The position numbers were made by a program, and so were the translations under genes. From assembly GCA_036001325.1 (NCBI GenBank), contig DASYUK010000480.1, forward strand, positions 1,033 through 65,032: a stretch of DNA of 64,000 nt. The letters are read 5' to 3'. Source of the stretch: Thermoanaerobaculia bacterium (lineage in GTDB: Bacteria > Acidobacteriota > Thermoanaerobaculia > Gp7-AA8). The notes under the pieces were generated by a model, which did not search any database, had not been told where the DNA came from, and was given only the letters and a program-made list of their open reading frames with translations. Below are positions 1 through 64,000 of this stretch, in pieces (position 1 is the stretch's first letter; each line of letters opens with the position of its first letter).

Positions 1-217
1 CCACGGCTCGACCATCGGTCAGCTCGAAGAGGAACCGCTGTTCTATCTCCGCTCTCGCGGCATCGGCGAAGAGGATGCGCGCAACCTGCTCGTGTACGCG
101 TTCGCCAGCGAGATCGTCGACAGGATGAAGGTCGAGCCGATTCGCGAACACGTGCGCCGGGCGATGTTCGCGCAGATGCCGGGACGTTTGCCGGAGAGAA
201 GGGAGGGGACGCGATGA
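1..217 (+). CDS. sufD: Fe-S cluster assembly protein SufD, C-terminal fragment (5' end outside window)
   Basis: In-frame translation ...TIGQLEEEPLFYLRSRGIGEEDARNLLVYAFASEIV... matches the conserved SufD C-terminus; stop TGA overlaps sufS ATG (ATGA). Confidence 0.6.
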   Translation, partial: HGSTIGQLEEEPLFYLRSRGIGEEDARNLLVYAFASEIVDRMKVEPIREHVRRAMFAQMPGRLPERREGTR

Positions 218-1470
218 GCCAGGTCGCAGGTCGCAGGTCGCAGGTCGCGGAAGCGTACGACGTCGACGCCATCCGTCGCGATTTCCCGATTCTCTCGCGC
301 ACCGTTCGCGGCAAGCCGCTCGTCTATCTCGATAACGCTGCTACGACCCAGAAACCGCAGCTCGTGATCGATCGGCTCGTCCGTTACTACTCGGACGAGA
401 ACTCGAATGTGCACCGCGGCGTTCACTATCTGAGCGAGATCGCCACGGCCGCCTACGAAGAAGCACGCACGACCGTCAAGCGCTTCATCAACGCGCGATC
501 GGAGAAGGAAATCGTCTTCACGCGCGGAACGACCGAGAGCATCAATCTGGTCATGCAGAGCTGGGGTCGCAAGAACATCAAAGCCGGCGATGAAGTGCTG
601 ATCTCGGCGATCGAGCATCACTCGAACATCGTCCCCTGGCAACTGCTGTGCGAAGAGAAAGGAGCGAAACTCCGCGTCACTCCCGTGAATGATGCCGGCG
701 AGCTCCTCATCGACGAGTTCGCGCGCATGCTCAACGAGCGCGTGAAGATCGTCGCCGTCGGTCATGCCTCGAACGCCCTCGGCACCATCAATCCGGTCAA
801 GAAGATGATCTCGCTCGCGCATGCGAATGGATCGCTGATCGCCATCGACGGCGCGCAAGGCGTGCCGCACATGAATGTCGACGTGCAGGATCTCGACTGC
901 GACTTCTACGCGTTCTCCGGCCACAAGGTCTACGGGCCGACCGGTGTGGGCGTGCTGTACGGACGGGAGAACCTCCTCGAGGAGATGCCGCCGTGGCAGG
1001 GCGGCGGCGACATGATCCTCTCCGTGTCGTTCGAGAAGACGACGTACAACGCGCTGCCTTACAAGTTCGAAGCGGGAACGCCAAACATCGCCGGCGTCAT
1101 CGGTCTCGCGGCTGCTCTGGACTATGTCGGATCGATCGGGCTGGAAAACATCGCGTCGTACGAGCACGACATCCTTCTCTATGCGACGCGCCGGCTGCAG
1201 GAGATCGATGGGCTCCGCATCATCGGCACGGCGGCGAACAAGGCGGCCGTGATCTCATTCGTGCTCGAGGGTGTGCATCCGCACGACATCGGAACGGTGC
1301 TCGATCAACAGGGCATCGCCATTCGCACCGGCCATCACTGCGCGCAACCGCTGATGATGCGCTTCAACGTGCCCGCAACGGGGCGCGCCTCGTTCGGGCT
1401 CTACAACACACGCGAAGAAGCCGATAGCCTGGTCACCGGTCTGCGGAAAGTCATCGAGGTGTTCCGCTGA
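214..1470 (+). CDS. sufS: cysteine desulfurase SufS (class V aminotransferase, PLP)
   Basis: 418 aa; VYLDNAATTQKP N-terminal motif, PLP-lysine region, C-terminal catalytic Cys loop (HHCAQPL); followed by sufU. Confidence 0.95.
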   Translation: MSQVAGRRSQVAEAYDVDAIRRDFPILSRTVRGKPLVYLDNAATTQKPQLVIDRLVRYYSDENSNVHRGVHYLSEIATAAYEEARTTVKRFINARSEKEIVFTRGTTESINLVMQSWGRKNIKAGDEVLISAIEHHSNIVPWQLLCEEKGAKLRVTPVNDAGELLIDEFARMLNERVKIVAVGHASNALGTINPVKKMISLAHANGSLIAIDGAQGVPHMNVDVQDLDCDFYAFSGHKVYGPTGVGVLYGRENLLEEMPPWQGGGDMILSVSFEKTTYNALPYKFEAGTPNIAGVIGLAAALDYVGSIGLENIASYEHDILLYATRRLQEIDGLRIIGTAANKAAVISFVLEGVHPHDIGTVLDQQGIAIRTGHHCAQPLMMRFNVPATGRASFGLYNTREEADSLVTGLRKVIEVFR

Positions 1471-1919
1471 TGTCGGATCTGCGCGAGCTCTATCAGCAGG
1501 TCATCCTCGACCACAACAAGACGCCCCGAAACTTCCGTGAGATCGCGAATCCGACCAGCCGCGTCGAGGGTTACAACCCCCTCTGCGGCGATCACTACAC
1601 CGTTTATCTCCAACTCGACGGCGACACGATCAAGGACGTGAGTTTCACCGGTAGTGGTTGCGCCATCTCCAAAGCCTCCGCGTCAGTGATGAGCTCGACG
1701 GTCAAAGGAAAGTCGAAGGAAGAGGCCGATCGCCTTTTCGGCACCTTTCACAAACTCGTCACTGGTGATACAAGCGGCCTCGACGCGGCAGATCTGGGCC
1801 GGCTGGCCGCGTTCTCAGGGGTGTCGGAGTTTCCGGCGCGCGTGAAGTGCGCGACGCTGGCATGGCACACGCTGCGAACAGCCCTCGATGGTGAGAAAGA
1901 TACGGTGACAACCGAATGA
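1470..1919 (+). CDS. sufU: SufU/IscU-like zinc-dependent sulfur transfer scaffold
   Basis: 149 aa; NPLCGD...GSGCAISKAS motifs of the SufE2/NifU-like family; start overlaps sufS stop. Confidence 0.9.
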   Translation: MSDLRELYQQVILDHNKTPRNFREIANPTSRVEGYNPLCGDHYTVYLQLDGDTIKDVSFTGSGCAISKASASVMSSTVKGKSKEEADRLFGTFHKLVTGDTSGLDAADLGRLAAFSGVSEFPARVKCATLAWHTLRTALDGEKDTVTTE

Positions 1920-2473
1920 ACATGCGAGAAGAAGTCGTCGTCAACCGTAACGCGGAAGCGGTCATGATTCCGAGCGGCGAGAGAGTTCTCGTTCCGCAAG
2001 GCGCTCGCGCGACGATCACGCAGAATCTCGGCGGCACCTACACGATCATCACCGATCGCGGCCTGATGGTGCGCATCTCCGGCCGGGAAGTCGAAGCGAT
2101 CGGCAAGACTCCTGCCGTGGCGCCGCAGGTCGTCGAGGATGAGGATCTGACGATCGAGAAGCTCGAGAAGCTCGTTTGGGAACAGCTCAAGACCTGCTAC
2201 GACCCCGAGATCCCCGTGAACATCGTCGACCTCGGCCTTGTGTATCTCTGCGAGGTCATCGACGCCGAAGGCGGCGGCAAGGACGTCAAGATCAAGATGA
2301 CGCTCACCGCGCCCGGTTGTGGGATGGGCCCCGTGCTCGCCGGCGACGTGAAGCACAAAGTGGAGGCGATCCCCGGCGTGAAGCACGCCGATGTCGAGGT
2401 CGTCTTCGATCCGGTCTGGGACCGCACCATGATGTCCGACGCCGCGAAGCTGCAGCTAGGCATGATGTGGTGA
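1916..2473 (+). CDS. sufT: SUF-associated DUF59 (MIP18/SufT-like) Fe-S assembly protein with N-terminal extension
   Basis: C-terminal half (...CYDPEIPVNIVDLGLVY...MTLTAPGCGMG...) is a canonical DUF59/PaaD-like domain; operon position after sufU. Confidence 0.75.
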   Translation: MNMREEVVVNRNAEAVMIPSGERVLVPQGARATITQNLGGTYTIITDRGLMVRISGREVEAIGKTPAVAPQVVEDEDLTIEKLEKLVWEQLKTCYDPEIPVNIVDLGLVYLCEVIDAEGGGKDVKIKMTLTAPGCGMGPVLAGDVKHKVEAIPGVKHADVEVVFDPVWDRTMMSDAAKLQLGMMW

Positions 2474-2531
2474 TTTCAGTGCGATAGAATTCCTTCCGTT
2501 CTCCCCAAATCGAACAATCGAGGAGTGTGGA

Positions 2532-3116
2532 ATGCCGTTCTGCGCTTACTGCGGTACGCCCGTCGACGCCATCTCGTACGCTCCGTGTCCCTCCTGCGGG
2601 AATCCGCGCAACGGTGCACCGCGTCCGGCGGTGAAGAAGGGCGGAAATGCCGCGATCATCATCGCGGCGGTCGTGATCGGCGGCCTCGTAGTCTTGGCGA
2701 TCGGCGGCATTCTGGCGGCGATTGCGATTCCTAACCTGCTCACTGCCATGCAAAGGACCAGGCAGAAGCGCACGATGGCCGACATGAGCGCGATCGGCAC
2801 TGCGGTCGAAGCGTATGGAAGCGATCAGCACAAGTATCCGACAGCCAGCGAGCTCGATTCGCTCATGCCGAAGTACGTCAGGAACCTTCCGCGCACTGAC
2901 GGGTGGGAGCATCCGTACCTCTACCAGTGCTGGAGCACGCACGGCGGCACCGACTGCGACGCGTACGCGATCGGCAGCGCCGGCAAAGACGGCGTTTTCG
3001 AGCGAAATGACTTGAAGGAGTATCTGGATGGCAGCAGAGCGACGACGAACTTCAACAGCGACATCGTGTTTGCCAATGGCTCGTTCGTTCAGTATCCGGA
3101 AGGAGTGCAACACTGA
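2532..3116 (+). CDS. zinc-ribbon / TM / GspG-type pseudopilin-like domain fusion protein
   Basis: N-terminal CxxC...CxxC ribbon, one TM helix containing the pilin-like ILAAIAIPNL motif, then a domain paralleling T2SS GspG (ADMSAIGTAVEAY, DGWEHPY, SAGKDG) but without a prepilin G/FTLIE cleavage site. Confidence 0.6.
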   Translation: MPFCAYCGTPVDAISYAPCPSCGNPRNGAPRPAVKKGGNAAIIIAAVVIGGLVVLAIGGILAAIAIPNLLTAMQRTRQKRTMADMSAIGTAVEAYGSDQHKYPTASELDSLMPKYVRNLPRTDGWEHPYLYQCWSTHGGTDCDAYAIGSAGKDGVFERNDLKEYLDGSRATTNFNSDIVFANGSFVQYPEGVQH

Positions 3117-3448
3117 TGTTCTGCACGAACTGCGGCCAGCAACTCCCGCCCAACGCGACCGCGTGTCCGAATTGCGCGACGCGTGTTCGCCGCCTTCCGG
3201 CACCGCCACCCGTTCCGAACTACCTCGTGCCGGCGGTGTTCGTCACGTTGTGCTGTTGTCTTCCTTTCGGAATCGTTTCCGTCGTTTACGCAGCGCAGGT
3301 GAACACCAAAGCAGCAGCAGGCGACATCGCCGGAGCGCAGGCGGCGTCGAAGAACGCGAAGATGTGGGCGTGGATCGCGTTCGGAACCGGCATATTACTT
3401 TCGATCCTCGGAGTGCTCGCCAATGTCGCGAACCTCGGCAACCGTTAG
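3116..3448 (+). CDS. zinc-ribbon + CD225/dispanin family small membrane protein
   Basis: CTNCG...CPNC ribbon then CCCLPFGIVSVVYAAQV...AGDIAGAQAASKNAKMWAWIAFG typical of CD225/IFITM-like proteins; ATGA overlap with upstream gene. Confidence 0.7.
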   Translation: MFCTNCGQQLPPNATACPNCATRVRRLPAPPPVPNYLVPAVFVTLCCCLPFGIVSVVYAAQVNTKAAAGDIAGAQAASKNAKMWAWIAFGTGILLSILGVLANVANLGNR

Positions 3449-3815
3449 AGTGTTCGGCGCGGCCGCGGTGACACTCGCTGGCGCGAGCCTGTACGTCGTG
3501 TACGCATTCGATCCGGCAGTCGGGACGTTTTTCCCGCACTGCGCGTTTCACGATCTGACGGGATTGCAGTGCCCCGGATGCGGGACGACTCGAGCTCTTC
3601 ACGCATTCCTGCACGGCCACATCGCCGCCGCGTTTCACTACAACCGTCTGCTCGTCAGTGTCGCTCCGCTGCTCGTCGCTGCGGTGGCCGGTGAAGCTCG
3701 CTCGCGTCTGCTCAGCGAGCCGGCTCCGCGCGTGCTCCGGAACCCATGGACCGGCTGGAGCATTTTCGTCACGCTCGTCCTCTGGTGGATCGTGCGCAAC
3801 GTGATGAACTGGTGA
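3423..3815 (+). CDS. DUF2752 family membrane protein
   Basis: HCAFHDLTGLQCPGCGTTRAL motif characteristic of DUF2752, which is commonly paired with CD225 proteins. Confidence 0.7.
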   Translation: MSRTSATVRVFGAAAVTLAGASLYVVYAFDPAVGTFFPHCAFHDLTGLQCPGCGTTRALHAFLHGHIAAAFHYNRLLVSVAPLLVAAVAGEARSRLLSEPAPRVLRNPWTGWSIFVTLVLWWIVRNVMNW

Positions 3816-3817
3816 GC

Positions 3818-4114
3818 TCAGCGGTGGTTGCGAAACCACGTCCACTGGTCGATCGATTTTCCTTCCTGGAGCTGCTGCGCCTGCAGGTAGCCATCGATTG
3901 CCGTGAAAGCTGCGACGACACCGGACAGCGTTCCGCAACTCGGAGGAAACAGGAAGACCGCGCACACAACGATCGCGATGATTCCTTTCCTCTTTTGTCC
4001 GAGCAGCAGGTAGCCCGCGCCCCCGAGGAACAGATTCAGGATGCAGACGAGTACGGGATCGACTCCGCCTCCCGGCCTGGGCACGGGAGGCGGTGCCTCG
4101 GAGCGATCTACCAC
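3818..4114 (-). CDS. small two-TM membrane protein (TM2-domain-like)
   Basis: 98 aa, GC3-rich codons, LNLFLGGAGYLLLGQKRKG motif; start abuts stop of the downstream DUF4870 gene. Confidence 0.5.
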   Translation of the reverse strand: MVDRSEAPPPVPRPGGGVDPVLVCILNLFLGGAGYLLLGQKRKGIIAIVVCAVFLFPPSCGTLSGVVAAFTAIDGYLQAQQLQEGKSIDQWTWFRNHR

Positions 4115-4533
4115 TTATCAGCCATGTCGCTGATGACGGGCACTCGGAAGCGCTGGCCGCCGACGCCCTTGACGATGCACATGATGCGGATGACGAGAAA
4201 CGCGATCCAGACGACGCACTGAACGGTCGCGATGCCGCAGCCGAGGCCGACGCCTTGGGGCATGAAGAATCCGACACAGGCCAGCACGACCCAGATCACG
4301 ACTTCGGCCACGAGGATGGCCAGGCCGTTCTTCGCATGCCACTGAACTTCGCGATCGTCTTTCTTCGTAAGAAGTGGGATGAGAGCGAGGATCCAGAGGT
4401 ACGACAGCACGACCATCAGCGTGCGGTCGGAACTCGCACCGGGCGCTCCGCCCGGTGGCGGTGGAGGCGGCGGTGTGTACGATCCGCCGGGTGGTGGCGG
4501 AGGGGGCACAGTGGGCGGAGGCATTGCGCTCAT
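4108..4533 (-). CDS. DUF4870 family membrane protein with Pro-rich N-terminus
   Basis: PPPPPPGGSYTPPPPPPPGG low-complexity N-terminus followed by the conserved DUF4870 core (LSYLWILALIPLL...WHAKNGLAIL); start chosen at MSAMPPP. Confidence 0.65.
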   Translation of the reverse strand: MSAMPPPTVPPPPPPGGSYTPPPPPPPGGAPGASSDRTLMVVLSYLWILALIPLLTKKDDREVQWHAKNGLAILVAEVVIWVVLACVGFFMPQGVGLGCGIATVQCVVWIAFLVIRIMCIVKGVGGQRFRVPVISDMADKW

Positions 4534-4576
4534 TCGAACTCCTTCTCCTATCGGATTTCTTTGAACGGGGCTGATT

Positions 4577-6232
4577 CTAGCGACTTTGCTCGAGCCGCGC
4601 GAGACGCCGTTCCGCCGCGGCAAGAGGGACCACGGCGAGAAGGATCGACGCGGTCACGGCAACCGCGATCGGCACGGCTGTGGCGATCCAGGGCCGCTCG
4701 TAACCGACGCGAAAGATCTTCCAGAAGAAGTACAGCATGATCGGCCGCGCCGCGAGCAGCATCATCGCGCCGACGTAAGTCAGCGAAACGGCCATGTAGG
4801 CGAAACCGCCGAGCGAGAGTCCTACCTGCAGCGGATTCTCTGCGTCGAAATTCGGTGAGAGAGCACCCATGCCCACACCGAGGCTCACGAGCGTGAAGGC
4901 GATCATCGCCGCCGCCGGCATCGTGAACGCCCAGACGATCAGCCCGGCCGCCAGGATCGTATTCGCAAACGCCGTTAGAAGAAGGGCGACCAGCGTCAAC
5001 GGGACCCCGTAGACGATCAACTTTACAGCCAGCAACTGCCGGTACGAGACCGGCGACACCTGCAACATCCAGAACGCTTTCCCTTCGGATGAGATGGACG
5101 GATAGGCGAAGCGCAAGCAGATTGCGGCGACCACGAAGCCGGCCATGCCGAGGTTCGCGTAGGCGACGAGCGTCGCGCGCGCATCGCCGCCGAGGGGGAG
5201 CATGCGCACGTTGTAGAGATAGATGAAGAGCAGCGCACCCATCATGAAGAGCTGCGACCACTGCGCGACGTCGCGCGTGAGCGTGCGAATTTCTTTCGCG
5301 ATCAGTGCGCGCACCGGCGGTTGCGCACGCGAGAGCAGCCTGTCGATCGAGCGCGTCAGAGGTTTTGCGCCGATCGCCATCGGGGCCATGCTCTCGCGCG
5401 CGCGAACGAAGGCGGCGAAATACGTGCGTCTCGCCGCAAACGCAAACAACGCGAACCCGATCAGAGCGAGACCAGCGATCCTCGGCGGCAGCGGCGAGGG
5501 ATGCAGAGATACCATCGTGTCGGCGAGCGCGGTGCCCGGATAAAGATCGATCGATGGCAGCTCGATCGCGCGCAGAGCAGCGACGAGATTGTCGGTGCGC
5601 ACTTCCGTGAAGAGCCGCTCCGGCCGGCTGACCCGGAACGCCACAACCGTGACGGTCAGAACGAGGATCGCGATCGTGGCGACGATCTGATGAACACGGC
5701 GCACCGGAAACCAACGGACGAGCAGAACGATGGTCAGACTGGCCAAAGTCACAGGAATCGTCAGCAACAGCGCGAGATTGCCGAGGACGATCGGGTAATA
5801 CGTCCACGGACGTTCGTACTGAAGCGCGAACGCAACGAAGAGCGGAACGAGAAAGGCGAAGACGATCGCCGCGCTTTGCAAGAGCGTCTTCGCCCATCGC
5901 GCGACGACGATGGTTAATTTGCGGCGAGGCGCGGCGTGATAGATATCGAGATCGAGATCAGTGAAGAACGCGCCGATCGCTGCGCTCATTGCCGATGAGA
6001 AGAGCACGATCGTGGCGACGAGAAAGACCATCGCCAGAATGTTGCGCAGGATCGCCAACGCGAAGAAGGGCGACGCCGCTTCAATCTGACCTGTCGCGCG
6101 GAAGAGTCGGCGAAACAGGGCGAAATCGCCATAGAGAAACAGGGCGAACGTGATCGCGACGACGCTGATGCGTGCGACGGCCGCGGCGTTGAGCGGGCGG
6201 AGTTTCGAGAGGGCGATGCGAAGAGACCACAT
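4577..6232 (-). CDS. polytopic membrane protein (putative ABC-exporter/ABC-2 permease-like, no ATPase domain)
   Basis: About 550 aa of almost continuous predicted TM helices. The ORF-track N-terminus (MGRRYRGLSAKRPTAPTTYDLRP) is translation of the intergenic palindrome, so start is placed at MWSL (6232). Confidence 0.5.
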   Translation of the reverse strand: MWSLRIALSKLRPLNAAAVARISVVAITFALFLYGDFALFRRLFRATGQIEAASPFFALAILRNILAMVFLVATIVLFSSAMSAAIGAFFTDLDLDIYHAAPRRKLTIVVARWAKTLLQSAAIVFAFLVPLFVAFALQYERPWTYYPIVLGNLALLLTIPVTLASLTIVLLVRWFPVRRVHQIVATIAILVLTVTVVAFRVSRPERLFTEVRTDNLVAALRAIELPSIDLYPGTALADTMVSLHPSPLPPRIAGLALIGFALFAFAARRTYFAAFVRARESMAPMAIGAKPLTRSIDRLLSRAQPPVRALIAKEIRTLTRDVAQWSQLFMMGALLFIYLYNVRMLPLGGDARATLVAYANLGMAGFVVAAICLRFAYPSISSEGKAFWMLQVSPVSYRQLLAVKLIVYGVPLTLVALLLTAFANTILAAGLIVWAFTMPAAAMIAFTLVSLGVGMGALSPNFDAENPLQVGLSLGGFAYMAVSLTYVGAMMLLAARPIMLYFFWKIFRVGYERPWIATAVPIAVAVTASILLAVVPLAAAERRLARLEQSR

Positions 6233-6238
6233 GATGAT

Positions 6239-6321
6239 GGGTCGTAGGTCGTAGGTCGTAGGTGCCGTGGGCCTTTTGGCGCTGAGGCCCCGATACCTAC
6301 GACCCACGACCTACGACCTAC
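6239..6321. repeat. long imperfect palindrome built from (GTCGTAG)3 ... (CTACGAC)3 arms with an inner GGGCC/GGCCC hairpin
   Basis: Direct reading: gggtcgtaggtcgtaggtcgtaggt...acctacgacccacgacctacgacctac; overlaps the ddl stop codon; sits between two minus-strand genes. Confidence 0.8.
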
Positions 6322-7400
6322 GTAATCCTACGCGCGTTGCGCAGCCACTCGAGCGCGCCGTCGCGCCGGGCGGTACGCGATCGGTGACGCTCCAAACCGA
6401 GCTCGATGAGCATCTCGATCAATTTCGAATATTTGATCTCGGTCGCCTCCCACAGTTTGGGATACATGGAGATGGTCGTGAAGCCCGGGATCGTATTGAT
6501 CTCGTTCACGAGCAGGCGACTGGTTCCCTTCTCCAGAAAAAAGTCGACGCGCGCGTAACCGCTTGCGCCGATCGCGCGAAACGCTCCCACCGCGAGCCGT
6601 CGAATCTCTTCGGTCTTTTCCTTCGGCAGCTTCGCCGGGATGACCAGCGTCGACTTCGCGTCGGCAGCGTATTTGTCCTCATAGTCGTAAAACTCGCGTC
6701 CGGCGATGATCTCGCCAGGCACGGACGCCTGCGGTTGATCGTTGCCGAGGACTGAGACTTCGAGCTCGCGAGCGTCGACGCCGCGCTCGATCAGGATCTT
6801 GTCGTCGAATCGCAGCGCGAATTCCACTGCAGCGGCGAGATCGCCGTCGCTCTTCACCTTCGTTACGCCGATCGATGATCCGCTGTTCGCCGGCTTCACG
6901 AAATAGGGAAGCCGCAACATGTTGATGACGGCGCGCGTGACCCGCTCGCGCTCATCGCTCCACTCAGTCTCGTGCACGAGAACGTATTCGACGGTCGGCA
7001 GCTTCGCCGTCGCGAAGGCGTGCTTCATGTGTCCCTTGTCCATCCCCACCGCCGACGCCGCGACGCCCGAGCCGACATACGGCGCGCCGATCGTCTCGAG
7101 GTAACCCTGCAGAGTGCCGTCCTCCCCACCGGTGCCGTGAATCAGAGGGAAGACGACATCCGCATTGCCGGCGCGCCACCATGAGTCGAACGAGAAATCG
7201 ACATCTCCTGCATCGCTGCTCGCGCCGCCGAGGATCTCCGCACTGCGCTGCGGCGCAATGAAGCGACCATCTTTCGCCACGCAGATCGGGATGATCTCGA
7301 TGCGCGACTTCGGCGCGGCGTTCGCGACAGAACGTGCCGAGAGAATCGAGACGTCGTGCTCGGCGCTCCGGCCGCCGAAGATCAGGGCTGTGCGGATCAT
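6318..7400 (-). CDS. ddl: D-alanine--D-alanine ligase
   Basis: 360 aa; ATP-grasp fold with N-terminal IFGGRSAEHDVS and C-terminal conserved Ddl motifs. Confidence 0.95.
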   Translation of the reverse strand: MIRTALIFGGRSAEHDVSILSARSVANAAPKSRIEIIPICVAKDGRFIAPQRSAEILGGASSDAGDVDFSFDSWWRAGNADVVFPLIHGTGGEDGTLQGYLETIGAPYVGSGVAASAVGMDKGHMKHAFATAKLPTVEYVLVHETEWSDERERVTRAVINMLRLPYFVKPANSGSSIGVTKVKSDGDLAAAVEFALRFDDKILIERGVDARELEVSVLGNDQPQASVPGEIIAGREFYDYEDKYAADAKSTLVIPAKLPKEKTEEIRRLAVGAFRAIGASGYARVDFFLEKGTSRLLVNEINTIPGFTTISMYPKLWEATEIKYSKLIEMLIELGLERHRSRTARRDGALEWLRNARRIT

Positions 7401-7412
7401 GTCTTCAAGGGT

Positions 7413-7497
7413 GTCAGGTCTTCAGTTTTCAGTTTTTTTCTACGACCATTGGATTTTTCCAAGACCGGTAGAAAAAAACTGAAAACTGAAGACCTGA
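7413..7497. terminator. perfect 31-bp inverted repeat (bidirectional terminator-like) with U/A tracts
   Basis: gtcaggtcttcagttttcagtttttttctac ... gtagaaaaaaactgaaaactgaagacctgac; lies between MCE gene stop and ddl start on the minus strand. Confidence 0.75.
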
Positions 7498-7503
7498 CCC
7501 CAT

Positions 7504-9036
7504 TTACTTCCCGATCGGGATGCTTCCGAGCAGATACTTCAAATCGTCGTCGCGCCAGCGGATGCCGCCGCCAATCGTGAAAGCGACGTCATTGAGCGGG
7601 TTGTCGACGCCCGCCGTCACAAAAAGGCGCGGCGTTTTCGGTTTCTCGCGCCGCAGCGTGTACTCGCCATAAGCGCGGAAGTGGGGACTGTTGTCGTAGC
7701 GCTGGCCGAAATCGAACGCTTCGCCGGTGAGCCGTACACGCGGATTGAACTGATAATCCGCGCCGACGCCGCCGGTGTTGTCGATCAGACCGACGCGCAG
7801 GCCGAGGTTATCGAGCAACCATCCCGCCTGCGCGGTGATGCGGAAGTCGCGATCGAATCGCGTCTCGTGCGTGATTGTCGTCGTCGTGATTCCTGTTGCC
7901 GGATTCGTCACGGTGAGAATCGTGTCTTTCTCGCGCTTGCGGCCGCGTGGATCGTCCGCGAGCTCGATGTTGTAGAAGCGGTTCCGATCGACATTCGGAA
8001 TCAATCGAAGCGTGGCCGCCGATCGCGAGCTGCCGCCGAAATTCTTGATTCCGTTCTGTTCCTTGTTGAGACCAGCCATGTAGTCGGCCTTCAGACCGAG
8101 GTCCATGCCGATCTTGCTCACGCGGCCGAGCGTGGTTCTCAGCTCGGTGACGCCCGTATCGACAGAAGCGAGAGCGGACGTGAGCCGCTCGTGCGCTTCG
8201 GGACTGTAGATCAGCTTCCCGACAGTTCCCTGGCCGCTCTTCACCTGGCCGGTGATGTCGTTCAGGTTGGTCGTGGTGATCTTCAAATCGGCGGAGAGCG
8301 TCCGCAGGTTTTCGACGACGCGGCGCAGGTCCTCGCGATTCTCACCGACTGTGCCGCCGATCTGATTGGCCACACGATCGAGCGACGCGGCCAGCTTGGG
8401 GATCTCCATGCGCAGGTCCGCCGTGATCGCGCGCATGTTGCCGACGGTAGCGTCGACGTTCGCGCGGTTCGCGGCGATCAACTCGCGCGTCTCGGCGGTG
8501 ATCAGCCGGACGTTCTCGACGATGTCCTCGAGCCTCTCTTGGCCGCCCGGTCCCGCCATCACGTGCCGCAGAGATTCGGTGATCGCTTTCACGTCGGCGG
8601 CGATGAGTGAGATCTGATTCGTCACGTCATCGATCGATGCCGGCGAGGTTCCTCGCAGCGTCACGGTCACCTGCGGCGGCATCGCCGGCGCGTTCTGCGT
8701 TCCCGGATCGAGCTCGACGTATTTCTCGCCCAGGAGACCGAGGTTCGCGACGTGCGCCGAAGCGTTGCTGCGCATCGGGACGTCGTCATCGATCTCCAGC
8801 GTCACTTCCGCTTTCCCGTTCGGGAGCAGCCGGATCTTCGACACTTTTCCCTTGCGCACGCCGGCCACGCGCACGGCTGATTTCTCATCGAGACCGGCGA
8901 CATTGTCGAAGATCACCTTGACCTGGCGCGTCCCTTTGCCGCGACTGATGTCGATGTCCTCGATCTTCAGGATGAAGTAGCCGAGGATGCCGAGGATGAT
9001 CAGCATGAAGACGCCGACTTTGGCTGCTGGTGACAT
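7504..9036 (-). CDS. MCE/MlaD-family protein with long C-terminal extension
   Basis: N-terminal TM plus MCE domain (VKVIFDNVAGLDEKSAVRVAGVRKGKV); about 350 aa extension ending in beta-strand-rich region with terminal aromatic-rich segment. Confidence 0.8.
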   Translation of the reverse strand: MSPAAKVGVFMLIILGILGYFILKIEDIDISRGKGTRQVKVIFDNVAGLDEKSAVRVAGVRKGKVSKIRLLPNGKAEVTLEIDDDVPMRSNASAHVANLGLLGEKYVELDPGTQNAPAMPPQVTVTLRGTSPASIDDVTNQISLIAADVKAITESLRHVMAGPGGQERLEDIVENVRLITAETRELIAANRANVDATVGNMRAITADLRMEIPKLAASLDRVANQIGGTVGENREDLRRVVENLRTLSADLKITTTNLNDITGQVKSGQGTVGKLIYSPEAHERLTSALASVDTGVTELRTTLGRVSKIGMDLGLKADYMAGLNKEQNGIKNFGGSSRSAATLRLIPNVDRNRFYNIELADDPRGRKREKDTILTVTNPATGITTTTITHETRFDRDFRITAQAGWLLDNLGLRVGLIDNTGGVGADYQFNPRVRLTGEAFDFGQRYDNSPHFRAYGEYTLRREKPKTPRLFVTAGVDNPLNDVAFTIGGGIRWRDDDLKYLLGSIPIGK

Positions 9037-9039
9037 GAT

Positions 9040-9624
9040 TCACTCCGATACGTTCAGCGGATCGATCCCCGCCTTCCTCATCATCTGAAAGAGCAGAGCA
9101 AGAGGCAATCCCACGACGTTCGTATAGCTGCCGTGAATGGAGTCGATAAAAATCGCGCCCACTCCCTGCGCGGCGTAGGCGCCCGCTTTATCGAGCGGCT
9201 CGCCAGTCTTCACATACCACTCGATGTCGCTCTGCGAAAGTGGAAGCATGCGCACCTCCGATTCGGCCACGCGCGTGTCACTGTACTGACGTTCGACGTT
9301 CTGCAACGTCACGCCGGTGTAAACCGTATGCGTGCGGCCGGCGATCGTCGCGAGCATTCGCTTCGCATCGGAGGCATCGACGGGTTTCTCCAGAAGCTGA
9401 TCACCGAGCAGGACGGTCGTGTCGGCGGCGATCACCCAACGCGACGGATGCTGCTTCGCGATCGCTTCCGCCTTTTCACGCGCGAGTCGCGCTACGTACT
9501 CTTCCGGTGCCTCGCCTGCCCGACGTTCTTCGGGAACATGACTCGGCACGACGTCGAATTCCACGCCGATCGATGCGAGAAGCTCGCGTCGCCGCGGTGA
9601 TGATGAGGCGAGGATGAAGCGCAT
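9040..9624 (-). CDS. maf: Maf-like nucleoside triphosphate pyrophosphatase
   Basis: MRFILASSSPRRRELL N-terminus; start ATG overlaps toxin stop (TGATG); ORF-track N-terminal extension is read-through of the toxin gene. Confidence 0.9.
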   Translation of the reverse strand: MRFILASSSPRRRELLASIGVEFDVVPSHVPEERRAGEAPEEYVARLAREKAEAIAKQHPSRWVIAADTTVLLGDQLLEKPVDASDAKRMLATIAGRTHTVYTGVTLQNVERQYSDTRVAESEVRMLPLSQSDIEWYVKTGEPLDKAGAYAAQGVGAIFIDSIHGSYTNVVGLPLALLFQMMRKAGIDPLNVSE

Positions 9625-9896
9625 CACCCGGCCCGGCCGATCGAGAGAATGACAATGAAGCGCGCTTCCGGCATGATCCGATAAAGGATGCGCAGGTGCG
9701 CGACGCGATAGCTCCACAGTCCTTTGAACGGCTCGAATAGCGGCACGCCGGTGATCGGATCCTCGTCGATCGCCTCCAGCGCCTTTCTGACCATCTCCTG
9801 CTCCGCGCTGCTCAGCGACCGCCACTCCGCTTCAACCGACTCCGCGATCCGAAGCCGGTCATTCCACAAAGAGATCCTCCGGCAGGAGCATCGCAT
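9624..9896 (-). CDS. RelE/ParE-family type II toxin
   Basis: About 90 aa; C-terminal ...FKGLWSYRVAHLRILYRIMPEARFIVILSIGRAG matches the RelE/ParE fold signature; overlaps antitoxin 3' end. Confidence 0.75.
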   Translation of the reverse strand: MRCSCRRISLWNDRLRIAESVEAEWRSLSSAEQEMVRKALEAIDEDPITGVPLFEPFKGLWSYRVAHLRILYRIMPEARFIVILSIGRAG

Positions 9897-10119
9897 TGCG
9901 GCGAATCTGCTCGTCGGCCGCGTCGATGCGCTCGCGCAGCACCGTGTCGTTGGCGATATCCACCGTTTCGCGAAGAGCGAGGTATTCGTCGTACGAGGCG
10001 AGAATGGCGACGGCACGGTCGCCTCGAACGAAGAGCGTTCGCTTACCGGTCAGCTCGCACTCGCCGACGAGCGCTCGCACGGCGTCCGGCAGGTCGAGAA
10101 TCTCGAGTCGCTTTTCCAT
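9859..10119 (-). CDS. Phd/YefM-family antitoxin
   Basis: 86 aa; ...AVAILASYDEYLALRETVDI... typical Phd/YefM; immediately upstream of and overlapping the toxin. Confidence 0.8.
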   Translation of the reverse strand: MEKRLEILDLPDAVRALVGECELTGKRTLFVRGDRAVAILASYDEYLALRETVDIANDTVLRERIDAADEQIRRNAMLLPEDLFVE

Positions 10120-10981
10120 TTCCGAAGAGCCCCTGCAGGTACGCGCGGAACTCGGCGCCGACGTCGGGATGATGCAGGGCGAAGTCGACCGTCGCCTTCA
10201 GGTATCCGAGTTTCTCGCCCGCGTCATAGCGATGGCCGTCGAACACGTAGCCGTAGAAGTCACCCTGGCGGACGAGCTCCCGCATCGCATCGGTGAGCTG
10301 GATCTCGCCGCCTGCGCCGCGCTCTGTCTTTGCGAGAAGCGGGAAGATATCCGCCGGCAGGATGTAGCGGCCGATGATCGCGTAGTGAGACGGCGGTTTG
10401 ATCTTCGGCTTCTCCACCATGTCGGTGACTTTGAATCGACGCTTGCCGATCAGCTCCCCGGCGACGATTCCGTAACGCGATGTCTCGCTCGCTGAAACTT
10501 CCATCAGCGCGACCACTGGACGACCGGTTTCTTCGAACACGCGCCGCATCTGAGACAGGCACGGTTCGTCGGACAGGATCACGTCATCGGGCAGCAGCAC
10601 CGCGAAGGGCTCGTTGACGACCGCATCGCGCGCCATGAGCACCGCGTGTCCGAGTCCGAGGGCGTCCTTCTGCCGGATGGAGATGAGGTCGACCATCTTG
10701 CCGGCCGCTTCGACTTCGGCGAGGAGATCGTTCTTGCCGCGCTCGCGGAGTTGCCGTTCGAGACCCGAAGAGCGATCGAAATGGTCGAGGATCGACTCCT
10801 TCCCCTTCGATGTGATGATGATCAGCTTGTCGAAGCCTGAGTCGCGCGCTTCTTCGATCCCATACTGAAGAATCGGCTTATCGACGAGCGGCAGCATCTC
10901 TTTGGGGATGACTTTCGTCGCCGGAAAAAAACGAGTACCGAAACCGGCACACGGAAACACACACGTTCGCAAGTTAGTCAT
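10043..10981 (-). CDS. galU: UTP--glucose-1-phosphate uridylyltransferase
   Basis: FPCAGFGTRFFPATKVIPKEMLPLVDKP N-terminal nucleotidyltransferase motif; C-terminal tail overlaps antitoxin gene by about 77 nt. Confidence 0.9.
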   Translation of the reverse strand: MTNLRTCVFPCAGFGTRFFPATKVIPKEMLPLVDKPILQYGIEEARDSGFDKLIIITSKGKESILDHFDRSSGLERQLRERGKNDLLAEVEAAGKMVDLISIRQKDALGLGHAVLMARDAVVNEPFAVLLPDDVILSDEPCLSQMRRVFEETGRPVVALMEVSASETSRYGIVAGELIGKRRFKVTDMVEKPKIKPPSHYAIIGRYILPADIFPLLAKTERGAGGEIQLTDAMRELVRQGDFYGYVFDGHRYDAGEKLGYLKATVDFALHHPDVGAEFRAYLQGLFGNGKATRDSRPAGRRASARRRVRADR

Positions 10982-10991
10982 GCACAGCAAG

Positions 10992-11015
10992 CATAACCGA
11001 GGACCGAGGACCGAG
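10992..11015. repeat. tandem heptamer (CCGAGGA)x3 immediately upstream of galU start; same 24-mer recurs at 45898-45925
   Basis: aaccgaggaccgaggaccgaggac identical at both loci. Confidence 0.8.
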
Positions 11016-11079
11016 GACTGGTGGTTGACACAGAACTTGCTTTGGCGGAATGACGTACTACTATTCTGAACTGCAGGCG

Positions 11080-13002
11080 ATGCGTAAATCCCTCATTTTT
11101 ATCGGCGTTCTTCTCGTGGCGATTCCGGTTTCGGCGCAATGGCGGCGCGCCGGACTCTTCGGTGCGGACGTTCGCGCGCTGGTTGCCGATCCGGTCGATC
11201 CCGATGTGCTTTATCTCGGCACGAGCGGCGGCGAAGTCTATGTCTCCACCGACGGCGCGAAGAGCTGGAGCAATGCGCGCAACGGCGTTCCCTTCCCCGG
11301 CTACGTCGTCGACAACCTCGTGATCGATCGCAATGGACGTCTGTGGACGGCATGCTGGGGTTTGTGGGGCGGGAGCGTCATCGCGGTCTCTGACGATCGC
11401 GGCAAAACATGGACGCGGCGCGACGCCGGTCTCGAGGACTCTTCGATCCGCGCGATCGCGATCGATCCGAACGATGCCGACTTCGTCATCGTCGGAGGTC
11501 TGGGCGGCGTCTATCGCAGCACGGACGGCGGCGAAACGTGGGAAAAGATCTCGGATCAGGAAAACGTCGAATCGCTGGCCATCGATCCGCGCACGCACGA
11601 TCGCATGTACATCGGTACGTGGCGCCAGGGTTGGCGCACGGACGATGGCGGGCAGACGTGGGTGCGCATCAACAACGGCATGGTGCTCGATACCGACATG
11701 TTCGGGATCACGTTTGACCCGAACGATCCTGACAACATCTGGGTCTCGACCTGCGGCTGGGTTTACAACACCGTGAATCGGGGCGATCAGTGGACGCGCT
11801 ATCGTGACGGCTTCAACAACCGGCGCGTTCACGATGTCGAGATCGATCCGTGCGAACCCGACACGATCTACGCCGGCTCGGTCGGCGGACTCTATCGCTC
11901 CGATGATCGCGGCAAGAGCTGGTACAGCGTCTCGAGCGAGGACCTCGTCGTGACCTCGGTCGTTCTCCATCCGCAGCGTCCCGATCGCATCATCCTCGGC
12001 GTTGAAGGCGATGGCGTGTATGTGTCGGACGATCGCGCCAGGTCGTTCACGCGCTCGTCGGACGGTTTGCACAACTTGCGCATCACTGCGATCGTCCCCG
12101 ATCCGTCGGCAAAGGACGTCGTCTACGCGGCGGTGGCATTCGGTGGCACAGCATCGGGTGTCTACCGCTCCGACGATGGAGCGAAGAGTTGGATGCGCAC
12201 GAGCACCACGCGCATGCCGGAGGTGTTGTCGATCGTCGTCGCTCCGGAAGCGGATGCGGAAGTGAAGTACGTCGCCGGAACGGAGAAGGGATTTTTCTGG
12301 AGCGGCGATGCAGTGGAATGGACGCGAGCCGAGCCTGTGAACTCTCCGGTTCGTGTCAACAAAGTGCTTCGCTTCAATAACACGCGATTGTTCGCCGCGA
12401 CTTCAGAAGGCGTGTTCACGACGCGCGACGCAGGAAAGAGCTGGTATCGCCTCGCCGGATCCGACAGCCGCACGGTCGATATCGCCCTCGGCAACCTCGG
12501 ATCGAACAAGGCGCTGTTCGCATTGACCGCGAATGGCATGACGGTCTTCGACGGCGAGAAGTGGTTGGCCGTGGCCAATTCGCCGGCGACCGGCCGGACG
12601 ATCGCGATCCGCACTGTCGGCGGGGTGCAGTATGTGTTCGTCGCGGGCGCGCAGGGCGTGAAGGCCGGACGCATTACTGACGAGGGCAGCGATTGGATCG
12701 CTTCCGATGCTCCCGATGCGCAATACGCTGCGGTGTACGGCTCCTCGCGCAGGCTGTTTCTCACGTCGCGGCAGCAGCGCGAAATCCTCGTCGGCAGTCC
12801 CGATGATAGCGACTGGCTCCAGATCGTCCTTCCGTCGCAGAACACGGAAGTCACGACGATCGTCCCCGATCCGTTCACCGATCGCTTCTACGTCGGCACG
12901 GTCGGCGAGGGCGTGTTCGTATTCGACGGCAAGATGCAGCGCTACGTCCGGCACGAGCCGGCGCCGGCGACAACCGCGGCAGGTGCGGGCGCCGCGCAGT
13001 AG
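11080..13002 (+). CDS. secreted BNR/Asp-box repeat beta-propeller protein (Ycf48/sialidase-like fold)
   Basis: Signal peptide MRKSLIFIGVLLVAIPVSA; at least 8 S-x-D-x-G-x-(T/S)-W repeats (STDGAKSW, SDDRGKTW, STDGGETW, TDDGGQTW...). Confidence 0.75.
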   Translation: MRKSLIFIGVLLVAIPVSAQWRRAGLFGADVRALVADPVDPDVLYLGTSGGEVYVSTDGAKSWSNARNGVPFPGYVVDNLVIDRNGRLWTACWGLWGGSVIAVSDDRGKTWTRRDAGLEDSSIRAIAIDPNDADFVIVGGLGGVYRSTDGGETWEKISDQENVESLAIDPRTHDRMYIGTWRQGWRTDDGGQTWVRINNGMVLDTDMFGITFDPNDPDNIWVSTCGWVYNTVNRGDQWTRYRDGFNNRRVHDVEIDPCEPDTIYAGSVGGLYRSDDRGKSWYSVSSEDLVVTSVVLHPQRPDRIILGVEGDGVYVSDDRARSFTRSSDGLHNLRITAIVPDPSAKDVVYAAVAFGGTASGVYRSDDGAKSWMRTSTTRMPEVLSIVVAPEADAEVKYVAGTEKGFFWSGDAVEWTRAEPVNSPVRVNKVLRFNNTRLFAATSEGVFTTRDAGKSWYRLAGSDSRTVDIALGNLGSNKALFALTANGMTVFDGEKWLAVANSPATGRTIAIRTVGGVQYVFVAGAQGVKAGRITDEGSDWIASDAPDAQYAAVYGSSRRLFLTSRQQREILVGSPDDSDWLQIVLPSQNTEVTTIVPDPFTDRFYVGTVGEGVFVFDGKMQRYVRHEPAPATTAAGAGAAQ

Positions 13003-13368
13003 CTAAACGAAACACGCAATCACCAGACTCACAGCGGCGACGCCGATCGCGATCGTGGGTACGCGAAACCAATACTTGAGCGCGAGCACTTCGTAGACCG
13101 CGGCGATGAGCGCAAGGATCCACGTCGGCATCGCGGCCATCACACAGACAACGCCGAACACAACGGCGCCGAGGCTGTGACTGAGGTTGAAGCCGAGCCA
13201 CGCATCCCACATGTTCGTGTTGCGGGAGAGGCGAACAGCGGTCGACTTCATGTGCTCCATGACGCGCGGATCGACCGGCGCGAGGCGCTCAAGAAACGTG
13301 AAGAGAGCGTGTAGAAGACCGAGCGCACAGAAAATCACGCCGGCGAAGACGACCAGATAGTGGCTCAA
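13003..13368 (-). CDS. hypothetical 4-TM membrane protein
   Basis: 121 aa ORF with GC3-rich codons; no recognised family. Confidence 0.45.
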   Translation of the reverse strand: MSHYLVVFAGVIFCALGLLHALFTFLERLAPVDPRVMEHMKSTAVRLSRNTNMWDAWLGFNLSHSLGAVVFGVVCVMAAMPTWILALIAAVYEVLALKYWFRVPTIAIGVAAVSLVIACFV

Positions 13369-13838
13369 CGTGATACGGGATCGTAGTAGCGGACGGCCAG
13401 ATATCCGAATCCCTTCTTCCCATAATCCGATTTCGGATCATCGGACAGGACGACCATGATGTTCGGAAGGCGGTCGTCGTAGACCACGATCGAATCCGAT
13501 CGAACGCTGGGCTTCGGATTGCCGTGCTTCTTCTTCAGCAGCGACTTCTGCTCCGCAAAGGCGGCGCGAATTTCGGGAAGGATGGCGAAGAGCTCGAAGC
13601 GAATCGAGCGCAGACGATCGCGATGGAAGTCGAGCGTGAGCGCTTTGTCCTCGCTGTAGTCGACAACCACCTCGTTGTCGTCTTTGCCGCGCTTCACCGT
13701 CCAGCCCGCGTCGCGCAGCGTCCTTTCCGCATCGGCGCGGGTCATGCCGATCGTCAGCCGGAACGACTGTGGCGTCATCCACGACGTTTTGGAATTGGAT
13801 GGGAACGAAGAGACGAGGAGGAGAAGAATGATGGCCAT
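13365..13838 (-). CDS. hypothetical secreted protein
   Basis: N-terminal signal-like MAIILLLLVSSFPS; no recognised family. Confidence 0.45.
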   Translation of the reverse strand: MAIILLLLVSSFPSNSKTSWMTPQSFRLTIGMTRADAERTLRDAGWTVKRGKDDNEVVVDYSEDKALTLDFHRDRLRSIRFELFAILPEIRAAFAEQKSLLKKKHGNPKPSVRSDSIVVYDDRLPNIMVVLSDDPKSDYGKKGFGYLAVRYYDPVSR

Positions 13839-13841
13839 GCG

Positions 13842-14516
13842 TCAATGGACGTAGGTGTCGGTCTGAATGTCCTTTCGCGATTGCACGATCGAAGTCGCCA
13901 GCACGACGCGCCGGCCGATCTCTTCCCACTGTTGCGTGCGAACCAGATCGGGCATCGCGAGAGAAGGACCGAGATTCACAGCGACGCAGCCGGCGTCGAG
14001 GTAGGCATCGATCATGTCCAGCGGCACCGGACCGCCCGCAAGCATGGGGATGTCGCGAATCGGTCCGCGGATCGTGCGGATGTAGTCAGGGCCGCCGAAG
14101 AATTGTGCGGGGTAGACCTTGACGATGTCCGCTCCCGCTTCCCAGGCGCGGATGATCTCGGTCGGCGTTGCCGCGCCGGCGATCGAGAGCAGATCATTCT
14201 CGAGCGCGTACTCGATCACGCGGACGTCCGTGTGCGGCGAGACGATCGCTTTCGCCCCTGCCCGCCGCGCCGACGCGGCGTCATTCGAGCTGCGCACCGT
14301 TCCGGCGGCAACGATGACGTCGTCTCGAGCGTACTTTTGGGCGATGTGGGAGATGAGATCGAAGGCGTCGGGCGAGGTCAGAGTGATCTCGACGATCGAA
14401 ATCCCGTTGCGCGCGTACGCATCGGCGACGGCGCGCGCCGCGGCGGCACTATCCTCTCGTACCACCCCGATAATCTGTTCGGAGCAGACGCGCTCCAGGA
14501 GCTCTTTTCGTGACAT
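13842..14516 (-). CDS. eda: KDPG/KHG aldolase (2-dehydro-3-deoxyphosphogluconate aldolase)
   Basis: TIM-barrel aldolase motifs ...GISIVEITLTSPDA...VAAGTV...KVYPA... Confidence 0.85.
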   Translation of the reverse strand: MSRKELLERVCSEQIIGVVREDSAAAARAVADAYARNGISIVEITLTSPDAFDLISHIAQKYARDDVIVAAGTVRSSNDAASARRAGAKAIVSPHTDVRVIEYALENDLLSIAGAATPTEIIRAWEAGADIVKVYPAQFFGGPDYIRTIRGPIRDIPMLAGGPVPLDMIDAYLDAGCVAVNLGPSLAMPDLVRTQQWEEIGRRVVLATSIVQSRKDIQTDTYVH

Positions 14517-14577
14517 GAAGCGTAATTAGGTTAACACGCGACATGCGCTAAGCTGTTGCCGCCCACGGAGGTCGCTC

Positions 14578-15552
14578 ATGGCCCTGGTCAACAAAGCCAT
14601 CAACGAGGTCACCGTCAAACTGGTCTATTACGGTCCCGGTTTGTGCGGCAAGACCACGAACCTCGAGAAGATTTACGGAAATCCGAAGCTCGAGAACAAG
14701 GGAAAGATGATCTCGATGGCCACCGAGACCGACCGGACGCTCTTCTTCGACTTCATGCCGATGGAGCTCGGCACGGTCGGCGGTCAGAAGGTGCGCGTAC
14801 AGCTCTACACCGTGCCCGGACAGGTCTTTTACGACGCGACGCGCAAGCTGGTGCTGCGCGGCGCGGACGGCGTCGTCTTCGTTGCCGACTCGCAGGACAC
14901 GATGCGCGAGTCGAACCTCGACAGCCTCGAGAACCTGAAGACGAATCTGCGTCTCAATCGCCTCGATCCGGAGAAGGTGGCGATCGTCTTTCAGTACAAC
15001 AAGCGCGATCTGCCGAACGTCGATTCGGTCGATGACATGAACGCATACCTCAATCCGGGAACCGCGCCGGTCGTCGAGGCGGCGGCGATTTCCGGAATGG
15101 GCGTGACGGCGACGCTGCGCGCCGCGATCGCGAAGATTCTCGAGAACCTGAAGCACAACGTCGACACGACACTGCACGATCAGCCGGAGCTTGCCGCACC
15201 GGACATGAAGGCGAAGTCGGGCGTGACGTCCGCTTCGGCCGGAACGCCGAAACTCTCGATGCGGACGGAAGGCGGAACGCGCACCGAAGCGCCGGCCACG
15301 CCGGCCAAGACGCAAGTGGGAACGCGTCCCGTTCCGGCGCCATCGCCGGCATTCGTCGCGCCGGTCCTCGATGAAGAAGATCCGTTCGCCGATGCCGCTC
15401 CCGCGTCTCCGCAGCCGCAGACCGGCAATGGTCGCGCGGACATCGAGTCCATGCTGGCCAGCACCCGCGAGATGATCCGCGCGCTGGAAGTGGCGCTCGA
15501 GAAAGCAAAGCAGAACGAACGATCGCTGGCGGAGAAACTTGGCCGCCTGTAG
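14578..15552 (+). CDS. mglA: MglA-family Ras-like GTPase with ~130-aa Ala/Pro-rich and coiled-coil C-terminal extension
   Basis: N-terminal 190 aa align closely with MglA (KLVYYGPGLCGKTTNL, TETDRTLFFDF, LYTVPGQVFYDA, VFVADSQ, QYNKRDLPN). Confidence 0.85.
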   Translation: MALVNKAINEVTVKLVYYGPGLCGKTTNLEKIYGNPKLENKGKMISMATETDRTLFFDFMPMELGTVGGQKVRVQLYTVPGQVFYDATRKLVLRGADGVVFVADSQDTMRESNLDSLENLKTNLRLNRLDPEKVAIVFQYNKRDLPNVDSVDDMNAYLNPGTAPVVEAAAISGMGVTATLRAAIAKILENLKHNVDTTLHDQPELAAPDMKAKSGVTSASAGTPKLSMRTEGGTRTEAPATPAKTQVGTRPVPAPSPAFVAPVLDEEDPFADAAPASPQPQTGNGRADIESMLASTREMIRALEVALEKAKQNERSLAEKLGRL

Positions 15553-15555
15553 TCG

Positions 15556-17040
15556 ATGACCCTTCGCGTCCCGCTGGAGCATTACCCCGGGTTCAACCGG
15601 TTTGTCATCGACTGGCTTCATGGCGACGCGCGATTTCTTCCGCGCACGGAACACAAAAAACGCGCGCGAATGATCGACGCAACGCTCGTCGAAGCGCTCG
15701 CCGACTCCAACCATCGCTGGGGTCTCTCCGTCAAAGACGATTTGCAACGCTGGGCGCGAGGCCAATCGATCACGATCGTCGGCGGCCAGCAGGTGGGCTT
15801 TGGCGGCGGCCCGCTCTATACGTTGGCGAAGATCGCGTCGCTTCTGAAAATGAAACGCGATCTCGAGCGCAGCGGCACGCCGGCGACCGTGCTGTTCTGG
15901 CTGGCCAACGAAGATCACGACTTCGACGAAGTAGCGCAGCTTTGCGCGCCCGTGCGCAATCGCCAGCTCGATCTTCACTGCATGCGCGCGTCACGGAGCG
16001 GGCAGTCGAAGCTCGCTGTCGGGCGCGTGCCGATTCCTGAGGCGCTCATCACGGAATTTCTCGCCTTCTATGAGATCGAACGGCCATCGTGGCTGCGCGA
16101 AGGAATCGACTTCGGCGATTCGTTCGCCGAGCTGGTCGCGAGCATCTTCGGCAGCGAGATCATCCTCGTCGATGCGCTGCTGCCGGAGCTGCGCCGCGCC
16201 GGGAAACCGTTGTTCGATTCAATCTTCGCGCAATGGCAGGACATCGAGCGAGCGATCGCGAATCGATCGCGCGAACTGATCGACGCCGGGTACTCGCCGC
16301 AGGTGCTGCCGCGCGACGCGGAGTCGTACTCGCTGCTCTTCGAGCTGGACGAGCGTTTCGAGCGTCATCTCGTCGATGGTCCGCGCCAGATCGTGCCTGA
16401 GCGTATCTCCACGACTGCACTGACTCGCCCCTTGCTGCAGGATTTCGTTCTGCAGCCCGACATTTTCATCGGCGGGCCGGCCGAGGTCGCCTATTACGCG
16501 CAGATTGCATCGCTTTACAAAATGCTGAACGTGCCGATGCCGCGCGTGGCGCTGCGCGGGCACACGCTCGTCGCGCCGAAGAGAGTCGTTCGTTTCATGG
16601 AACGATACGAGATCAGGCCGGAAGAGGTCTTCACATCGCCCGATGACCTTCTCGCAGCGCGAGAGCCGGAAGGCGTCACGCAGATCCGGCGCGAAGCGGA
16701 GGCGGCGCGCAAAGATTTGATGAAGCGCATCGAGCGCATCGGCGAGCTCGCGCTTCCGGCCGAGCACGCGCTCGCGCGCGCCATCGCGCGCTCGATCGGC
16801 CACGTCGAGTACCACTTCAACAAACTCGCCGAGCGCGCCATCCGCGGGCTGGTGCGCAAAGACAAAGAACGATACGCTGCGACCAGGGAGCTTCTCGCGA
16901 CCTTGTACCCCGATCGTCATGTGCAGGACCGCGTCGTCGGCTGGTATGCCTACTGGCTCGAGTACGGACAACATCTCGTCGATTCGCTGATCGAAGAGAC
17001 CGAGCCCGATACGGCGTCGTTCAAAATCATCGGTCTATGA
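15556..17040 (+). CDS. bshC: bacillithiol biosynthesis cysteine-adding enzyme BshC
   Basis: 494 aa; conserved BshC/YllA N-terminal ...GGQQVGFGGGPLYTLAKI... region; 4 nt after mglA stop. Confidence 0.85.
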   Translation: MTLRVPLEHYPGFNRFVIDWLHGDARFLPRTEHKKRARMIDATLVEALADSNHRWGLSVKDDLQRWARGQSITIVGGQQVGFGGGPLYTLAKIASLLKMKRDLERSGTPATVLFWLANEDHDFDEVAQLCAPVRNRQLDLHCMRASRSGQSKLAVGRVPIPEALITEFLAFYEIERPSWLREGIDFGDSFAELVASIFGSEIILVDALLPELRRAGKPLFDSIFAQWQDIERAIANRSRELIDAGYSPQVLPRDAESYSLLFELDERFERHLVDGPRQIVPERISTTALTRPLLQDFVLQPDIFIGGPAEVAYYAQIASLYKMLNVPMPRVALRGHTLVAPKRVVRFMERYEIRPEEVFTSPDDLLAAREPEGVTQIRREAEAARKDLMKRIERIGELALPAEHALARAIARSIGHVEYHFNKLAERAIRGLVRKDKERYAATRELLATLYPDRHVQDRVVGWYAYWLEYGQHLVDSLIEETEPDTASFKIIGL

Positions 17041-17759
17041 GCCAGACGGTCGACCTTCTCTTCGTCGCCGCGCATGCCGATGACCTCGAGCTCTCCTGTG
17101 GAGGAACGATCGCCAAAGCGGTGAGCGATGGCACCGCGGTCGGCATGCTGGAGCTGACGCATGGCGAGATGGGAACGCGCGGCACGACGCAGACGCGAAA
17201 GCGCGAGGCGAAGAAGGCCGCGCAGATTCTCGGTGTCGCGTTTCGCGAGCATCTCGATTTCGGCGACGGCGGCCTGCGCACAGGTCGCGACGAGGAGATG
17301 CAGTTGATCGAATTTCTCCGCCGCGCGCGGCCGAAGCTCGTTTTCGCGCCCTGGCCGGATGAGCGCCATCCCGATCACGTGCGCACCGGCAAGATCGTCA
17401 CCGACGCCTCGTTCTACGCCGGTCTGCGGCAGATTCACACGAAGTTCGCCGCGCATCGGCCACAGGCAGTGATCTATTACATGCAGAATTACCTGCTGCA
17501 CCCGTCGTTCGTGATCGACGTGACGGATTCCTGGGAAACGAAGATGAAAGCGATCGGCGCTTTCCAATCGCAGTTCTTCAACTCGAAGTCGAAGGAGCCG
17601 CGAACGTTTGTTTCCGAACAGAGGTTCATGGAGATGATCGACGCCCGCGGCAAACATTTCGGCGGGCTGATCGGCGCCCGGTACGGCGAGGGGTATCTGA
17701 CGAAGCGACCGCCGCGGGTGGATGATGTGATTGCGGCTTATGCGGGACGAGAGGTGTAG
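17037..17759 (+). CDS. bshB: bacillithiol biosynthesis deacetylase BshB (LmbE/PIG-L family)
   Basis: AHADDLELSCGGTIAK...HPDH motifs of LmbE-like deacetylases; ATGA-type overlap with bshC. Confidence 0.85.
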   Translation: MSQTVDLLFVAAHADDLELSCGGTIAKAVSDGTAVGMLELTHGEMGTRGTTQTRKREAKKAAQILGVAFREHLDFGDGGLRTGRDEEMQLIEFLRRARPKLVFAPWPDERHPDHVRTGKIVTDASFYAGLRQIHTKFAAHRPQAVIYYMQNYLLHPSFVIDVTDSWETKMKAIGAFQSQFFNSKSKEPRTFVSEQRFMEMIDARGKHFGGLIGARYGEGYLTKRPPRVDDVIAAYAGREV

Positions 17760-17767
17760 TCGTTTGT

Positions 17768-17818
17768 CGTTGGTCCCTGGTCGTTAGTCAACGACTAACG
17801 ACCAGGGACTAAGGACCA
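17768..17818. promoter_or_regulatory. 15-bp perfect stem-loop with outer stem sequestering the bshA Shine-Dalgarno
   Basis: ccctggtcgttagtc aac gactaacgaccaggg, flanked by tggtcc...ggacca that includes AAGGA 5 nt upstream of bshA ATG. Confidence 0.6.
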
Positions 17819-17819
17819 A

Positions 17820-18983
17820 ATGCGAATCGGCATCACCTGCTACCCCACCTTCGGCGGCTCCGGTGTCATCGCCACGGAGCTCGGCATCGCTCTGGCCCGG
17901 CAGGGCGACGACATCCATTTCATCAGCTACGCACTTCCGTCGCGTCTCAACATCCTGCTGCACGAGCGCGTGCACTTCCATGAAGTGACCGTCACCGCGT
18001 ATCCGCTTTTCGATCCCTATCCGCCGTACACGCTCGCGCTGGCGACGAAGATGGCCGAGGTGGCGGCGTACGAGAAGCTCGATGTACTTCATGTGCATTA
18101 CGCCATCCCTCACGCCATCAGCGCCTATCTCGCCAAACAGATCCTCGGCGCGCGCGATCTCAAAGTGATCACCACGCTGCATGGAACGGACATCACGCTT
18201 GTCGGTCGCGATGAGAGCTATCTCCCGATCACCAAGTTCGGCATCGAAGTGTCCGATGGCGTGACCGCTGTATCGCAGTGGCTGAAGAACGAGACCGCGC
18301 GCAATTTCGGTACGCAGAAACCGATCGAGGTGATCTCGAACTTCGTCGACCCCGATCGCTTTCAGCATCATCGCAGCGCGTTCTGTCACATGTTCGGCGC
18401 ATCGACCGACAAGCTGGTGTGCCACGTCTCCAACTTCCGTCCGGTGAAGCGCGTCATGGATGTGATCAGCATCTTCGAAAAAGTGTCGCGCGTGGTGCCG
18501 AGCCGTTTGATGATGATCGGCGACGGGCCCGATCGCTCGCGCGCCGAGGCCTATTGTCGCGAGCATCGTCTGCGCGATCGCGTCTTCTTCCTCGGCAACG
18601 TTCCCAACCTCGAAGAGATCCTCGGCGGCAGCGATTTGTTTTTGCTTCCGTCGGAATCGGAGTCGTTCGGTATGGCGGCGCTCGAAGCGATGGCGTCCGA
18701 GGTCCCTGTGATCGCTACGCGCGCAGGCGGGTTGCCGGAAGTGATCGAAGACGGAGTGAATGGATATCTTCTTTCGGTCGGCGACGTCGAGGTCATGGCC
18801 GAGCGCGCGATCGAGATCCTTTCGAACGACGACGTCGGGCGGAAAATGGGCGCGGCCGGCCGCGCCATCGCGATCGAGAAGTTCGCCGAAGAAAAGATCG
18901 TGCCGCGGTATCGGGAAATGTACGAACGGGTGCTCGACCTTGAGCCCTCTCCCACCGGGAGAGGGTGGCCGAAGGCCGGGTGA
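17820..18983 (+). CDS. bshA: N-acetyl-alpha-D-glucosaminyl L-malate synthase BshA (GT4)
   Basis: MRIGITCYPTFGGSGVIATELG... strong match to BshA; last ~13 codons are encoded by the repeat element. Confidence 0.85.
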   Translation: MRIGITCYPTFGGSGVIATELGIALARQGDDIHFISYALPSRLNILLHERVHFHEVTVTAYPLFDPYPPYTLALATKMAEVAAYEKLDVLHVHYAIPHAISAYLAKQILGARDLKVITTLHGTDITLVGRDESYLPITKFGIEVSDGVTAVSQWLKNETARNFGTQKPIEVISNFVDPDRFQHHRSAFCHMFGASTDKLVCHVSNFRPVKRVMDVISIFEKVSRVVPSRLMMIGDGPDRSRAEAYCREHRLRDRVFFLGNVPNLEEILGGSDLFLLPSESESFGMAALEAMASEVPVIATRAGGLPEVIEDGVNGYLLSVGDVEVMAERAIEILSNDDVGRKMGAAGRAIAIEKFAEEKIVPRYREMYERVLDLEPSPTGRGWPKAG

Positions 18984-19038
18984 GGGGCGCGCCCCTCATC
19001 CGCCGCTGCGCGGCACCTTCTCCCGCGGCGAGAAGGTT
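18944..19038. repeat. three-hairpin dispersed repeat element, copy A (forward orientation)
   Basis: ccctctcccaccgggagaggg / gggtgaggggcgcgcccctcatcc / caccttctcccgcggcgagaaggt; homologous copies at 23633-23734 and (inverted) 53519-53614. Confidence 0.85.
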
Positions 19039-19043
19039 TCTGC

Positions 19044-21443
19044 TCACGGCTCCGCTCTCAATCCTCCCTGTGGTCCCGCATTGCCGTAGATTTCGTTGTA
19101 GCGACGGTAACTGTTCATCACTTTCCGCACGTAGTCTTTCGTCTCATCGAAGTTGATCGCGGAGAAAAACCAGTCGTCGCCTGCCGCGGGAGCGAGGCGC
19201 AACCAGAGGGCGACCTGTTTCGGCCCGGCATTGTAGGCGGCAGCGGTCCTGTACGAGTTCCCGTCGAATTGTTTCGACAGTTCACTGACGTACTTCGCGC
19301 CGAGCTTGATGATGACGCGCGGATCGTAGAGATCCTCCGGTGCCACGTCGATCAATCCGACGTCGCGGCCGATCTCGCGCGCGGTGGTGATGATGAACTG
19401 CAGCAGACCGCGCGCCGCAGCTTCCGATTTCGCGCGAGGATTGAATCGCGACTCCTCACGCATGATCGCGAGCACGAGCGTCGGGTCGGTGCCGAACTTC
19501 TGCGAATCCTCGACGATGAAGCCGTAGAAGTACCGCGGATAGAGCAACTGCCGCACGATGAGCGGCAGGAGATCGGGCAGATAGTCAGCGGGGGCCGATT
19601 TCATCAACACTTCGACCGCGTAAATCGACTCGCGCGAGGCGCCGCCGCGATTGAAGGCGATCGATTGCGTCAGCGCCGACTTCAGCGGTCGAAGGGGATA
19701 GTGCTGGCGCACCTGATCCGCCGCTTCGTCGTAGAGGCCCAGCGCCATCAGCAGCGTAGCGCGATCGTTCGGGTTGACATTCGGCAGGCGCGGCAGCGGC
19801 TCAGGCTGCAACTCGAGAATGTTTTTGTACGCGGGGGTCTGGCGGTAGATGTCGGCCAGCCGTTGCAGTTCGGGCGAGCGATTGCGCGACGACAGGAGAA
19901 TGCGATCGGTTTCGATCTGCCTGGCCACCGCGAATTGTTTCGATGCGATGAGATTTCTGACCTGCGCTTCCCGGATGATCAATTCCTGTGTGACTCGAGA
20001 TTGCATTGCAGCGCTCTCGAGCCGCTCGCGCGCGAAGTACGCGAAGTGCGTCGAGACAGTCGAGCGCAGGACGCCGAGGTATTCGTTGAATGCGGCGTGA
20101 AGGTCGCGGCTCTCGAGAGCGCGAGCGCGCCAATAGCCATACTCCGGAACGTCAGACTTGTCGAGGAGCTTGCGCGGGACAGAGTTGAGCACAGACAGTG
20201 CTGTGCCACTCTTTCCCGCGCCGAGAACGCCGGACGCGTAGGCAAGCGATCCTTCGACGACCGCGTGATCGTTCGGCGCGATCTTGCGAAGGAGCTGAAG
20301 ATCGGTCGCGGCATCGGCGAATCGCTTCTGCTTCAGGCGCGTGCGAATGCGCTGGGTGAGCGCCGCCGTCGTCGCCGGAAATCGTCCCACGACCGCAATC
20401 GTGGCCGTCATCAAGCGCTCCGCACCGGCGTCGTCGCCGCGAAGCTGCGCCGCCCGCGACGCGTGAAACAGAAAAGTGGCTTTGGCCTTCGCATTGACCG
20501 CCGTGTTCGCGCCGCGCATGTACGTCTGCTGCGCCTCGGCGTATTTCTCGTCGCCGAAGTAGCTGCGCCCGATATCGAAGAGCAGCTCATCGCGCCGAGC
20601 CGGCAAACCGCTCAGCGCAGCATTGAGCAGGACGACGGCGCGATCGAACCGGCGATGGTTCCGCAACGCGTCGCCGATGGTCGCTTTCTGTTCGGCGTTC
20701 ATGCGTGCGACGAGGTCGGAACGATCGAGCGCCCGGCTGACTCGATCCGCCGCGTCGTCCGTGGTTCCGCCTTTGAGAAGCGCAATGCCGCCGGCAAACG
20801 CATTGGCCAACTGGCCGGCGCGGAGTTGCGACTCCACGATGCGAGCGCTCAGCTCGCGACGGCGTGCTGTGCTTGCGGCCGGCGTGACGGCGCGGACGAA
20901 TGCGACGAGAGGCGACGGGTCGCCGAGGGATTGCAGGTAATCCGCTTCTTCGTCGATGGCCTGGTCGCGATAGAAAGCCTGAGGGTATTCCGCGATGAGC
21001 TGCTGGCGAACACGGCTCGCTGCGGCTCGGTCGTCATTGGCCTGATCGATCTCGGCCTGGTGATACAGGGCGAGGTCGCGGAAGGCGCTTTTCGCATCGA
21101 GGAACGGAGCGAGTTTGCGCGCCGCGTCTCGAAGCTCGTTTCGCTCGATGAGCACACGCGCATGCAGATAGCCGAGCGAGTAACGCGCGTATAGATCGGC
21201 ATCGTGCTGTTCGATCTGATCGAGCAGCTCTTCGACCTCAGTGGGCGACAGCCGCTCGAACTCTTCGGTCCACCGCTCGACGGGAGGAATGCCCGCGGGC
21301 GGTTTGGCGCGACGCTCGGCCGGAGCAGCTCGAAACACGCGATGACGTCGCAGGCGCTGCTGTGAGATGACGATGGCGAGAATCGCGATCGCAGCGAGAA
21401 CCGCCGCTCCCGCCCCAACCGATATCCAGAGGCGTTTCCTCAA
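19044..21443 (-). CDS. slt: soluble lytic murein transglycosylase (Slt70-like: TPR-like superhelix + SLT domain)
   Basis: C-terminal SLT catalytic motif ...LAIMREESRFNPRAKSEAAARGLLQF...AAYNAGP...; N-terminal TM anchor. Confidence 0.85.
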   Translation of the reverse strand: MRKRLWISVGAGAAVLAAIAILAIVISQQRLRRHRVFRAAPAERRAKPPAGIPPVERWTEEFERLSPTEVEELLDQIEQHDADLYARYSLGYLHARVLIERNELRDAARKLAPFLDAKSAFRDLALYHQAEIDQANDDRAAASRVRQQLIAEYPQAFYRDQAIDEEADYLQSLGDPSPLVAFVRAVTPAASTARRRELSARIVESQLRAGQLANAFAGGIALLKGGTTDDAADRVSRALDRSDLVARMNAEQKATIGDALRNHRRFDRAVVLLNAALSGLPARRDELLFDIGRSYFGDEKYAEAQQTYMRGANTAVNAKAKATFLFHASRAAQLRGDDAGAERLMTATIAVVGRFPATTAALTQRIRTRLKQKRFADAATDLQLLRKIAPNDHAVVEGSLAYASGVLGAGKSGTALSVLNSVPRKLLDKSDVPEYGYWRARALESRDLHAAFNEYLGVLRSTVSTHFAYFARERLESAAMQSRVTQELIIREAQVRNLIASKQFAVARQIETDRILLSSRNRSPELQRLADIYRQTPAYKNILELQPEPLPRLPNVNPNDRATLLMALGLYDEAADQVRQHYPLRPLKSALTQSIAFNRGGASRESIYAVEVLMKSAPADYLPDLLPLIVRQLLYPRYFYGFIVEDSQKFGTDPTLVLAIMREESRFNPRAKSEAAARGLLQFIITTAREIGRDVGLIDVAPEDLYDPRVIIKLGAKYVSELSKQFDGNSYRTAAAYNAGPKQVALWLRLAPAAGDDWFFSAINFDETKDYVRKVMNSYRRYNEIYGNAGPQGGLRAEP

Positions 21444-21895
21444 GATTGCTCAGGCGCGAGCGTGCCGCTCAGTAACGCATGCGGCGCGCGCCGGAGGATC
21501 TCGGCTCGCGCAATGGCATAGCCAAGGATGGCGTCGACGAGCATGCGCCGTCCGTCGCGCGAGAGAAGAATGAGCACCTTCTGTTTCACCTCGCGGATCT
21601 CGACGATGTCTTCCCACCGCATCCACTGGCTGCGCTTCCCGAACCACGACAACAGCCGGTTCTCGTACATCACGCCGATGTCACTGAAATAGATGTGATC
21701 GCCGTACTGCAGCGCCATCGCCGCCAGCGTGGCGAGGAACAGGAGGATCAGGCCGATGATCGGCAGCGGGCGGATGTCGTCGGCGCTGTTGGCCAGGTAA
21801 GTGAAGAACAAGGCGGCCGAAGCGAACGACGACGCGCAGGAGATGAGGCGTGGAACGGGAGGACGATCGAAAACGAGGATCTGTTTGGTCGTCAT
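21440..21895 (-). CDS. hypothetical 2-TM membrane protein (bacterial PH-like)
   Basis: 151 aa; no strong family match. Confidence 0.45.
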   Translation of the reverse strand: MTTKQILVFDRPPVPRLISCASSFASAALFFTYLANSADDIRPLPIIGLILLFLATLAAMALQYGDHIYFSDIGVMYENRLLSWFGKRSQWMRWEDIVEIREVKQKVLILLSRDGRRMLVDAILGYAIARAEILRRAPHALLSGTLAPEQS

Positions 21896-21931
21896 TCGGG
21901 TCGATGTGTATGATGCCGAGCCTTCATCATC

Positions 21932-23674
21932 ATGCGCTGGTCACGTTACTTCATCAACACCCTTCGCGAAGTTCCGGCGGACGCCGACGTCATCAGTCAG
22001 AAGCTGATGATGCGCGCCGGAATGATCCGCAAAGTCGCGGCAGGAATCTACACCTATCTGCCGCTGGGATTGCGATCGGTGAAGAAGCTGGAGGCCATCG
22101 TCCGCGAGGAGATGAACCGCGCCGGATCGGTCGAGCTGCTCATGCCGGCGGTTCAGCCCGCCGAGCTGTGGATGGAATCGGGCCGCTGGCAGAAATACGG
22201 GAAAGAGCTTCTGCGCATCAAGGATCGCCACGAGCGCGACTTCGTCTTCGCTCCGACGCATGAGGAGGTCATCACCGAGACCGTGCGCGACGCGATCTCG
22301 TCGTACCGGCAGCTCCCGGTGAATCTCTATCAGATCCAGACGAAATTTCGCGATGAAGTGCGTCCACGCTTCGGCCTCATGCGCGGCCGCGAGTTCATCA
22401 TGAAGGACGCGTACTCGTTCCACACCTCGGCCGAATCCCTCGACGAGGTTTACGGAGCGATGCGCGAGGCGTACACGCGCGTCTTTCATCGCTGCGCGCT
22501 CGATCACGTGCCCGTCGAAGCGGACACCGGAGCGATCGGCGGATTGGTGTCGCACGAATTCATGGTGCTCGCGCAGTCGGGCGAAGACGCCGTGGTCAGT
22601 TGTCCGGCGTGCAAATACGGCGCGAACATCGAGAAGGCGACGTCGAAGTTCTTCAGCGACGAGCCCGAGCCGGCGCCGATGCTGGAGATGGCGCCGCTGC
22701 ATACGCCGGGAACGCAGTCGATCGATGACGTCGGCCGCTTTCTGAACAAGCCCACATCGCAACTCGTCAAGACCCTCGTCTTCGAAACGGAGAACGGACC
22801 GGTGATGGTTCTCGTCCGCGGCGACCGCGAAGGCAACCTGGTGAAGATCAAGAACCACCTCGGCGTGGATATGCTGGAGATGTTGCCCGACAGCCGCTTC
22901 GAAGCGGCGACCGGCGCGCCGGTTGGCTACTGCGGTCCGGTCGGAACGAAATGCGCGCGCGTGCTCGCCGACGTATCGCTGAAAAACCGGAAGAACTGGA
23001 TCGTCGGCGGCAATGTCAAAGACACGCACACGTCGAGTGTGAATCCCGGCCGCGATTTTCCGGAACCGGAGTGGGGTGATTTCACCACCGTCTTTGCGGG
23101 CGATCCGTGTCCTCGCTGCGGCACGCCGCTCGAGATTTATCGCGGGATCGAAGTGGGTCACATCTTCAAGCTCGGGACGAAGTACTCCGACTCGATGCAT
23201 TGCGTCTTTCTCGACGAGAAGGGCGAGCGCCAGCCGATGATCATGGGCTGCTACGGACTGGGCATCGGCCGCACTGTCGCCGCCGCCGTCGAGCAGAGTC
23301 ACGATGACGACGGCATCATCTGGCCGATGCCGATCGCTCCGTTCGAGGTGGTCGTCACCGCACTCGGTCGCGAGGAGGCCGTCGTCCGCACTGCCAACGA
23401 CGCGTACGAAAAGTTACTCGCCGCCGGTATCGATGTGCTCTTCGACGATCGCGATGAGCGTCCCGGCGTGAAGTTCAAAGACGCCGATCTCATCGGCTTC
23501 CCGCTGCGCGTTGCCGTCGGGGCGAAGAGCCTGGCCAACGGTCAGATCGAGTGGAGTTGGCGCAAGGACCGGTCAAAACAACTCGGAGCGCCGGAGGATG
23601 TTGTGGCGCGAGTGGTCGAGGAAGTGAAGAAAGCCCTCTCCCACCGGGAGAGGGCGGCGCGGAGCGCCGGGTGA
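21932..23674 (+). CDS. proS: proline--tRNA ligase (bacterial type with editing insertion)
   Basis: 580 aa; class II aaRS motifs and anticodon-binding C-terminus; last codons overlap repeat copy B. Confidence 0.95.
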   Translation: MRWSRYFINTLREVPADADVISQKLMMRAGMIRKVAAGIYTYLPLGLRSVKKLEAIVREEMNRAGSVELLMPAVQPAELWMESGRWQKYGKELLRIKDRHERDFVFAPTHEEVITETVRDAISSYRQLPVNLYQIQTKFRDEVRPRFGLMRGREFIMKDAYSFHTSAESLDEVYGAMREAYTRVFHRCALDHVPVEADTGAIGGLVSHEFMVLAQSGEDAVVSCPACKYGANIEKATSKFFSDEPEPAPMLEMAPLHTPGTQSIDDVGRFLNKPTSQLVKTLVFETENGPVMVLVRGDREGNLVKIKNHLGVDMLEMLPDSRFEAATGAPVGYCGPVGTKCARVLADVSLKNRKNWIVGGNVKDTHTSSVNPGRDFPEPEWGDFTTVFAGDPCPRCGTPLEIYRGIEVGHIFKLGTKYSDSMHCVFLDEKGERQPMIMGCYGLGIGRTVAAAVEQSHDDDGIIWPMPIAPFEVVVTALGREEAVVRTANDAYEKLLAAGIDVLFDDRDERPGVKFKDADLIGFPLRVAVGAKSLANGQIEWSWRKDRSKQLGAPEDVVARVVEEVKKALSHRERAARSAG

Positions 23675-23734
23675 GGGGCTAGCCTCTCGCCCCTCATCTG
23701 CCGCTTCGCGGCACCTTCTCCCGCCGGGAGAAGG
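23633..23734. repeat. three-hairpin dispersed repeat element, copy B
   Basis: gccctctcccaccgggagagggcgg...gggtgaggggctagcctctcgcccctcatc...caccttctcccgccgggagaagg. Confidence 0.85.
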
Positions 23735-23761
23735 CTCTGAGCGGTCTGCTATCCTTTTCTC

Positions 23762-25153
23762 ATGCGCAAATTTCGTCTCATCGCGCTTTGCCTGCTCGCC
23801 GCGACCCCCTTGGCCGCGCAGAACACCGACATCGAGTCGCTCTCCGGCCTTCAATTCAACTTCGGCAATCCCGGCGCACGCTCCCTCGGCATGGGCGGCG
23901 CGTTCCTCGGCCGCGCCGACGATGCCTCGGCAGCCGAGGCGAATCCCGCCGGCTTGACGATTCTGCGGAAGCCGGAGATTTCGGTCGAGGCGCGCAACTA
24001 CGTTGAACAGCAGCTCTTCACCACGACCGGCACATACCCGGATGTGGTTAGAACGCCGTTCACGCACTACAGCGACCGCGTGTCGATCAGCTTCGCCAGC
24101 GCTGTCTATCCGATCAAGAACTTCACGATCGGTCTCTACTTCCACGAGCCGCTGAAGAACGCCGGCGGCGGCATTGTCTTCCCGAAGTTCGATCAGAACA
24201 CCGGCCGCATCGTGACGAAGACACCGAACTTCTATCTGCCGAGCGGGGGCGGCGCGCCGATGAGTCAGGCCGCCTGCGTACAACTTCGCATCGACACAAA
24301 GAATCCGGCTGCTTGCCTCGAGTATCGCGTCGACCCGTTCATTTCCGCGCTCGACGTTCGTCAGCGCACCTGGGGCTTCGCCGCCGGTTGGCAGGTCCTG
24401 CCGAAGCTTTCCGTCGGTGCGAACGTGCGCGCGCAGTTCTTCAAAGAGGGAGCATTCACGAGCCGGTACGACGGCGTAACCTTCGATCTGAAGAACATCT
24501 CCGTGCAAGCCACCGCCCGCGCCAACGGTACGGACGTGGAGCTGACCGAAGAGCGTGACATCACCTTCGGCCTCGGATTCAAATATGCGCCGACGGACAA
24601 AATCAGCGTCGGCGGCGTCTACAAGCAGGGGGCGCGCTTCGACGCGCCGACATTCTTCCTGGGCTCACAAACCGGAGGAGAGTTCCTCAAGGTTGCCGAC
24701 ACCGTCTTTCACAATCCCGACATCGCCGGCGTCGGTATTTCGTATCAGCCAATCCCTGTCCTGACGATCAACGCGGACGCCGACTACGTGAAGTATTCGA
24801 ATCTCGTCGACGATTTCGTCTCGGTCGTCGCCGATGTCTCCAGCCTCAACCAACCATTCGTCGCGAAGAACGTCACCGAACTGCACATCGGCGCGGAGTA
24901 CTTTTTCGCGATCAAGGTGCCCTTCGCGATCCGCGCGGGCTACTGGCACGATCCGGCGCACGCCGTCACATGGAATGGTCCGCTCACGCGCGCCGACTAC
25001 ATCGCCGAGGCGATGCTCTATCCGAAGACGCAGGATCAGAACCATTTCTCGATCGGCGGCGGCTTCGCCTGGCCGAAGTTCCAGATCGATTTCGCGTACG
25101 ACACGGCGAAGTACTACAAGGTTGGATCGCTATCGATGGTGACGCGCTTCTAG
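23762..25153 (+). CDS. outer-membrane beta-barrel protein (FadL/PorV-like)
   Basis: Signal peptide; N-terminal GNPGARSLGMGGAFLGRADDASAAEANPAGL motif; alternating beta-strand pattern; C-terminal ...VTRF. Confidence 0.6.
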   Translation: MRKFRLIALCLLAATPLAAQNTDIESLSGLQFNFGNPGARSLGMGGAFLGRADDASAAEANPAGLTILRKPEISVEARNYVEQQLFTTTGTYPDVVRTPFTHYSDRVSISFASAVYPIKNFTIGLYFHEPLKNAGGGIVFPKFDQNTGRIVTKTPNFYLPSGGGAPMSQAACVQLRIDTKNPAACLEYRVDPFISALDVRQRTWGFAAGWQVLPKLSVGANVRAQFFKEGAFTSRYDGVTFDLKNISVQATARANGTDVELTEERDITFGLGFKYAPTDKISVGGVYKQGARFDAPTFFLGSQTGGEFLKVADTVFHNPDIAGVGISYQPIPVLTINADADYVKYSNLVDDFVSVVADVSSLNQPFVAKNVTELHIGAEYFFAIKVPFAIRAGYWHDPAHAVTWNGPLTRADYIAEAMLYPKTQDQNHFSIGGGFAWPKFQIDFAYDTAKYYKVGSLSMVTRF

Positions 25154-25834
25154 CGCTTCCAAAGATACGTTCATCAACTCGAACCGTTCCCAACTACGAA
25201 AATCGTAATGCCACCACTCGGATGGCAGCGGTTCGAAGCCGTGGCGCGTCATCGTTTCTCGAAGCTTGTCGCGATTGCGCATCGCCACCTCGGGCGCGTC
25301 GAAAAAATCGTGACGTGCCCGGTTGGTGAACTCGTCGTAGCCGCTCGGCATCTTCAGCTCTTCGCCGGTCTTCAGATCGATGAGCGTGAGATCGACCGCG
25401 GCGCCGCGATTGTGGCGTGACCCCTTCGACGGGTCGGCGACAAAGTCGGGATTCTTGATCGGCTCCCACATTCGCTCGGTGATGCTGTACGGGCGATACG
25501 CGTCGAAGATCTTGAGCCCGAGGTTGTCTTTGGCGAGCTCGTTCTCCACATCGTGGAGCGCGACCGCGGCGGGATAGCGCAAATATGCCTTCGCCACCGG
25601 ATAGAGCTGCTGGTGCATGAAGTTGTTCGTCGTCGCGTAGCGGATATCGAGCGCGATGCCGGGGATGAACGACTGCAGGTCGACGAGGTGCTTTTCGGGA
25701 TCGGCCGCAGCGAGCCGCTCGTACGTGGCGAGGTCGGGGACGACCTGTAACCCGTATCGATTCTTCGGAATCGACGGGTTGCTTGCGCAGGCGAGCAGAA
25801 ATGCAAGCGCGGCAAGGTTGAACGCTCGTTTCAT
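25130..25834 (-). CDS. ddpX: D-alanyl-D-alanine dipeptidase (VanX/DdpX, peptidase M15D), lipoprotein
   Basis: SRHNRGAAVDLTL and EWWHYD zinc-binding motifs; lipoprotein-like MKRAFNLAALAFLLACAS; 3' end overlaps the convergent OMP gene by 24 nt. Confidence 0.85.
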   Translation of the reverse strand: MKRAFNLAALAFLLACASNPSIPKNRYGLQVVPDLATYERLAAADPEKHLVDLQSFIPGIALDIRYATTNNFMHQQLYPVAKAYLRYPAAVALHDVENELAKDNLGLKIFDAYRPYSITERMWEPIKNPDFVADPSKGSRHNRGAAVDLTLIDLKTGEELKMPSGYDEFTNRARHDFFDAPEVAMRNRDKLRETMTRHGFEPLPSEWWHYDFRSWERFELMNVSLEALEARHHR

Positions 25835-25856
25835 CTCGCCTACTGTAGTCCGCCTC

Positions 25857-27044
25857 ATGGAGTTCGACATCTTCTTCTCGATCTGTCAGACGGACGTGCA
25901 TGGCTACATGCCGGACGAGAGAAAGATGTTCGAGAACTTCTTCGATCAGGTCGAGGTGGCCGATCAGCTCGGCTTCGGCACGGCGTGGATCGCCGAGAGT
26001 CATCTTTCCACTGAAGTGCAGAAGATGAATCTGGGCGCGGTGATCCCGCACTTCGTGGGCGAGATCGGCCTCAATACCGACATCCTCCAACTTGCGCATC
26101 GCGTGTTTGCACGCACGAAGCGGATCGGCGTCGGATCGGCCATCATGAACATCCTCTGCAATGGCGGTCCGATCGCAGCAGCGGAGCGGATCAAGACGTT
26201 TCTGACTCTGCACGGCCTCGATCCGGAGGAGTCGCGAATCCTGACGATCGGCTTCGCGTCGGGACGATTTCCGTTCATCAACGTCCCTTACGGCATCGTG
26301 CCACGCAACGCGGTGGAGGAGGCAGCCTGGCCGGTCGTCAAAAATAAGATCTTCGAGGAGGCAACGGAGATCTTTCTTCGCCTGCTGAAAGGCGAAGTGC
26401 TCAGTTCCGATCGCGTGGGGCGGCGTACGCTCAAGCGCGAAGACTTTCGATCCGATGCCGACTGGCAACGGGTGCTCGACGCTTACGGATCGCCGGCGAA
26501 TGAGATCGCTCTCGAGCCGCGCTGGTGTTTTCCGAATCTGAAGATCATTCCGCAGGAACCGCGCATGGATCTGCTTCGTCTTTCGATCGGCTCGCACGAT
26601 CCGCACACCCAGATCTTCGCGAACACGTTGATGCCCGTCGGCGTCTTCAATCTGTCGATCACGCCCGGCGATGAGATCGAGAAGACGAACGAACGGATGC
26701 GCGATCGCTATCACCCGGCTGGCGGCCGGTGGCACCGGCGTTTGATGCCGCGCACGGTTCTGGTCTTCATCAATGACGATCCGGCGCGGGCTGCCGTGGA
26801 GGCGCGGGACGCGTTATCGAACTATTGGCGCGCGCTGGAAGGTACACTCGACGAGACGAAGGTGCGCCGGGCCACGGATAACGCGCTCGTCGGCGACGCC
26901 GTCGCCATCGAGCGCCAGATGCGCCAGCGCTTTCACCCGGAGGATCGGCTGATGCTCTGGTTCGATTTCAATAATCATGACTCCGAAAGAGTAACGAAAA
27001 ACATGACCGATTTCATGACACGAGTAGCGCCACGATTCCTGTGA
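25857..27044 (+). CDS. LLM-class (luciferase-like) flavin-dependent oxidoreductase
   Basis: MEFDIFFSICQTD...FGTAWIAESH N-terminal TIM-barrel signature of luciferase-like monooxygenases. Confidence 0.75.
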   Translation: MEFDIFFSICQTDVHGYMPDERKMFENFFDQVEVADQLGFGTAWIAESHLSTEVQKMNLGAVIPHFVGEIGLNTDILQLAHRVFARTKRIGVGSAIMNILCNGGPIAAAERIKTFLTLHGLDPEESRILTIGFASGRFPFINVPYGIVPRNAVEEAAWPVVKNKIFEEATEIFLRLLKGEVLSSDRVGRRTLKREDFRSDADWQRVLDAYGSPANEIALEPRWCFPNLKIIPQEPRMDLLRLSIGSHDPHTQIFANTLMPVGVFNLSITPGDEIEKTNERMRDRYHPAGGRWHRRLMPRTVLVFINDDPARAAVEARDALSNYWRALEGTLDETKVRRATDNALVGDAVAIERQMRQRFHPEDRLMLWFDFNNHDSERVTKNMTDFMTRVAPRFL

Positions 27045-28088
27045 ACGACGAACACGTCCCCGTAAACTTCGCCCGTCCCATGCCGAACTGGCAGCCGCTG
27101 GTCGAGTATCGGCGCAACGGCATCGCCGAGAATACGGTGCACGGAGCAGTGTCGTGGGTTACGGGCAAGAAGCTCATGTATTCGTTTGGTGGCAACGTCG
27201 AGGTCTACGGCCGCTCGATGGTGAAGCCGCTCATGATGAAGGTGTTCGCGAAGGAATTTCGCAACGCGCTCACCGGAGAGCAGCAGGCCATCTCCGTCGC
27301 CTCGCACAACGGCGACACCGAGCACGTTCGCGTCGCGCGCTCGCTCCTGCTCAAGAGCGAGTGGGGCATGATGCAGGCACCGCACGACGTGCCGCTCGTC
27401 CAGTTCGGACGTCAGGTTCGCCGACCGCGGCGCTGGTACCACTGTTGTTCGGGCGAGCATGCCGCGATTCTCCGCGGCTGCAAATTGAAACGCTGGCAGC
27501 GCGCCGGCTACGTTCTGCCGCAACATCCCTTCTTCGTCGAGTACCTGAGCTACGTGCGTCGCGTCCTCGGCGACGACTGGAGCCCTCTCGCCATCGCAAA
27601 GGATGGCTGCGGACTTCCCACGATCGGCATGACGGTCACCGATCTTGCGAAGCTGTTCGCGAATCTCGTGACGGAGAAGAACGATGACTGGATCTGGAAC
27701 GCTATGATCGAGCATCCCGATCTGATCGGCGGCTTCAACCGGCTCGACTCGACGATCCTCAAAGCGTGTCACGGCCATGTCCTCGCCAAAGAAGGTGCCG
27801 ATGGTCTTCTCGGCCTCGCGATCGAGCATCCCGAGTATCCCGAAGGTCTCGGAGTCGTCGTGAAGGTTGCGCACGGCTGGAACCCGCAAGCCTCCTGGTA
27901 CATCGCCCGCTACATTCTCGGCGTCCTCGGATTCGAGTTTCGGAATCCTTACAAGCTTCTCCGACAGAAAGCGTTCATCGTTCCCGAAGTGATTCCGCCG
28001 CATCTGCGCGATCGCATGGCGGCGATCGTGCCGTGGGATTCGTGGGATCCCGACGTCGATCGCTGGGAGTTCGATCCGGAGGAGTTCC

Positions 28089-28102
<14 letters not shown>
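27041..28102 (+). CDS. asparaginase_II (Rhizobium ReAV-type) family amidohydrolase
   Basis: SHNGDTEH, CSGEHAA, DGCGLPT, KEGADG motifs parallel the ReAV-type L-asparaginase family. Confidence 0.7.
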
Positions 28103-30422
<2,320 letters not shown>

Positions 30423-30424
<2 letters not shown>

Positions 30425-30493
30425 TTTTGGATTTGCGATTTTGGATTTTGGATTGAGCCGAATCCAAAATCGAAAATCCAAAATCGAAAATGA
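30423..30493. promoter_or_regulatory. A/U-rich long imperfect inverted repeat of GATTTTG/CAAAATC units spanning the start codon of the downstream gene
   Basis: gattttggatttgcgattttggattttggatt gagccg aatccaaaatcgaaaatccaaaatcgaaaATG; no SD upstream of the ATG. Confidence 0.7.
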
Positions 30494-31809
30494 TTCAACG
30501 AGCCTACATCGTTCCCGGCCAACCGCACATCCTGCTCGCGCCAGACAAGAACGCCGGTTGGGCTTCACTCAAGCGAGCCTACGAGACCGTAGGTCGCGAA
30601 ATCGCGGCGAGCGGTGCCGAGCTTCTCCTGGTCTACTCGACGCAGTGGTTCTCGGTCATCGGCCATCTCTTCCAGGTCGATCCGCGGCCGAAGTGGACGC
30701 TCGTCGATCAGAACTGGTACGAGTTCGGCGAGATCCCTTACGAGTTCCGGATCGATCCGAAGTTCGGTGAGCTCTACTGCCGCATCTGCAAGGAGCACGG
30801 AATGCAGGCGGCCACCGTGAACTACCACGGCTTTCCGATCGACACGGGGACGGTCGTGGCGCTCAAGCTGCTCAATCCGAACAACGCCGTCCCCGCCTCG
30901 ATCGTCTCCTGCAACATCTACGCGGAACGCGAAGAGAGTCGTGCCCTCGGCTTCGCCGCGCGGGCGGCGATCGAGGAGTACGGCAAGAAGACGATCGTCG
31001 TCTGCGTCACGAATCTTTCGAACCGCTACGAAGTCGGCGACATCGATCCCGCGGGCGATCGCATCTCCTCGGCGAAAGACGATGAATGGAACCGCAAACT
31101 CCTGGAGATGTTCGGTGAGGGGAGGCTCGAAGACGTCGCCCAGGTCGCGCGGGAATTCGCGCGCGAAGCAAACGCGGACATGGGATTCAAAGCGATCTGG
31201 TGGCTGGCCTCGCTGATGGGCGAGCACAATCGCTACGACGGAAAAGTGTGGGATTACCAGCCGGTGTGGGGAACGGGCGCGGCGATCGTCGAGCTGACAC
31301 CGTCGGAGAAGGAGCTCGATTTCGAGAAGGAATTCGACGAGGCGCCCGTGCCGGCGTTCGCCGCGACCGGGGGCACGGGGCTGGAAACGCACAACGTCCT
31401 CGCCGAAGCGCCCCATCGCGATGAGCAACAACCGGAGGAAGTGCTGATCACGGAGAAAGCGCCGCGACCAGTCGGCCCCTATCCGCACGCGCGACGAGTC
31501 GGCGAGCTGCTGTTCACTTCGGGAATCGGTCCACGCAAACCCCGTACGAATGAGATCCCTGACGGGATCGAGGCGCAGACGCGGAGTTGTATCGAGAACA
31601 TCAGGATCATTCTCGAAGAGGCGGGAAGCTCGCTGGAGAAGGTCCTCGATGTGACGGTCTATCTCACCGATATGAAGCGCGACTTCGATCGCTTCAACAA
31701 GGTCTATGCCGAATACTTCGGAAAGATCCAGCCAACGCGGACAACCGTCGGTGTCGACTCGCTGCCGACGCCGATCTCGGTCGAGCTGAGGATCATCGCC
31801 GCGAAATGA
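30490..31809 (+). CDS. fusion of LigB-like (AmnA-like alpha subunit) domain and C-terminal RidA/YjgF (2-aminomuconate deaminase-like) domain
   Basis: aa 1-270 LigB-family fold; aa 315-439 canonical RidA (...PVGPYPHARRVGELLFTSG...DVTVYLTDM...TRTTVGV...). Confidence 0.75.
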   Translation: MIQRAYIVPGQPHILLAPDKNAGWASLKRAYETVGREIAASGAELLLVYSTQWFSVIGHLFQVDPRPKWTLVDQNWYEFGEIPYEFRIDPKFGELYCRICKEHGMQAATVNYHGFPIDTGTVVALKLLNPNNAVPASIVSCNIYAEREESRALGFAARAAIEEYGKKTIVVCVTNLSNRYEVGDIDPAGDRISSAKDDEWNRKLLEMFGEGRLEDVAQVAREFAREANADMGFKAIWWLASLMGEHNRYDGKVWDYQPVWGTGAAIVELTPSEKELDFEKEFDEAPVPAFAATGGTGLETHNVLAEAPHRDEQQPEEVLITEKAPRPVGPYPHARRVGELLFTSGIGPRKPRTNEIPDGIEAQTRSCIENIRIILEEAGSSLEKVLDVTVYLTDMKRDFDRFNKVYAEYFGKIQPTRTTVGVDSLPTPISVELRIIAAK

Positions 31810-32435
31810 GTCGCCTCATCGACATCTCTCCTCTCATCGATGCAACGATCAAGGTCTGGCCCGGCGACACGCCGTATTCGCACACGCGCACTCTCGACAT
31901 CGCCGAGGGCGCCAACATCACGTTGTCGGAGATTCGCACAACTGTGCACGTGGGTGCCCATGCTGATGCCCCGAATCACTACATCGCGGGCGGCGAAGAC
32001 ATCGCCGTGCGCCGGCTGGACTATTACGTCGGTCGATGTGCCGTCATTCATGTGGATGGCGTGCGCGGACGACGGATCGTGGCTGACGATGTCAAACGAA
32101 AGGATATCACCGCCCCGCGCGTACTGATTCGCACGAAAACATTTCCCGATCCCCGCAAGTGGAACAACGACTTCGCCAGCCTCTCGCCGGAGCTCGTCGA
32201 TGTGCTCCACAGCCGTGGGGTGATTCTCATCGGTGTCGACACACCGTCGGTCGATCCGTTCGAGTCGAAAGAGCTCGAGGCGCACAAGGCCCTCGCCCGG
32301 CACAACATGGCCAGTCTGGAAGGCCTCGTGCTCGACGACGTCGCAGAAGGGGAGTACGAGCTCATTGCGTTGCCTTTGCGCCTCGCGAACGCAGATGCCA
32401 GTCCGGTTCGCGCCGTCCTGCGAACGCTGAGTTAA
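31806..32435 (+). CDS. kynB: kynurenine formamidase / cyclase-family arylformamidase (also isatin-hydrolase family)
   Basis: About 210 aa; VWPGDTP...HVGAHADAPNHY...GVDTPSVDP motifs of PF04199; ATGA overlap with upstream gene. Confidence 0.8.
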   Translation: MSRLIDISPLIDATIKVWPGDTPYSHTRTLDIAEGANITLSEIRTTVHVGAHADAPNHYIAGGEDIAVRRLDYYVGRCAVIHVDGVRGRRIVADDVKRKDITAPRVLIRTKTFPDPRKWNNDFASLSPELVDVLHSRGVILIGVDTPSVDPFESKELEAHKALARHNMASLEGLVLDDVAEGEYELIALPLRLANADASPVRAVLRTLS

Positions 32436-32473
32436 GCCGGACACTAAGCCTACGCGATAGAATTGATTCAGTT

Positions 32474-32692
32474 ATGGCCAAACTTCTCGAGAAAGCGATC
32501 GCCGAGGCTAGGAAACTGCCAGAAAGCGATCAGGAAGCTATCGGAGCGTTGCTCCTCGCGGAGATCGAGTCCGAGAAACGATGGGACGAACTCTTCGCTC
32601 ATCCGTCGTCCGTTCTCGAAAGAATGGCGGATGATGCTCTGAGGGAGCATGAAGCGGGTCTGACTACCCCGCTCAACCCCGAAGAGTTGTGA
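32474..32692 (+). CDS. small putative addiction-module antitoxin-like protein
   Basis: 72 aa, MAKLLEKAIAEARKLPESDQEAIGALLLAEIESE; followed by GTGA-overlapping 38-codon remnant ORF. Confidence 0.45.
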   Translation: MAKLLEKAIAEARKLPESDQEAIGALLLAEIESEKRWDELFAHPSSVLERMADDALREHEAGLTTPLNPEEL

Positions 32693-32848
32693 AGTCCTCT
32701 ACCAATCCAAATTTCAAGAAGCTGTTCGCCAACCTTCCTGCTGAAGTTCGTCAGCAGGCGCGGACATCAGAGTTGGTCGCAGCTATTGCGCAGTCGGTGT
32801 GCTGAGTATCAAAATCCAAAATTGCCTCGCCGATGAGCGCGAAAACCG

Positions 32849-34885
32849 CTAAGCCGTCGCCGCTTTGCGCTCGCTCATGAACGTCTCGAGCTGATCGACG
32901 GGTAGCGGCTTGCTGAAGAGATAGCCCTGGATGATGTCGCAGCGCTGGCGGGTGAGAAACTCGAGCTGATCCTCGCGCTCCACGCCTTCGGCGACAACCT
33001 TGAGGTTCAGACTATGGGCCATCTGGATGACCGCCGTGACGATCGCGGCGTCGTTGGCGTCGGTGTTGACGTCCTTGATGAACGAGCGGTCGAGCTTGAG
33101 CGTGTCGATCGGAAAACGCTTGAGATAATTCAGCGACGAATACCCTGTACCAAAATCGTCCATTGAAATTCGGACGCCGATGGCCTTCAGCTCACGGAGG
33201 ATGTACATCGTGTGCTCCGCGTTCTGCATGGCGTTGCTCTCCGTGATCTCGACCTCGAGACAGCAAGGTTCAATGCCGGTCTCGTCGATGGCGGAGCGGA
33301 TCATGGCCACCAGGTCCGGCTGCTGGAACTGGCGAGCGGAGAGATTCACGGCCACAGTGATCTCCGGATCGATTTTGCGCTGCCACGTCTTGAGCTGACG
33401 GCAGGCCGTACGGAGGACCCACTCGCCGATGGGAACGATCAGCCCCGACTTCTCCGCAACAGAGATGAAGTGTGCCGGCGCCACCATGCCCATCTCGGGA
33501 TGGCGCCAGCGCACCAGCGCCTCGAGTCCGACGACCGCGCGCGTCGAGGCATCGATCTGCGGCTGGTAGAAGAGAACGAGCTCTTTCTGACTGAGCGCCT
33601 TGCGCAGCATATTCTCGAGCGCGAGACGCTCCACCGCCTGCGCGTTCATCGCCGGCGCATAGAGCTGATAGTTGTCGCGGCCCTGCTCCTTGGCGCGGTA
33701 CATCGCTGTGTCCGCGTTGCGGACGAGCGTCTCCGGATCGGTTCCATCGATCGGATAGAGGCTCACGCCGATGCTCGTGGTGACGAACAGCTCGCGATCG
33801 TTGACGAGGAACGGAATCTTCAGCGTCTCGATGATCTTCTGCGCGATCTTCGCCGCGTCTTCGATGTTCTCGATCTTCGGAATCAGCAGCGTGAACTCGT
33901 CGCCGCCGAAACGCGCCACAGTATCGCCCTCGCGCGTGCAGCGGCGGACGCGTTCCGCCACCCCCTTCAGCAGAGTGTCGCCGACCGTGTGGCCGAGGGA
34001 GTCGTTGATGTCTTTGAATCGATCGAGATCGAGGAAGAACACCGCGAGCTTCTGTTGACCACGATGCGCCTGCGCCAGCGACACGATGAGGCGGTCCATG
34101 AAGAGCGGCCGGTTGGGGAGTCCGGTGAGCTGATCGTGATAGGCGAGATGCTCGATCTCGACGGCCGCGAGCTCAGCGGCCTCGCGCTCGTCTTCGAGAA
34201 CGCAGGCGATCATGCCGATGGCCATCACCGACTGCAGCAGGAAGTCGACGTAACCGATGTAATTCGCATATTGGAACGTGCGGCCGGCGATGGCCCACAT
34301 CAGCGCCAGGCCGAGATTGTGAAGCTGCTCGAGTGCGTAGACGCCGAACGCGGTGCCGAGAACCGTGAAGCCGATGCCGACGCGACGCGCGCGGACACGC
34401 CACAAAACAAATGATGCGACGCCGAATCCGACCGCCGCCGCGAACGACTGCATGCCGTCGCGCGTCAGATAGCGAAGGCTCGGCGCCGACGTTCGCGAAG
34501 CGAACAATAGCGACGTGATGAGACCGAACGCGAAGAGCGCCCAGATGATCCGGCGCGACTCCGCGAGTCTGACGGGACGCCGCCGCACGAGCTCATAAAC
34601 GCCGAACAGCAGCCAGCCGATCTGGAGATAACCCGACACCCCCGCGATCATCGCGACGATCACGGCCACCGGTTCCGATGACGAAACTCTCAGTCCCTGC
34701 GCCAGCCAAAGGCCGACGGCGGTGAAGAGATTGTTGATCGCCAGCGCCGTCCATCCCAGCGTCCAGTGCAGCAGGTACGACTTTCGATACTGGCGATAGA
34801 AGCCGAAGAAGACGAGCGCCATGACCGCCGATGCGATCGTCTGCGCAATCGACGTGAGACTCGCCGCAAGATCAAACTGCGGCAT
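32849..34885 (-). CDS. membrane sensor diguanylate cyclase/phosphodiesterase (multi-TM + GGDEF + EAL)
   Basis: RFGGDEF and EALVRW / DDFGTGYSSL motifs; about 7 N-terminal TM helices. Confidence 0.9.
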   Translation of the reverse strand: MPQFDLAASLTSIAQTIASAVMALVFFGFYRQYRKSYLLHWTLGWTALAINNLFTAVGLWLAQGLRVSSSEPVAVIVAMIAGVSGYLQIGWLLFGVYELVRRRPVRLAESRRIIWALFAFGLITSLLFASRTSAPSLRYLTRDGMQSFAAAVGFGVASFVLWRVRARRVGIGFTVLGTAFGVYALEQLHNLGLALMWAIAGRTFQYANYIGYVDFLLQSVMAIGMIACVLEDEREAAELAAVEIEHLAYHDQLTGLPNRPLFMDRLIVSLAQAHRGQQKLAVFFLDLDRFKDINDSLGHTVGDTLLKGVAERVRRCTREGDTVARFGGDEFTLLIPKIENIEDAAKIAQKIIETLKIPFLVNDRELFVTTSIGVSLYPIDGTDPETLVRNADTAMYRAKEQGRDNYQLYAPAMNAQAVERLALENMLRKALSQKELVLFYQPQIDASTRAVVGLEALVRWRHPEMGMVAPAHFISVAEKSGLIVPIGEWVLRTACRQLKTWQRKIDPEITVAVNLSARQFQQPDLVAMIRSAIDETGIEPCCLEVEITESNAMQNAEHTMYILRELKAIGVRISMDDFGTGYSSLNYLKRFPIDTLKLDRSFIKDVNTDANDAAIVTAVIQMAHSLNLKVVAEGVEREDQLEFLTRQRCDIIQGYLFSKPLPVDQLETFMSERKAATA

Positions 34886-34956
34886 TCTGCTTCTCTTTCA
34901 TGGACCGGATGACTCGATTCTGACGTAACGATTCAACGTTTGCCAAGAGACTATCG

Positions 34957-36027
34957 TCACAGCACCGTCGCATAGGCGTCAATCAGACGACGGGCTGCCT
35001 TCTCATAGCTGAACAGTTGGGCCCGCTGATTTACTTCGTCGCGCAGCCGGCGTCGGTCCTCTTTCAATAGCGCCACGGAGATCGACGCCAGGCTCTCCGG
35101 CGTCGAAGCCCTCGCGCAATGCCTTGCAGTCAGTGCGCCCAGAATCGCAGGCATCCCCTCGATCGGATACGTGGCCGGAGCAACGCCGCATCCCATCGCC
35201 TCGATGACGGCGCGGTGACCCTCGTCGGAACCGGCGGCGGTGAACAGAAAGACATCGGCAGCGCGGTAATGATCGGCGAGATCGTCTTCGTGATATCCCG
35301 CCCAGATCACAGCGTCCGAGATCGTGAGCGAGCGCGCCAACGCTTCGAGCGCCGGTCGATGCTCACCATGGCCGACGATCAGCAGCTTCGAGTTCTCGAT
35401 CGTGCGACGGATGCGTGCGAACGTCTCGAGCACCGCCTCGAAGCCGCGATCCTTCGAGAGTTTCCCGATCGCCGCGAACATCGGCACGTCGGACGCGATA
35501 CCGTATCGGCTGCGCACATTGTCGCCATCGAGCGTGAACTGCTCGACGTCGAGCGGTGGCGGTGTGAACACGACGCTGCGATCGCGCAGGAGTCGAGCGA
35601 GCGCGAGCTCCTCGTTGATGACGAAGATCGCATCCGTACGTTTCACAAGTGAGCGTGTGAACGGGTCGCTCCGCAGCGTGCGGCTCGAATGAAACGTGCG
35701 CGCGATCGCTACGCCGCGCGACCGGCGCGCGACGAAACGCGCCAGCCAGTGATCGTACGTCAGATGAGCGTGCAGAAAAGCGAATTGGTGATTGACGACG
35801 AGCCGGCCGATCGCATCGACCGTGCGCAGAAATGAGATCGGATTCTGCGCCTTGTCGATGATCGCGTGCGCGAAATCGTGACGCGCGAGCTTCGCCTGCA
35901 GCTTGTAACCGCCGGCGTACGCATAATGCGCATCGATCCCGGCTGCGCGCAGCGCCTCGACCTCCGCGAACGCCGGCGCGGCTGCTCCGGTCCAGCGATT
36001 GCCGGCGGCAAGATGCAGGATTTTCAT
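34957..36027 (-). CDS. GT4-family glycosyltransferase
   Basis: 356 aa; GT-B fold with C-terminal E-x7-E region (...EGMPAILGALTA...). Confidence 0.8.
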   Translation of the reverse strand: MKILHLAAGNRWTGAAAPAFAEVEALRAAGIDAHYAYAGGYKLQAKLARHDFAHAIIDKAQNPISFLRTVDAIGRLVVNHQFAFLHAHLTYDHWLARFVARRSRGVAIARTFHSSRTLRSDPFTRSLVKRTDAIFVINEELALARLLRDRSVVFTPPPLDVEQFTLDGDNVRSRYGIASDVPMFAAIGKLSKDRGFEAVLETFARIRRTIENSKLLIVGHGEHRPALEALARSLTISDAVIWAGYHEDDLADHYRAADVFLFTAAGSDEGHRAVIEAMGCGVAPATYPIEGMPAILGALTARHCARASTPESLASISVALLKEDRRRLRDEVNQRAQLFSYEKAARRLIDAYATVL

Positions 36028-36049
36028 CTGTTATAGTGACGCCCCCGAA

Positions 36050-36289
36050 ATGGCCGTCGACCAGGAGCTGCTCGAAATTCTAGCCTGCCCACTCTGCAAG
36101 GAAGAGGTGAAGCTCGTGCCGCTCTCCGAAGGACGGCGGGCCGCCGTTCGCGACAAGTACCGCGAAAAATTTCGCGGTGAGGAACCGGTTGTCGAGCAGG
36201 GCTTGCAATGCGTGAAATGCCGCCGGATTTACCCGATCGTGAGCGACATCCCGGTGATGCTCGTGGACGAAGCGTTCGAGCAGGCATAG
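36050..36289 (+). CDS. Trm112/YcaR-like (UPF0434) small zinc-finger protein
   Basis: ELLEILACPLCKEEV...LQCVKCRRIYPIVSDIPVML. Confidence 0.75.
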   Translation: MAVDQELLEILACPLCKEEVKLVPLSEGRRAAVRDKYREKFRGEEPVVEQGLQCVKCRRIYPIVSDIPVMLVDEAFEQA

Positions 36290-36291
36290 AC

Positions 36292-37470
36292 GCGCTTCCC
36301 ACGGCGACCCGCATCGCCGTTTACTGCTATCTCGCCCACATTCTCCTGCAGGGGAAAATCGCGCTCTCCGAGCTCGGCGTCGCGGCGACCCTGGCCGCCG
36401 TCGGCTGGGCGATCTCGCGACGCGAGCTGCGCCCGTCGTTTCACATCCTCTACTACCCGCTGGTGCTGTACGGCGTCGTCTCCACGCTTTCGGCGCTGGT
36501 GAATCATTCGTCGCGGCATCTGTTCGCGGAAAGCGCGCTGTGGCTGAAGATGCTCATCTTTCCAGCGGCGCTGATTCTTTTTCGCGAGGTACCGCCGCTG
36601 CGCGAGCTCGCGCTGCGCGCGCAGATCGCTTTCGCGACTGCGATCGCGGCGTTTGGCATCTACCAGTACTTCGTTCTGCAGCGACAGGATCTCGAGCATC
36701 GCATCACCGGCCCATCGACTCACGTGATGACGTATTCGGGTTTGCTCCTTCCGGCCTCGCTGCTGCTCGTCGTACTGGCGGTGCGTCGAAAACAGGCGTG
36801 GCTCTACGCGTGCGCGATCGTCGTTTCATTTGCCCTGCTGTTGACATTCACGCGCAGCGTCTGGCTCGGATGGATCGTGGCGATTCTCGCCGTCTTGACG
36901 CTGCGAAAGCCGCGTTGGCTGATCTTTGCCGTTCCGGTCTTGTTGTTCGGGCTGAGCTTCATGCCCGACTCGATGTTCGGTCGACTCGTTTCTTCGTTCG
37001 ACACGCGACAGTCGTCGAATCTCGACCGCATCCGGATGGCCGAAGCGGGTGTGGAGATGATCAAGGACCACCCCGTCTTCGGCGTCGGTCCGGCCAACGT
37101 GAAGGAGATGTATCCGCTCTATCGCCGCGAAGACGCGCCGCGCTTCCGCCCGCCCCACCTCCATAACAACATCATCCAGCTCTGGGCGGAGCGCGGCATC
37201 GGCGCGGTCATCGCCTACATCCTTCTTCTCGCGCTTTTTCTTCGCGAATGCGCGCGCGGCTGGCGCGGGCCGGCGCGCGAATTCGCCGAGGCGGGTGTGG
37301 CCATCACCGTCGGCCTGGCCTATGCGGGCCTGTTCGAGTTCAACTTCGGCGACACCGAAGTGTTTCTGATCATGCTCGAGCTGTTCGCACTCGTGATCGC
37401 CTCCATCGAAGCGGCCCAGCCTGCCACGAATGAACGGCTGCTGGTCATTGTTCCATCGGCGTCGGCGTGA
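36292..37470 (+). CDS. O-antigen ligase/Wzy_C-family polytopic membrane protein (start uncertain)
   Basis: Multiple TM helices and periplasmic loop motif LLTFTRSVWLG...; no ATG before 36550 so a non-ATG start or overlap with Trm112 gene is likely. Confidence 0.65.
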   Translation, partial: ALPTATRIAVYCYLAHILLQGKIALSELGVAATLAAVGWAISRRELRPSFHILYYPLVLYGVVSTLSALVNHSSRHLFAESALWLKMLIFPAALILFREVPPLRELALRAQIAFATAIAAFGIYQYFVLQRQDLEHRITGPSTHVMTYSGLLLPASLLLVVLAVRRKQAWLYACAIVVSFALLLTFTRSVWLGWIVAILAVLTLRKPRWLIFAVPVLLFGLSFMPDSMFGRLVSSFDTRQSSNLDRIRMAEAGVEMIKDHPVFGVGPANVKEMYPLYRREDAPRFRPPHLHNNIIQLWAERGIGAVIAYILLLALFLRECARGWRGPAREFAEAGVAITVGLAYAGLFEFNFGDTEVFLIMLELFALVIASIEAAQPATNERLLVIVPSASA

Positions 37471-37471
37471 A

Positions 37472-37557
37472 GGGTCGTCGGTCGTAGGTCATAGGTATCG
37501 GGGGCCTTATCGCCTGAATGCCCCCAGTACCCACGACCCACGACCCACGACCCAACC
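37472..37557. repeat. imperfect palindrome of (GTCGTAG)-like and (CCACGAC)3 units with inner GGGGGC/GCCCCC hairpin
   Basis: gggtcgtcggtcgtaggtcataggtatcgggggc...gcccccagtacccacgacccacgacccacgaccc; same unit family as 6239-6321. Confidence 0.75.
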
Positions 37558-37575
37558 ACCCGTAACCTTTCCGTC

Positions 37576-38190
37576 ATGACTTCGTCGAAGGGAACAGAAG
37601 CTGGGGAGATGAAACACCTGAGCGATCAGGAGTTGATGCGCCTCGTTCAGGATGGCGATTACTCCCCCGCCTCCGAGATTTACGACCGGTACAGTGCGCG
37701 GATCTACAACTTCGCGTTTCGTTTCTTGAAGAACGCCGAAGCGGCCGAGGACGCGACGCAGGAAGTGTTCGTCAAGATGATGAAGCATGCCAATCAGTTC
37801 CAGGGCGACGCGAAGTTGTCGACCTGGCTGTTCTCGATCGCGGCGAACTGGTGTCGTGACTATCTCCGGAAGGCTGACAACAAAGCGAAGGATTCGGAGG
37901 ACGTGCTGGTCACGCTTCCCGCGCCGAATGAGCTTTCGCCGGAGCGAAGGCTCGAGCAACGTGAAGACGAGCATCGCGTGCAGCGCGCATTGTCGGCGCT
38001 GACGCCGGAACAGAGAGAAGCGATTCTTCTCTCTCGCTACCAGGGGCTGTCGTATGCCGAGATCGCCCAGATCGCAGGCTGCTCCGAGGGCGCGGTAAAG
38101 ACACGCGTGTTCCGGGCGATGGAAACGCTGAAGAAAGCGCTCACCGCAGAGGCGAGCGGAGGGAACCAATGGTCGACTGTCATGCGATGA
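37576..38190 (+). CDS. ECF-type RNA polymerase sigma factor (sigma-70 regions 2 and 4)
   Basis: YNFAFRFLKNAEAAEDATQEVFVKM (region 2) and REAILLSRYQGLSYAEIAQIAGCSEGAVKTRVFRA (region 4). Confidence 0.9.
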   Translation: MTSSKGTEAGEMKHLSDQELMRLVQDGDYSPASEIYDRYSARIYNFAFRFLKNAEAAEDATQEVFVKMMKHANQFQGDAKLSTWLFSIAANWCRDYLRKADNKAKDSEDVLVTLPAPNELSPERRLEQREDEHRVQRALSALTPEQREAILLSRYQGLSYAEIAQIAGCSEGAVKTRVFRAMETLKKALTAEASGGNQWSTVMR

Positions 38191-39146
38191 GAGAGTCGAT
38201 GCCGCTGCTGCTGACCGAGTCACTCGATCACAGCCGCCGCGAGCTGACGCATCAACACATCGAATCGTGCGCGGCCTGCACCGCCGAGTGGAACGCCTAC
38301 AAGGAGAGCTGGAGTCTCCTCGGCGAGCTTCCGGAGGTGGAGGTGCCGTCACGCGTGCGCGAGCGATTCCTGGCGGCGCTCGCGACGCCAACGAACGTCA
38401 TTCCGATGCGCCGGCGTTCGTCGTGGAAATGGCTCGCTCAAGCGGCGGCCGTGGTCATCCTCGTCGCTGGCGCTTATTACGAAGGACATCGCACCGCGCC
38501 CATTCGCCTTGCCGAGACACCAGCGGCCGTGCAGCCATTCTCGATCGCCGAGACGCGCTCGCTGGCCGCCAGCGCGATCAGCCCGAACATCGAAGGCCGC
38601 CCCAATATCCAGAATGTCCAGTTCACCGATGCCGACGCGAGCGATAACAAGATCGGACTCTCGTTCGACGTGACCTCGCGATTCACCGTCACCGGCAGTC
38701 CGACCGACAAGAGCATGGTCCGTCTGCTCTCGTACGTGCTCGAGAACGACAACAGCAGCATGTCGCCATCGCGTTCGCGAACGATCGAGTGGGTGAAGCA
38801 GACGTATTCCGATCCGCAGAACGCGGAGCCGGAGATCGCCAGCGCGCTGGCGAAGGTCCTGCGCAGCGACTCGCATGAAGGCGTGCGCCTCAGTGCGGTC
38901 GAGACTCTGAAGACGCTTCCCGGCGGGAGCGCGCAGACGCGGCTCGCGCTCATCGATGCGCTCAAGAGCGATCCGAATCCCGCCGTGCGCATCAAAGCAG
39001 TCGAGGCGTTGGCGAACATGGCCCGCAGCAGCGGGCAGATGGATCCGGCCATGCTCGACACTCTGCGCGCGAAGGCGGCCCAGGAAGACGAGAACATGTA
39101 TGTCCGCGTCAAAGCGGCCGAGGCATTGAGCATCCGTCAGCAATGA
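38187..39146 (+). CDS. anti-sigma factor (N-terminal zf-HC2-like HxxxCxxC) with C-terminal HEAT repeats
   Basis: HQHIESCAACTAEW motif; one TM; C-terminal AVRIKAVEALANM HEAT-like repeats; ATGA overlap with sigma gene. Confidence 0.7.
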   Translation: MRESMPLLLTESLDHSRRELTHQHIESCAACTAEWNAYKESWSLLGELPEVEVPSRVRERFLAALATPTNVIPMRRRSSWKWLAQAAAVVILVAGAYYEGHRTAPIRLAETPAAVQPFSIAETRSLAASAISPNIEGRPNIQNVQFTDADASDNKIGLSFDVTSRFTVTGSPTDKSMVRLLSYVLENDNSSMSPSRSRTIEWVKQTYSDPQNAEPEIASALAKVLRSDSHEGVRLSAVETLKTLPGGSAQTRLALIDALKSDPNPAVRIKAVEALANMARSSGQMDPAMLDTLRAKAAQEDENMYVRVKAAEALSIRQQ

Positions 39147-40672
39147 TTCTTCGCACCCATATCGCTGCGGCAACGCTGCTCTTGACCTGCGCCCTTCCGG
39201 CGTGGGCGCAATTCGGGTCTAACGAGAGCGTCACGCGCGAGCTGCCGATCCGGATTGGCGGCACCTTCGTGCTCGAGAACACCTCCGGCGATATCGACCT
39301 CGTTGGCACGGACGACACCAAGGTCGTGGTCACGGCGGAGAAGAGCGTGCGCGCTCTCGACAAGGCCTCGCTCGAAGATGGTCGTGATCAAACTCAGTTG
39401 GCCTTCCTCGGCGACGCACGCATCCTCTTCATCAAGACCATCGTTCCTCCGATCCACAGCGGCCGTTGGACCAGCGGAATCAAATACGTTGTCCGCGTGC
39501 CGCGCACGGTCAACATCAAGATCGTGTCGACGAACAATGCCAATCGCATTCACGTCGCCGACATGCGCGGCAACGTCGTCGTGAACAGCTTCAACGGCGT
39601 CATCGTGTTCGATGGTGTGACCGGACCGACAGTCGTCATGAGCGCCAACGGCAACATCTTCTTCAATGCGCCGCAGGCTTTGGCCGACGCAATCCTGTCC
39701 ACCGCCAATGGGAGCATCGAAGTGCGCGCACCGGCTGGTTCGAAATTCCAGTGGGTCGCCGAAACGATCAAGGGCGACGCGCGCACGAACTTCACCGTCA
39801 ACGGTACATACATCGGTCCGCGCTTCCGCGGCAGCGTGAATGGACTGGGAGGACCGACGATCACGACGAAGACGCTCAACGGAAACATCCTCGTGCTGCA
39901 GAGTGGTACTCACGTCGCGTCGGCGCGTTCGTTGCGGACGATTGTGCCGCCGACCGATGAGATGCGGGCCACCGAGGTGCAAAGGATTGAGAAATCGAGC
40001 GTCCGCAGCAACTTTCGATACGTGACGACGCTCGGCGACGTCCTGATCGGCGAGATCCACGGTAACGCCGATATCACGACGGGGGCGGGCGAGGTGCAGC
40101 TCGGCATCGTGTTTGGCGACTGCCAGGTCGTGTCGAAAGGCGGACCGGTGACCCTCGGAGACATCGTGCGCAATCTCACCGCCCACACGGAGGCCGGCGA
40201 CGTCGTCGTGCAATCCGCGCGTGAAGGCGGGACGATCACGACCGGTGGCGGCATCATTCGCCTTCTTTTCACCGGTGGCCCGACGCGCCTGCAGTCGGGA
40301 GGCGGCGATATCGTCGTGCGTCAGGCCGCGGCGCCCATCTATGCCGAGACGCAGTCGGGCGACATCACGATCACGATCGACCCCGCTTCGAAGAGCGAGA
40401 AGGTGACGGCGAAGACGGCGAAGGGAAGCGTTCTTCTCAACGTCACGCCCTCGTTCGCGGCAGAGATCGACGCGACAGTGATCACGTCCGATCCCGACAA
40501 GAACAAGATCCTCTCCGACCTCACGGGATTGTCGTTTCGCCGCGAGCAGATCGGCGGCAAGACGAAGATCCGCGCCACGGGGAGGGTGAACGGCGGCGGA
40601 GAACGCGTCGAGCTGTACGCCGAGGACGGCGGAATTCAGATCAGCACGCGCGGACTGCCGGCGACGCGGTAA
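39143..40672 (+). CDS. DUF4097-type beta-helix 'putative adhesin' (LiaG/YvlB-like)
   Basis: Signal peptide; repeated GDI..(V/I) beta-solenoid rungs (SGDIDLVGTD, GNVVVNSFNGVIVFDG, GDITITIDPAS...). Confidence 0.75.
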   Translation: MILRTHIAAATLLLTCALPAWAQFGSNESVTRELPIRIGGTFVLENTSGDIDLVGTDDTKVVVTAEKSVRALDKASLEDGRDQTQLAFLGDARILFIKTIVPPIHSGRWTSGIKYVVRVPRTVNIKIVSTNNANRIHVADMRGNVVVNSFNGVIVFDGVTGPTVVMSANGNIFFNAPQALADAILSTANGSIEVRAPAGSKFQWVAETIKGDARTNFTVNGTYIGPRFRGSVNGLGGPTITTKTLNGNILVLQSGTHVASARSLRTIVPPTDEMRATEVQRIEKSSVRSNFRYVTTLGDVLIGEIHGNADITTGAGEVQLGIVFGDCQVVSKGGPVTLGDIVRNLTAHTEAGDVVVQSAREGGTITTGGGIIRLLFTGGPTRLQSGGGDIVVRQAAAPIYAETQSGDITITIDPASKSEKVTAKTAKGSVLLNVTPSFAAEIDATVITSDPDKNKILSDLTGLSFRREQIGGKTKIRATGRVNGGGERVELYAEDGGIQISTRGLPATR

Positions 40673-40718
40673 CGCACCTCTGTTACCATCCGCCTCCACA
40701 TCACGAAGGAGGCACGAG

Positions 40719-41408
40719 TTGAGACTCTACTGCTATGCCGTATTGATGCTCGCGATGGTTGCCTGCGCGCAGCAAAAGCAGACCACCGAGACGACGGCGA
40801 CAACCGCGACAACCGAGACCACCACGACTGCGCCAACGGCCACGACTGCGTCGGCGCCGCCGGCCAGTGAGGAGAAACCGATGAGCGATTACGAGGGCAA
40901 GGTCGCCGAATTGCACACGACCGCGGGCGACATCACGATCCGCTTTTTTCCCGACGTCGCTCCGAATCATGTGAAGAATTTCATCGATCTCGCCCAGAAG
41001 GGTTTCTACAACGGGACGAAGTTCCATCGCGTGATCCCCGGATTCATGATCCAGGGCGGCGACCCGAATACGATCTCGGGCGATCCGATGACGTGGGGGA
41101 CGGGCGGTTCGGGGACGAACGTCAAAGCCGAGTTCAACTCGGTCTCGCACAAGCGCGGCATCGTGTCGATGGCTCGGTCGAACGATCCGAACAGCGCGTC
41201 CTCGCAGTTTTTCATCGTCGTGAAAGACTCGCCGTTCCTCGATCGTCAGTACACGGCGTTCGGACAAGTGACAAAGGGGATGGATGTCGCGGACAAGATC
41301 GTCAACGCAGCGCGCGATCCGAACGACCGGCCGAACAATCCGACCTCGATCAAGTCGATCACGATCCGAGCGGCGAACGCCGACGAAAAGGGGCCCACGC
41401 CGAAATGA
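40719..41408 (+). CDS. ppiB: cyclophilin-type peptidyl-prolyl isomerase, lipoprotein with Thr-rich linker
   Basis: HRVIPGFMIQGGDP...SMARS...QFFI motifs. Confidence 0.9.
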   Translation: MRLYCYAVLMLAMVACAQQKQTTETTATTATTETTTTAPTATTASAPPASEEKPMSDYEGKVAELHTTAGDITIRFFPDVAPNHVKNFIDLAQKGFYNGTKFHRVIPGFMIQGGDPNTISGDPMTWGTGGSGTNVKAEFNSVSHKRGIVSMARSNDPNSASSQFFIVVKDSPFLDRQYTAFGQVTKGMDVADKIVNAARDPNDRPNNPTSIKSITIRAANADEKGPTPK

Positions 41409-42391
41409 CGTCGTCACCACTCCCGGCCGAAGCGGAAGCCTTCGTGAGGGAGTGGCTGGGCGAGCGTTGGATGGCGCAGGCGCTTCCGGGCGATGCTTCG
41501 GTACGCGCGTACTTCCGCCTCGTCGCGCCGGACGGCAAGACTTACATGCTGGCGTACTACCCGCCCGAGGTGAGGGCGCAACTACGGCGCTTCATGGCCG
41601 CATACGAGGCCGTTTCACCGCACGGAAGCGTTCCCGAGGTGCTGCGCGCGTCGGATATCGCCGTCATGCAGCGCGACGTCGGCGATCGGACGCTGTTTGA
41701 TCTCGTTCACGATGACCGAGAGGAGGGCGTGCGTCTCTATCGCGCGGCCATCGACCTGCTCGTCGACTTTCAGCGCTCACCGGCTACGGAGATCAATCCT
41801 CCGTTCACGGCCGGCTTCTTTCTCGCCGAGATGGAGATGACTCGCGAGTATTACGTTGAAAAACTGATGGCTGTCGACGACTCCGCGCGATTGGAGCCGT
41901 TCTTTCGAAAGTTATCTGAGAATCTGACACAGCATCCATACATTCTATGTCATCGTGACTTTCATGGCCAGAATATACACGTTAAAAACGATGCTCTTTA
42001 TCTGATCGATTATCAGGACCTGCGTCTGGGCCCTGACACTTACGACCTCGCTTCACTGCTGCGCGACCGTGGTGTGGCTCGACAGCTCGGTGAAGAGACG
42101 GAGATCGAGTTGGTCGATTACTACGCTCGCCGGGCCGATGCGCCGGAGGGTGTTCGCCGCCGCTACTTCGAGACCCTTCTGCAGCGATCGATCAAGATCC
42201 TGGGGACTTTCGCGAAGCAGCCGATCGTCCGCGGCCGATTGCATTACCTCGAATTCATCCCGCCGACGCTGGAGAGCATCTCCCGCTGTCTCGACGAGCT
42301 GCCGGAATTCGGGGCGCTCTCTGACCTCCTGCCGATGGCGTTCTCCATCGAACAGGCGCGCTCGCGAGCGCAATCGTCGAAGGAGACATGA
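41405..42391 (+). CDS. APH/phosphotransferase-family kinase (AmgK-like)
   Basis: ILCHRDFHGQNIHV and LIDYQD Brenner/catalytic motifs; ATGA overlap with ppiB. Confidence 0.7.
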   Translation: MTSSPLPAEAEAFVREWLGERWMAQALPGDASVRAYFRLVAPDGKTYMLAYYPPEVRAQLRRFMAAYEAVSPHGSVPEVLRASDIAVMQRDVGDRTLFDLVHDDREEGVRLYRAAIDLLVDFQRSPATEINPPFTAGFFLAEMEMTREYYVEKLMAVDDSARLEPFFRKLSENLTQHPYILCHRDFHGQNIHVKNDALYLIDYQDLRLGPDTYDLASLLRDRGVARQLGEETEIELVDYYARRADAPEGVRRRYFETLLQRSIKILGTFAKQPIVRGRLHYLEFIPPTLESISRCLDELPEFGALSDLLPMAFSIEQARSRAQSSKET

Positions 42392-42394
42392 GTC

Positions 42395-43423
42395 ATGGCC
42401 AAACACAAGATCACCCTTCTGCCCGGCGATGGCATCGGCCCCGAGGTGACCGCCTCGGTGGTCGCGATCATCGAATGCGCGGGCGTCGACGTGGAGTGGG
42501 AGAAGTATTTCGTCGGCGCCGAGGCGATCTCGCGGTTCGGCGATCCGCTGCCGCAGGAGGTGCTCGACTCCATCCTTCGGAACAAGGTCGCGCTCAAAGG
42601 GCCGGTGACGACTCCCGTGGGTACAGGATTCACCTCGATCAATGTCCGTCTGCGCAAGACGCTCGATCTGTACGCGAACCTGCGGCCGGTGAAGTCGCTG
42701 CCGAACATCAAAACGCGCTACGAGGACATCGACCTGATCGTGGTGCGGGAGAACACCGAGAGCCTCTACGCCGGGCTCGAGCACGAAGTCGTTCCGGGAG
42801 TGGTCGAATCGTTGAAGATCATCACCGAGCGTGCCTCCACGCGCATTGCGAAATTCGCTTTCGAATATGCGCGCCTGAACGGGCGCAAGCGCGTCACGGC
42901 TGTGCACAAAGCGAACATCATGAAGCTCTCGGACGGCCTCTTCCTGAAGTGCTTTCGCGAGGTGGCGAAGCAATATCCGAACATCGTCGCCGACGACAGG
43001 ATCGTCGACAACCTCTGTATGCAGCTCGTCATGAATCCGAATCAGTTCGACGTGCTGCTGCTCGAAAATCTATACGGCGACATCGTCTCCGATCTCACCG
43101 CCGGTCTCGTCGGCGGCCTCGGCGTGGTGGGCGGAGCGAACATCGGCGAAAACGGCGCGGTGTTCGAGGCCGTCCACGGCAGCGCGCCCGACATCGCCGG
43201 CCAGAACAAGGCCAATCCACTGGCGCTGCTGCAGTCAGCGGTGATGATGCTGGTGCACATCGGCGAGGACGGCGCCGCGAAGCGTATCCACGACGCGATC
43301 CTCAAAGTCCTCGCCGCGGGACCGGAGCAGCGGACGCGTGACATCGGAGGTACCGGCACGACGGCCGATTTCACCGGCGCGATCTGCGCCGCGCTGCGGA
43401 AAGGGACGAGAGCGGGGGATTGA
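42395..43423 (+). CDS. NAD-dependent isocitrate/isopropylmalate dehydrogenase family enzyme (IDH3-like)
   Basis: 342 aa; NLYGDIVSDL and GSAPDIAG motifs. Confidence 0.85.
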   Translation: MAKHKITLLPGDGIGPEVTASVVAIIECAGVDVEWEKYFVGAEAISRFGDPLPQEVLDSILRNKVALKGPVTTPVGTGFTSINVRLRKTLDLYANLRPVKSLPNIKTRYEDIDLIVVRENTESLYAGLEHEVVPGVVESLKIITERASTRIAKFAFEYARLNGRKRVTAVHKANIMKLSDGLFLKCFREVAKQYPNIVADDRIVDNLCMQLVMNPNQFDVLLLENLYGDIVSDLTAGLVGGLGVVGGANIGENGAVFEAVHGSAPDIAGQNKANPLALLQSAVMMLVHIGEDGAAKRIHDAILKVLAAGPEQRTRDIGGTGTTADFTGAICAALRKGTRAGD

Positions 43424-43497
43424 GGTTGCGCGGTTCCGCGGTTGCGTGGTTACGCAGTCCTACCGCGCAACCCCGCAACTGCGCAACCCCGCAACCA
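43424..43497. repeat. imperfect palindrome of (GGTTGCGC)-like units facing (GCGCAACC/CCGCAACT) units, 3' arm abuts the ATG of DUF309 gene
   Basis: ggttgcgcggttccgcggttgcgtggttacgcag...ccgcgcaaccccgcaactgcgcaaccccgcaaccaATG. Confidence 0.7.
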
Positions 43498-43914
43498 ATG
43501 TCCAAGCCTGATTTCACACCGGTCTTCCTTCGCGGCGTCCAACATTTCAACCGTCTCGAATTCTGGGACGCCCATGAATCATGGGAAGAGCTCTGGCTCG
43601 TGGCGGAATCCGATCTCGAGCAGTTCCTGCAGGGTCTCATCCAGGTCGCCGCTGCGTACCATCATCTGAAGCGCGGCACATTTCGCGGTGGCATCCGTCT
43701 GTTTGATGCAGGGCTGCGAAGGCTGTCGCACTTTCCCGATCCGTTCTGCGGCATCGATCGCTCGTCGGTCGAGCGCGCAGCGCGAGCTCATCGCGCGTGG
43801 GCCGCGGATCTCGTCGCGCGGGACGCCGATGCACGACTGCGCGACGACGAATACCCGAAGCTAAAACTTGTCAAGTCGAACGATGCTCCGATGCCGCCTT
43901 CATCGGCGTGGTGA
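43498..43914 (+). CDS. DUF309 family protein
   Basis: FNRLEFWDAHESWEELW...LQGLIQVAAAYHHLKRG signature. Confidence 0.7.
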   Translation: MSKPDFTPVFLRGVQHFNRLEFWDAHESWEELWLVAESDLEQFLQGLIQVAAAYHHLKRGTFRGGIRLFDAGLRRLSHFPDPFCGIDRSSVERAARAHRAWAADLVARDADARLRDDEYPKLKLVKSNDAPMPPSSAW

Positions 43915-43999
43915 ATTTGACTCCGCGCGATAAAGATCACGATACAATCTCCGTCGCACTTCACCCGACAAAAAAATACCTCACGGCGGCGAGGAGCAT

Positions 44000-45025
44000 A
44001 TGCAGGACAGCGATGCGCGGGATCGGGAGCTACTGGGTGCTCTGCAGGGAGATGTTCCGCTCGTTTCTACGCCCTTTGCGGTCATCGGTCAGATGATCGA
44101 CATGTCCGAAAAAGAAGTGATCAAGCGCGCCGAGAAGCTGAGGCGCGAGGGCATCGTCCGGCACATCAGCGCGCACTTCGACTTGCGCGCTCTCGGCTAC
44201 CGCTCCTGCCTCGTGGCCGCGCGCGTCAAGCCGGAACGGATCGACGAGGCCGCCGCCGTCGTCAATGCCCATCCCGGCGTAACTCAGAACTACAAGCGGA
44301 ACAACGACTTCAACCTCTGGTTCACGATCGCCGTCGCTCCGACATCGAAACTTGGGCTGGAGCGCACCATCGAGGTGCTCGGCGAAGAGGCCGAGTGCGA
44401 GGTCATTCGTGCGCTGCCGACATTGAAGCTGTACAAGAGCAGCGGATCGGATGGGGCCGAGGTGCACGGGAACGAGAGCGAGCCGCAGTCCGACGTTGCG
44501 CCGCTCACGACGACGGAGATTGAATCGATCCGGCTGCTGCAGCGCGATCTGCCGTTGCAGCCGCGCCCGTTCGATGCGCTGGCGCGCGGCGGCCCAATCC
44601 CGGTCGACGAATTGCTCAGCGCCGCGCGATCGCTGCAGAAACGCGGACAGATACGCCGCTTCGGCGCGGCCATTCAGCCGCGCAAAACCGGTTTCCTGGC
44701 CACGGCCATGGGTGTGTGGATGGTGCCATCCGATCGGGCCGACGAATACGGCGCACAGCTCGCGCAGCATCGCGCCGTCTCGCATTGCTATCTGCGCCCG
44801 ACCTACAGCGATTGGCCATACAACATCTACACAACGGTGCACGGCCGATCCGTCGATGAGTGCGAGTCGATCATCAACGATCTGGCGATCGACACCGGCC
44901 TCACTGAAAAGCAGGCGCTGTATCCGACGAAGGAGTACAAGAAGGTGCGGATCAGCTTCTTCTCGCCGGACGCCGATGAGTGGGAGTCGGTGCGGGCGTC
45001 GCGTCAGACTGCTGCGGCGTCGTGA
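44000..45025 (+). CDS. fused two-module Lrp/AsnC-like protein of the NirDL/AhbAB siroheme-decarboxylase family
   Basis: Two tandem HTH+RAM modules; VTQNYKRNNDFNLWF and VSHCYLRPTYSDWPYNIY resemble the HNYER...NLWF motifs of NirD/NirL/AhbA/AhbB. Confidence 0.55.
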   Translation: MQDSDARDRELLGALQGDVPLVSTPFAVIGQMIDMSEKEVIKRAEKLRREGIVRHISAHFDLRALGYRSCLVAARVKPERIDEAAAVVNAHPGVTQNYKRNNDFNLWFTIAVAPTSKLGLERTIEVLGEEAECEVIRALPTLKLYKSSGSDGAEVHGNESEPQSDVAPLTTTEIESIRLLQRDLPLQPRPFDALARGGPIPVDELLSAARSLQKRGQIRRFGAAIQPRKTGFLATAMGVWMVPSDRADEYGAQLAQHRAVSHCYLRPTYSDWPYNIYTTVHGRSVDECESIINDLAIDTGLTEKQALYPTKEYKKVRISFFSPDADEWESVRASRQTAAAS

Positions 45026-45684
45026 CCTTTCCAACCATCGCCTATACGCGCGAACGGCTCTCACCCGAGAAGTCGATCGCCGCAGCGCGAGAATTTCTCC
45101 GGACGATCCGACAGCGTCGCACGGTGCGCAGCTTTTCCCCCGACCCGGTGCCGGACGAAGTTCTGATCCTCGCGATTCAAGCGGCGGCCTCCGCACCATC
45201 CGGCGCGAATATGCAGCCGTGGAAGTTCGTCATCGTCAAAGATCCCGAGCTCAAACGCCGTATCCGGGTTGCCGCCGAAAAGGAAGAGAAGGCGAACTAT
45301 GAAGGCCGAATGCCGGAAGCGTGGCTGCGCGCTCTGGCGCCGCTGCAGACCGACTGGCACAAGGAGTTCCTGGACATGGCGCCGGCGCTCATCGTTGTTT
45401 TCAAAGAGGATTACGGAGCGGGACCTGATGGCCGTCACATCACGCACTACTACGTGAACGAGTCAGTGGGTATCGCCTGCGGTTTTCTTCTCTGCGCGCT
45501 GAATGCAGCAGGCCTGGTGACGCTGACGCACACACCAAGTCCGATGAACTTCCTGCGCGATATCCTCGATCGTCCGAAAAACGAGAAGGCGTTTCTTCTC
45601 ATCCCAGTGGGGTACCCTGCGAAAAGGTGCCGCGTGCCCGACATTCGCAAGAAGACGCTCGATGAGGTCCTGATCGTCCGCTGA
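45020..45684 (+). CDS. nitroreductase-family flavoprotein (GTG start overlapping upstream stop)
   Basis: RRTVRSFSPDPVP...PSGANMQPWKFVIV FMN-binding signature. Confidence 0.8.
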
Positions 45685-45897
45685 AGCAGAAGATTTTTAC
45701 GCTGCCGTTCCGCGTGCCATTGGCGTAAGCGCATCGGACTGCGTCAGTTGCGCTGATTGGACGCTTCGGAATCGTCGTTGAAGAGAACGGTGGCCATGCA
45801 TGACGACGACTTCATTCTCGATGTGGACGATTCTCGAATGACCGCACCCCGCGAGCTTACGGGGTGGGAGGTGGTGGTCTTCGAAATTGCTGACGAA

Positions 45898-45925
45898 GAA
45901 ACCGAGGACCGAGGACCGAGGACCG
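45898..45925. repeat. tandem heptamer (CCGAGGA)x4; second copy of the 10992-11015 motif
   Basis: aaaccgaggaccgaggaccgaggaccgacgac. Confidence 0.8.
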
Positions 45926-45929
45926 ACGA

Positions 45930-46145
45930 CTAAGGTTTCTTCTCGCTCTCCTGCACTGCGGCGATCGCGCCCTGGAAGCCGATCTTCGAGTGGGTGCCGT
46001 CGCAGAACGGCTTCGTCGTCGATCCACCGCAGCGGCAGAGTTTCGGTTTCTGCACCGGCACTTCCTGCCCCTGCGCGTCGATCAGTTTGAACTCGCCTTG
46101 AACGATGTAGGGACCATTCTCGGCGATCTTGATGGTGATGCTCAT
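45930..46145 (-). CDS. CDGSH-type iron-sulfur domain protein
   Basis: CRCGGSTTKPFCDGTH motif. Confidence 0.8.
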   Translation of the reverse strand: MSITIKIAENGPYIVQGEFKLIDAQGQEVPVQKPKLCRCGGSTTKPFCDGTHSKIGFQGAIAAVQESEKKP

Positions 46146-46157
46146 TCGCGGCGCTCC

Positions 46158-46520
46158 TCAGAAGATCGGATTCTCGGCGTGATGGTGGAAGCTCCAGTTG
46201 TACCTGTAACCGGGGAAGTCGATCGGAACCGTGTACTCGACATCTACGGATATCGTGTTGGCGCCGCGCTTGATGTTGACGTTCTCTTTCGCTACCGGAA
46301 GTTGTTCCTCTTCGGCCTTTTTCAAGATCGCGTACATGATGTTGTCATCGCCGCGCATGCCGGCCGCTTTGGCCTGATCGACGATTTCCTGTCTCAGCTC
46401 TGCCGCGCGCACTTTGACCGGAACGAGCTTGTAAGCGATGAAGATGCCGATGAGCATGAAAACGACGCCGACCAGACACCCGAATTGTCCTTCACCCCGC
46501 TGACGTCGCGAACGCCTCAT
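46158..46520 (-). CDS. hypothetical N-terminally anchored membrane protein
   Basis: MRRSRRQRGEGQFGCLVGVVFMLIGIFIAY TM anchor; no family recognised. Confidence 0.45.
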   Translation of the reverse strand: MRRSRRQRGEGQFGCLVGVVFMLIGIFIAYKLVPVKVRAAELRQEIVDQAKAAGMRGDDNIMYAILKKAEEEQLPVAKENVNIKRGANTISVDVEYTVPIDFPGYRYNWSFHHHAENPIF

Positions 46521-46548
46521 AACGCCTCCGCGCATTGAGAGTAGCAGG

Positions 46549-47133
46549 TCACTCGACGCATTTGAAGATACGGCTGAGTCGAACGGTGCTGGTGCGCCGA
46601 TTTTGGCGTGACATCGTCGACGCCTCCGCGGGATGGTCGCCACCCGCCGATGACCAGAGAACTACGCGCACTCGGCCGATCACCAGGTCTCGAGACAGCG
46701 TTCCCCAGCGTCGGCTGTCGAGGGAATCCTCGCGGTTGTCGCCCATCACGAAGAACGAGTCGGGCGGCACCACTTGCGCGGAGATCGCACCGCTCGCGGC
46801 CTGTTTGAGGAGGTATGGCTCGGGGATCGTATGCTCGCCGATGCGCACGCGGCCGGCGCGGCAGTCGATCAGATCGCCGGGCAGCCCGATCACCCGTTTC
46901 ACCATGAGCTGCGATCCATCCGACGGCGCGCGGAACACGACGACATCGCCACGCGCCGGCGATGACCAGCGATACGGCGTGACGAGGATGTGATCGCCGA
47001 TCTCGAGCGAGGGAAGCATCGATGCCGACGGAATCGAATAGATGCTCACCGCGGCGCGAACGCCGGCGGCGAGCAGCACCGCGATCAGCAGCGGCTCAGA
47101 GACGAGGCGAACGACAGACTTCTGCCTTGGCAT
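46549..47133 (-). CDS. lepB: signal peptidase I
   Basis: SASMLPSL (catalytic Ser), VKRVIGLPGD, GDNREDSLDSR motifs. Confidence 0.9.
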   Translation of the reverse strand: MPRQKSVVRLVSEPLLIAVLLAAGVRAAVSIYSIPSASMLPSLEIGDHILVTPYRWSSPARGDVVVFRAPSDGSQLMVKRVIGLPGDLIDCRAGRVRIGEHTIPEPYLLKQAASGAISAQVVPPDSFFVMGDNREDSLDSRRWGTLSRDLVIGRVRVVLWSSAGGDHPAEASTMSRQNRRTSTVRLSRIFKCVE

Positions 47134-47176
47134 GCAGCTTCATTTAAAACGAGCGAGGGGGCGCGAAAGTTCCGGC

Positions 47177-48838
47177 TCAGCCCGTTGAGGCGTGCAGCGT
47201 GTCGCGAGCGTATTGCCCCTGCGACTCGCCGGCGCCGAGCACGACATGAACGGGCATCTTCTGCTGCAGACCCTTGAGCGCGAACTCGCCGAGGGACTGA
47301 GTTTGGAAGCTGCCGACGATGCGCTCCAGTGTGTTCTGGGAGATCACCAGTTGTCCGGGCTTGGCCACACCGCTCTCGAGGCGCGAAGCGATGTTCACCG
47401 CGCTGCCGAGGACCGTGTAGTCGACGCGCTTCTCGGTGCCGACGTTGCCGACGACCGCCGGACCGCTGTTGACGCCGACGCGGATCAGCACCTTCGGCAA
47501 GCCCTGCTTCTCGCGCTCGGCGTTCCACTCGCCGACAAGCTGCTGCATCATCAGACCGGCAAGCACTGCGCGATCCGCGTGGTCATCCTGCGGAATCGGC
47601 GCACCAAAAAAGGCCATCACCGCGTCGCCGATGAATTTGTCGAGCGTTCCGCCGTAAGCGAAGATCGATTCCACGGCGCATGAGAAGAAGTGCGAAAGGA
47701 ACTCGGCGACTTCTTCCGGTTTCTTTGTTTCGGAGACTGTCGTGAACCCCGAGATGTCGGCGAACAGAATGGACACTTCCCGGCTGCGAATCTCCGTCTC
47801 ACTCGTGGCGACGACCCCCTTCACGATCTCGTCGACGACCGCGGGGGAGTGATAGCGCTCCATCTTCGAACGGATCTTCTGTTCGTGTTCGATCTTCTCG
47901 TTGAGTTGCGCACGCTCGATCGCTACCGCTCCGAAGTTTGCGAGGGCGGTCAGCAGATCGAGATCCTCTTCGGTGAAACGACCGACGTGAATGCGCGAGT
48001 CGACCTGCACGGCGCCGATGACGCGATTGCGGTTCCAGAGCGGCACGCACATCGCCGAGCGGATACCGTGAATGGCGATCGATTTACCACCGAGGAGCCG
48101 AGCGTCCTCGAGCGCGTTGGAGGTCATCAGCGCGACCTGCTGCTCGGCGACCATCTTCAGAATCGTGCGCGAGATCGGGATGTCCTGCGCATCCGCGTCG
48201 TCCATGAACTTCGTCAGCTTCGGCACCGGATTGCCGGCCTCATCGAAGAGGATGATCAGTCCGCGCTCGACCGGCAGGTACTTGAAGATCATGTCCATCA
48301 CGGTCTGGAGAAGCGAGTTGAGGTCCTCGCTCTGCAGCATCGCTTTGGCGACCTGCACGAGCACCTGAAAGATCTTCTCGCGCGTGACGCCGGGCGCCGG
48401 TTTCAGACCGGGCTCGGATGGGACGCGCACTTGCGGCTGCGCCGCCTCGGCCATGTCGAGACCGAACTCGGAATTGAAATCGGAGATCCGCCGGATGACG
48501 GTGCCCGATGCGTTCTCGAACATGGAATCGCCGGAGAAGTCGACGGAGGGGAGCAATTTCACGTCGAGCTGTACTGAACCGACGTGAATCACATCACCCG
48601 AGTTGACCTGCGCCTCGGTGATCAGATTGCCGTTGACCTTCACTCCGTTGGTCGATTTGAGGTCGATGATCCACCAGCGGTTATTGCGTGGCTCGAAGCG
48701 AGCGTGCTTTCTCGAAACGGAAGGGTGATTGAGAATCAGGTCGTTCCCCTCGGTTCTGCCGATCGAAAGGGGAGCCTTCAAATCAGTCACCCGCGGTACG
48801 CCGAGGTCGACGTAATGGACCTGGAGTTGTTCGGTCAT
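47177..48838 (-). CDS. FHA + GAF + class III adenylate/guanylate cyclase
   Basis: FHA (SIGRTEGNDLILNHPSVSRKHARF), GAF, and cyclase (VSILFADISGFT...FIGDAVMAFFGAP) motifs; start at MTEQLQ. Confidence 0.85.
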   Translation of the reverse strand: MTEQLQVHYVDLGVPRVTDLKAPLSIGRTEGNDLILNHPSVSRKHARFEPRNNRWWIIDLKSTNGVKVNGNLITEAQVNSGDVIHVGSVQLDVKLLPSVDFSGDSMFENASGTVIRRISDFNSEFGLDMAEAAQPQVRVPSEPGLKPAPGVTREKIFQVLVQVAKAMLQSEDLNSLLQTVMDMIFKYLPVERGLIILFDEAGNPVPKLTKFMDDADAQDIPISRTILKMVAEQQVALMTSNALEDARLLGGKSIAIHGIRSAMCVPLWNRNRVIGAVQVDSRIHVGRFTEEDLDLLTALANFGAVAIERAQLNEKIEHEQKIRSKMERYHSPAVVDEIVKGVVATSETEIRSREVSILFADISGFTTVSETKKPEEVAEFLSHFFSCAVESIFAYGGTLDKFIGDAVMAFFGAPIPQDDHADRAVLAGLMMQQLVGEWNAEREKQGLPKVLIRVGVNSGPAVVGNVGTEKRVDYTVLGSAVNIASRLESGVAKPGQLVISQNTLERIVGSFQTQSLGEFALKGLQQKMPVHVVLGAGESQGQYARDTLHASTG

Positions 48839-48956
48839 TCGAGACGAAGAATTATATCCGGTAGTAGATGTTAAGCCGCTCGTGGGCGGGGATCGCAATG
48901 CACCGAATAACGTATAATCGCCGTTCGTCCAGCAGATTAGGGATCGTTCCGGAAAA

Positions 48957-50021
48957 ATGAGCGAGCAAGCGACGGCCACAGGTGTCGTTCCCTCAGGGCC
49001 ATTCGTGGTCCGGGCGGTTCTGCGCACGGATGTCGGACGCGTTCGCTCCGAGAACCAGGACTTCGGGACGCTCACGACACCGGCCGAAGACAAGGGCGCG
49101 CATCCGGGCGGGCGGTTGATGATCGTCGCCGATGGCATGGGCGGGCATCGCGGTGGAGCCACGGCGTCGCGCCTCGCCGGCGAGACGATCAAGTCGTATT
49201 ACCTCGGCGGTGGAACCGACGATATCGCCGGCGCGCTTCGCGAGGCGTTGACACGCGCAAACTCGCTGATCTTCGCCGAGGCGCAGACGCATGCGGAATT
49301 GCACGGGATGGGAACGACGACTTCAGCGCTGGTCGTGCGTGGGAATGAAGCCTGGTTTGCGCACGTCGGCGACTCGCGCATCTATCTGATCCGCGGCGAT
49401 GAGATCAATCAGTTGACGGATGATCACTCGCTCGTCGCAACGATGGTCCGCGAAGGGTTGCTTACGGTGAAAGAGGCGGAGAATCATCCGCGACGAAACG
49501 TGCTCCAGAGATCGATAGGCGTCGGTGCGGAGGTGGAAATCGACGTGCGCGGGCCTCTCGAGGTGCAGCAGGGCGACACGTTCGTTCTCTGCAGCGACGG
49601 TTTGCACGGCCTCGTCAAACCGGAAGAGATCAAGGAGATCGTTGCGAACCGGCAGATCGAAGCGGCCGCCGACGATCTGGTCGATCACGCTCTCGAACGC
49701 GGCGCGCCCGACAACGTGACCGTGATCGTTGCGCGAATCGAGCGCGAGGATTTCGACGATGAGCCGACGGTCGTCGACCGCGAGCCTGATCGGGTAGCGT
49801 TCGACGATACGGTGCGGGAGGAGCGTCTCAGTGGAGCGCCGGTGTCCTCACCGGCGGTGCGTGACGCCGGTGAGGACACCGGCGCCCCACCGAGCACCGC
49901 CCCTCCCCGTCGCATCCGTGGATCAACGATCATCAAATGGATGTTGCTCTTCGTGGTCGTGCTCGGTGCGGCCGGCGCGTGGTTGTTCTTTGCCCAGCAG
50001 CAGATGTTTCATATCCGTTAG
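48957..50021 (+). CDS. PP2C-family Ser/Thr phosphatase with C-terminal TM segment
   Basis: RSENQDF, MIVADGMGGHRGG, CSDGL, ERGAPDNVTVIV motifs. Confidence 0.9.
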   Translation: MSEQATATGVVPSGPFVVRAVLRTDVGRVRSENQDFGTLTTPAEDKGAHPGGRLMIVADGMGGHRGGATASRLAGETIKSYYLGGGTDDIAGALREALTRANSLIFAEAQTHAELHGMGTTTSALVVRGNEAWFAHVGDSRIYLIRGDEINQLTDDHSLVATMVREGLLTVKEAENHPRRNVLQRSIGVGAEVEIDVRGPLEVQQGDTFVLCSDGLHGLVKPEEIKEIVANRQIEAAADDLVDHALERGAPDNVTVIVARIEREDFDDEPTVVDREPDRVAFDDTVREERLSGAPVSSPAVRDAGEDTGAPPSTAPPRRIRGSTIIKWMLLFVVVLGAAGAWLFFAQQQMFHIR

Positions 50022-50025
50022 TCAC

Positions 50026-51666
50026 ATGTCCCCGTCTCGCCATCTCCGCCTTTTAGCCATCGTTGCAGTGCTTGTGCTCTCGTGCCGAAACGACGCGGTG
50101 CGGCTCGACGAAGTGCAGAAGATGGCCTACAGCGTGAAGCCGGCCGTTGTGCGCGTGAACGCGCTCGGCACCGCCGAGTTCCGGTACACGAGAAAGTCGA
50201 TCGAATCGGTCGAGCGGCAGCTCCGCAGCGATCGACGAAACGTCACCGCACGGAATCTGCCGGATGGCGAGGCGGCAGTCGATACCGGTGCCGGAGGCTC
50301 AGGCAGCGGCTTCATCATCAATCCGGACGGCTACATCCTGACCAACGGCCACGTCGTCGCTCCGACGAGCGACAATGCCGCGCTCGATCGCGATCTGCGC
50401 CGCAATGGAGCCATCGCCGCGCTCGTCCGCCATTTCCCGGTCGAAGAGCTGCGCGCTCTCTATCGCGATGACGCGCTGGATCATTACATCGACATGCTCG
50501 CCGCCGCGGGTCATCTGTCCGATGTGCGCATCGTCAACGAAGTCGAGCTGTCGAACGGCGAGAAGCTGCCGTTCCGCATCGGACGTTACTCCCCTTCGCT
50601 CAGCGAGCGCGGCGCCGATCTCGCGCTGCTGCAGGTCAACCGGCGCAACTTGCCGGTACTTCGTCTCGGCGATTCAGAGACGGTGGGCGTAGGCGCATCG
50701 ATCTGGTCCGTTGGCTATCCGGCGGTCGCGAGCAGCACCGACGATGTGATCGGCGGATGGCTGTCGCGTGACAGCGATCTCGAAGCGACGTTCAACCCCG
50801 GCACGATCACAGCGATCAAGCGCAACGTCGCCAATGCGACGGTGTTTCAATCGAACGTCGCGATTTATCGCGGCAACTCCGGCGGTCCGGCGGTGAACCG
50901 CGAGGGCGAAGTCATCGGCATCTCCACCTGGGGACACACGAGCGCGGAGCAGATCAAGTTCCTCGTGCCGATCAACGCTGCGAAGTCGTTCGTCGCATCG
51001 GCGCGCGTGAAAGCAAACGTCGAAGGAGAATTCGATCGCTACTACCACGCGGCGCTCGACGCCGCCGCAGCGGGAGAGTGGAAATCGGCGAAGGCCAGTC
51101 TGGCCGATGCCTCGCGCCTCTTCCCGAATTCTCCCGACGTGATTCGCTTCAGCCGCGACGCCGACCGCGCGTTGACGCACGACTCGTCGTGGCCGGCGAA
51201 GTCGATCACCGTCGTCGCGGGTGGGGTCGGTTTCGTCGCCCTGATCGGAACGATCGCATTGGCGGCCGGCAGCAGGCGAACGCGCGTTCCCAAAGACGTC
51301 CTGACGGCGACGACGGTCGTCGAGACGCTCGTCGAGCCGTCCGATTCCACCTCGCGGAAACGAAATGTCATCGGGAAATTCACGATCCTGAATGGCGAGC
51401 GAGCGGGCGAGAAACTGGGCCTGGGCGGCTCGGGAATCCGCATCGGACGGGAGTCGGCGATCTGTGAGATCGTATTGGAGAATCCGAAGGTATCGCGTCT
51501 CCACGCCGAGGTTGTCTCGATCGACGGCAAGGTGATGTTGATCGACAGGAATTCCTCGAACGGAACCTACGTCAACGATGAAAAGATCGATCGGCGATAT
51601 CTCCAGGACGGCGACATCATCCATTTCGGCGGCCGCAACGCCATTGCGGTCGCCTTCCATGCGTGA
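50026..51666 (+). CDS. trypsin-like (S1C) serine protease with TM segment and C-terminal FHA domain
   Basis: GSGFIINPDGYILTNGHVV (His), GNSGGPAV (Ser) protease motifs; C-terminal IGRESAICEIVLENPKVSRLHAEV...SSNGTYVN FHA. Confidence 0.8.
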   Translation: MSPSRHLRLLAIVAVLVLSCRNDAVRLDEVQKMAYSVKPAVVRVNALGTAEFRYTRKSIESVERQLRSDRRNVTARNLPDGEAAVDTGAGGSGSGFIINPDGYILTNGHVVAPTSDNAALDRDLRRNGAIAALVRHFPVEELRALYRDDALDHYIDMLAAAGHLSDVRIVNEVELSNGEKLPFRIGRYSPSLSERGADLALLQVNRRNLPVLRLGDSETVGVGASIWSVGYPAVASSTDDVIGGWLSRDSDLEATFNPGTITAIKRNVANATVFQSNVAIYRGNSGGPAVNREGEVIGISTWGHTSAEQIKFLVPINAAKSFVASARVKANVEGEFDRYYHAALDAAAAGEWKSAKASLADASRLFPNSPDVIRFSRDADRALTHDSSWPAKSITVVAGGVGFVALIGTIALAAGSRRTRVPKDVLTATTVVETLVEPSDSTSRKRNVIGKFTILNGERAGEKLGLGGSGIRIGRESAICEIVLENPKVSRLHAEVVSIDGKVMLIDRNSSNGTYVNDEKIDRRYLQDGDIIHFGGRNAIAVAFHA

Positions 51667-52310
51667 GGGACAAAGTGGCCGATAAACGATGTGAGAACGG
51701 GCACTTTATCGACGAGTCGTGGGACCTCTGTCCTTACTGTCCGGCGGAGAGTGGCGAGCAGGACATCGCCGTCGTTCGTCCCGCGCGTGCCGTTCCTCCT
51801 TCAGCGCCGGCAGTGGAGCCCTCTCGACCGGTGACGGCAGTGCCGGGAGTGCCGCGGCGCCAGACTCCGCAGCCGGTGCAGGCTCCGCCGCCGGTCCAGA
51901 CTCCGCCGATGGAGCGAACGGTCGCGGTTCCGAAGGCCGTCGATCCCGCAGCGCAAACGAAGCGCTATGTCGTGGGCTGGCTCGTCGGCCTCAATGGCAC
52001 GAGCCGTGGCGAATCGTTCGCGATTCGCATCGGCCGCAATGTTCTCGGCCGCGACCGCCGCTCCGACATCGTGGTCAGCGACGATCAGGCATCGTCGCAT
52101 CACGCCGATCTCGTCTTCCGTCCCGAGGAGCGGCGTTTCATTCTGATGGATCACAACTCCACGAACGGGACGTATGTCAACGAAGTCGAAATCGAGCCGC
52201 GCCGCGATCTCATCGGCCAGGACGTCATCCGGATCGGCTCGCAGAAGTTTCTCTTCATGCCGCTGATTCAGGACGGCTTCTACTGGGACGATGAAGGTGC
52301 TCTGAAATGA
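51663..52310 (+). CDS. zinc-ribbon + Pro-rich linker + FHA domain protein
   Basis: CENGHFIDESWDLCPYCP ribbon; C-terminal IGRNVLGRDRRSDIVVSDDQASSHHADL...STNGTYVN FHA; ATGA overlaps on both sides. Confidence 0.75.
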   Translation: MRDKVADKRCENGHFIDESWDLCPYCPAESGEQDIAVVRPARAVPPSAPAVEPSRPVTAVPGVPRRQTPQPVQAPPPVQTPPMERTVAVPKAVDPAAQTKRYVVGWLVGLNGTSRGESFAIRIGRNVLGRDRRSDIVVSDDQASSHHADLVFRPEERRFILMDHNSTNGTYVNEVEIEPRRDLIGQDVIRIGSQKFLFMPLIQDGFYWDDEGALK

Positions 52311-53518
52311 TCGGAAACGTCATCGGCAATTACCGCATCGAGCGCGAGATCGGCGAAGGCGGGATGAGTCACGTCTACGTTGGTCGCACGACGGGGGCGA
52401 CAGAGATCCTGCCCGCGAATTACGAGGTCGTGCTCAAAGTGATGTCCGACGATCTGGCCGGCGAGATCACCGCGCGCAAGCGCTTCGTCAAAGAAGCACA
52501 GATCCTCTCGAAGCTGCGCCATCGCTACATCACGCGGTTCTACGAGTTCATCAACAACGAGAGCGGCGCGGTTCTGATCATGGAGTTCGTCGAAGGGATT
52601 CCGGTGGACCTCTTGATCGCGGAGCAGGGGGCGCTGGCGGTTCGCGACGCCGTTTCGATTGCGCAGTGCATGCTGGAGGCGCTCGTCTACGCTCATGGCA
52701 AAGGCATCGTTCATCGCGATATCAAACCGGCCAATCTGATTCGCGAGAGCTCCGGCGCAGTGAAAGTGACCGACTTCGGCATCGCCAAGATCAAAGAGGG
52801 CGCCGGCGCAACCGGACAGACCGTGCTCACGAAATCGGGATTCCTCCTCGGCACGCCGCATTACATGTCGCCGGAACAGATCCGCGAGCCGAAAGACGCC
52901 GGCGTGAAGTGCGACATCTATTCAGCGGGCGTTGTGCTCTACGAGATGCTCACCGGCGCGCTGCCGTTCAACAGCCGCTCGCTGCCCAAGCTGATCGACG
53001 CGATCTATCGCGGTGAGAAACAGCCGCCCAGCACCGTGCGTCCGGAAGTCGACAAGGAGCTCGAGGCGATTGTTCTCAAATCGATGCATCCGCGTCACGA
53101 GCAGCGTTATGAGACGGCTCGCGAGTTTTACGAGGCGCTCGAGGAGTACAACGCCAAGCAGCCGGTAGCGAGCATGCCGACGGCCCGCGTCGTGGCGCAA
53201 GGAGCGCCGGCGCCCGCGCAGCCGCAGTGGATGCTGGTCCCGGTGAAGAACGACTCGACCGAGAAGCATGCGATCAACGGCCAGAGCGTGATGGTCGGGC
53301 GCGATCGCACATGCTCGATCGTTCTGTCGCATCCGGCGGTGTCACGGCGTCACGCTCGTATCACGCTCAGCGGCACGGCGTGGGTCCTCGAGGATCTGCA
53401 GTCGGCGAACGGGACGTACGTGAACAACACGCGCGTCGACAAGGTGAAGTTGAAAGCCGGAGATGTGGTGCGATTCGGTGCGGACCCGGCGTGTACCTAT
53501 GTATTGAGAGATCACTGA
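52307..53518 (+). CDS. Ser/Thr protein kinase with C-terminal FHA domain
   Basis: Hanks motifs (GEGGMSHVY, HRDIKPANL, DFG, SPE) and FHA (VGRDRTCSIVLSHPAVSRRHARI...SANGTYVN). Confidence 0.9.
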   Translation: MIGNVIGNYRIEREIGEGGMSHVYVGRTTGATEILPANYEVVLKVMSDDLAGEITARKRFVKEAQILSKLRHRYITRFYEFINNESGAVLIMEFVEGIPVDLLIAEQGALAVRDAVSIAQCMLEALVYAHGKGIVHRDIKPANLIRESSGAVKVTDFGIAKIKEGAGATGQTVLTKSGFLLGTPHYMSPEQIREPKDAGVKCDIYSAGVVLYEMLTGALPFNSRSLPKLIDAIYRGEKQPPSTVRPEVDKELEAIVLKSMHPRHEQRYETAREFYEALEEYNAKQPVASMPTARVVAQGAPAPAQPQWMLVPVKNDSTEKHAINGQSVMVGRDRTCSIVLSHPAVSRRHARITLSGTAWVLEDLQSANGTYVNNTRVDKVKLKAGDVVRFGADPACTYVLRDH

Positions 53519-53614
53519 CGCCTTCTCCCCGCGGGAGAAGGTGGCGCGAAGCGCCGGATGACGGGCGTGCCCCTCACCCGGCCGTGCGGCCACCCTCTCC
53601 CGGAGGGAGAGGGA
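53519..53614. repeat. three-hairpin dispersed repeat element, copy C (inverted orientation, middle hairpin degenerate)
   Basis: ccttctccccgcgggagaagg...ggatgacgggcgtgcccctcaccc...caccctctcccggagggagaggg. Confidence 0.8.
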
Positions 53615-53627
53615 ACTTGGAGTAACC

Positions 53628-55388
53628 ATGAGCCAGATAACCCAGATCACCTGCTTACGCTGCAAGCAACCCATCGACTCCGCACTCGATCAATGCCCCG
53701 CCTGCGGCGAACGCGTCACGAGCTTCCAGCGGACGTACTCAGCGCGTCTGATCGACGGCAAGTACCAGATCCTCGATCGGCTCGGCGTCGGCGGAATGGG
53801 CGAGATCTTCAAGGTCCGCCACATTCACCTGAACGAGCTGCGCGTCATCAAGATCATGAGGCCGAACGTCGCCGCCGATGATCAGGGCTTGCATCGTTTC
53901 CTTCAGGAAGCGCGCACCTCCACGACGATCAAGCATCGCAATCTCGCGATGCTCTACGACTTCGCACAGCTCGATGACGGCTCGTACTACATGGTGTGGG
54001 AGTTTATCGACGGCGTGAACATTCAGAAGTGGATCGCGACCAACGGCCCGGCGCCACCGCGGCTTGCGGTCGAAATCGCTGTCCAGGCGCTCACCGGTCT
54101 TGATCACCTCCATTCGATGGGGCTGATCCACCGCGACATCTCGCCCGAGAACATCATGTTGTCGCAGGACCATCACGGAAAACTGCTCGTCAAAGTGATC
54201 GACTTCGGCATCGCCAAGTCGCTCGCCGAGGGTGAAGCGGGTCAGGGGCTGACGCAGACCGGGATGTTCCTCGGCAAACTCAAATACGCATCGCCGGAGC
54301 AAGCGGGATATCTCAAAGAAGGCGAACACCTCGATCCGCGCAGCGATCTCTACTCGTTCGGCATCGTGATGTACGAGATGCTCGCGGGACGCGCGCCGTT
54401 CCAGGCGACCAATCCGCACGGTTACATCCTCAAGCATGTGACAGAGAAGCCGGCGCCGATCGCCGAGACGAATCCGCAGGTGCGCGTGCCGCCGCAACTC
54501 GAGTCGATCATCATGAAATCGCTCGAGAAAAGCCGCGACAATCGCTTCCGCACCGCAGGTGATTTCGCAAACGCGCTGGAAGCGGTGCGCGCTTCGATTC
54601 CTCCCGATCAGAAATATGGCCTCGGCGAGCGGATGGTGACGCTTTCCGCAGCGAAGACTCTTGCCGAACTGCCGAAGTACACCGGCACCGTCGGGACGAT
54701 GGGCAGTCAGCCGACGCAACAAACCTTCGCCGGACAGCAGCAGACGCATCGCACCTCGGTGACACCATCGCAGAACGAAGCGACGATGGTGACGAGTCAG
54801 GTTGCGCAGCAGCGGCCGACGCTCGGCAGCAACGACGCCACGATGGTCGAGCGCCTCGGCACGCAGGGAAGTGCGGCGCCCACCGCTGTCGAGTCGAAGT
54901 TCGGCGCGGCCGAGCCGACGCTCATCGGGCGCCTGTATCCGCAGAAGAAGAACAGGGCTGTCATCGGCGCGATCGCAGCGGCATTGATCATCGCCATCGC
55001 GATCGCCGCCTACGTCGTGACGCGACCGACGACGAAGCCGCCGGTCGTGACCGAGACCGGAGCCACGAGCGGAGCAATCGTGACGTCGACGGCGACCCCG
55101 CCCGTGCCGCGCGACCGCGGCGTGCTCCTGCTTTCGGCATCTCCGTGGGGCGACGTCGAGAAGATCGTGAACATGTCCAATCACAAAGCCGTCGATCTCA
55201 CCGAGGAGAAGCGCTCGACGCCGACCGCCATCGAGCTCGATCCCGGAATGTACTCCGTGACCGTGCGCGGACCGAATGCCAGTAAGACCGTCGACGTGAA
55301 CATCGAGGCCGGCAAGCGGACGCGCCAGCGGATCGAAACCGCAAGCGTGAACTACGACGAGCTCGAAAGGGAAGTGAAGCCCCAATGA
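53628..55388 (+). CDS. Ser/Thr protein kinase with N-terminal zinc ribbon, TM segment and C-terminal PEGA-like domain
   Basis: CLRCKQ...CPACG ribbon; HRDISPENIML, DFGIAK kinase motifs; C-terminal VLLLSASPWGDVEKI PEGA-like. Confidence 0.9.
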   Translation: MSQITQITCLRCKQPIDSALDQCPACGERVTSFQRTYSARLIDGKYQILDRLGVGGMGEIFKVRHIHLNELRVIKIMRPNVAADDQGLHRFLQEARTSTTIKHRNLAMLYDFAQLDDGSYYMVWEFIDGVNIQKWIATNGPAPPRLAVEIAVQALTGLDHLHSMGLIHRDISPENIMLSQDHHGKLLVKVIDFGIAKSLAEGEAGQGLTQTGMFLGKLKYASPEQAGYLKEGEHLDPRSDLYSFGIVMYEMLAGRAPFQATNPHGYILKHVTEKPAPIAETNPQVRVPPQLESIIMKSLEKSRDNRFRTAGDFANALEAVRASIPPDQKYGLGERMVTLSAAKTLAELPKYTGTVGTMGSQPTQQTFAGQQQTHRTSVTPSQNEATMVTSQVAQQRPTLGSNDATMVERLGTQGSAAPTAVESKFGAAEPTLIGRLYPQKKNRAVIGAIAAALIIAIAIAAYVVTRPTTKPPVVTETGATSGAIVTSTATPPVPRDRGVLLLSASPWGDVEKIVNMSNHKAVDLTEEKRSTPTAIELDPGMYSVTVRGPNASKTVDVNIEAGKRTRQRIETASVNYDELEREVKPQ

Positions 55389-56431
55389 AACGCGTGCGAC
55401 TGATCACGATTGCGCTATGCGCGGTCTTGACGGCCGGCGTGGCGCTGGCCTCGTGGTACGACGACTACGACGCGGGACTGAAGGCATTGCACGACGGCCA
55501 ATTTCAGGTCGTGGTGCAGAAAATGACCTCTGCGCTGAGCGGCAATTCGAAAGAGAGCAACAACGCTCGTACGTACGGCGCCATCTTCATCAACTACCAC
55601 CCCTACTACTACCGGGGGGTCGCGTACATGAACCTCGGGAAGTACAAGGAAGCAGAGGCTGATCTGGAAAGGACCAGCGGTCCGGGGGCGGTCGACCGCG
55701 GTTCAGTCGATGCCTTGATGCGAGAAGTGAAGGCGAAGCTTGCCGAGGTGAGCACGCAGCCGCCAGTCACGGAGACAGTTCGACCGGTGCCGACGCAGAC
55801 TGTCGCACCGCCGCCGATCACTCCAGCGATGGACAACGCATTGCGCTCACGCGCAGAGAGAGCGGTCGGCGAAGCTCGATCTCATCTGCAGAGCGCGCAG
55901 CAGCGGAGGGCCACCGCTTCGCCTGAGTACGGAAAAGCGCTCGACCAATTCAGCCAGATGAACACGCGCTTCGCGAACGCGAAATCGAACGACGACCTGA
56001 ACACCGTTATCGCGATGACGGACAACGTGATCATGTACGCCGACTCCGCGCAGGCGGCGGCCGTTGCGGTCACGACGACACAGCCTCCGACGACCTCGAC
56101 CGCGCGCGCGACTTCCGCTACGCAGGCCGTGCTGGGCGACACAACGCGTCGTCTCCGCCGTGCCTTTCAGAATTACTTCAACGGTGATTTCGACGAAGCG
56201 ACACGCGACTTTCAGTCTCTCGCGAACGACATGCCCAAGAACGCCTGGATCTGGGCGTTTCTCGGTGCGTCGCAATATTCGCAGTACGCGTTCGAAGCGG
56301 ACGAGACGTACAAGGCCTCGGCGATCAGCGCGTTCCGCAAAGCGAAGGCGTACGGAAAGTGGAAGGACGGTCTTCCCGAGAAATACTTCTCGAAGAAGAT
56401 CCGCAAAGCCTTCAAAGAAAACGCGGGCTAA
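55385..56431 (+). CDS. hypothetical secreted TPR-like protein
   Basis: Signal peptide; helical repeat composition; ATGA overlap with kinase gene. Confidence 0.45.
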   Translation: MKRVRLITIALCAVLTAGVALASWYDDYDAGLKALHDGQFQVVVQKMTSALSGNSKESNNARTYGAIFINYHPYYYRGVAYMNLGKYKEAEADLERTSGPGAVDRGSVDALMREVKAKLAEVSTQPPVTETVRPVPTQTVAPPPITPAMDNALRSRAERAVGEARSHLQSAQQRRATASPEYGKALDQFSQMNTRFANAKSNDDLNTVIAMTDNVIMYADSAQAAAVAVTTTQPPTTSTARATSATQAVLGDTTRRLRRAFQNYFNGDFDEATRDFQSLANDMPKNAWIWAFLGASQYSQYAFEADETYKASAISAFRKAKAYGKWKDGLPEKYFSKKIRKAFKENAG

Positions 56432-56437
56432 AAAATG

Positions 56438-56463
56438 GAGGACAGGCGATCTCGCCTGTCCTC
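56438..56463. terminator. 11-bp stem bidirectional terminator between convergent genes
   Basis: gaggacaggcg atct cgcctgtcctc. Confidence 0.6.
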
Positions 56464-56471
56464 ACGACTCA

Positions 56472-56882
56472 CTATTCGTAATCCGGACCGCCCATTCCGC
56501 CGGTGCTGCCCCCGCCGGGCTCACCTTCGCCCGTGCGGCTGGGCATCATCCCTCCGACCGATGAGCCGAGGTTGCCGGCGCGCTCTTTGACCTGATCCAC
56601 GACGCGGCTGATGACGCTTCGGGATGGCGGTGTCGTCGCCGTTGCGCCGGCTGGCATCGTTGTCGGAGCCGTGCGCTTGGGAGCGGCCTTGCGTGCCGGC
56701 GCCGAACGCTTCGCCGGACGGCGCGCCGCGGCCTTCCGGCTGCGGCTCTTCGTGCTCTTCCTGCTGGAAGCGCGGCTCTTCGAAGAGCGCTTCTTCGATG
56801 ATTTCCGGGAGGAGCTCCGTCCGCGTTTGCTCGAAGATCTCTTCTTCGAAGATCTGGAGGAGCTCTTCTTCCTTGCGGCCAT
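56472..56882 (-). CDS. histone H1-like / Lys-Ser-Arg-rich basic nucleoid-type protein
   Basis: MAARKKSSSRSSKKRSSSKRGRSSSRKSSKKRSSKSRASSRKSTKSRSRKAAARRPAKRSAPARKAAPKR low-complexity basic repeats. Confidence 0.65.
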   Translation of the reverse strand: MAARKKSSSRSSKKRSSSKRGRSSSRKSSKKRSSKSRASSRKSTKSRSRKAAARRPAKRSAPARKAAPKRTAPTTMPAGATATTPPSRSVISRVVDQVKERAGNLGSSVGGMMPSRTGEGEPGGGSTGGMGGPDYE

Positions 56883-56959
56883 GTGTTGTCTCCTTCTCAA
56901 AGTGTCGGTGTCGGGGGCTGGTGGTGCACGCGTTGCACGGGTGAACAATGTAGACGAAC

Positions 56960-59122
56960 ATGTCGCGATTGTCACGCGTGAGACTGCCGCGTTGGACGCT
57001 CGTCATCGCGGTCATCGCGTTCATCGCGATCGAGTCGTTCTTCGGCTATCTCGCCTTCCTCAATTACCGCCTATCCCGGGAGCTGGTTCACGGGAGTTGG
57101 CGCGATCCCACCGTCGTAGTGTCGGCCGCGGGAAGGCGGGAGCAGGAGGTCATGCGCCTCTACGGCGTCGACTGGAGAGTGACGGCGCCAGTGAGCCTCG
57201 ATTCCCTCCCGCGCTACGTGTCTGAAGCCTTCATCGCCGCCGAGGATGTTCGGTTTCGGCACCATGTGGGCGTCGACCCGATCGGCATCATCCGCGCGCT
57301 CATCGCCAATGTGCGCGGTGGTGGGATCGTCCAGGGCGGCAGCACGATCGATCAGCAGATCATCAAATCGCGCTTCCTGTCACAGGAGAGAACGTGGCGC
57401 CGAAAGTTCGTGGAGTTGTTACTGGCTGTGATTCTCGAGGCGCGATTGAGCAAGGACGAGATCCTCGAGCTCTACCTCAACGAGGTCTACCTCGGCCACT
57501 CCGGCGGCAGCCCGGTTCTCGGCGTCGACGAAGCTTCGCGTCTGTATTTCGCGAAGCCGGCGGAGCGTTTGCGCGTCGACGAAGCGGCGCTCCTGGCCAG
57601 CATCATCCGCGCTCCCAATCGTGACAACCCGCAAAAGCGACCCGATCTCGTGCGTGCCCGGCGCGACGCCATCCTGCGCGTGATGCTCGATCATCGTTGG
57701 ATCGATGACGCGGACTATCGCAGCGCTGTGGCGCGCCCGGTCGACTTCGTCGGCGGCTCAGTGCCCCAACCGCCGTTTCCTTACTACCTGCGCGCAGTGC
57801 GATCGGAGATCGTCAAGCGAATCGGCGTTCGCTCCGTCATCGAAGGCGGGCTGACGATCGTCTGCGAGATCGATCCCGTGGCGCAGCGTGCCGCCGAGCG
57901 CGTGGCCTTGCGCGCGCCGGAGCAGCTCGAGTCGCGATTCTCCTGGATCCGCGCGCAGTCGCGGCAGGAACCGCTGGAGGTGGCGATTCTCTCCGTCGAT
58001 CCGCGCAGCGGAGGCATTCGCGCGCTCGTCGGCGGTCGCGACTTCCGCCTCTCGCCGTTCGATCGCACGACGAACATGCGCCGTCAGCCGGGATCGGCGT
58101 TCAAGACGTTTGCGTACCTTGCCGCGATTGCGTCGCGGCGCGTGACCACGGCGTCGCTGTTGCTCGACGCGCCGGTCAAGATCGAGCTCAATGATCGCGA
58201 ATCGTGGACGCCGCAGAATTACGACGAGCGCTATCGCGGCCGGGTGACTCTGCGCGAAGCATTCGAAGCGTCGCTCAATGTGCCGACCGTGCGCATGACG
58301 CAGCAGGTGGGACTCAGGCGCGTCGTCAACACCGCGGAGAAGTTCGGATTCACCGAAGATCTCGCCGCGATTCCGGCGCTGCCTCTCGGCGTGACCGAAG
58401 TCTCGATGCGCGAGCTCACCGCCGCCTACACACCGTTCCCGAATCTCGGCGTGCGCGTCGAACCGTATCTGCTGACGGAAGTGCGCGACCGGCATGGCCA
58501 GACGCTGTTCCGCAACAAGCCGCAGGAGAAGCGCGTGTGCGAATCGGACGTCGCGTATGTCATGCACTCGCTTCTGCGCGGCGTCGTGCGCCGCGGCACC
58601 GCATCGCGCCTGAAGCGTTATGGCCTCGCGTACGTCGCGGGCAAAACCGGCACGACGAACGATTATCGCGACGCGTGGTTCGTCGGTTACACACCCGACA
58701 TCGTGACGACCGTCTGGGTTGGCTTCGATCACGGCGCACCGCTTCGCCTTTCGTCAGCCGAGGCAGCGATTCCGATCTGGGGAGCGTACATGGCTGCCGT
58801 TCCGCACATTCACGGCGAGCCGAAACCTCCCGCCGGCGTCACATTCCGCGACATCGATCCCGACACGGGCATGCTGTGGGATGAGGGATGTCCTGGTCCG
58901 GTGCATGAGGTTTTTCTCGACGGCACGGCACCGACGCGACATTGCCCGCGCGGCTTCTTCGGCGGCATCATCCGCCGCGTGTTCTTCGACCGCGAGAGCT
59001 TCGACGAACCACCGGCCATCACGTTCGAGAAGTTCCGCGAGTGGGCGAACGAGGTAGATAGGAATCGGAAGGATGTGGAGGGGTTCTTAGGACGACTCAG
59101 GAGAATATTTGGAAAAGATTAG
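56960..59122 (+). CDS. mrcA: bifunctional class A penicillin-binding protein (GT51 transglycosylase + transpeptidase)
   Basis: EDVRFRHHVGVDP, GGSTIDQQ (GT51) and SxxK/SxN/KTG (SAFKTF...KTGTTND) motifs. Confidence 0.9.
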   Translation: MSRLSRVRLPRWTLVIAVIAFIAIESFFGYLAFLNYRLSRELVHGSWRDPTVVVSAAGRREQEVMRLYGVDWRVTAPVSLDSLPRYVSEAFIAAEDVRFRHHVGVDPIGIIRALIANVRGGGIVQGGSTIDQQIIKSRFLSQERTWRRKFVELLLAVILEARLSKDEILELYLNEVYLGHSGGSPVLGVDEASRLYFAKPAERLRVDEAALLASIIRAPNRDNPQKRPDLVRARRDAILRVMLDHRWIDDADYRSAVARPVDFVGGSVPQPPFPYYLRAVRSEIVKRIGVRSVIEGGLTIVCEIDPVAQRAAERVALRAPEQLESRFSWIRAQSRQEPLEVAILSVDPRSGGIRALVGGRDFRLSPFDRTTNMRRQPGSAFKTFAYLAAIASRRVTTASLLLDAPVKIELNDRESWTPQNYDERYRGRVTLREAFEASLNVPTVRMTQQVGLRRVVNTAEKFGFTEDLAAIPALPLGVTEVSMRELTAAYTPFPNLGVRVEPYLLTEVRDRHGQTLFRNKPQEKRVCESDVAYVMHSLLRGVVRRGTASRLKRYGLAYVAGKTGTTNDYRDAWFVGYTPDIVTTVWVGFDHGAPLRLSSAEAAIPIWGAYMAAVPHIHGEPKPPAGVTFRDIDPDTGMLWDEGCPGPVHEVFLDGTAPTRHCPRGFFGGIIRRVFFDRESFDEPPAITFEKFREWANEVDRNRKDVEGFLGRLRRIFGKD

Positions 59123-59136
59123 CCGAAAGGGCCAAT

Positions 59137-59165
59137 TTGACAGTCCAGGTTTGGAGGTCTACATT
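59137..59165 (+). promoter_or_regulatory. sigma-70-like promoter (TTGACA-17 nt-TACATT)
   Basis: Consensus -35 at 59137-59142, 17-nt spacer, -10 TACATT at 59160-59165. Confidence 0.5.
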
Positions 59166-59171
59166 GACCGT

Positions 59172-59240
59172 GCTGGATTGATTTGGGGCCGCTTGCGACC
59201 AGCCTAAAAAAAGCTAAATCGCCGCCGCAGTCGATCGTGA
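59172..59240 (+). promoter_or_regulatory. candidate SAM-II/SAM-V-like riboswitch aptamer in leader of Met-cycle gene
   Basis: GAUUUGGGGCCGCUUGCGACCAGCCUAAAAAAAGCUAAAUC contains the AAAGCUAAA 3' strand typical of SAM-II pseudoknot aptamers (from memory); followed by intrinsic terminator. Confidence 0.35.
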
Positions 59241-59244
59241 CCGG

Positions 59245-59266
59245 CCCCGCTTTGGCGGGGTTTTTT
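59245..59266 (+). terminator. intrinsic terminator (6-bp GC stem + U6) 5 nt upstream of the start codon
   Basis: ccccgc tttg gcgggg tttttt then gtttATG. Confidence 0.55.
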
Positions 59267-59270
59267 GTTT

Positions 59271-61142
<1,872 letters not shown>

Positions 61143-61166
61143 ACCGGCCGGTTGAGAAACCGGCCG

Positions 61167-62273
61167 CTACACCTTTCTGATCACCGCGAGCGTCATGTCG
61201 TCGTCGACCGCTTTTCCGGTCGTAAAGGCGCGCCACTCCGCGACCATCTCGTCGACCAGAGCCTGCGCCGTTCCCGCCGGCTGCCAGCCGGCGATCGCTT
61301 CGACGTACTCATCGCCGAACTCTTTGTCAGTCGCGTTGCGCGCCTCGGTCAAACCGTCGGAATGCAGGAGCAGACGCTCGCCAGGCGAGAGCGTGCCGCA
61401 TCGCTCTTCCCAATGCAGCCCGCTCTTCACGCCGAGGGGATAGGCGCCGGTGCCGATGCGGTCGACGATCTTGCCGGCGATGTCGATCTTCAGAATCTGC
61501 GGATGGCCGGCGAGAGTCGCCACGAATTCGCCGTTCGGCCAGAGCAAAACGTAACAGCAGGAGAAGAACGAGCGCGACGTTCCCGTGCGGCAGAGAATGC
61601 GGTTAAGACTTCCGACGATCGCTGCCGGCGATGGGTCGATATCGAGTTGTGTGCGGAACGCGGCGTGCGCGACGGCCATGACCAATCCGGCGGCCATTCC
61701 GTGGCCCGACGCGTCGCCGAACAATATGGCGATACGGCCGTCGGCGAGCGGAACAAAGTCGTAGATGTCGCCACCGACCGTATTCGCGATGTGATTGAAC
61801 GCGGCGATCTCCCACTCTGCAGTTTTTGGTGGCTGCTTCGGAATCAGGCTGGCCTGCAGCTCGCGCGCGAGCACCAGCTCGTCGCGCATCTTGATCTTGT
61901 CGATCAGCTCCATCGCCAGCAGCAGCATCATGACGATGAATGTAGCCGTGATCTCCGCGAACGTTCGCACTGGCAGCGATTCCATCTTGATCGCCAGGCC
62001 GGCGAGGCAGACAAAGAATGAGATCAGCGAAAGGACGAAGAGCATGCGCCGCAGTGGCGACAGCCGTTTCGCCAGGCCGAAGAGAATGGCGCTTCCTGTT
62101 CGGAACCAACGGCGAACGCGCCGGCGCTCGCCCTCGATCGCCGTGTGATGATCGGCGATGAGAACTTTCTTCGTCTCCGGCCACTCGAGCGCGTAGAGAT
62201 TCGTCAGATCGTCAGCCGTGACTGAATGGATGGTGTTTTTGCCGAGGTCGAACCAGTCGCGGATGCGCGCCAC
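61167..62273 (-). CDS. SpoIIE/RsbU-family PPM phosphatase with 2 N-terminal TM helices
   Basis: GGDIYDF, GDASGHG, HSDGLTEA motifs. Confidence 0.85.
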   Translation of the reverse strand: MARIRDWFDLGKNTIHSVTADDLTNLYALEWPETKKVLIADHHTAIEGERRRVRRWFRTGSAILFGLAKRLSPLRRMLFVLSLISFFVCLAGLAIKMESLPVRTFAEITATFIVMMLLLAMELIDKIKMRDELVLARELQASLIPKQPPKTAEWEIAAFNHIANTVGGDIYDFVPLADGRIAILFGDASGHGMAAGLVMAVAHAAFRTQLDIDPSPAAIVGSLNRILCRTGTSRSFFSCCYVLLWPNGEFVATLAGHPQILKIDIAGKIVDRIGTGAYPLGVKSGLHWEERCGTLSPGERLLLHSDGLTEARNATDKEFGDEYVEAIAGWQPAGTAQALVDEMVAEWRAFTTGKAVDDDMTLAVIRKV

Positions 62274-62395
62274 AAGCGGATTCTACGTGCGCGCGGACGG
62301 CAAGTTGCGTCATGCTGCCCGACCGCGAATGCGACATTGCGCACACAGAGACTCTGACCCACTGGTCAGTTAGCGCTTCCCCCGGAGGAGTGCCG

Positions 62396-62857
62396 CTACC
62401 TTTGTGCAGTCGTCCGGCGCGTCTGCGCGCCGAGGAGACGAGCGGTATCGATGAGCTCCTGAATCGTGGTCTGGTCCTTACCGCTGGCCTGCAATAGGTA
62501 GATGCGAATAGCGCTGCCGACCGGGATGGCCGCGTTGGCCGGGTCGGAGTAGAACCTCTCCAGACCGCTGACCAGCTCGAAGCCGCTGACTTTTCCAGCC
62601 GTAGAGCTCTGGCGCTCTGTTCGGGTTGCGAGGTTCGCGCAGGGCGTGCCAGGACCGGAGCTGATATCGATTTTGCCGAGAGCCTCCTGATAGCCCTGCG
62701 AGTAACCGATGGCCCAGAAGAGCTTTTCGGTGCTGCTCAGCTTCACCCACTCATCGCCGTTCGACGGCGCCGTGATCTCCGGCGCAGCAGGACGATCAGC
62801 CGCAAATCCGACCGTTGCACACAGCAGCAGAAGCACACCCAGGACGGTTTTCTTCAT
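62396..62857 (-). CDS. hypothetical secreted protein
   Basis: Signal peptide MKKTVLGVLLLLCATVGFA; no family recognised. Confidence 0.45.
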   Translation of the reverse strand: MKKTVLGVLLLLCATVGFAADRPAAPEITAPSNGDEWVKLSSTEKLFWAIGYSQGYQEALGKIDISSGPGTPCANLATRTERQSSTAGKVSGFELVSGLERFYSDPANAAIPVGSAIRIYLLQASGKDQTTIQELIDTARLLGAQTRRTTAQR

Positions 62858-62952
62858 GACGCACCTTCTCGAAGAATTGGAGACTCGACTACGACGGAAT
62901 TCCGGTGGATTCTAACGAAAAAGCAATTTGATTGCGATACGATCCGGCGCCG

Positions 62953-64000
62953 GTGAGCAAGAATGTCATTGTCGTCGGCGGCGGCATCGCCGGCCTGGCG
63001 GCCGCCATCTATCTCGCCCGCGGCGGCAGAACCGTCACACTCTTCGAAAAGCGCCGATACCTCGGCGGGCGGGCGATCACACATCTGCGCCATGGGTTCC
63101 GCTTCAACCTCGGCCCGCACACAGTGTTTCGCAAAGGCGCCGGACGGACGGTCTATCGTGAGCTCGGCATTCCGATTCGGGGCGGCCGGGCCAAAACGCG
63201 CGGCGCGGCGATCCTCGGCCGCGAGAGTTACAGGCTGCCCGTGTCGCCGCTCTCGCTTCTCTTCACTTCCCTGCTGAGTGCGAGGGCGAAGATCGAGGCA
63301 GCCGGCCTGCTGATGCGTGTGCGTTCCATGGACACCACCGGCCTGGAATCGATGACCGTTCGGCAGTGGCTCGACACGAATGTCGTCGATGAGCGCCTCC
63401 GCCTGGTCATGGAATCGCTGCTCCGCCTCGCGACGTACTCGTCGGACCTCGAGCAGAGTGCATCCACCGCGCTGCAACAGCTCAAACTGATCCTGCGCGG
63501 CGTTGTCTACATCGATGAAGGATGGCAGAAGATCGTCGATTCGCTGCACAGTCACGCGGTAACCGCGGGGGTGAACTTCGTGACGAGCTCGCGCGTGGTC
63601 CGAGTGGATCACGATGGAGAAGTTCGGGCAGTCGAGCTGGGCGGGCTGGACCTCGAGCAGCGCGACACGACCAACGAGTTCGTGTTCGCCGATCCGACGC
63701 CGAGAGGCGCAAAGGGAGCGCGGCTCGCCGCGGACACCGTGCTGCTGGCCGTCGATCCGGCGACAGCGGGACAGCTCGTGGGCGATGCCGACTTCGCGCG
63801 TGGTTGGCGCGATCTGAAGCCGGTGACCGCGGCCTGCCTCGATATCGCTTTGTCGAAGCTGCCCGAGCCGAAGAACACTCTCGCCATCGGGATCGATCGG
63901 CCGGTCTACTTCGGTGTGCACTCCAGATACGCGCAGCTCACGCCTCGCGGCGGCGCGATGGTGCACCTCGCGAAGTATCAGAGTGAGCCAACGACCATGG
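62953..64000 (+). CDS. FAD/NAD(P)-dependent oxidoreductase (phytoene desaturase/amine oxidase family), GTG start, 3' end outside window
   Basis: Frame starting GTG 62953 encodes KNVIVVGGGIAGLAAAIYLARGGRTVTLFEKRRYLGGRA (GxGxxG + EKR..GGR). Absent from the ORF track only because it runs off the window; the 370-aa minus ORF 62854-63966 is its antisense shadow. Confidence 0.7.
   Translation, partial: MSKNVIVVGGGIAGLAAAIYLARGGRTVTLFEKRRYLGGRAITHLRHGFRFNLGPHTVFRKGAGRTVYRELGIPIRGGRAKTRGAAILGRESYRLPVSPLSLLFTSLLSARAKIEAAGLLMRVRSMDTTGLESMTVRQWLDTNVVDERLRLVMESLLRLATYSSDLEQSASTALQQLKLILRGVVYIDEGWQKIVDSLHSHAVTAGVNFVTSSRVVRVDHDGEVRAVELGGLDLEQRDTTNEFVFADPTPRGAKGARLAADTVLLAVDPATAGQLVGDADFARGWRDLKPVTAACLDIALSKLPEPKNTLAIGIDRPVYFGVHSRYAQLTPRGGAMVHLAKYQSEPTTM

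What the first reader, a model, noticed from the sequence alone, without database searches (positions are those of the whole stretch)
2532..4533. Cluster of small membrane proteins with zinc-ribbon N-termini, including a non-cleavable GspG-like pseudopilin fusion
Five adjacent small genes:
- ZnR-TM-GspG-like domain
- ZnR-CD225/dispanin
- DUF2752
- a TM2-like protein
- DUF4870

The first encodes the pilin hydrophobic helix (GILAAIAIPNL) and a globular domain paralleling T2SS GspG (DGWEHPY, SAGKDG). It has no prepilin-peptidase site or Glu5 and is preceded by a cytoplasmic CxxC-CxxC ribbon, so it is a permanently membrane-anchored pseudopilin-like module.

CD225 and DUF2752 are a recurrent pair of unknown function. 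Their linkage here to a pseudopilin-like protein hints at a membrane-remodelling or envelope-stress module.
Basis: partly seen in the sequence, partly recalled or inferred. Interest (0 to 1): 0.5.

Follow-up and report, generated by a model that had tools for sequence, protein, structure and literature searches.

The report
Zinc-ribbon-anchored pseudopilin with CD225/DUF2752 partners
A soil acidobacterium carries a pilus-subunit-like protein that has lost the signals needed to build a pilus and instead looks permanently anchored in the inner membrane. It is always encoded with two small membrane proteins of unknown function, so it is a real, undescribed variant whose role is still only inferred.

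Summary
Gene 2532-3116 encodes an invariant CxxC…CxxC zinc ribbon, a long hydrophobic helix and a GspG-type head. Pfam T2SSG scores above its cut-off, the AlphaFold model has pLDDT 92, and the best PDB fold matches are EpsG, GspG and PulG.

It is not a GspG orthologue. It has no N-methylation or cleavage motif. Glycine sits at the Glu5 position, and 0 of 118 relatives have Glu there. The helix carries an 8-residue insertion, and TIGR01710 scores below its cut-off.

The five genes are not one unit. The conserved unit is three translationally coupled genes: ZnR-pseudopilin, ZnR-CD225 and DUF2752. It is intact in about 44 Thermoanaerobaculia species and in three different flanking contexts. It is absent next to 113 canonical prepilin paralogues.

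The TM2-like gene (below the Pfam cut-off) and the DUF4870 gene end a convergent transcription unit.

The same pseudopilin head also occurs fused to other anchors, such as a ParA-like ATPase, multi-TM modules and TonB_C.

Function remains inferred. The most likely reading is a static periplasmic head in an inner-membrane complex with CD225 and DUF2752.

This is a new variant of a known kind, of moderate interest.

The parts
2520..2525 (+). Shine-Dalgarno-like GAGGAG, 6 nt upstream of the gene 1 ATG
   Evidence: Read directly from the sequence. The gap after sufT is 58 nt, and no terminator-like site was found in it.
2532..3116 (+). Gene 1: ZnR-TM-pseudopilin head protein, 194 aa. PGAP annotates identical proteins as 'GspG'.
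   Evidence: Pfam T2SSG 34.3 bits (cut-off 21); TIGR01710 51.7 bits, below its 88.85 cut-off. 100% identical to P0001 from a Thermoanaerobaculia MAG. AlphaFold pLDDT 92. Best fold matches are EpsG, GspG and PulG.
2532..2615 (+). Gene 1 aa 1-28: CxxC-x11-CxxC zinc ribbon, inferred to be cytoplasmic
   Evidence: C4, C7, C19 and C22 are invariant in 118 homologues, and all 120 best hits carry the motif. pLDDT is about 90 over residues 1-30. Pfam zinc-ribbon models match only below threshold.
2646..2741 (+). Gene 1 aa 39-70: lengthened pilin alpha1-N helix used as a signal-anchor. G51 occupies the Glu5 position, and there is an 8-residue insertion relative to canonical prepilins.
   Evidence: Alignment A6 with canonical paralogues. 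Column counts show 0 of 118 with Glu, and 27 uncharged residues before P67 versus 21 in canonical pilins. The model has one continuous helix over residues 40-99.
2742..3113 (+). Gene 1 aa 71-194: pseudopilin globular head, inferred to be periplasmic. Conserved features: DGW, the C133/C142 pair, S-x-G-K-D, NFDxDI and a C-terminal YPEG.
   Evidence: The Cys pair is present in about 70% of the ZnR-anchored representative clusters (31-32 of 45) and in 1 of 10 canonical representatives.
3116..3448 (+). Gene 2: ZnR-CD225/dispanin protein, 110 aa. Its start overlaps the gene 1 stop (TGATG).
   Evidence: CD225 90.1 bits and Zn_Ribbon_1 30.6 bits. The junction was read. A CD225 gene lies immediately downstream of gene 1 orthologues in all 44 species loci.
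3423..3815 (+). Gene 3: DUF2752 membrane protein, 130 aa from the ATG at 3423 or 121 aa from the GTG at 3450. It carries an invariant C40, C50-P-G-C53, R57, H60, H64, N74 motif.
   Evidence: DUF2752 71.4 bits. Motif conservation in 102 sequences. AlphaFold pLDDT 89. No solved-structure match. The junction was read.
3818..4114 (-). Neighbour, not part of the conserved unit: small 2-TM protein with a weak TM2 resemblance. It is the last gene of the convergent minus-strand unit.
   Evidence: TM2 17.1 bits, below the 27.9 cut-off, and only 2 of 6 orthologues hit. Its stop codon lies 2 nt from the gene 3 stop. It is absent from the trio's neighbourhood in context-B loci.
4108..4533 (-). Neighbour, not part of the conserved unit: DUF4870 (MamF_MmsF) membrane protein with a Pro/Gly-rich N-terminus
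   Evidence: DUF4870 30.6 bits (cut-off 25). It travels with ABC_tran_2, ddl and the MlaD-like gene, not with the trio.

Best explanation
Genes 1-3 (2532-3815, + strand) are a three-gene operon for an inner-membrane module found in Thermoanaerobaculia.

Gene 1 descends from a lineage-specific GspG-like pilin. Its class III signal peptide has been replaced by a cytoplasmic zinc ribbon, and its alpha1-N helix has become a longer, uncharged signal-anchor.

The protein therefore inserts N-in/C-out. It cannot be processed, methylated or extracted into a filament. It displays a pseudopilin head on the periplasmic face of the inner membrane, and that head is probably disulfide-stabilised.

It is made together with a ZnR-CD225 (IFITM-like) protein and a DUF2752 protein, through start/stop overlaps. 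It most likely works with them as a hetero-oligomeric membrane complex.

In that complex:
- The CD225-DUF2752 pair is the widespread core.
- The pseudopilin head is a lineage-specific periplasmic adaptor or interaction domain.
- The two zinc ribbons are cytoplasmic topology or oligomerisation handles.

Shown: the architecture, the fold, the loss of the pilin assembly signals, and the operon conservation.
Inferred: the topology, the lack of cleavage, the physical complex, and any role in membrane or envelope homeostasis.
For: Fold:
- AlphaFold pLDDT 92 with one 60-residue helix followed by an alpha/beta head.
- The Foldseek PDB top hits are EpsG, GspG and PulG, probability 1.0.
- A family profile hits PilA and GspG chains.

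Loss of assembly signals:
- No N_methyl match.
- G51 sits at the Glu5 position and there is an 8-residue insertion.
- 0 of 118 relatives have Glu there, and there are no acidic residues in the membrane segment.

Origin from pilins:
- Canonical KGFTLIELL prepilins share 50-56% identity over residues 49-193.

Zinc ribbon:
- The four Cys are invariant.

Operon:
- TGATG overlap between genes 1 and 2, and an overlapping or 2-nt junction between genes 2 and 3.
- 43 of 44 species-representative loci have CD225 and DUF2752 directly downstream. The 44th contig ends inside CD225.
- 49 of 52 group-1 loci overall have both, against 0 of 113 canonical prepilin paralogues and 0 of 33 other architectures scored as such; 2 further loci the script put in 'other' do carry both genes and are probably N-terminally truncated or mis-parsed ZnR forms (L018, L035).
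- The trio is intact in three flank contexts: suf|trio|TM2-like…; ABC exporter|trio|other; rluB-hslVU|trio|TM2-like….

Core pair elsewhere:
- CD225-DUF2752 in Nonomuraea, and CD225 / ZnR-TM2 / DUF2752 in an unrelated metagenome contig.

No filament machinery nearby:
- No T2SS/T4P machinery or prepilin peptidase within ±8-10 kb in related loci, or among the 30 largest other ORFs of the window.

Non-filament use of the head:
- The same head occurs behind a ParA/MinD ATPase, behind multi-TM modules, before TonB_C, and in tandem copies.
Against: - Nothing experimental exists. Cleavage, topology, zinc binding and complex formation are all inferred.
- G37 before the helix is 84% conserved and aligns with the pilin G(-1), so residual processing is not excluded.
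- Linkage is confined to one orthologous group in one class. A more distant ZnR-pseudopilin subfamily (L100, L104) has no CD225 or DUF2752 next to it.
- CD225 also occurs alone (L180).
- In most species the trio follows the suf operon with no predicted terminator, so part of the conservation could reflect that operon's stability.
- DUF2752 has no structural or functional precedent.
Confidence: 0.55

Rival explanations
1. Tethered partner of a real pseudopilus or pilus. The anchored protein docks through its pilin helix and head onto filaments built from the canonical paralogues in the same genomes. It would act as a membrane anchor, nucleator or terminator that cannot leave the membrane.
For: - The head and the alpha1-C helix are 50-56% identical to co-resident canonical prepilins.
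- The GILAAIAIPNLL segment that packs in filament cores is nearly invariant.
- Canonical paralogues occur in the same MAGs (for example L076 with L008, L061 with L010).
Against: - A subunit added last at the filament base would need Glu5 to pair with the N-terminus of the subunit above it. That residue is absent in all 118 relatives.
- The 8-residue insertion shifts the helix register.
- No filament machinery or canonical pilin gene lies near the trio.
- Canonical paralogues are never linked to CD225 or DUF2752.
Confidence: 0.15
2. An ordinary, cleavable prepilin with an unusually long leader that contains a zinc ribbon. It would be processed after G37 and assembled as a minor pseudopilin.
For: - G37 is conserved in 99 of 118 sequences and aligns with the canonical G(-1).
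- PGAP and JGI call these proteins GspG/PulG.
Against: - No N_methyl motif match.
- The residues after G37 are S/T-N-A-A. This is typical of a helix N-cap, and the model's helix starts at residue 40.
- There is no Glu5.
- Basic residues do not directly precede the Gly.
- The four Cys of a leader that would be discarded would not be expected to stay invariant down to 34% identity.
- TIGR01710 scores below its cut-off.
Confidence: 0.08
3. No functional module. The adjacency of the small membrane-protein genes is inherited synteny in a slowly rearranging region next to the suf and ddl genes.
For: - The whole region suf … ddl-MlaD-maf is syntenic in most species.
- Genes 4 and 5 do indeed belong to a different transcription unit.
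Against: - The trio stays contiguous when both flanks change (10 species plus L088/L089) and when only the upstream flank changes (L176).
- The gene junctions overlap.
- Insertions accumulate between gene 3 and gene 4 but not inside the trio (L013, L014, L028, L033, L042).
Confidence: 0.1

Closest known systems
Type II secretion major pseudopilin GspG (PulG/EpsG/XcpT; PF08334, TIGR01710)
   Same: - A long N-terminal helix with the GILAAIAIPN core.
- An alpha/beta head with the S-x-G-x-DG loop.
- These are the best fold matches in the PDB.
   Different: - No class III signal peptide or N-methylation motif, and no Glu5.
- An 8-residue longer hydrophobic segment, and an N-terminal zinc ribbon.
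- An extra C-terminal beta-hairpin (TTNFDxDIV…YPEG).
- Scores below the TIGR01710 cut-off.
- Not encoded with T2SS genes.
- Encoded with CD225 and DUF2752 instead.
Canonical orphan prepilins of Thermoanaerobaculia (e.g. P0185, L061:7974-8468)
   Same: The nearest sequence relatives of the head: 50-56% identity, with the same C-terminal NFDxDI…YPEG motif.
   Different: - They keep KG|FTLIELL with Glu5 and match N_methyl.
- Most lack the C133/C142 pair.
- They occur singly or in tandem.
- None of the 113 examined lies next to CD225 or DUF2752.
IFITM/dispanin (CD225) proteins
   Same: Gene 2 has the CD225 domain, with the conserved Cys cluster (TLCCCLPFG) and the GDxxGAQ loop. Bacterial dispanins, including acidobacterial ones, and their conserved Cys motif are noted in PMC3282796.
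   Different: - Gene 2 is a bacterial protein with an N-terminal zinc ribbon, and its function is unknown.
- Here it is in an operon with a pseudopilin-head protein and DUF2752, which has not been described in the searchable literature.
Archaeal 'bindosome' sugar-binding proteins (from general knowledge, not tested here)
   Same: Another case where the pilin signal and the pilin head domain are uncoupled.
   Different: It is the mirror image. There, a class III pilin signal peptide is placed on a non-pilin domain. Here, a pilin head is kept and the class III signal is lost.

Membership tests
GspG major pseudopilin (T2SS) | T2SSG globular domain (PF08334) above the gathering score | tested here: met
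   34.3 bits against a cut-off of 21, residues 69-155.
GspG major pseudopilin (T2SS) | Equivalog-level match to TIGR01710 | tested here: not met
   51.7 bits against a cut-off of 88.85.
GspG major pseudopilin (T2SS) | Prepilin-type cleavage/N-methylation motif (PF07963; G|F/M-x-x-x-E) | tested here: not met
   No PF07963 match at E <= 0.1. A canonical paralogue scores 41 bits. The alignment shows the motif replaced and 8 residues inserted.
GspG major pseudopilin (T2SS) | Glu5 of the mature subunit | tested here: not met
   G51 is at that position. Across 118 sequences the column holds G, V, L, A, I or F and never E.
GspG major pseudopilin (T2SS) | Pilin/pseudopilin fold | tested here: met
   Model pLDDT 92. 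Foldseek matches to EpsG 4lw9, 3gn9, GspG 3g20 and PulG 1t92 at probability 1.0, with TM-score normalised to the target of 0.56-0.64.
GspG major pseudopilin (T2SS) | Encoded with T2SS machinery (GspD/E/F/O) | tested here: not met
   None among the Pfam-annotated neighbours within ±8-10 kb in L001, L004 and L006. None among the 30 largest other ORFs of the 64-kb window. The rest of the genome was not examined.
GspG major pseudopilin (T2SS) | Processed by prepilin peptidase and assembled into a pseudopilus | not testable with these tools
   Needs biochemistry.
CD225/dispanin (PF04505) | CD225 domain above the gathering score, with the conserved Cys cluster | tested here: met
   Gene 2 scores 90.1 bits against 27.1. 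The CCC at aa 46-48 was read from the translation.
DUF2752 (PF10825) | DUF2752 domain above the gathering score | tested here: met
   Gene 3 scores 71.4 bits against 27. The C-x9-CPGC-x6-H-x3-H motif is invariant.
TM2 domain (PF05154) | TM2 domain above the gathering score | tested here: not met
   Gene 4 scores 17.1 bits against 27.9, and only 2 of 6 orthologues hit at E <= 0.1.
DUF4870 / MamF_MmsF (PF09685) | Domain above the gathering score | tested here: met
   Gene 5 scores 30.6 bits against 25.
Zinc ribbon (PF13240/PF12773/PF13248) | Four metal-binding Cys in two CxxC knuckles; Pfam match | tested here: inconclusive
   Gene 2 passes: Zn_Ribbon_1 30.6 bits against 25. Gene 1 matches only below threshold (DZR 16 bits, Zn_ribbon_3 15 bits). 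However, its four Cys are invariant in 118 sequences, and the region is modelled at pLDDT about 90. Metal binding was not tested.

The most novel reading that the evidence does not exclude
'Anchored pseudopilins' may be an undescribed class of periplasmic domain proteins that work independently of any type IV filament machinery.

In Acidobacteriota the GspG-type head, carried on its own helix as a stalk and anchor, has become a mobile module. It is attached to zinc ribbons, multi-TM modules and a ParA/MinD-like ATPase, placed before TonB_C, or repeated in tandem.

In one branch it is the dedicated periplasmic partner of the bacterial IFITM-like CD225 protein and DUF2752. The invariant Cys3/His2 motif of DUF2752 is predicted to face the periplasm, where it could be a metal or thiol-redox centre. 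That would give the first functional handle on bacterial dispanins.
Probability: 0.3. Interest if true: 0.65.

Novelty: new variant of a known kind. Interest (0 to 1): 0.5.

Why it matters
- **Annotation.** Pipelines label these proteins 'type II secretion system protein GspG'. That is misleading: the defining assembly features are absent, so secretion-system inventories of Acidobacteriota will be inflated.
- **Pilin biology.** The pilin fold is thought of as a filament subunit. A large set of relatives keeps the head but swaps the class III signal for permanent anchors. Most of the best 150 representative clusters are of this kind, which suggests a second, non-filament use for this fold.
- **Bacterial dispanins.** The function of bacterial CD225/IFITM homologues and of DUF2752 is unknown. 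A tightly conserved three-gene operon gives concrete interaction partners to test.

Tried and rejected
- **Genome scan with the divergent alignment A3.** It failed because no stretch was conserved enough. It was repeated with A1.
- **Foldseek against afdb50.** The library was not available, so the architecture's spread in UniProt could not be checked.
- **Rosetta-stone test.** I asked whether the multi-TM module fused before the head in the ~320-aa relatives is homologous to CD225, DUF2752, DUF4870 or the TM2-like protein. hhalign matched only the shared zinc ribbon (CD225 set, columns 1-44), and the other comparisons gave probabilities of 13% or less. Rejected.
- **NJ tree of head domains.** The aim was to see whether anchored forms are monophyletic. 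The classes interleave and fragments confound the tree. Unresolved, so no claim is made.
- **Linkage in the distant ZnR-pseudopilin subfamily ('PNFLDALQKAKQKRT').** The metagenome scan gave mostly short contigs. The two informative loci (L100, L104) have no CD225 or DUF2752. The linkage is therefore specific to one orthologous group.
- **Anti-phage defence role.** No PADLOC hit for any of the five proteins.
- **Literature.** No paper holds DUF2752; CD225 together with DUF2752; or pseudopilin together with zinc ribbon. No T2SSG paper covers anchored forms.
- **TM2 membership of gene 4.** Rejected at the Pfam threshold.
Full report
**Where the window comes from**

Gene 1 is 100% identical to a protein from Thermoanaerobaculia (Acidobacteriota) MAGs, which PGAP names 'type II secretion system protein GspG'. 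The window has 60-64% G+C throughout.

**The genes**

On the + strand, sufS (214-1470), sufU (1470-1919) and a sufT-like gene (1916-2473) are followed by three genes:
- Gene 1, 2532-3116.
- Gene 2, 3116-3448.
- Gene 3, 3423-3815.

On the - strand lie:
- Gene 4, 3818-4114.
- Gene 5, 4108-4533.
- ABC_tran_2, 4577-6307.
- ddl, 6318-7400.
- An MlaD-like gene, 7504-9036.

Pfam assignments:
- Gene 1: T2SSG, 34.3 bits against a cut-off of 21.
- Gene 2: Zn_Ribbon_1 plus CD225, 90 bits.
- Gene 3: DUF2752, 71 bits.
- Gene 5: DUF4870, 30.6 bits against a cut-off of 25.
- Gene 4: TM2 at only 17 bits against a cut-off of 27.9. Only 2 of 6 orthologues hit it at all.

The one caveat is that 'TM2-like' is a sub-threshold resemblance.

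**Gene 1 has a pseudopilin fold but is not a pilin in the assembly sense**

With a 118-sequence alignment, AlphaFold gives pLDDT 92. The model has a small beta-ribbon (residues 1-30), one continuous helix (residues 40-99) and an alpha/beta head.

The best PDB matches are the major pseudopilins EpsG, GspG and PulG, at probability 1.0 and TM-score 0.56-0.64 normalised to the target. A family profile finds PilA and GspG chains.

The features that define a prepilin are absent:
- No PF07963 N-methylation motif match. A canonical paralogue from the same class of organisms scores 41 bits.
- TIGR01710 reaches 51.7 bits against a cut-off of 88.85.
- In an alignment with canonical relatives (…KG|FTLIELLIVVAIIGILAAIAIPNLL…), the query has an 8-residue insertion after the Gly. 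G51 sits where Glu5 should be.
- Across 118 family members that column holds G, V, L, A, I or F, never E. The membrane segment has no acidic residue, and 27 uncharged residues precede P67, compared with 21 in pilins.
- The conserved G37-S/T-N just before the helix is best read as a helix N-cap, because the modelled helix starts at residue 40. It is also the only residual argument for cleavage.
- The four zinc-ribbon Cys are invariant in all 120 best hits, and down to 34% identity.

**Evolutionary setting**

An exhaustive search of 50%-identity representatives gives 1157 relatives at E <= 1e-10. Among the best 150 I found these architectures:
- ZnR-TM-head, the query's own type.
- Canonical prepilins with 50-56% identical heads.
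- Proteins of about 320 aa with ZnR, a multi-TM module, a TM and the head.
- Multi-TM-head proteins.
- ParA/MinD-like ATPase-TM-head.
- ZnR…head-TonB_C.
- Proteins with two to four tandem heads.

The head, together with its helix, therefore behaves as a mobile periplasmic module in this phylum. A quick NJ tree did not resolve whether anchoring arose once.

**What the conserved unit is**

A scan of one genome per GTDB species returned 44 loci with full-length orthologues, all from Thermoanaerobaculia or Acidobacteriota.
- All 44 have a CD225 gene directly downstream. About 17 of them have two tandem CD225 genes.
- 43 of the 44 also have DUF2752. The remaining contig ends too early to tell.

Pooling all fetched loci:
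- 49 of 52 group-1 ZnR-head genes have both partners. The other 3 are truncated or affected by ORF overlap.
- 0 of 113 canonical prepilin paralogues have them.
- 0 of the 33 other architectures scored as such have them. Two further loci that the script classed as 'other' do carry both genes. They are probably N-terminally truncated or mis-parsed ZnR forms (L018, L035).

The trio survives three different contexts:
- Context A: suf operon | trio | TM2-like-DUF4870-ABC_tran_2-ddl. This is the window's own context.
- Context B: ABC exporter | trio | unrelated genes such as a rhomboid. It has neither suf nor genes 4 and 5, and occurs in 10 species plus L088/L089.
- Context C: rluB-hslVU | trio | TM2-like….

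Insertions of 0.6-1.3 kb occur between gene 3 and gene 4 in several species, but never inside the trio.

In the window the gene 1 stop overlaps the gene 2 start (TGATG). Gene 3 starts either 26 nt inside gene 2 or 2 nt after it. A GAGGAG precedes gene 1. Genes 3 and 4 are convergent, with their stop codons 2 nt apart.

I conclude that the functional unit is the trio. Genes 4 and 5 belong to the convergent ABC_tran_2/ddl/MlaD-like unit.

**Reach of the association**

A more distant ZnR-head subfamily (34-45% identity, motif PNFLDALQKAKQKRT) shows no CD225 or DUF2752 in the two loci with enough flank, L100 and L104. The head's recruitment to CD225-DUF2752 is therefore specific to one orthologous group.

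The pair itself is broader:
- CD225 sits directly upstream of DUF2752 in Nonomuraea gerenzanensis (L092).
- A metagenomic contig (L091) carries CD225, ZnR-TM2 and DUF2752 in a row.
- In Streptomyces cadmiisoli, DUF2752 lies between two TM2 genes.
- CD225 can also stand alone (L180).

Bacterial dispanins, their presence in Acidobacteria and their conserved Cys motif were noted by Sällman Almén et al. (PMC3282796). I found no paper on DUF2752 or on zinc-ribbon pseudopilins.

**DUF2752**

A 102-sequence alignment shows invariant P31, P38, C40, T46-G47, C50-P-G-C53-G, R57, H60, H64-G65 and N74. The AlphaFold model (pLDDT 89) has three long helices, with a 45-residue mini-domain between the first and second.

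K+R counts are high at the N-terminus and in loop 97-107, while region 29-73 is near neutral. This places the Cys/His motif on the periplasmic side by the positive-inside rule. That is an inference.

No solved structure resembles the model.

**Mechanism**

The best-supported reading is a static inner-membrane complex.
- Gene 1 product is held N-in by a folded cytoplasmic zinc ribbon. It spans the membrane on the lengthened alpha1-N helix and presents the pseudopilin head on the periplasmic face.
- That head carries a C133/C142 pair. The pair is present in about 70% of ZnR-anchored representatives (31-32 of 45) and in 1 of 10 canonical representatives.
- Gene 1 is co-produced with the ZnR-CD225 and DUF2752 proteins.

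The architecture, the fold, the loss of pilin signals and the operon conservation are shown. The topology, non-cleavage, the physical complex and any membrane or envelope role are inferred.

Rivals:
- A tether, nucleator or terminator for filaments of the canonical paralogues. This is disfavoured by the missing Glu5, the shifted helix register and the lack of any genomic link to filament genes.
- A cleavable prepilin with a zinc-ribbon leader. This is disfavoured by the missing motif and by the strict conservation of a leader that would be discarded.
- Mere inherited synteny. This is disfavoured by the three contexts and the overlapping junctions.

No T2SS/T4P machinery lies near the trio or elsewhere among the large ORFs of the window. 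There are no PADLOC defence hits.

**Verdict**

This is a new variant of a known kind: a pseudopilin-fold protein converted into a zinc-ribbon-anchored bitopic membrane protein and fixed in an operon with CD225 and DUF2752. It is also one example of a wider, undescribed set of anchored pseudopilin-head proteins.

Interest is moderate (0.5). The architecture and linkage are solid and unreported. The function is unknown, and the lineage is mostly uncultured.

Noticed in passing
Related proteins P0229/L059:1763-3556, P0194, P0238, P0162, P0136, L057:314-1363, L051:7614-8450: The same GspG-type head, with its AAIAIPNLLTAMQRSKQKRT helix, occurs in several other architectures. It follows a ParA/MinD-like P-loop ATPase plus TM, follows ZnR plus a multi-TM module, follows an unassigned multi-TM domain, precedes a TonB_C domain, and appears as 2-4 tandem copies in one protein.
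   Followed up: partly
window 3540-3614 (gene 3 aa 40-64): DUF2752 carries an invariant C-x9-C-P-G-C-x3-R-x2-H-x3-H motif, as well as invariant N74. By the positive-inside rule the motif is predicted to face the periplasm, so it may be a metal or thiol-redox site. No solved structure resembles the model.
   Followed up: partly
L006, L015, L022-L025, L028, L029, L033, L034, L038, L042, L043, L045, L046, L049, L052 (about 300-1300 nt downstream of the gene 1 orthologue): About 17 species have two tandem CD225 genes between the pseudopilin-head gene and DUF2752. Where Pfam annotation was available (L006), the first lacks the zinc ribbon and the second has it. The window has only one CD225 gene.
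   Followed up: no
L061:7953-9100, L076, L066, L075, L080 and others: The canonical prepilin paralogues (KGFTLIELL…) often sit in tandem pairs. They are not in T2SS/T4P operons. In L061 they are flanked by YfhO-like membrane proteins, an M20 peptidase, YceG/MltG and a Ser/Thr kinase-TonB_C protein.
   Followed up: partly
window 214-2473 (+): sufS, sufU (NifU_N) and a sufT-like gene (FeS_assembly_P) lie directly upstream of gene 1. The gap is 58 nt with no terminator-like site. In most species the trio follows the complete Rrf2-sufBCDSUT operon, so it may be co-transcribed with Fe-S cluster assembly genes.
   Followed up: partly
window 4577-9036 (-): A conserved minus-strand unit runs from an MlaD-like gene with helical-needle and lipoprotein domains, through ddl (D-Ala-D-Ala ligase) and a 576-aa PF16949 'ABC_tran_2' polytopic membrane protein, to DUF4870 and the TM2-like gene. 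This is an envelope-related gene string of unclear logic.
   Followed up: no
window 47180-56428: A dense FHA-centred signalling cluster. It holds an FHA-GAF-adenylate/guanylate cyclase, a PP2C phosphatase, a trypsin-like protease with FHA, a Ser/Thr kinase with FHA, a second Ser/Thr kinase and a TPR protein.
   Followed up: no
L001:8174-8669, L004:14944-15400: A ParE-like toxin gene with a small upstream partner sits between maf and a nucleotidyl-transferase gene in the syntenic region of close relatives. The corresponding part of the window (about 9.1-9.9 kb) was not examined.
   Followed up: no
L094:2493-3815 (Streptomyces cadmiisoli plasmid) and L093:2607-3342 (Paenibacillus): Outside Acidobacteriota, DUF2752 is paired with other small two-TM proteins instead of CD225. 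In Streptomyces these are annotated TM2 genes on both sides. In Paenibacillus it is an unassigned 114-aa membrane protein. DUF2752 may therefore partner with several kinds of small hairpin membrane proteins.
   Followed up: partly

Follow-up and report, generated by a model that had tools for sequence, protein, structure and literature searches.

The DNA analysed here, a stretch of 64,000 nucleotides which we call the window, belongs to an uncultured soil acidobacterium of the class Thermoanaerobaculia (Acidobacteriota). Its intergenic DNA amounts to about 2.95 kb (4.6% of the window) and contains, without exception (6/6), the palindromes described below. Each of them is 50-100 nt long, with a stem of 22-31 bp and arms formed by tandem 7- or 8-nt units. 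The six had been proposed by a sequence-only reading and are all present, displaced by a few bases at most; an independent repeat finder, Tandem Repeats Finder and a hairpin scanner were concordant on them. The elements with their neighbouring genes, together with two solitary arrays, are the following.

6240 to 6318 (6322), sense strand minus: focal palindrome; arms of 24 nt, stem 23/24, loop of 31 nt, unit GGTCGTA; the ddl stop codon TAG (6318 to 6320) is overlapped at the stem base, and the 3' arm ends 7 nt ahead of the ATG (6230 to 6232) of an ABC_tran_2 membrane protein gene
6240 to 6263: first focal arm, GGTCGTA in 3.4 copies on the plus strand; on the sense (minus) strand it is the 3' arm, with three ACCTACG
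6264 to 6294: focal centre, non-repeat, with an inner GC stem (GGGCC...GGCCC)
6295 to 6322: second focal arm, on the plus strand four ACCTACG including one ACCCACG variant; on the sense strand it is the 5' arm, GTCGTAG, GTCGTGG and GTCGTAG, with a unit number that is polymorphic between strains
7407 to 7504: palindrome; arms 7413 to 7443 and 7468 to 7498 of 31 nt, stem 31/31, loop of 24 nt containing an inner stem; TTCAGTT in only 2 copies plus a T/A run; between an MlaD-like gene (stop 7504 to 7506) and ddl (start codon ending at 7400)
17763 to 17819: palindrome; arms 17766 to 17789 and 17793 to 17816 of 24 nt, stem 22/24, loop of 3 nt; weak heptamer periodicity (GTCGTTG, GTCCCTG, GTCGTTA); between a bshB-like gene (PIG-L; stop 17757 to 17759) and a bshA-like gene (GT4; ATG at 17820)
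30423 to 30491 (30424 to 30491): palindrome; arms of 31 nt, stem 27/31, loop of 6 nt; GATTTTG in the 5' arm, AATCCAA/AATCGAA with a 14-nt super-period in the 3' arm; between two LigB-family genes, where the first unit contains the stop TGA (30422 to 30424) and the 3' arm reaches over two bases, A and T, of the next ATG (30490 to 30492)
37472 to 37557 (37472 to 37553): palindrome; arms of 34 nt, stem 28/34, loop of 14 nt with an inner GC stem; GGTCGTA-type units in the 5' arm, ACCCACG in 3.7 copies in the 3' arm; between a Wzy_C gene (stop ending at 37470) and an ECF sigma factor gene (ATG at 37576)
43424 to 43497 (43424 to 43496): palindrome; arms of 32 nt, stem 27/32, loop of 9 nt; octamer GGTTGCGC in 4 copies paired against ACCCCGCA in 4.4 copies; between an isocitrate/isopropylmalate dehydrogenase gene (stop ending at 43423) and a DUF309 gene (ATG at 43498)
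10996 to 11018, plus strand: solitary heptamer array, ACCGAGG in 3.3 copies, in a divergent spacer; it has no inverted partner and is not a palindrome
45901 to 45930, plus strand: solitary heptamer array, ACCGAGG in 4.3 copies, directly 3' of the stop of a minus-strand zf-CDGSH gene

Architecture and gene context

The second array of each palindrome carries the reverse-complement unit after a loop of 3-31 nt, and the arms of the six elements are 82-100% complementary. By Tandem Repeats Finder and a periodicity scan, the arm period is 7 or 8, with 2.3-4.4 copies per arm. It was also possible to see an inner non-repeat GC stem inside the "loops" of the elements at 6240, 7413 and 37472. The element at 17766 had been described as a unique stem of 15 bp (17768 to 17818), a description that has to be replaced by the longer, weakly periodic stem listed above. 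That the unit differs from locus to locus is correct as far as diversity is concerned, but the units are not all unrelated: 6240 and 37472 have, besides a common unit, a non-repeat central core that is about 70% identical, and the core GTCGT is common to 3/6 elements.

A count of hairpins with 20 or more matched pairs and loops not exceeding 45 nt gave 8 for the window, compared with 0.03 on average, and never more than 1, when it was shuffled 100 times with its dinucleotides preserved; for hairpins with periodic arms the numbers were 5 and 0, respectively. The predicted RNA folding of the six elements gave -35 to -65 kcal/mol, and the focal element reached -64.5 kcal/mol, with z = -11 versus shuffles. 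The same genome also has a non-tandem palindromic family of about 100 nt, with copies at 23632 to 23736 and 53524 to 53610.

In 6/6 cases the stem starts 0-2 nt past the upstream stop codon; the distances from the stem end to the next start codon are 7, 8, 0, 3, 22 and 1 nt, and the 3' arm ends 0-8 nt ahead of the ATG in 5/6. As had been indicated beforehand, the stop codon of ddl is part of the focal element, being its first sense-strand triplet, and the N-terminus TTYDLRP of the downstream protein is an artefact, as read-through of the downstream ORF gives ...TTYDLRPII-M; elements of this type produce false N-terminal extensions in gene calls. According to Pfam, the flanking genes are ordinary, intact housekeeping genes (MlaD-like to Ddl to ABC_tran_2; LigB to LigB-RidA; Wzy to ECF sigma; Iso_dh to DUF309), and the 17766 element is internal to an operon with the order bshC, bshB, palindrome, bshA. 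A Shine-Dalgarno motif was absent ahead of 5/6 downstream genes; the sixth, the bshA-like gene, has an AAGGA Shine-Dalgarno-like motif within the 3' arm of its element. The window has 16 co-directional spacers of at least 35 nt, and tandem-unit palindromes are found in 6 of them and the other palindromic family in 2. If the elements seen here are typical, they account for a considerable part of the little intergenic DNA that Thermoanaerobaculia have (about 16% in the window).

In the loci of relatives, the stop-to-arm distance of the co-directional cases was -8 to +12 nt, with one exception of 45 nt. Divergent and convergent spacers also hold elements, roughly in proportion to junction frequency, a census that is only approximate because the crude, GC3-based gene caller used for these loci misclassified at least one junction of the window. 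At least one element lies inside a coding region (locus L085). These data show that the elements are confined to spots where a compact genome tolerates extra DNA, mostly exactly from the stop to the next start.

Several known identities were considered. With its gathering thresholds applied, Rfam gave 0 matches over the whole window. When 6150 to 7560 was scanned permissively, the only matches, present on both strands, were microRNA-precursor-like and below threshold, a signal generic to hairpins; genes for tRNA or tmRNA were not found. Intrinsic (Rho-independent) terminators were rejected, as the scan of 4000 to 20000, which includes the elements at 6240, 7413 and 17766, calls none and there is no T-run downstream of any of the six stems; the place of the 17766 element within the bshCBA operon also speaks against this identity. 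Integron attC sites, CRISPR and an assembly artefact were discarded on account of the syntenic housekeeping genes in the flanks, the lack of a repeat-spacer layout and the agreement of independent assemblies.

Strain alleles and orthologous junctions

By exact-protein look-ups we obtained strain-level contigs from other samples, 99.1-100% identical to the window, with matches in JGI soil metagenomes and in MAG GCA_036506335.1. All six elements were found in every strain-level contig spanning their site. The focal element showed three alleles among them, with 3+3, 4+3 and 4+4 units and spacers of 85, 92 and 99 nt:

Window, sense strand: 5' arm of three units as listed above and 3' arm of three ACCTACG; spacer of 85 nt
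Contig L180: one extra GTCGTAG in the 5' arm and three units in the 3' arm; spacer of 92 nt
Contig L181: four units in the 5' arm and four in the 3' arm; spacer of 99 nt

Another contig, L001, terminates within the focal element, with a 4-unit arm visible. In contig L167 the 37472 element is shorter by exactly one 5'-arm unit (GGTCATA), while the remaining four elements were invariant across 2-6 strain contigs (3 for the element at 7413 and 2 for that at 43424). Since the strain contigs carry these three focal alleles and the one-unit difference at 37472, the gain and loss of units by slipped-strand mispairing is seen directly: whole units come and go, one arm at a time. Unit indels amounted to about 3 per about 3.7 "palindrome x % divergence", from which it can be roughly estimated that the rate per locus exceeds that of substitution per site by around two orders of magnitude. 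The asymmetric 4+3 intermediate indicates separate steps for each arm and does not support simultaneous hairpin-templated copying. Of the slipped-strand or hairpin-templated expansion suggested at the outset, the slippage is thus borne out by the strain alleles, whereas templating by the hairpin is not supported by them. The strain alleles make the slippage dynamics directly testable, and the elements constitute fast-evolving length markers for strain typing in metagenomes.

The unit-number alleles come from short-read metagenome assemblies, in which each element is shorter than one read. The elements break assemblies, and given that contigs L001 and L178 end inside palindromes, some contribution of assembly to these alleles cannot be fully excluded. 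One palindrome of the non-tandem family was polymorphic: contig L164 carries a copy at window positions 36030 to 36040 which is absent from the window and from three other contigs.

The comparison was extended to more distant genomes. The nearest relatives of Ddl were found in Thermoanaerobaculia MAGs, with 61-75% identity, and a metagenome scan with Ddl gave nothing above 73% identity. Some of the orthologous ddl junctions are empty, with genes abutting or in ATGA-type overlaps, and others hold a palindrome with an unrelated unit; the units at orthologous junctions of the ddl region were TTCAGTT, AGTGCTG, GAAACCA, GGTCCCTC, GTTGTCC and AGGTGAC. The junction from MlaD to ddl was occupied in 7/10 syntenic genomes by different sequences of similar architecture. 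As the C-termini of the upstream proteins align, the element fills exactly the gap between stop and start. This presence or absence at orthologous junctions argues against an essential role.

Over shorter distances the units are conserved: the AGTSCTG family is kept at one orthologous junction in loci L002, L008 and L085, and CGCGGTYT in L005 and L082. Neighbouring elements within L005, and likewise within L082, have a common unit, while orthologous elements differ between these two loci. In L085, a 51-nt copy is located in frame within the ABC_tran_2 gene, with a net insertion of 12 residues. No target-site duplication was found when occupied and empty orthologous sites were compared. These comparisons show vertical inheritance of the unit type across short distances and its replacement across longer ones. 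Copying from locus to locus has apparently also taken place to some extent, judging by the core common to 6240 and 37472, the neighbouring units in L005 and L082 and the copy inside the gene of L085. The view that no single mobile family is involved holds on account of the 34 unit groups among 63 elements (see below), the lack of a transposase in the window and the presence of the elements in every strain contig spanning their site; it has to be qualified by this partial copying.

Distribution, arm order and known precedents

The loci of the closest relatives add up to 240 kb (about 305 kb with the window) and those of other taxa to 1825 kb. In the window and closest relatives there are 41 periodic palindromes, of which 31 have a 7-nt period and the other 10 an 8-nt period. 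The elements are therefore abundant and lineage-typical in the sampled Thermoanaerobaculia clade, at about 1 per 7 kb; locus L002 contains 6 of them within 21 kb, and 5 were counted in each of L084 and L085. Stems of up to 48 bp occur in L012. The architecture is also found in some Terriglobia, some Blastocatellia, an Anaerolineales MAG and an Anaerolineae MAG (Chloroflexota), and is absent from most other loci fetched. Over all loci, 63 periodic palindromes fall into 34 unit groups when at most 1 mismatch is allowed, and in about 20 kb of each of L002, L084 and L085 a single unit type is found in 2-3 elements. Tandem arrays in the relatives' loci (240 kb) were predominantly of period 7 (57, versus 11 of period 6 and 10 of period 8), and the other taxa had 53 period-7 arrays in 1825 kb.

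The order of the arms is strongly biased. Of the 41 periodic palindromes, 33 begin with the G/T-rich arm and 4 with the A/C-rich arm (two-sided binomial about 1e-6, weaker once related copies are allowed for), and the 5' arms contain 40% G and 25% T. The arm order reads identically on both strands of a palindrome. An explanation of the unit composition by stop codons was tried and rejected, with 55 stop trinucleotides in 5' arms versus 17 in 3' arms; start trinucleotides numbered 60 and 9, respectively. Both asymmetries follow from the base composition and are thus not independent evidence. Slippage alone is insufficient to explain the G/T-rich-first bias and the preference for 7 nt, features which remain unexplained here as in the Geobacter, Xanthomonas and cyanobacterial cases discussed next.

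At the outset the elements were not recognised as members of a described class, but the class had been described before. Aklujkar et al. (2009, PMC2700814) described in Geobacter metallireducens GS-15 24, 21 and 8 opposite-strand pairs of tandem octa-, nona- and heptanucleotide repeats, respectively, located for example between proB and proA and annotated as putative binding sites for global regulators of the IHF/HU type (classes 1-3). As in our elements, 3-5 tandem units of 7-9 nt are matched by the same on the other strand a short and variable distance away, in intergenic positions that include those between genes of one pathway, with several unit classes per genome. The Geobacter elements have units such as GTTGCTYN and MTYCTGA that resemble some of those found here. 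They belong to a different phylum and were grouped by BLAST into classes of 8-24 pairs each, while unit diversity per sampled region is higher in the present case; that report gave neither strain polymorphism nor stop/start geometry, and the function was guessed as IHF/HU binding. In Xanthomonas, intergenic arrays of the heptamer GGGAATC occur, in 70-75 cases, as convergent pairs (Rehm et al. 2015, PMC4692102). These are also intergenic tandem heptamers with the G-rich unit first and inverted pairs able to form a stem-loop, and they vary extensively in length between related strains at conserved positions. Unlike our elements, whose units vary by locus, they follow a single unit consensus in each genome, and their interpretation was that they form G-quadruplexes; here, the majority of units contain no more than GG, and a G-run is lacking in many. 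In view of the 2009 and 2015 descriptions the class is not new.

An excess of heptameric SSRs in bacteria, with a suggested connection to the stretch of DNA that the polymerase holds, goes back to Mrazek et al. (2007), as cited in PMC4692102, and is a further precedent. Arrays of TAACTGA adjoin start codons in Beggiatoaceae and cyanobacteria, for which cold-shock proteins were proposed as binders (MacGregor 2015, PMC4679880). Our elements share with prokaryotic heptamer SSRs, as cited, and with the cyanobacterial STRR and TAACTGA repeats a period of 7 nt rather than 6 or 8, the intergenic location, often directly beside start codons, and the variable copy number. In contrast, those repeats are mostly direct arrays with no inverted partner and with one or few fixed units. 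The paired inverted tandem 7-9-mers are, in short, a class already known and still unexplained, to which the present analysis adds how abundant it is in Acidobacteriota, its geometry relative to stop and start codons, the bias in arm order and the alleles found among strains.

Long hairpins between cistrons are known from other systems, such as the early mRNA of phage T7, where they serve RNase III processing, and the coat-replicase junction of MS2, where they act in translational coupling. The elements resemble these in the long near-perfect stem, which separates cistrons of a common transcript and is predicted to enclose the downstream gene's initiation region. They differ in that the T7 and MS2 hairpins are unique and conserved and have neither tandem-unit arms nor length polymorphism.

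Origin and probable effect

The elements are self-complementary heptanucleotide, sometimes octanucleotide, SSRs, often arranged around a short unique hairpin core. They show what distinguishes hairpin-paired heptamer/octamer SSRs, that is, unit copies, an inverted partner array, an intergenic site and length variation between strains. The explanation that we favour as the probable one is that they are driven by slippage and are largely neutral, with coupling or processing as a side effect. A hairpin may be the sole form of insert tolerated at a gene junction, and the complementarity of the arms would be retained for that reason, since the RNA, by folding on itself, would return the stop and the next start to adjacency at the stem base. 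From this it follows that the main effect on the cell would be a stable intercistronic hairpin. Such a hairpin, at the predicted energies, would hide the downstream initiation region, and a ribosome terminating 0-2 nt ahead of the stem could open it, which would amount to translational coupling; alternatively, RNase III could cut the duplex of 22-31 bp. In silico, the elements have the near-perfect stem of at least 20 bp and the enclosed initiation region of the next gene that substrates for RNase III or coupling would have, and on these predicted folds one or the other is the likely effect. Some copies may have spread between loci by copying or gene conversion. The elements are regarded as by-products of slippage, for the most part neutral or selfish, that have a modulatory side effect; we do not see dedicated regulators in them.

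It is rather unlikely that we are dealing with mobile elements of the REP/REPIN or MITE type, that is, non-autonomous units spread by a structure-recognising RAYT/TIRYT (IS200/IS605-type) transposase and later modified by slippage. The recurrence of unit families within a genome, with units common to neighbouring elements, the core common to 6240 and 37472, the presence or absence at orthologous junctions and the in-frame copy of L085, considering that REPs are also known inside genes, would all be accounted for in this way; Acidobacteria encode a distinct group of RAYT-like TIRYTs (PMC3733652), and the REP tag GTAG is contained in the unit GTCGTAG. Moreover, REP/REPIN are likewise intergenic palindromes enriched between co-directional and convergent genes, occasionally found in genes and variable between strains, and they are transcribed as hairpins (PMC3733652, PMC3116915), which in our case is a prediction. 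Nevertheless, the stems, which measure 22-31 bp in the window and reach 48 bp in L012, exceed the 5-13 bp of REPs (PMC3733652), which also form high-copy, near-identical families with a GTAG/CGTC terminal tag and a RAYT gene. Here the tandem-unit sequences are diverse (34 unit groups for 63 elements), with no conserved terminal tag: GTAG occurs merely within the repeated unit of 6240 and 37472 and is absent from the elements at 7413, 30424 and 43424. No Y1 (RAYT) or other transposase was found among about 65 ORFs of the window scanned against Pfam. An assignment to classical REP/REPIN was discarded on these grounds, and a MITE because of the lack of target-site duplication at occupied versus empty sites and of strain presence/absence in the six elements (0/6), a polymorphism that the non-tandem family does have.

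The flush stop-stem-start geometry and the very stable stems could also suggest regulators selected to act after transcription, through coupling, RNase III sites or 3'-end protection of the upstream mRNA, with the unit number as a rheostat. The Shine-Dalgarno pattern of the six downstream genes agrees with this, and so does the occupation of the MlaD-to-ddl junction by one architecture with different sequences; the scarcity of alternative start codons in 3' arms (9 versus 60 in 5' arms) is explained by base composition alone. We consider this proposal unlikely, given that the mismatches of the stems gave no signal of selection on the sense-strand RNA (15 G.U versus 17 A.C), that close relatives have empty junctions with overlapping genes, and that elements in divergent and convergent spacers and in at least one coding region imply that a junction-specific function is not required. 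A stronger version, which we find quite doubtful, sees in the palindromes a lineage-wide, hypermutable layer of post-transcriptional control in which the downstream gene would be translated only via coupling or RNase III cleavage. A unit gained or lost in one of the arms would then shift the symmetry of the hairpin and thereby adjust operon stoichiometry; the period of 7 nt and the richness of the 5' arm in G/U would be due to the head-to-tail binding of cold-shock-domain chaperones, which would decide co-transcriptionally if the hairpin forms. These RNA chaperones bind heptamers and prefer GT-rich motifs, an idea already raised for the TAACTGA repeats (PMC4679880). Binding of proteins to the DNA itself, to iteron-like arrays for IHF/HU-type or other global regulators, is very improbable. 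Multimeric DNA-binding sites typically consist of short tandem units arranged as inverted pairs, and GGTTGCGC and AGTCCTGA resemble the Geobacter classes GTTGCTYN and MTYCTGA, respectively (PMC2700814), but with at least 4 unrelated units in the window and 34 groups over all loci no single sequence-specific protein fits; in addition, the elements lie between co-transcribed genes and not at promoters, and their unit number is unstable. An artefact of assembling or sequencing palindromic, tandem DNA is next to impossible: all the data are metagenome assemblies and two contigs end inside palindromes, but identical sequences were obtained in 3-6 independent assemblies (JGI, Logan, NCBI), relatives built with different assemblers and long reads show a like architecture, and the positions between intact genes are frame-consistent.

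The elements also offer a natural experiment on the tolerance of very stable intercistronic hairpins inside operons. A special status of the focal unit was rejected: exact three-unit arrays of GGTCGTA were found 5 times in viral contigs, against 5 and 17 for composition-matched permutations and 8 for AGTCCTG, and these viral matches to heptamer arrays are solitary direct arrays. Within the window, the solitary arrays at 10996 and 45901 have the same unit, ACCGAGG, and that at 10996 is a member of the SSR class to which the palindromes belong.

Periodic palindromes: arm order, an in-gene copy and contig ends

The order of the arms was examined in 41 periodic palindromes, taken from the window and from the loci of its relatives (L002-L013 and L082-L086), and it was strongly biased: the G/T-rich arm came first in 33 of them and the A/C-rich arm in 4. 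The 5' arms contained 40% G and 25% T and the 3' arms 40% C and 25% A. Outside the clade this bias was less marked (10 versus 7). In one relative, L085, the gene of the ABC_tran_2 membrane protein contains an in-frame heptamer palindrome of 51 nt (L085 11878-11928), which belongs to the GGTTGCC/GGTTACC family, shared with the elements at 11093 and 723 of the same locus, and which represents a net insertion of 12 residues with respect to the window ortholog. Two short-read contigs of near-identical strains, L001 and L178, end inside the palindromes that correspond to the 6240 and 30424 elements; therefore, elements of this kind break up metagenome assemblies and are a cause of their fragmentation.

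Solitary heptamer arrays

Tandem heptamers were also found without an inverted partner, at three window loci:

10996-11018, ACCGAGG, three to four copies in each of its two loci
45901-45930, the second ACCGAGG locus, directly 3' of the stop codon that ends a zf-CDGSH gene on the minus strand
220-248, CAGGTCG, four copies, within the annotated N-terminus of a SufS-like gene

Since the last array lies upstream of the Pfam domain, the true start of the SufS-like gene may be downstream of the annotated one. Exact three-unit arrays of arbitrary heptamers are present in diverse viral contigs (L182-L216), and in the five that were checked, with GC between 33 and 69%, the arrays were solitary and direct. 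Other heptamer variants often adjoin them, as in the viral contig L186, with GGTCATA, four copies of GGTCGTA and three of GGTCACA.

Palindromes without tandem units, a REP-like motif and a bacillithiol gene cluster

A second palindromic family, of about 100 nt, has the layout CCCTCTCCC-N3-GGGAGAGGG ... GGGTGAGGGG, with arms of up to 51 nt and copies about 75-85% alike:

23632-23736, window copy
53524-53610, window copy
L164 1360-1465, copy in a strain contig, inserted at the site equivalent to window 36030-36040

The L164 copy occupies the GT-Trm112 divergent spacer of a contig that is 99.98% identical elsewhere, and this spacer is devoid of it in the window, L165, L166 and L168; the family therefore looks actively mobile, REPIN/MITE-like.

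Two further window elements are long palindromes:

49827-49894, hairpin with 30-nt arms (28/30 paired), at the overlap of the PP2C and trypsin-FHA ORFs
61123-61172, palindrome with 25-nt arms

The latter separates the convergent genes of a homocysteine methyltransferase/MTHFR and a SpoIIE-type phosphatase, where it possibly serves as a terminator in both directions.

In several relatives the spacer downstream of ddl is occupied by a REP-like motif that is widespread, GTCATCC(T/C)GAGC...GCGAAGGATC:

L002 ~11090-11170, in duplicate
L006 ~9370-9420
L009 ~2990-3040
L011 ~11110-11150
L014 ~11180-11210

It was also observed that this acidobacterium carries a bacillithiol biosynthesis cluster, bshC-bshB-bshA (window 15556-18983), with a 4-nt overlap between bshC and bshB and a palindrome between bshB and bshA.

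Follow-up and report, generated by a model that had tools for sequence, protein, structure and literature searches.

Introduction

BoxC repeats of E. coli also go by the names of PIT elements (Hoyne/Maher 2000) and intrastrand triplex motif TM_ECO (Holder et al. 2015, PMC4666352). The published pattern is CCCTCNCCC N3-6 GGGNGAGGG N3 GGGNGAGGG, and single-stranded TM_ECO, studied with the E. coli sequence only, forms a triplex in vitro as determined by CD and NMR (PMC4666352). The triplex was observed in isolated single strands only; duplex DNA did not show it, nor did DMS footprinting of E. coli in vivo. In addition, PIT elements acted neither as promoters nor as terminators in E. coli, purine-motif triplexes are not formed in RNA, and TM_ECO loci have been linked to local instability in E. 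coli (PMC4666352).

Here we describe related repeats in a 64-kb stretch of Thermoanaerobaculia DNA (the window). The element is probably an inverted, tail-to-tail pair of BoxC/PIT/TM_ECO-type modules that would fold into a triplex as single-stranded DNA. It would be a non-autonomous repeat copied into spacers rather than a terminator.

Three doublets in the window

The initial annotation had placed three copies of a three-hairpin repeat in the window, and all three were found at those places. Copies A (18945–19036), B (23634–23734) and C (53521–53613, inverted) are 93–103 nt each and 84–90% alike. In blastn comparisons A and C were 90% and A and B 84–85% identical, and the mean column identity was 82% when the three copies were aligned with their flanks by MAFFT. 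The half-site CCYTCTCCC-NNN-GGGAGARGG occurs six times in the window, where 0.03 would be expected by chance. A single-module covariance model, applied to the whole window with filters off, detected exactly six full modules, corresponding to the three doublets, at 56–72 bits. Weak sub-hits (12–26 bits) came from the palindromic hairpins of these six modules when the opposite strand was read, and nothing else in the window scored above ~11 bits. The Rfam search of the window gave no match at the gathering threshold and that of six element-bearing loci at E ≤ 1 gave only chance-level hits, that is, no relevant family for the element in either.

One copy consists of two inverted modules of ~45 nt, one on each strand. 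A module contains a CCYTCTCCC/GGGAGARGG hairpin, a C-GNA-G mini-hairpin connector, and a GGRTGAGGGG segment (the third strand) that mirrors the purine arm. The modules and the genes around them are as follows.

17820–18983, plus strand: bshA ORF; last 12 codons (PSPTGRGWPKAG) from copy A
18945–19036: copy A, tail-to-tail doublet (G-type module on the plus strand, A-type module on the minus strand) between convergent bshA (plus) and SLT-domain gene (minus)
18945–18987, plus strand: G-type module of copy A; covariance-model hit of 57.8 bits; 9/9 antiparallel triads
18945–18953, plus strand: its pyrimidine (Y) arm CCCTCTCCC, followed by the loop ACC
18957–18965, plus strand: its purine (R) arm GGGAGAGGG, followed by T at 18966
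18967–18977, plus strand: its mini-hairpin, GGCC-GAA-GGCC
18978–18987, plus strand: its third strand GGGTGAGGGG, including the bshA stop codon TGA (18981–18983)
18992–19036, minus strand: A-type module of copy A; found by the covariance model at 66.9 bits; arms CCTTCTCGC (Y) and GGGAGAAGG (R), mini-hairpin GCCGC-GCA-GCGGC, and GGATGAGGGG as third strand (complement of 18992–19001)
19044–21443, minus strand: SLT-domain gene, convergent with bshA; stop codon 7 nt beyond copy A
21932–23674, plus strand: proS ORF, 580 aa; last 13 codons (ALSHRERAARSAG) from copy B
23634–23734: copy B, tail-to-tail doublet at the proS 3′ end (G-type, plus strand, 23634–23678; A-type, minus strand, 23690–23734)
23679–23689: middle loop of copy B, 11 nt
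52307–53518, plus strand: FHA-domain Ser/Thr kinase gene, directly upstream of copy C
53521–53613: copy C, inverted doublet (A-type, plus strand, 53521–53565; G-type, minus strand, 53570–53613) within the FHA/kinase operon, between the stop codon TGA (53516–53518) and the next ATG at 53628
53614–53627, plus strand: AACTTGGAGTAACC, 14 nt that arrived with copy C; GGAG Shine-Dalgarno for the downstream kinase gene (53628–55388), where relative L165 has a 7-nt spacer

The three stems proposed in the initial annotation are all correct, but its three-hairpin reading overlooked two mini-hairpins, one in each half (in copy A, read on the plus strand, GGCC-GAA-GGCC at 18967–18977 and GCCGC-TGC-GCGGC at 19002–19014). 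The middle "hairpin" of the element is two third-strand segments facing each other. The reported insertion in copy B was confirmed as a middle loop longer by 7 nt and a connector longer by 2 nt, and the degenerate middle stem of copy C as one mismatch. The whole element can also be folded as a single long hairpin (dG −67 to −85 kcal/mol, z −4.6 to −7.6).

In the G-type modules, the Y arm, loop and R arm read CCCTCTCCC-ACC-GGGAGAGGG at 18945–18965 and 23634–23654, and CCCTCTCCC-GGA-GGGAGAGGG at 53593–53613. The A-type arms, CCTTCTCCC/GGGAGAAGG, are one base pair off the literal published BoxC/PIT/TM_ECO pattern. Of the six modules in the window, five have a complete set of antiparallel triads (9/9) and the remaining one has 8/9 (GGATGACGG, 53556–53564). 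Loop 2, which separates the R arm from the third strand, is 12–14 nt long in the window (e.g. T-GGCC-GAA-GGCC) and 10–16 nt in related loci. Of 133 connectors, 128 formed perfect mini-hairpins, with 22 distinct stem pairs; 92 had GNA triloops, of which 70 were GAA.

Comparison with BoxC, PIT and TM_ECO

The G-type modules have the 9-nt C-rich arm and complementary G-rich arm of BoxC, with a 3–6-nt loop between them, and a second G-rich arm follows that allows G·G:C, A·A:T and T·A:T antiparallel triads. The arms CCCTCTCCC, GGGAGAGGG and GGGTGAGGG(G) are identical to those of TM_ECO, as are the Y-R-third-strand order and the class II purine motif, and the "mm" variant of TM_ECO (CCCTCGCCCC/GGGGAGAGGG) is present in soil doublets too. 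Like BoxC, the elements are multi-copy and intergenic, form tail-to-tail inverted pairs just past stop codons, and vary between strains; the three doublets in 64 kb lie in spacers or overlap ORF 3′ ends. When the window-module model was compared with the BoxC pair at hrpB-mrcB of MG1655, the two modules matched with E = 1e-8 and 9e-8 and the connector alone was deleted. The MG1655 pair is also a tail-to-tail doublet, 12 nt past a stop codon.

One difference is in the second loop, which is 3 nt in TM_ECO (TTA in type A or CCG in type B), whereas here it is 11–16 nt and consists of T and the C-GNA-G mini-hairpin. Because of this longer loop 2, the element lies beyond the published pattern and the 1–6-nt loop limit of ITxF, and because the loop is not 3 nt we call the element a BoxC variant and not a plain member. 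Unlike in E. coli BoxC, a second and commoner A-type module is paired with the G-type module, and the middle spacer is just 4–11 nt. The host also differs: TM_ECO has been reported only in Proteobacteria (PMC4666352), whereas Thermoanaerobaculia belong to Acidobacteriota. Judged by their sequence, the elements are long-connector relatives of E. coli BoxC, with relatives in many bacterial phyla.

Presence and absence in relatives and distribution across bacteria

Copy A is missing from the syntenic relatives L125 and L128 (BshA identity in the two, 94% and 87%). A third relative, L126, carries the element in a different arrangement, and across relatives the site is empty, filled head-to-head, or filled tail-to-tail. 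Copy C, which is fixed in the source population, is missing from L165 (kinase 96% identical) and L167 (89%), where only 7 nt are found (GGGCTGT in L165). Because copies A and C are absent from syntenic relatives, we read the copies as insertions, two of the three in the window being specific to this lineage. Copy B has an orthologous copy in L125, the one relative sharing it. The proS orthologue there encodes 572 aa and has its own TAG stop just before the element, and the copy is conserved at the proS site between the relatives with a compensatory change in the connector.

Neither copy A, compared with its empty sites in L128 and L125, nor copy C, compared with L165 and L167, was flanked by a target-site duplication. 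The sole duplication near copy C is a 9-nt tandem, downstream. We use "mobile" in the sense of presence and absence between relatives, because neither a transposase nor a target-site duplication nor a donor site turned up.

The module was found at more than 150 loci in about eight phyla and in more than 120 genomes among the matches listed, and is abundant in Rhizobium, Sinorhizobium/Ensifer, Mesorhizobium, Bradyrhizobium and Agrobacterium. The full composite (doublet) occurs at ~28 further metagenomic sites, across which no conserved flanks were found; the metagenome hits all came from samples other than those of the source population. Neighboring module pairs were inverted in 98 cases and direct in none, and singleton modules also occur. 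The A-type module (CCTTCTCCC/GGGAGAAGG/GGATGAGGGG) is commoner than the G-type. A strict rule of heterotypic (A+G) pairing was dropped, as AA and GG pairs were found as well. A plasmid vehicle was also rejected: blastn against PLSDB matched nothing but large, mostly non-mobilisable secondary replicons from Azospirillum, Rhizobium and similar hosts. Identical 9-mers are found from E. coli to Acidobacteriota, and this apparent cross-phylum conservation is partly a selection effect because the pattern used for the genome scan fixed most bases.

The shared 9-mers could also be explained if the elements were DNA structural sites selected by the host (H-DNA, cruciform or fork-pausing sites, recombination hot spots, or binding sites of nucleoid proteins or gyrase) and kept for chromosome function rather than being selfish. 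The conservation of copy B at proS with its compensatory change and the local instability at TM_ECO loci in E. coli are in line with this explanation. However, copies A and C are absent in close relatives with no replacement structure, the copy A site varies between empty and two opposite arrangements, there is no known binding protein, and the triplex was not detected in vivo in E. coli (PMC4666352). We regard a host-selected site as unlikely.

Gene 3′ ends and terminator features

The stop codons of bshA and proS are the TGA inside GGG-TGA-GGGG (18981–18983 and 23672–23674), and the left hairpin is read in different frames by the two genes. BshA homologues have C-termini ending in ...YERVIAGERVGV and are mostly 371–380 aa long. 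That bshA and proS are longer at their 3′ ends is a by-product of insertion and of the loss of a stop codon. The earlier claim that each copy supplies the last codons of a gene therefore holds for copies A (12 codons of bshA) and B (13 codons of proS) but not for copy C, which starts 3 nt past the kinase stop codon and supplies none. Spurious ORFs, also predicted from the repeats, are a minor matter: JGI gene calls on identical contigs have no extra ORF at the elements, whose sole effect there is a longer bshA and proS.

A terminator scan of 17800–24200 found no sense-strand terminator at copies A or B, and the sole hit within an element was antisense. Copy C is followed by AACTTGGAG, with no U-tract for the upstream gene. 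An intrinsic (Rho-independent) terminator was rejected because all three copies lack a U-tract oriented with the upstream gene. The elements are not intrinsic terminators.

A broader RNA-level role, in which 3′ UTR hairpins end transcription or shield mRNA from 3′ exonucleases as in E. coli REP/BIME, would suit the location of the elements: all three copies overlap or directly follow gene 3′ ends, many relatives in other genomes lie a few bases downstream of stop codons, and the predicted RNA folds are very stable. Apart from the missing U-tract, this reading has to accommodate copy C, which lies within an operon that in relatives has a spacer of just 7 nt here. RNA hairpins also leave the antiparallel mirroring of the purine arm by the third strand unexplained, and C-GNA-G triloops are characteristic of DNA and not of RNA. 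The reports that purine-motif triplexes are not formed in RNA and that E. coli PIT elements lack terminator activity (PMC4666352) point in the same direction, making a role in RNA quite unlikely. The absence of copies A and C from syntenic relatives, the lack of a sense U-tract, the ~28 other composite sites and the number of genomes with the module bear out the earlier suggestion of a copy-propagated structured element rather than independent terminators.

Other repeat classes

The label "REP/MITE-like" given in the initial annotation was not supported, as there is no GTAG/CGTC tag, no RayT-like ORF among those searched with the single E. coli sequence, and no target-site duplication at the two filled/empty sites. 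Like REPINs and REP-BIMEs, the elements have short GC-rich palindromic units in inverted doublets, can form one long hairpin, and are located at gene 3′ ends. REPs have neither the third-strand mirror segment nor the connector mini-hairpin, both of which are present here. If the doublets were REPINs, they would be mobilized in trans by a single-copy RAYT (an IS200/IS605-type Y1 transposase). Their size of ~95 nt, the constant inversion of pairs alongside singletons, and the presence/absence polymorphism would fit such mobilization. However, neither GTAG nor CTAC occurs in or within 15 nt of any copy, and the only related tags are two GACG in copy C, at non-corresponding positions between its units. 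In addition, phmmer with E. coli RayT, a weak single-sequence search, gave no match at E ≤ 10 when run on 7183 stop-to-stop ORFs of the window plus ~1.2 Mb of related loci. E. coli RayT goes with classical REPs and is not known to go with BoxC. Mobilization as REPINs is thus very unlikely.

MITEs are likewise small, non-coding sequences with inverted ends, present in some genomes and missing in relatives. Unlike MITEs, the elements have no terminal inverted repeats beyond their internal hairpins and no related insertion sequence was seen. A MITE was rejected on the lack of target-site duplication in the two filled/empty comparisons and of conserved flanks among the ~28 metagenomic doublets. 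Integron attC sites, ERIC and Correia elements were set aside, their core motifs (GTTRRRY/RYYYAAC, TA duplications) being absent. Rhizobium-specific intergenic mosaic elements (RIME) have been described as mosaics built of large palindromes (PMC2573895). The module, too, is plentiful in rhizobia, and its rhizobial members may be RIME or other palindromic repeats already annotated there.

Covariation of the three strands

In the BoxC-type reading, the third strand should change together with the duplex. At duplex position 7 and third-strand position 3, both of which were left free in the search pattern, 133 pattern hits had A/A in 101 cases and G/G in 30, with 2 discordant (Fisher 9e-28). When the pyrimidine arm was added, the combinations were T/A/A in 94, C/G/G in 28 and others in 5. 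A hairpin-first search found a 9/9 compatible third strand for 193 of 309 Y/R hairpins, compared with a mean of 12 and a maximum of 23 in a control in which downstream sequences were swapped.

To distinguish the register, we used modules with asymmetric purine arms, of which 135 followed the antiparallel and 6 the parallel (direct-repeat) register. In a covariance-model alignment of 147 distinct modules, triad-compatible cells amounted to 99.1% in the antiparallel register, 83% in the parallel register and 45–57% in shifted registers, and nearly all mutual information lay along the antiparallel diagonal. A direct-repeat model, in which the third strand is Watson-Crick paired with the C-rich arm, was rejected on both counts (6 versus 135 asymmetric modules; 83% versus 99% of cells). 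Rare variants also co-varied in register (GGGAGAAGA/AGATGAGGG, GGGAGAGGA/AGGTGAGGG, GGGGAGAAA/AATGAGGGG, GGGGGAAGG/GGA[AT]GGGGG and GGGGAAGGG/GGG[TA]TGGGG). In the Watson-Crick stems, 98.3% of cells were paired and 7 of 14 pairs had compensatory changes, values reached by none of 500 shuffles. The main covariation, between A-type and G-type, might have come from two ancient sub-families instead of many separate events, an objection that the rarer variants and the register controls weaken without removing it.

A G-quadruplex built on four G-tracts (GGG-AGA-GGG ... GGG-TGA-GGGG), its central loop being the connector hairpin, is extremely unlikely to be the selected structure: G-type modules and E. 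coli BoxC do fit G3+N(3)G3+N(3-14)G3+N(3)G3+ as read from sequence, but the commoner A-type (GGGAGAAGG ... GGATGAGGGG) has two of its four G3 tracts interrupted yet keeps every triad, the C-rich arm would compete for the G-tracts, and CD and NMR of TM_ECO indicated a triplex.

Discussion

The triplex reading builds on the observed anatomy, the family membership at the sequence level, the three-way covariation, the pattern of relatives with and without copies, and the absence of terminator features. The single-stranded DNA of one module would form a 9–10-bp pyrimidine/purine hairpin (CCYTCTCCC/GGGAGARGG). The strand would then turn via the very stable C-GNA-G mini-hairpin connector, and GGRTGAGGGG would be laid antiparallel on the purine arm to give G·G:C, A·A:T and T·A:T triads. 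The resulting fold would be a purine-motif (class II) intramolecular triplex. The doublets would be non-coding, non-autonomous repeats copied into short intergenic spacers just past stop codons.

The triplex may form in vivo in DNA that is transiently single-stranded during replication, repair or transfer, and we infer that selection or the copying machinery recognizes this fold. Copying would need a putative trans-acting factor. More tentatively, the module may be a cross-phylum, sequence-conserved ssDNA fold recognized by a putative widespread copying or processing machinery and still inserting in Thermoanaerobaculia, a possibility to which we give less credence than to the BoxC-type reading itself.

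In practical terms, the elements lengthen real genes by 12–13 codons (bshA, proS). Peptide tails such as PSPTGRGWPKAG and ALSHRERAARSAG recur, and annotators should recognize their origin in repeats.

About 30 years after BoxC/PIT/TM repeats became known in E. coli, we know of no function, mobilizing enzyme or in vivo evidence of a triplex for them. The module with a hairpin connector, undetectable by earlier searches, is spread over many phyla and still enters new sites in an acidobacterial lineage, and its three strands co-vary in exactly the register required by a purine-motif triplex. If the more tentative reading of a widely recognized ssDNA fold is true, the three-way covariation would be the first evolutionary evidence of selection on an intramolecular DNA triplex in living bacteria. 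The question of whether DNA triplexes matter in bacteria therefore becomes approachable by comparative genomics and simple oligonucleotide experiments.

Structure of the repeat

The initial annotation had proposed three copies of a dispersed repeat of about 95 nt, and reading the sequence bore out all three:

18945-19036: copy A, at the bshA 3′ end; tail-to-tail doublet
23634-23734: copy B, at the proS 3′ end; same orientation as copy A
53521-53613: copy C, between two kinase genes; inverted relative to copies A and B

When the copies and their flanks were aligned, mean column identity was 82%; copy A was 90% identical to copy C and 84-85% identical to copy B. The terminal hairpin CCYTCTCCC-NNN-GGGAGARGG matched the window 6 times, compared with 0.03 expected. 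A single-module covariance model, run on the window with filters off, found six full modules (56-72 bits) and no seventh; the hairpins of the same six gave weak sub-matches on the opposite strand (12-26 bits), and besides these no score in the window exceeded about 11 bits. An Rfam search of the window and six element-bearing loci assigned the element to no family. The closest BshA and kinase homologues carry names that place the source in Thermoanaerobaculia (Acidobacteriota). Contigs from four JGI soil metagenomes carry identical copies, and copy C is fixed in the source population.

The stems of the proposed three hairpins were present, but there are five stems that form two inverted modules, so the three-hairpin reading was incomplete. 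The parts of copy A, read from the sequence, are as follows:

18945-53, + strand: pyrimidine arm CCCTCTCCC of the G-type module
between 18953 and 18957, + strand: hairpin loop ACC
18957-65, + strand: purine arm GGGAGAGGG
18967-77, + strand: mini-hairpin GGCC-GAA-GGCC (connector), preceded by a single T
18978-87, + strand: third strand GGGTGAGGGG
directly after 18978-87, + strand: middle loop CGCG
second module, on the reverse complement: CCTTCTCGC / GGGAGAAGG / T / GCCGC-GCA-GCGGC / GGATGAGGGG

The reported middle hairpin consists of the G-rich tail segments of both modules opposite each other, and folding gave one long hairpin as an alternative fold of the entire element. Of 133 matches, 128 have a connector that folds as a perfect mini-hairpin; 22 distinct stem pairs are represented, and 92 carry a GNA triloop. 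C-GNA-G triloops of the d(GCGAAGC) type form exceptionally stable DNA hairpins.

The window also contains other repeats. Intergenic long hairpins at 6240-6322, 37468-37554, 30424-30491 and 43424-43496 are inverted arrays of tandem 7-8-mers, pairing (GGTCGTA)n with (ACCTACG)n, (ATTTTGG-like)n with (AATCCAA)n, and (GGTTGCGC)4 with (ACCCCGCA)4. These arrays constitute a second repeat class in the source genome, distinct from the triplex doublets. Solitary heptamer arrays occur at 10996-11018 and 45901-45930 ((ACCGAGG)x3-4, with an identical 24-mer common to both distant sites) and at 220-248 ((CAGGTCG)x4). Two more long inverted repeats lie at 7407-7504 and 49827-49894, one AT-rich with 37-nt arms (95% complementary) and the other GC-rich with 30-nt arms (93%).

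Relation to E. coli BoxC and distribution

This kind of element has been known as BoxC since the 1990s, as PIT since 2000 and as TM_ECO since 2015 (PMC4666352). The E. coli element reads CCCTCNCCC-N3-6-GGGNGAGGG-N3-GGGNGAGGG, is intergenic and frequently occurs in inverted pairs; as a single strand it forms a class II purine-motif intramolecular triplex by CD and NMR (PMC4666352). No triplex was detected in vivo, and the element acts neither as a promoter nor as a terminator (Holder et al. 2015, PMC4666352). The arms of the window G-type module are exactly those of BoxC, whereas its second loop is a mini-hairpin of 12-14 nt rather than 3 nt. Because Holder et al. restricted their ITxF search to loops of 1-6 nt (PMC4666352), this long-connector variant was out of its reach.

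A model built from window-type modules matched the BoxC pair between hrpB and mrcB of MG1655 (NC_000913.3 164,547-164,631; E ~1e-8), with the connector alone deleted. Like the window copies, this BoxC pair is arranged tail to tail; it begins 12 nt past the hrpB stop codon, and no RefSeq feature is annotated over it, which indicates that standard annotation is blind to elements of the BoxC-type family. A hairpin variant with G opposite A (CCCTCGCCCC / GGGGAGAGGG), the commonest E. coli form ("type A mm"; Table 1, PMC4666352), was common in soil-metagenome doublets (e.g. loci L136, L143 and L159 among L129-L164), and this mismatch thus recurs in distant phyla.

The half-module pattern matched at least 120 loci among species-representative genomes. 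The matches listed include Rhizobiales, Caulobacterales, Sphingomonadales, Xanthomonadales/Lysobacterales, Burkholderiales, Neisseriales, Geobacterales, about ten Thermoanaerobaculia MAGs, Terriglobia, Planctomycetota (Kuenenia among them), Verrucomicrobiota and Binatia. In a blastn search of PLSDB, plasmid matches were confined to large secondary replicons. Rhizobial members may already have been named RIME. The window-composite pattern (tail-to-tail, short middle) was found on 36 metagenome contigs, representing about 28 distinct sites with a uniform G-type/short loop/A-type layout and unrelated flanks. Neighbouring modules no more than 150 nt apart were always inverted, with 65 tail-to-tail pairs (including pairs from the 36 metagenome loci, themselves selected for this layout), 33 head-to-head and no direct pairs, and about one-third of modules had no detectable partner. 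In some loci (L025:1121-1150 and L016:2520-2552) the sequence of the third strand is repeated in short tandem arrays just past it (GTGTGAGGGG x2-3 and GGTGAGAGG x3), which suggests slippage at the G-rich segment.

Three-way covariation

Covariation was observed in the stems and also in the third strand. Watson-Crick stems in the model alignment were 98.3% paired, and compensatory changes were found at 7 of the 14 pairs. The scan pattern fixed most bases but left position 7 of the duplex and position 3 of the third strand free (R) independently of each other; these two agreed in 131 of 133 matches (Fisher 9e-28), and when the pyrimidine arm was added, the triples were T/A/A in 94, C/G/G in 28 and other in 5. 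The A-type/G-type dichotomy may represent two old sub-families. A hairpin-first search, which is unbiased as to the third strand, showed that 193 of 309 Y9/R9 hairpins are followed, at a distance of 2-22 nt, by a 9-mer with full triad compatibility, compared with a mean of 12 when downstream regions were swapped. At asymmetric purine arms the antiparallel register was found 135 times and the parallel (direct-repeat) register 6 times, ruling out that the third strand instead forms Watson-Crick pairs with the C-rich arm. In rare variants all three strands were altered together, in register, immediately past the connector. Among 147 distinct modules in the model alignment, 99.1% of cells were triad-compatible versus 45-57% in shifted registers, the antiparallel diagonal held nearly all mutual information, and 139 modules had 9/9 triads (shuffled mean, 75).

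Insertion sites in relatives

The copy A site is empty in two relatives: only 3 nt separate bshA from the convergent SLT gene in L125 (BshA 87% identical), and the two genes overlap in L128 (94%). The window has the tail-to-tail pair plus 7 extra bases, and L126 and L127 (89%) have a head-to-head pair past the native bshA stop codon. The latter pair (L126:1731-1873, and in L127) comprises an A-type(-) module, a 17-nt spacer and a G-type(+) module identical to that of copy A over 44 nt. Copy B has an orthologue in L125 at the same position and orientation; the stems are conserved, the loops have diverged, and the connector differs by compensatory substitution (GGCGC-GGA-GCGCC versus GGCC-GAA-GGCC). 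Copy B is older. The element had been said to supply the last few codons of its neighbours, which agrees with what we observed at bshA and proS. BshA homologues, mostly 371-380 aa, end in ...YERVIAGERVGV, and the window BshA tail PSPTGRGWPKAG is element sequence; L125 proS keeps a TAG stop directly ahead of the element, and the window gene has lost it and reads 13 further codons.

Where the window has copy C, the two kinase genes are 7 nt apart (GGGCTGT) in L165 and L167, whose kinases are 96% and 89% identical, respectively. The window has CG, the element and AACTTGGAGTAACC, which brings in a GGAG ribosome-binding site that is new. The downstream kinase gene also gains 3 codons at its 5′ end through a 9-nt tandem duplication (GCCAGATAA|CCCAGATCA, 53632-53649); neither L165 nor L167 has this duplication, which may have arisen as a by-product of the insertion. 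A further relative, 87% identical, has a 58-nt spacer at this site (L168:4213-4270) with a GGCCGCAGCGGCC mini-hairpin and CCCTCCAGGAGAG, which may be a decayed element. No target-site duplication was seen between filled and empty sites of copies A and C.

Interpretation

The absence of copies A and C in relatives, and the lack of resemblance of any of the three copies to a sense-direction terminator, favor the earlier proposal of copy propagation over independent terminators. An RNA 3′-end element is less well supported, because stable C-GNA-G DNA triloops and the failure of purine-motif triplexes to form in RNA (PMC4666352) point to a fold at the DNA rather than the RNA level. A host DNA structural site likewise ranks lower, as does a RAYT-driven REPIN; a one-sequence RayT query found no RayT-like ORF in the window and related loci, and the window copies examined had no GTAG tag. 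A G-quadruplex, possible with G-type modules, is also less well supported, since the commoner A-type breaks two G-tracts but keeps all triads.

As far as the literature searched shows, five features are new: a variant with a long connector, a second module type (A), occurrence well beyond Proteobacteria, three-way covariation and documented recent insertions. The anatomy of the element, its resemblance to the family, the covariation and the status of the copies as insertions were observed directly, and the best-supported reading is a REPIN-like, copy-propagated doublet of BoxC-type modules under selection for their single-stranded-DNA triplex fold. The triplex would form in vivo in transient single-stranded DNA, and a putative trans-acting factor would copy the element.

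Follow-up and report, generated by a model that had tools for sequence, protein, structure and literature searches.

The 101-base self-folding repeat at the end of an acidobacterial proS gene (prolyl-tRNA synthetase), designated here copy B, is an ordinary member of a very broadly distributed repeat class and represents the hairpin-bridged variant of the BoxC or "triplex motif" repeats, which have long been familiar from E. coli. It belongs to a family of ~92–101 nt elements with exactly three copies (A, B and C; Table 1) in the window, i.e., the whole analyzed stretch of 64,000 nucleotides from the Thermoanaerobaculia bacterium contig DASYUK010000480.1. The names BoxC (Bachellier, 1990s), PIT elements (Hoyne/Maher 2000) and TMECO intrastrand triplex motif (Holder et al. 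2015, PMC4666352) refer to the same repeats. They were previously thought to be essentially proteobacterial and to have short loops. Copy B is probably a non-coding extragenic member of this class, composed of two inverted intrastrand triplex modules with a predicted fold.

The H1 palindrome CCCTCTCCC-N3-GGGAGAGGG, with up to three mismatches allowed, matched six times in the window, two per element, whereas shuffled sequences gave 0.04 matches; a relaxed census of the window revealed no copy beyond A, B and C. Two copies are in the forward orientation (A and B) and one is inverted (C), all of them situated at gene 3′ ends. Copy A supplies the GT4 gene (17820–18983) with its tail PSPTGRGWPKAG and TGA (18981–18983). 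Copy C starts 2 nt past the TGA of the kinase-FHA gene (52307–53518) and ends 14 nt upstream of the ATG of the kinase gene at 53628. The overlap with a coding 3′ end amounts to 39 nt for copy A and 41 nt for copy B, and copy C is intergenic.

Table 1. Repeat copies in the window, components of copy B and the adjoining proS gene (minus-strand blocks are given in minus-strand reading).
Feature	Position	Strand	Description
Copy A	18945..19036	+	between convergent GT4 (bshA-like) gene and SLT gene
proS, prolyl-tRNA synthetase, 580 aa	21932..23674	+	last 41 nt (12 codons + stop) within copy B
Copy B, entire element	23634..23734	+	two triplex-motif modules in inverted arrangement; half 1 lies on + strand, half 2 on − strand
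H1 of copy B	23634..23654	+	Y CCCTCTCCC (23634–42), loop ACC, R GGGAGAGGG (23646–54)
H2 of copy B	23655..23669	+	mini-hairpin CGGCGC-GGA-GCGCCG, GNA triloop closed by C-G; DNA fold
Third-strand block R′ of half 1, copy B	23669..23677	+	GGGTGAGGG; holds proS TGA (23672–23674)
Central spacer, copy B	23679..23689	+	CTAGCCTCTCG, 11 nt (copies A and C: 4 nt)
Third-strand block R′ of half 2, copy B	23691..23699	−	AGATGAGGG
H4 of copy B	23699..23713	−	mini-hairpin TGCCGC-GAA-GCGGCA, GNA triloop; DNA fold
H5 of copy B	23714..23734	−	half 2: Y CCTTCTCCC / loop / R GGGAGAAGG
Copy C	53521..53613	−	inverted orientation

The sequence-only reading had recognized a repeat family here, and rightly so, but missed the described triplex-motif class to which it belongs. 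Its element of three hairpins in the same orientation as copy A had the orientation and the coordinates right, but the hairpins in tandem are five (H1–H5), H2 and H4 having been overlooked. What had been taken for the middle hairpin consists of the two third-strand blocks opposite each other, GGGTGAGGGG/CCCCTCATCC, with a constant G·T mismatch. Copy B was also described as an insertion variant with an 11-nt loop, and the alignment bears this out: seven extra bases lie in its center, seen as a 7-column gap between CGCG in copy A and CTAGCCTCTCG in copy B. This central spacer is the hypervariable part of the family. The expected compensated variation between copies was observed in H2, with GGCC-GAA-GGCC in copy A versus GGCGC-GGA-GCGCC in copy B, and in H4, with GCCGC..GCGGC in copies A and B versus GGCGC..GCGCC in copy C; likewise, the difference between H5 and H1 is compensated inside the hairpin. 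The claim that such variation is evidence of selection on structure went too far, since the compensated stems indicate that palindromy is maintained, and selection on RNA structure does not follow from them.

The assignment to the BoxC/PIT/TMECO class is based on several shared features. In half 1 of each copy, the 9-nt stem blocks CCCTCTCCC, GGGAGAGGG and GGGTGAGGG are arranged as in TMECO (no. 1, Table 1, PMC4666352), the H1 blocks being identical to stems known from E. coli TMECO, and half 1 of A, B and C exactly matches the consensus blocks CCCTCNCCC ... GGGNGAGGG ... GGGNGAGGG. Half 2 departs from the consensus at one position per block, being an A-type variant (CCTTCTCCC/GGGAGAAGG/GGATGAGGG) in which the window copies differ from the class. 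Loop 1 is 3 nt long in all six halves of the window (the criterion being 3–6 nt), the triplets fit a purine-motif triplex, and, as is frequent in the class, the modules form inverted pairs whose third-strand blocks are turned toward one another. The same inverted-pair layout is seen in the TMECO pair at E. coli hrpB–mrcB, which sits 13 nt past the hrpB stop. Sites in short intergenic spacers, strictly so only for copy C in the window, and an unstable local sequence are further common traits; TMECO loci are unusually rearranged between strains (PMC4666352). A TMECO oligonucleotide of the short-loop E. coli type formed a triplex in vitro, as demonstrated by CD and NMR, whereas DMS footprinting saw no triplex of E. 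coli TMECO in vivo (PMC4666352).

The main difference concerns loop 2. The published limits are 0–10 nt for PIT (Hoyne et al.), 1–6 nt for ITxF/TMECO and 3 nt for the TMECO consensus (PMC4666352), whereas in the window it measures 12–14 nt (14–15 nt with the shared G/T) and takes the form of a GC mini-hairpin with a GNA triloop, so that copies A, B and C all exceed the loop-2 criterion of the class. Copy B additionally overlaps a coding 3′ end. Moreover, the host belongs to Acidobacteriota, and the published TMECO occurrences are confined to 262 proteobacterial genomes (PMC4666352). Short-loop (E. coli-type) and hairpin-bridged halves nevertheless constitute one family, because both were found within single elements (L008, L097, L098, L103 and L113). 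At least 12 phyla contain the bridged motif; TMECO stem blocks combined with a GNA mini-hairpin bridge were detected in Acidobacteriota, Planctomycetota, Chloroflexota, Verrucomicrobiota and other phyla, and the motif was present (scored for presence only) in 68 stretches of viral contigs. A BLAST search of the element against E. coli genomes returned the 21-nt H1 as the sole match and did not detect the bridged form. The repeats of Enterobacter sp. 638, CCCTCTCCCXX(X)GGGAGAGGG (Taghavi et al. 2010, PMC2869309), have a palindrome identical to H1, lie at gene 3′ ends and are often duplicated; they differ in having been described only as hairpins/presumed terminators, without a third block or bridging hairpin.

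One argument for a triplex-like geometry comes from the third block. Half 2 (CCTTCTCCC/GGGAGAAGG/GGATGAGGG) differs from half 1 at one position per block, the three changes being coordinated, and they obey the rules of a putative purine-motif triplex. By our own count, the third block agrees with R at 9/9, 9/9, 9/9, 9/9, 8/9 and 8/9 positions in the six halves of the window, the criterion being at most one mismatch in nine. In half 1 of copy B, all nine triplets between GGGTGAGGG and R are compatible under antiparallel purine-motif rules (own count from the sequence), and in its half 2, eight of nine match R GGGAGAAGG; in the related contig L003, with GGATGAGGG, the match is 9/9. The constant G·T mismatch of the middle stem GGGTGAGGGG/CCCCTCATCC follows from this mirror (triplex) rule, and a hairpin-only model fails to explain it.

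Across genomes, every one of the 19 clean-set copies with R7=A also had R′3=A (25 of 31 in the raw set), compared with 5 of 317 when R7=G. The association gave a Fisher p of 5e-22 (raw counts 25/6 vs 7/199), to be read with the reservation that the sequences are not independent and that covariation was counted throughout by sequence and not by event; the A-type half may represent one old subfamily that spread. R6=G was accompanied by R′4=G in 5/5 copies. When R was GGGAGGGGG, the non-G base of R′ lay at the mirrored position, with R′4=G and R′6=T or A in four of five copies (two GGGGGTGGG, two GGGGGAGGG). Asymmetric R blocks scored on average 8.08 of 9 under the mirror rule versus 6.80 of 9 under a direct-repeat rule. 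The R4=G variants count against the mirror rule, only two of six being matched by R′6=G. Altogether, the stem blocks preserved across phyla and the mirror rule provide a sequence-based argument for a constrained triplex geometry that is independent of the in vitro work.

Among 163 distinct loop-2 sequences, 95 contained a mismatch-free stem of 4 bp or longer, compared with 30 of 163 in shuffles; the H2 stems across genomes were of 53 different kinds, and GNA triloops, located on the G-rich strand, were present in 54 of the 95 bridging hairpins. The C-GNA-G triloops on GC stems in H2/H4 are the same as those of the d(GCGNAGC) "mini-hairpin" DNA (PMC13037366; d(GNA) loops, PMC3201870), whose stability is documented in these two reports. 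The latter is a structural motif and not a genomic element family, whereas in the window repeat it serves as the connector of a larger unit. One such mini-hairpin, GGCGC-GAA-GCGCC, occurs in copy C and recurs in many other genomes, L006 among them. Folding with DNA parameters, which considers Watson–Crick pairs only, gave H1 + H2 in each half and left R′ single-stranded. The predicted energies for copy B were −43.5 kcal/mol as DNA (z −6.4) and −84.6 kcal/mol as RNA (z −7.8). A single long hairpin was considered as the conserved structure and rejected on two grounds: H1 (CCCTC/GAGGG) and H5 (CCTTC/GAAGG) are compensated within themselves and mismatched to each other, and H2 and H4 vary independently. 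As RNA, such a hairpin is thermodynamically competitive for copies B and C.

On its G-rich strand, each module consists of a 9-bp pyrimidine–purine hairpin (Y-loop-R), the GC mini-hairpin as a connector, made very stable and bearing a GNA triloop, and the third purine block R′, which mirrors R and could fold back onto the hairpin, the predicted triplex being of the antiparallel purine-motif kind (G·G-C, A·A-T, T·A-T). Two features point to such a G-rich single-strand fold, namely the three-way (Watson–Crick + Hoogsteen-type) covariation and the strand-specific GNA loops. It is conceivable, if short of probable, that the fold exists only briefly, while DNA is single-stranded in the course of replication, repair or transcription, that it stalls polymerases, leading to slippage, deletion or recombination, and that it does not regulate proS; stalling and slippage at the fold would account for the indels at the center and the junctions. 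A bolder and rather doubtful proposal is that the bridged module is pan-bacterial, was missed through the loop limits and has its G-rich fold selected in vivo. If that fold is indeed selected or recognized in the cell, a conserved protein or copying mechanism reading a DNA triplex is to be expected.

The placement of three of three copies at gene 3′ ends could also be understood at the RNA level. A very stable stem-loop at the end of the proS mRNA would then terminate transcription or, with greater plausibility, block 3′-to-5′ exonucleases or insulate proS from the outer-membrane transporter gene that follows it. This explanation fits the RNA folds, with energies between −67 and −85 kcal/mol (z from −4.6 to −7.8), and the presumed terminator role of the same palindrome in Enterobacter sp. 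638 (PMC2869309); it also fits the middle stem, since sense transcripts of copies A and B would have a G·U wobble in place of the G·T mismatch. We consider it unlikely as a replacement for the DNA-level reading, since the sense strand lacks a T-tract after the element and the search for intrinsic (Rho-independent) terminators in 23400–24000 gave none on the sense strand, the sole terminator-like match being antisense. Copy C is inverted with respect to transcription, which produces an A·C mismatch in the middle stem, and, according to PMC4666352, PIT acted neither as a terminator nor as a promoter in E. coli. An RNA hairpin also leaves the GNA-triloop bias and the mirror-rule third block unexplained; purine-motif triplexes do not form in RNA (PMC4666352). 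The two readings could, however, hold together.

Being extragenic GC-rich palindromes in inverted doublets near gene 3′ ends, structured as single-stranded DNA and able to form cruciforms or one long hairpin, the elements resemble REP/BIME/REPIN sequences, and might have been copied as ssDNA palindrome doublets by a RAYT (REP-associated tyrosine transposase) encoded elsewhere in the genome. The filled and empty sites without target-site duplications suit this explanation as well, their absence being expected of IS200/IS605-like chemistry. We regard such an origin as improbable. The blocks are identical across phyla, whereas REP families are normally species-specific, and the window element has a third mirror-repeat block. 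It also has no known RAYT; no transposase domain was found in the seven flanking genes, and a single RAYT gene per genome could easily lie beyond the 64-kb window. The ends of H1–H5 carry no GTAG or CGTC head, the heads which, according to PMC3733652, define the two large REP superfamilies, and no association with mobile elements was found for TMECO in E. coli (PMC4666352). The four G-runs per half (GGG-AGA-GGG-[H2]-GGG-TGA-GGGG) conform to G3N3G3-N14-G3N3G3 and might instead form a G-quadruplex with the hairpin in its long central loop; by our inference, a chair-type G4 would place R7 and R′3 in one tetrad, compatible with their joint G-to-A change. This is very improbable, as it explains neither the invariably attached complementary pyrimidine block Y nor the placement of T/A in R′ mirroring the A positions of R, and the 18 imino signals in the NMR of the E. 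coli TMECO oligonucleotide fit a triplex and not a G4 (PMC4666352). The H1/H5 inverted repeats are present as in a MITE, but the target-site duplication is absent from the filled/empty comparison, so the element does not qualify as one. Rfam gave no match in the window at gathering thresholds, and the sub-threshold hits to microRNA precursors (generic long hairpins), at most 36 bits against thresholds of 78–168 for the five best, were discarded as noise. The search for tRNA/tmRNA genes found none.

The comparison with relatives revealed filled and empty sites. The site downstream of proS is empty in L209 and L128; the ProS proteins of L006 (filled) and L209 (empty) are 99% identical, and the last 5 proS codons differ. 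L208, L210 and L211 lack an element at the site of copy A and have a GT4 protein of 379 aa. Target-site duplications were not found in the filled/empty comparison of relatives, and the TM-filled lineages are not monophyletic in the ProS tree. The centers of the elements differ in each of the loci compared qualitatively (L004, L006, L208 and the window), and the flanks are hypervariable too; the central spacer measures 1 nt in L006, 13 nt in L208 and 16 nt in E. coli, and is expanded in L004. We infer that the element was gained in the proS–todX-like spacer within this lineage, being missing from some relatives. Other palindromic repeats also occupy the proS downstream spacer in relatives. The proximity to the stop codon was rejected as evidence of targeting: the empty spacer after proS has only 47 nt, so any tolerated insertion must sit close to the stop. 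A metagenome search for proS provided only five loci of at least 70% identity, of little use for covariation.

The sequence-only reading suggested checking whether proS orthologues end before the element, and they do: L208, L006 and L004 carry it 1–12 nt past an intact stop. On these grounds, the proS fusion is best read as a secondary loss of 17–18 nt at the left junction and not as an insertion into the gene, and the coding overlaps of copies A and B are, judging by relatives with the element after the stop or with none, secondary. In the window lineage, this loss would have removed the last proS codons with the stop, after which translation would run through H1 and H2 to the TGA in GGGTGAGGG, adding a 12-residue tail. 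The order of events may have been insertion followed by junction deletion, or the window variant may stem from an independent insertion or recombination. The open reading frame ends with ...KKALSHRERAARSAG and the TGA inside copy B (23672–23674). The tail had been ascribed to the first hairpin, but is encoded by H1, H2 and the first bases of the middle stem.

That the tail ...ALSHRERAARSAG could be a true, selected part of ProS, with the likeness to copies A and C being secondary, draws on the continuous ORF and on the public records, which annotate a 580-aa proline–tRNA ligase. This possibility is practically nil. Among the 120 listed ProS proteins, the LSHRERAARSAG tail was found in P0001 only; the 119 others, mostly of 566–575 aa and typically ending in ...EEVRKARV, lack it, contrary to the shared C-terminus that a coding origin would predict. 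In addition, the DNA of the element is read in another frame at copy A and is non-coding at copy C, and in relatives it lies downstream of the intact stop. The 12-residue ProS tail is probably tolerated and without function. For annotation, this tail and the 8-residue longer GT4 protein are to be treated as by-products of the repeat, whose GGGTGAGGG block offers a ready-made stop codon.

Exactly three copies (A, B and C) of the palindromic repeat were present in the window according to repeat finding and a relaxed census. The first-palindrome pattern, with up to three mismatches allowed, matched six times, twice in each of the three elements, against 0.04 matches expected from shuffles. The sequence-only reading had correctly located a genuine repeat copy (B) at the 3' end of proS, and its insertion variant was borne out as seven additional bases in the central loop in the alignment of the three copies (mean column identity of 81%). 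The three-hairpin architecture it had assumed did not hold: the minimum-energy fold of copy A with DNA parameters consisted of exactly five tandem hairpins, the outer H1 and H5, the mini-hairpins H2 and H4, and H3, the former "middle hairpin". Folding of the copies far exceeded that of shuffles (for copy B, -84.6 kcal/mol, z -7.8 as RNA and -43.5 kcal/mol, z -6.4 as DNA).

Features of the window, with sequence parts of copy B
Feature	Position	Orientation	Details
Copy A	18945-19036	+	
Copy B	23634-23734	+	
Copy B, left part	23634 onward		CCCTCTCCC-ACC-GGGAGAGGG, then CGGCGC-GGA-GCGCCG
Copy B, centre	between mini-hairpins		GGTGAGGGG-CTAGCCTCTCG-CCCCTCATC
Copy B, right part	to 23734		TGCCGC-TTC-GCGGCA, then CCTTCTCCC-GCC-GGGAGAAGG
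Copy C	53521-53613	inverted	
proS	21932-23674		41 nt inside copy B
Apparent bacillithiol operon	14500-18983		bshC-like, PIG-L/bshB-like and GT4/bshA-like genes
Ser/Thr protein kinase gene	52307-53518		C-terminal FHA domain
Ser/Thr protein kinase gene	53628-55388		
Motif families D3, D4	49800-55400		repeated kinase-like and FHA-like coding motifs
Heptamer-repeat sites	6235-6318; 37468-37524; 30424-30491; 10995-11018; 45900-45937		
Long palindrome	7407-7504		arms 37 nt, 95% complementary
Long palindrome	49827-49894		arms 30 nt, 93% complementary
Long palindrome	61123-61172		arms 29 nt, 86% complementary

No Rfam family matched the element, but a full-text literature search with the block sequence led to the motif 5'-CCCTCNCCC N3-6 GGGNGAGGG N3 GGGNGAGGG, named BoxC, later the PIT element and later TMECO (Holder et al. 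2015, PMC4666352). This sequence belongs to the purine-motif type of intrastrand triplex; CD and NMR showed that as a single strand it adopts a triplex in vitro, although DMS footprinting detected no TMECO triplex in vivo; it is intergenic, lacks promoter and terminator activity and any link to mobile elements, is associated with local rearrangement among E. coli strains and forms inverted pairs at 5 of the 23 MG1655 sites (PMC4666352). Every window copy shares its half-1 stem blocks with E. coli copies, e.g., no. 1. An identical arrangement is seen in the E. coli pair at 164547-164631, 13 nt downstream of the hrpB stop, where 16 nt separate the opposed third-strand blocks. In Enterobacter sp. 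638, genes were also recorded to carry the same H1 palindrome at their 3' ends (PMC2869309). In the window copies, however, the 3-nt second loop is replaced by a mini-hairpin (H2, H4). The element is a hairpin-bridged variant of the described class, in a phylum previously unreported for it; earlier published searches limited loops to 0-10 nt or 1-6 nt, and TMECO was reported only in Proteobacteria.

Distinct loop-2 sequences of 9-30 nt numbered 163 in the loci collected; a perfectly paired stem of 4 bp or more was present in 95 of them, compared with 30 of 163 in shuffles. The bridging hairpins used 53 different stems. In 54 of the 95, a C-G pair closed a GNA triloop, in every case on the G-rich strand; the extraordinary stability of the DNA mini-hairpins d(C-GNA-G) and d(GCGNAGC) is known (PMC13037366, PMC3201870). 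Folding of each half with DNA parameters formed H1 and H2 and left the third block free.

Each half comprises a pyrimidine block (Y), a purine block (R) and a third-strand block (R'). Halves 1 (CCCTCTCCC / GGGAGAGGG / GGGTGAGGG) and 2 (CCTTCTCCC / GGGAGAAGG / GGATGAGGG) of the window show a single difference in every block. The half-2 change is Watson-Crick-compensated in the hairpin and the third block is changed at the mirrored position, A·A-T replacing G·G-C, which is why the "middle hairpin" has a constant G·T mismatch. Over all copies collected, with the caveat that the A-type half is a widespread subfamily, A at R'3 accompanied A at R7 in 19/19 cases of the cleaned set (25/31 raw) and G at R7 in 5/317 (Fisher p = 5e-22 on raw counts of 25/6 vs 7/199, sequences rather than independent events being counted). 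G at R'4 accompanied G at R6 in 5/5 copies, again as sequences and not independent events. Where R was GGGAGGGGG, four of five copies had the non-G base shifted to the mirrored position, with G at R'4 and T or A at R'6 (two GGGGGTGGG, two GGGGGAGGG). Asymmetric R blocks scored 8.08/9 by the mirror rule vs 6.80/9 as direct repeats, while variants with G at R4 showed the mirrored match in only 2/6. A T/C polymorphism in the half-2 third-strand block distinguishes window position 23699 from L003, a locus of the same population (JGI sample 3300036860); with the L003 allele the triplet match is brought back to 9/9, from 8/9 in the window.

When one genome per species was scanned for H1 ... GGTGAGGG with a gap of 8-38 nt, the bridged motif appeared in at least 120 stretches. 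The 80 loci listed included members of Acidobacteriota, Planctomycetota, Chloroflexota, Thermodesulfobacteriota, Verrucomicrobiota, Cyanobacteriota, Calditrichota, Binatia, Ignavibacteria, Saganbacteria, Stahlbacteria and Alpha-, Beta- and Gammaproteobacteria. Identical nonamers recurred across phyla, and in L010, L018, L019 and L125 H1-H2-R' was identical to copy A except for the H1 loop. Short-loop and bridged halves belong to one family because both co-occur inside single elements (L008, L097, L098, L103, L113). It is this wider pattern, pan-phylum conservation with three-way covariation, that merits follow-up. Predicted viral or proviral contigs (IMG/VR, L213-L280) also contained the bridged motif, in 68 stretches, several of which (L232, L249, L261, L265, L266, L273) had A-type halves; such contigs are a possible vehicle for horizontal spread of the family.

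In this Thermoanaerobaculia (Acidobacteriota) MAG, copy B supplies the ProS tail ...KKA-LSHRERAARSAG and the stop, a TGA within GGGTGAGGG. The sequence-only reading had proposed checking whether proS orthologues end before the element; among the best 120 ProS proteins, the tail was confined to the cluster holding this very protein, the remainder being mostly 566-575 aa with the typical end ...EEVRKARV. A GT4 (bshA-like) gene likewise takes its final residues and this TGA from copy A, H1 being read there in a different frame than in proS. The GT4 protein of relatives has 379 aa, ends in GERVGV and lies only 3-18 nt from the convergent SLT gene, so the copy A site is empty in them. Copy C starts 2 nt past a stop codon between two co-directional, Pfam-confirmed Ser/Thr kinase genes, around which coding motifs are repeated. 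Fusion to two coding ends is a side effect of the repeat copy. No sense-strand T-tract terminator signature was found after the element. The apparent bacillithiol operon ending in copy A was read via synteny with L208 3621-7082.

Relatives varied in the spacer that separates proS from the todX-like gene (ProS identity to the window is given in brackets). Inverted pairs of triplex-motif modules lay 12 nt past the stop in L004 (92%; large inserts in H2, H3 and H4), 1 nt past TAG in L208 (91%) and 6 nt past TGA in L006 (90%; shortened centre). The site was empty in L209 (90%; TGA + 5 nt + GTCTGCTATCC) and L128 (81%). Different palindromes occupied L005 (94%) and L210 (89%), a GTCATCCTGAGG-type palindrome L211 (88%) and other repeats L129-L131 (70-82%). 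Lineages filled with a triplex-motif pair were not monophyletic in the ProS tree. The ProS proteins of L006 and L209 are 99% identical, yet the two loci differ in the last five proS codons, and no target-site duplication was found between them. Between ...GAAGTGAAGAAAG and CCCTCTCCC, the window is 17-18 nt shorter than L006, the simplest reading of which is that a junction deletion would have fused proS to an already present element. Such central indels, changed flanks and gain or loss match the "genomic instability" reported for TMECO. In genomes whose ProS is 70-94% identical to that of the window, palindromic repeats of at least five unrelated families occupy the 47-nt spacer, and three different families supply the ProS tail or stop (the window and L005, tail; L211, stop). 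Native gene ends at empty sites resemble element blocks (L209 11700-11720, L208 7060-7090, L210 7020-7060, L211 7075-7105), as in the native proS end ...GCGCGGGTGTGA vs the element's GCGCCGGGTGAGG or the L210 GT4 gene, which ends in ...GGGGAGAGGGTGGGGGTGTAG and directly precedes GCGCGAAGCGCC, a GCGAAGC mini-hairpin. GC-rich codons could produce such a likeness by coincidence, or it could reflect microhomology exploited during capture.

To the observed architecture, family relation, covariation, strand-specific connector and presence/absence polymorphism we tentatively add a mechanism. The G-rich strand of each half, when single-stranded, might transiently fold into hairpin, mini-hairpin and third strand and so disturb replication or repair, generating indels like those observed; the element would otherwise be neutral at the proS site. 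A role in RNA as a 3' stem-loop, although compatible with such a DNA-level fold, seems unlikely and leaves the third block and the GNA bias unexplained. One structural rival to the triplex is a G-quadruplex with a hairpin loop, but it leaves both the pyrimidine block and the T/A placement unaccounted for and was excluded by NMR for the E. coli TMECO oligonucleotide (PMC4666352). Mobilisation of the RAYT type finds no support in the sequence features of the element.

Three long, intergenic-looking palindromes of the window have sequences that show no relationship with the triplex-motif element. A second repeat class comprises hairpins or arrays with tandem-heptamer arms, the heptamer differing by site: (GGTCGTA)3...(TACGACC)3, ATTTTGG-type arms opposite AATCCAAAAT-type arms, and, at two sites, direct arrays of (ACCGAGG)3. 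In L130, a heptamer-array palindrome lies exactly within the proS-downstream spacer.
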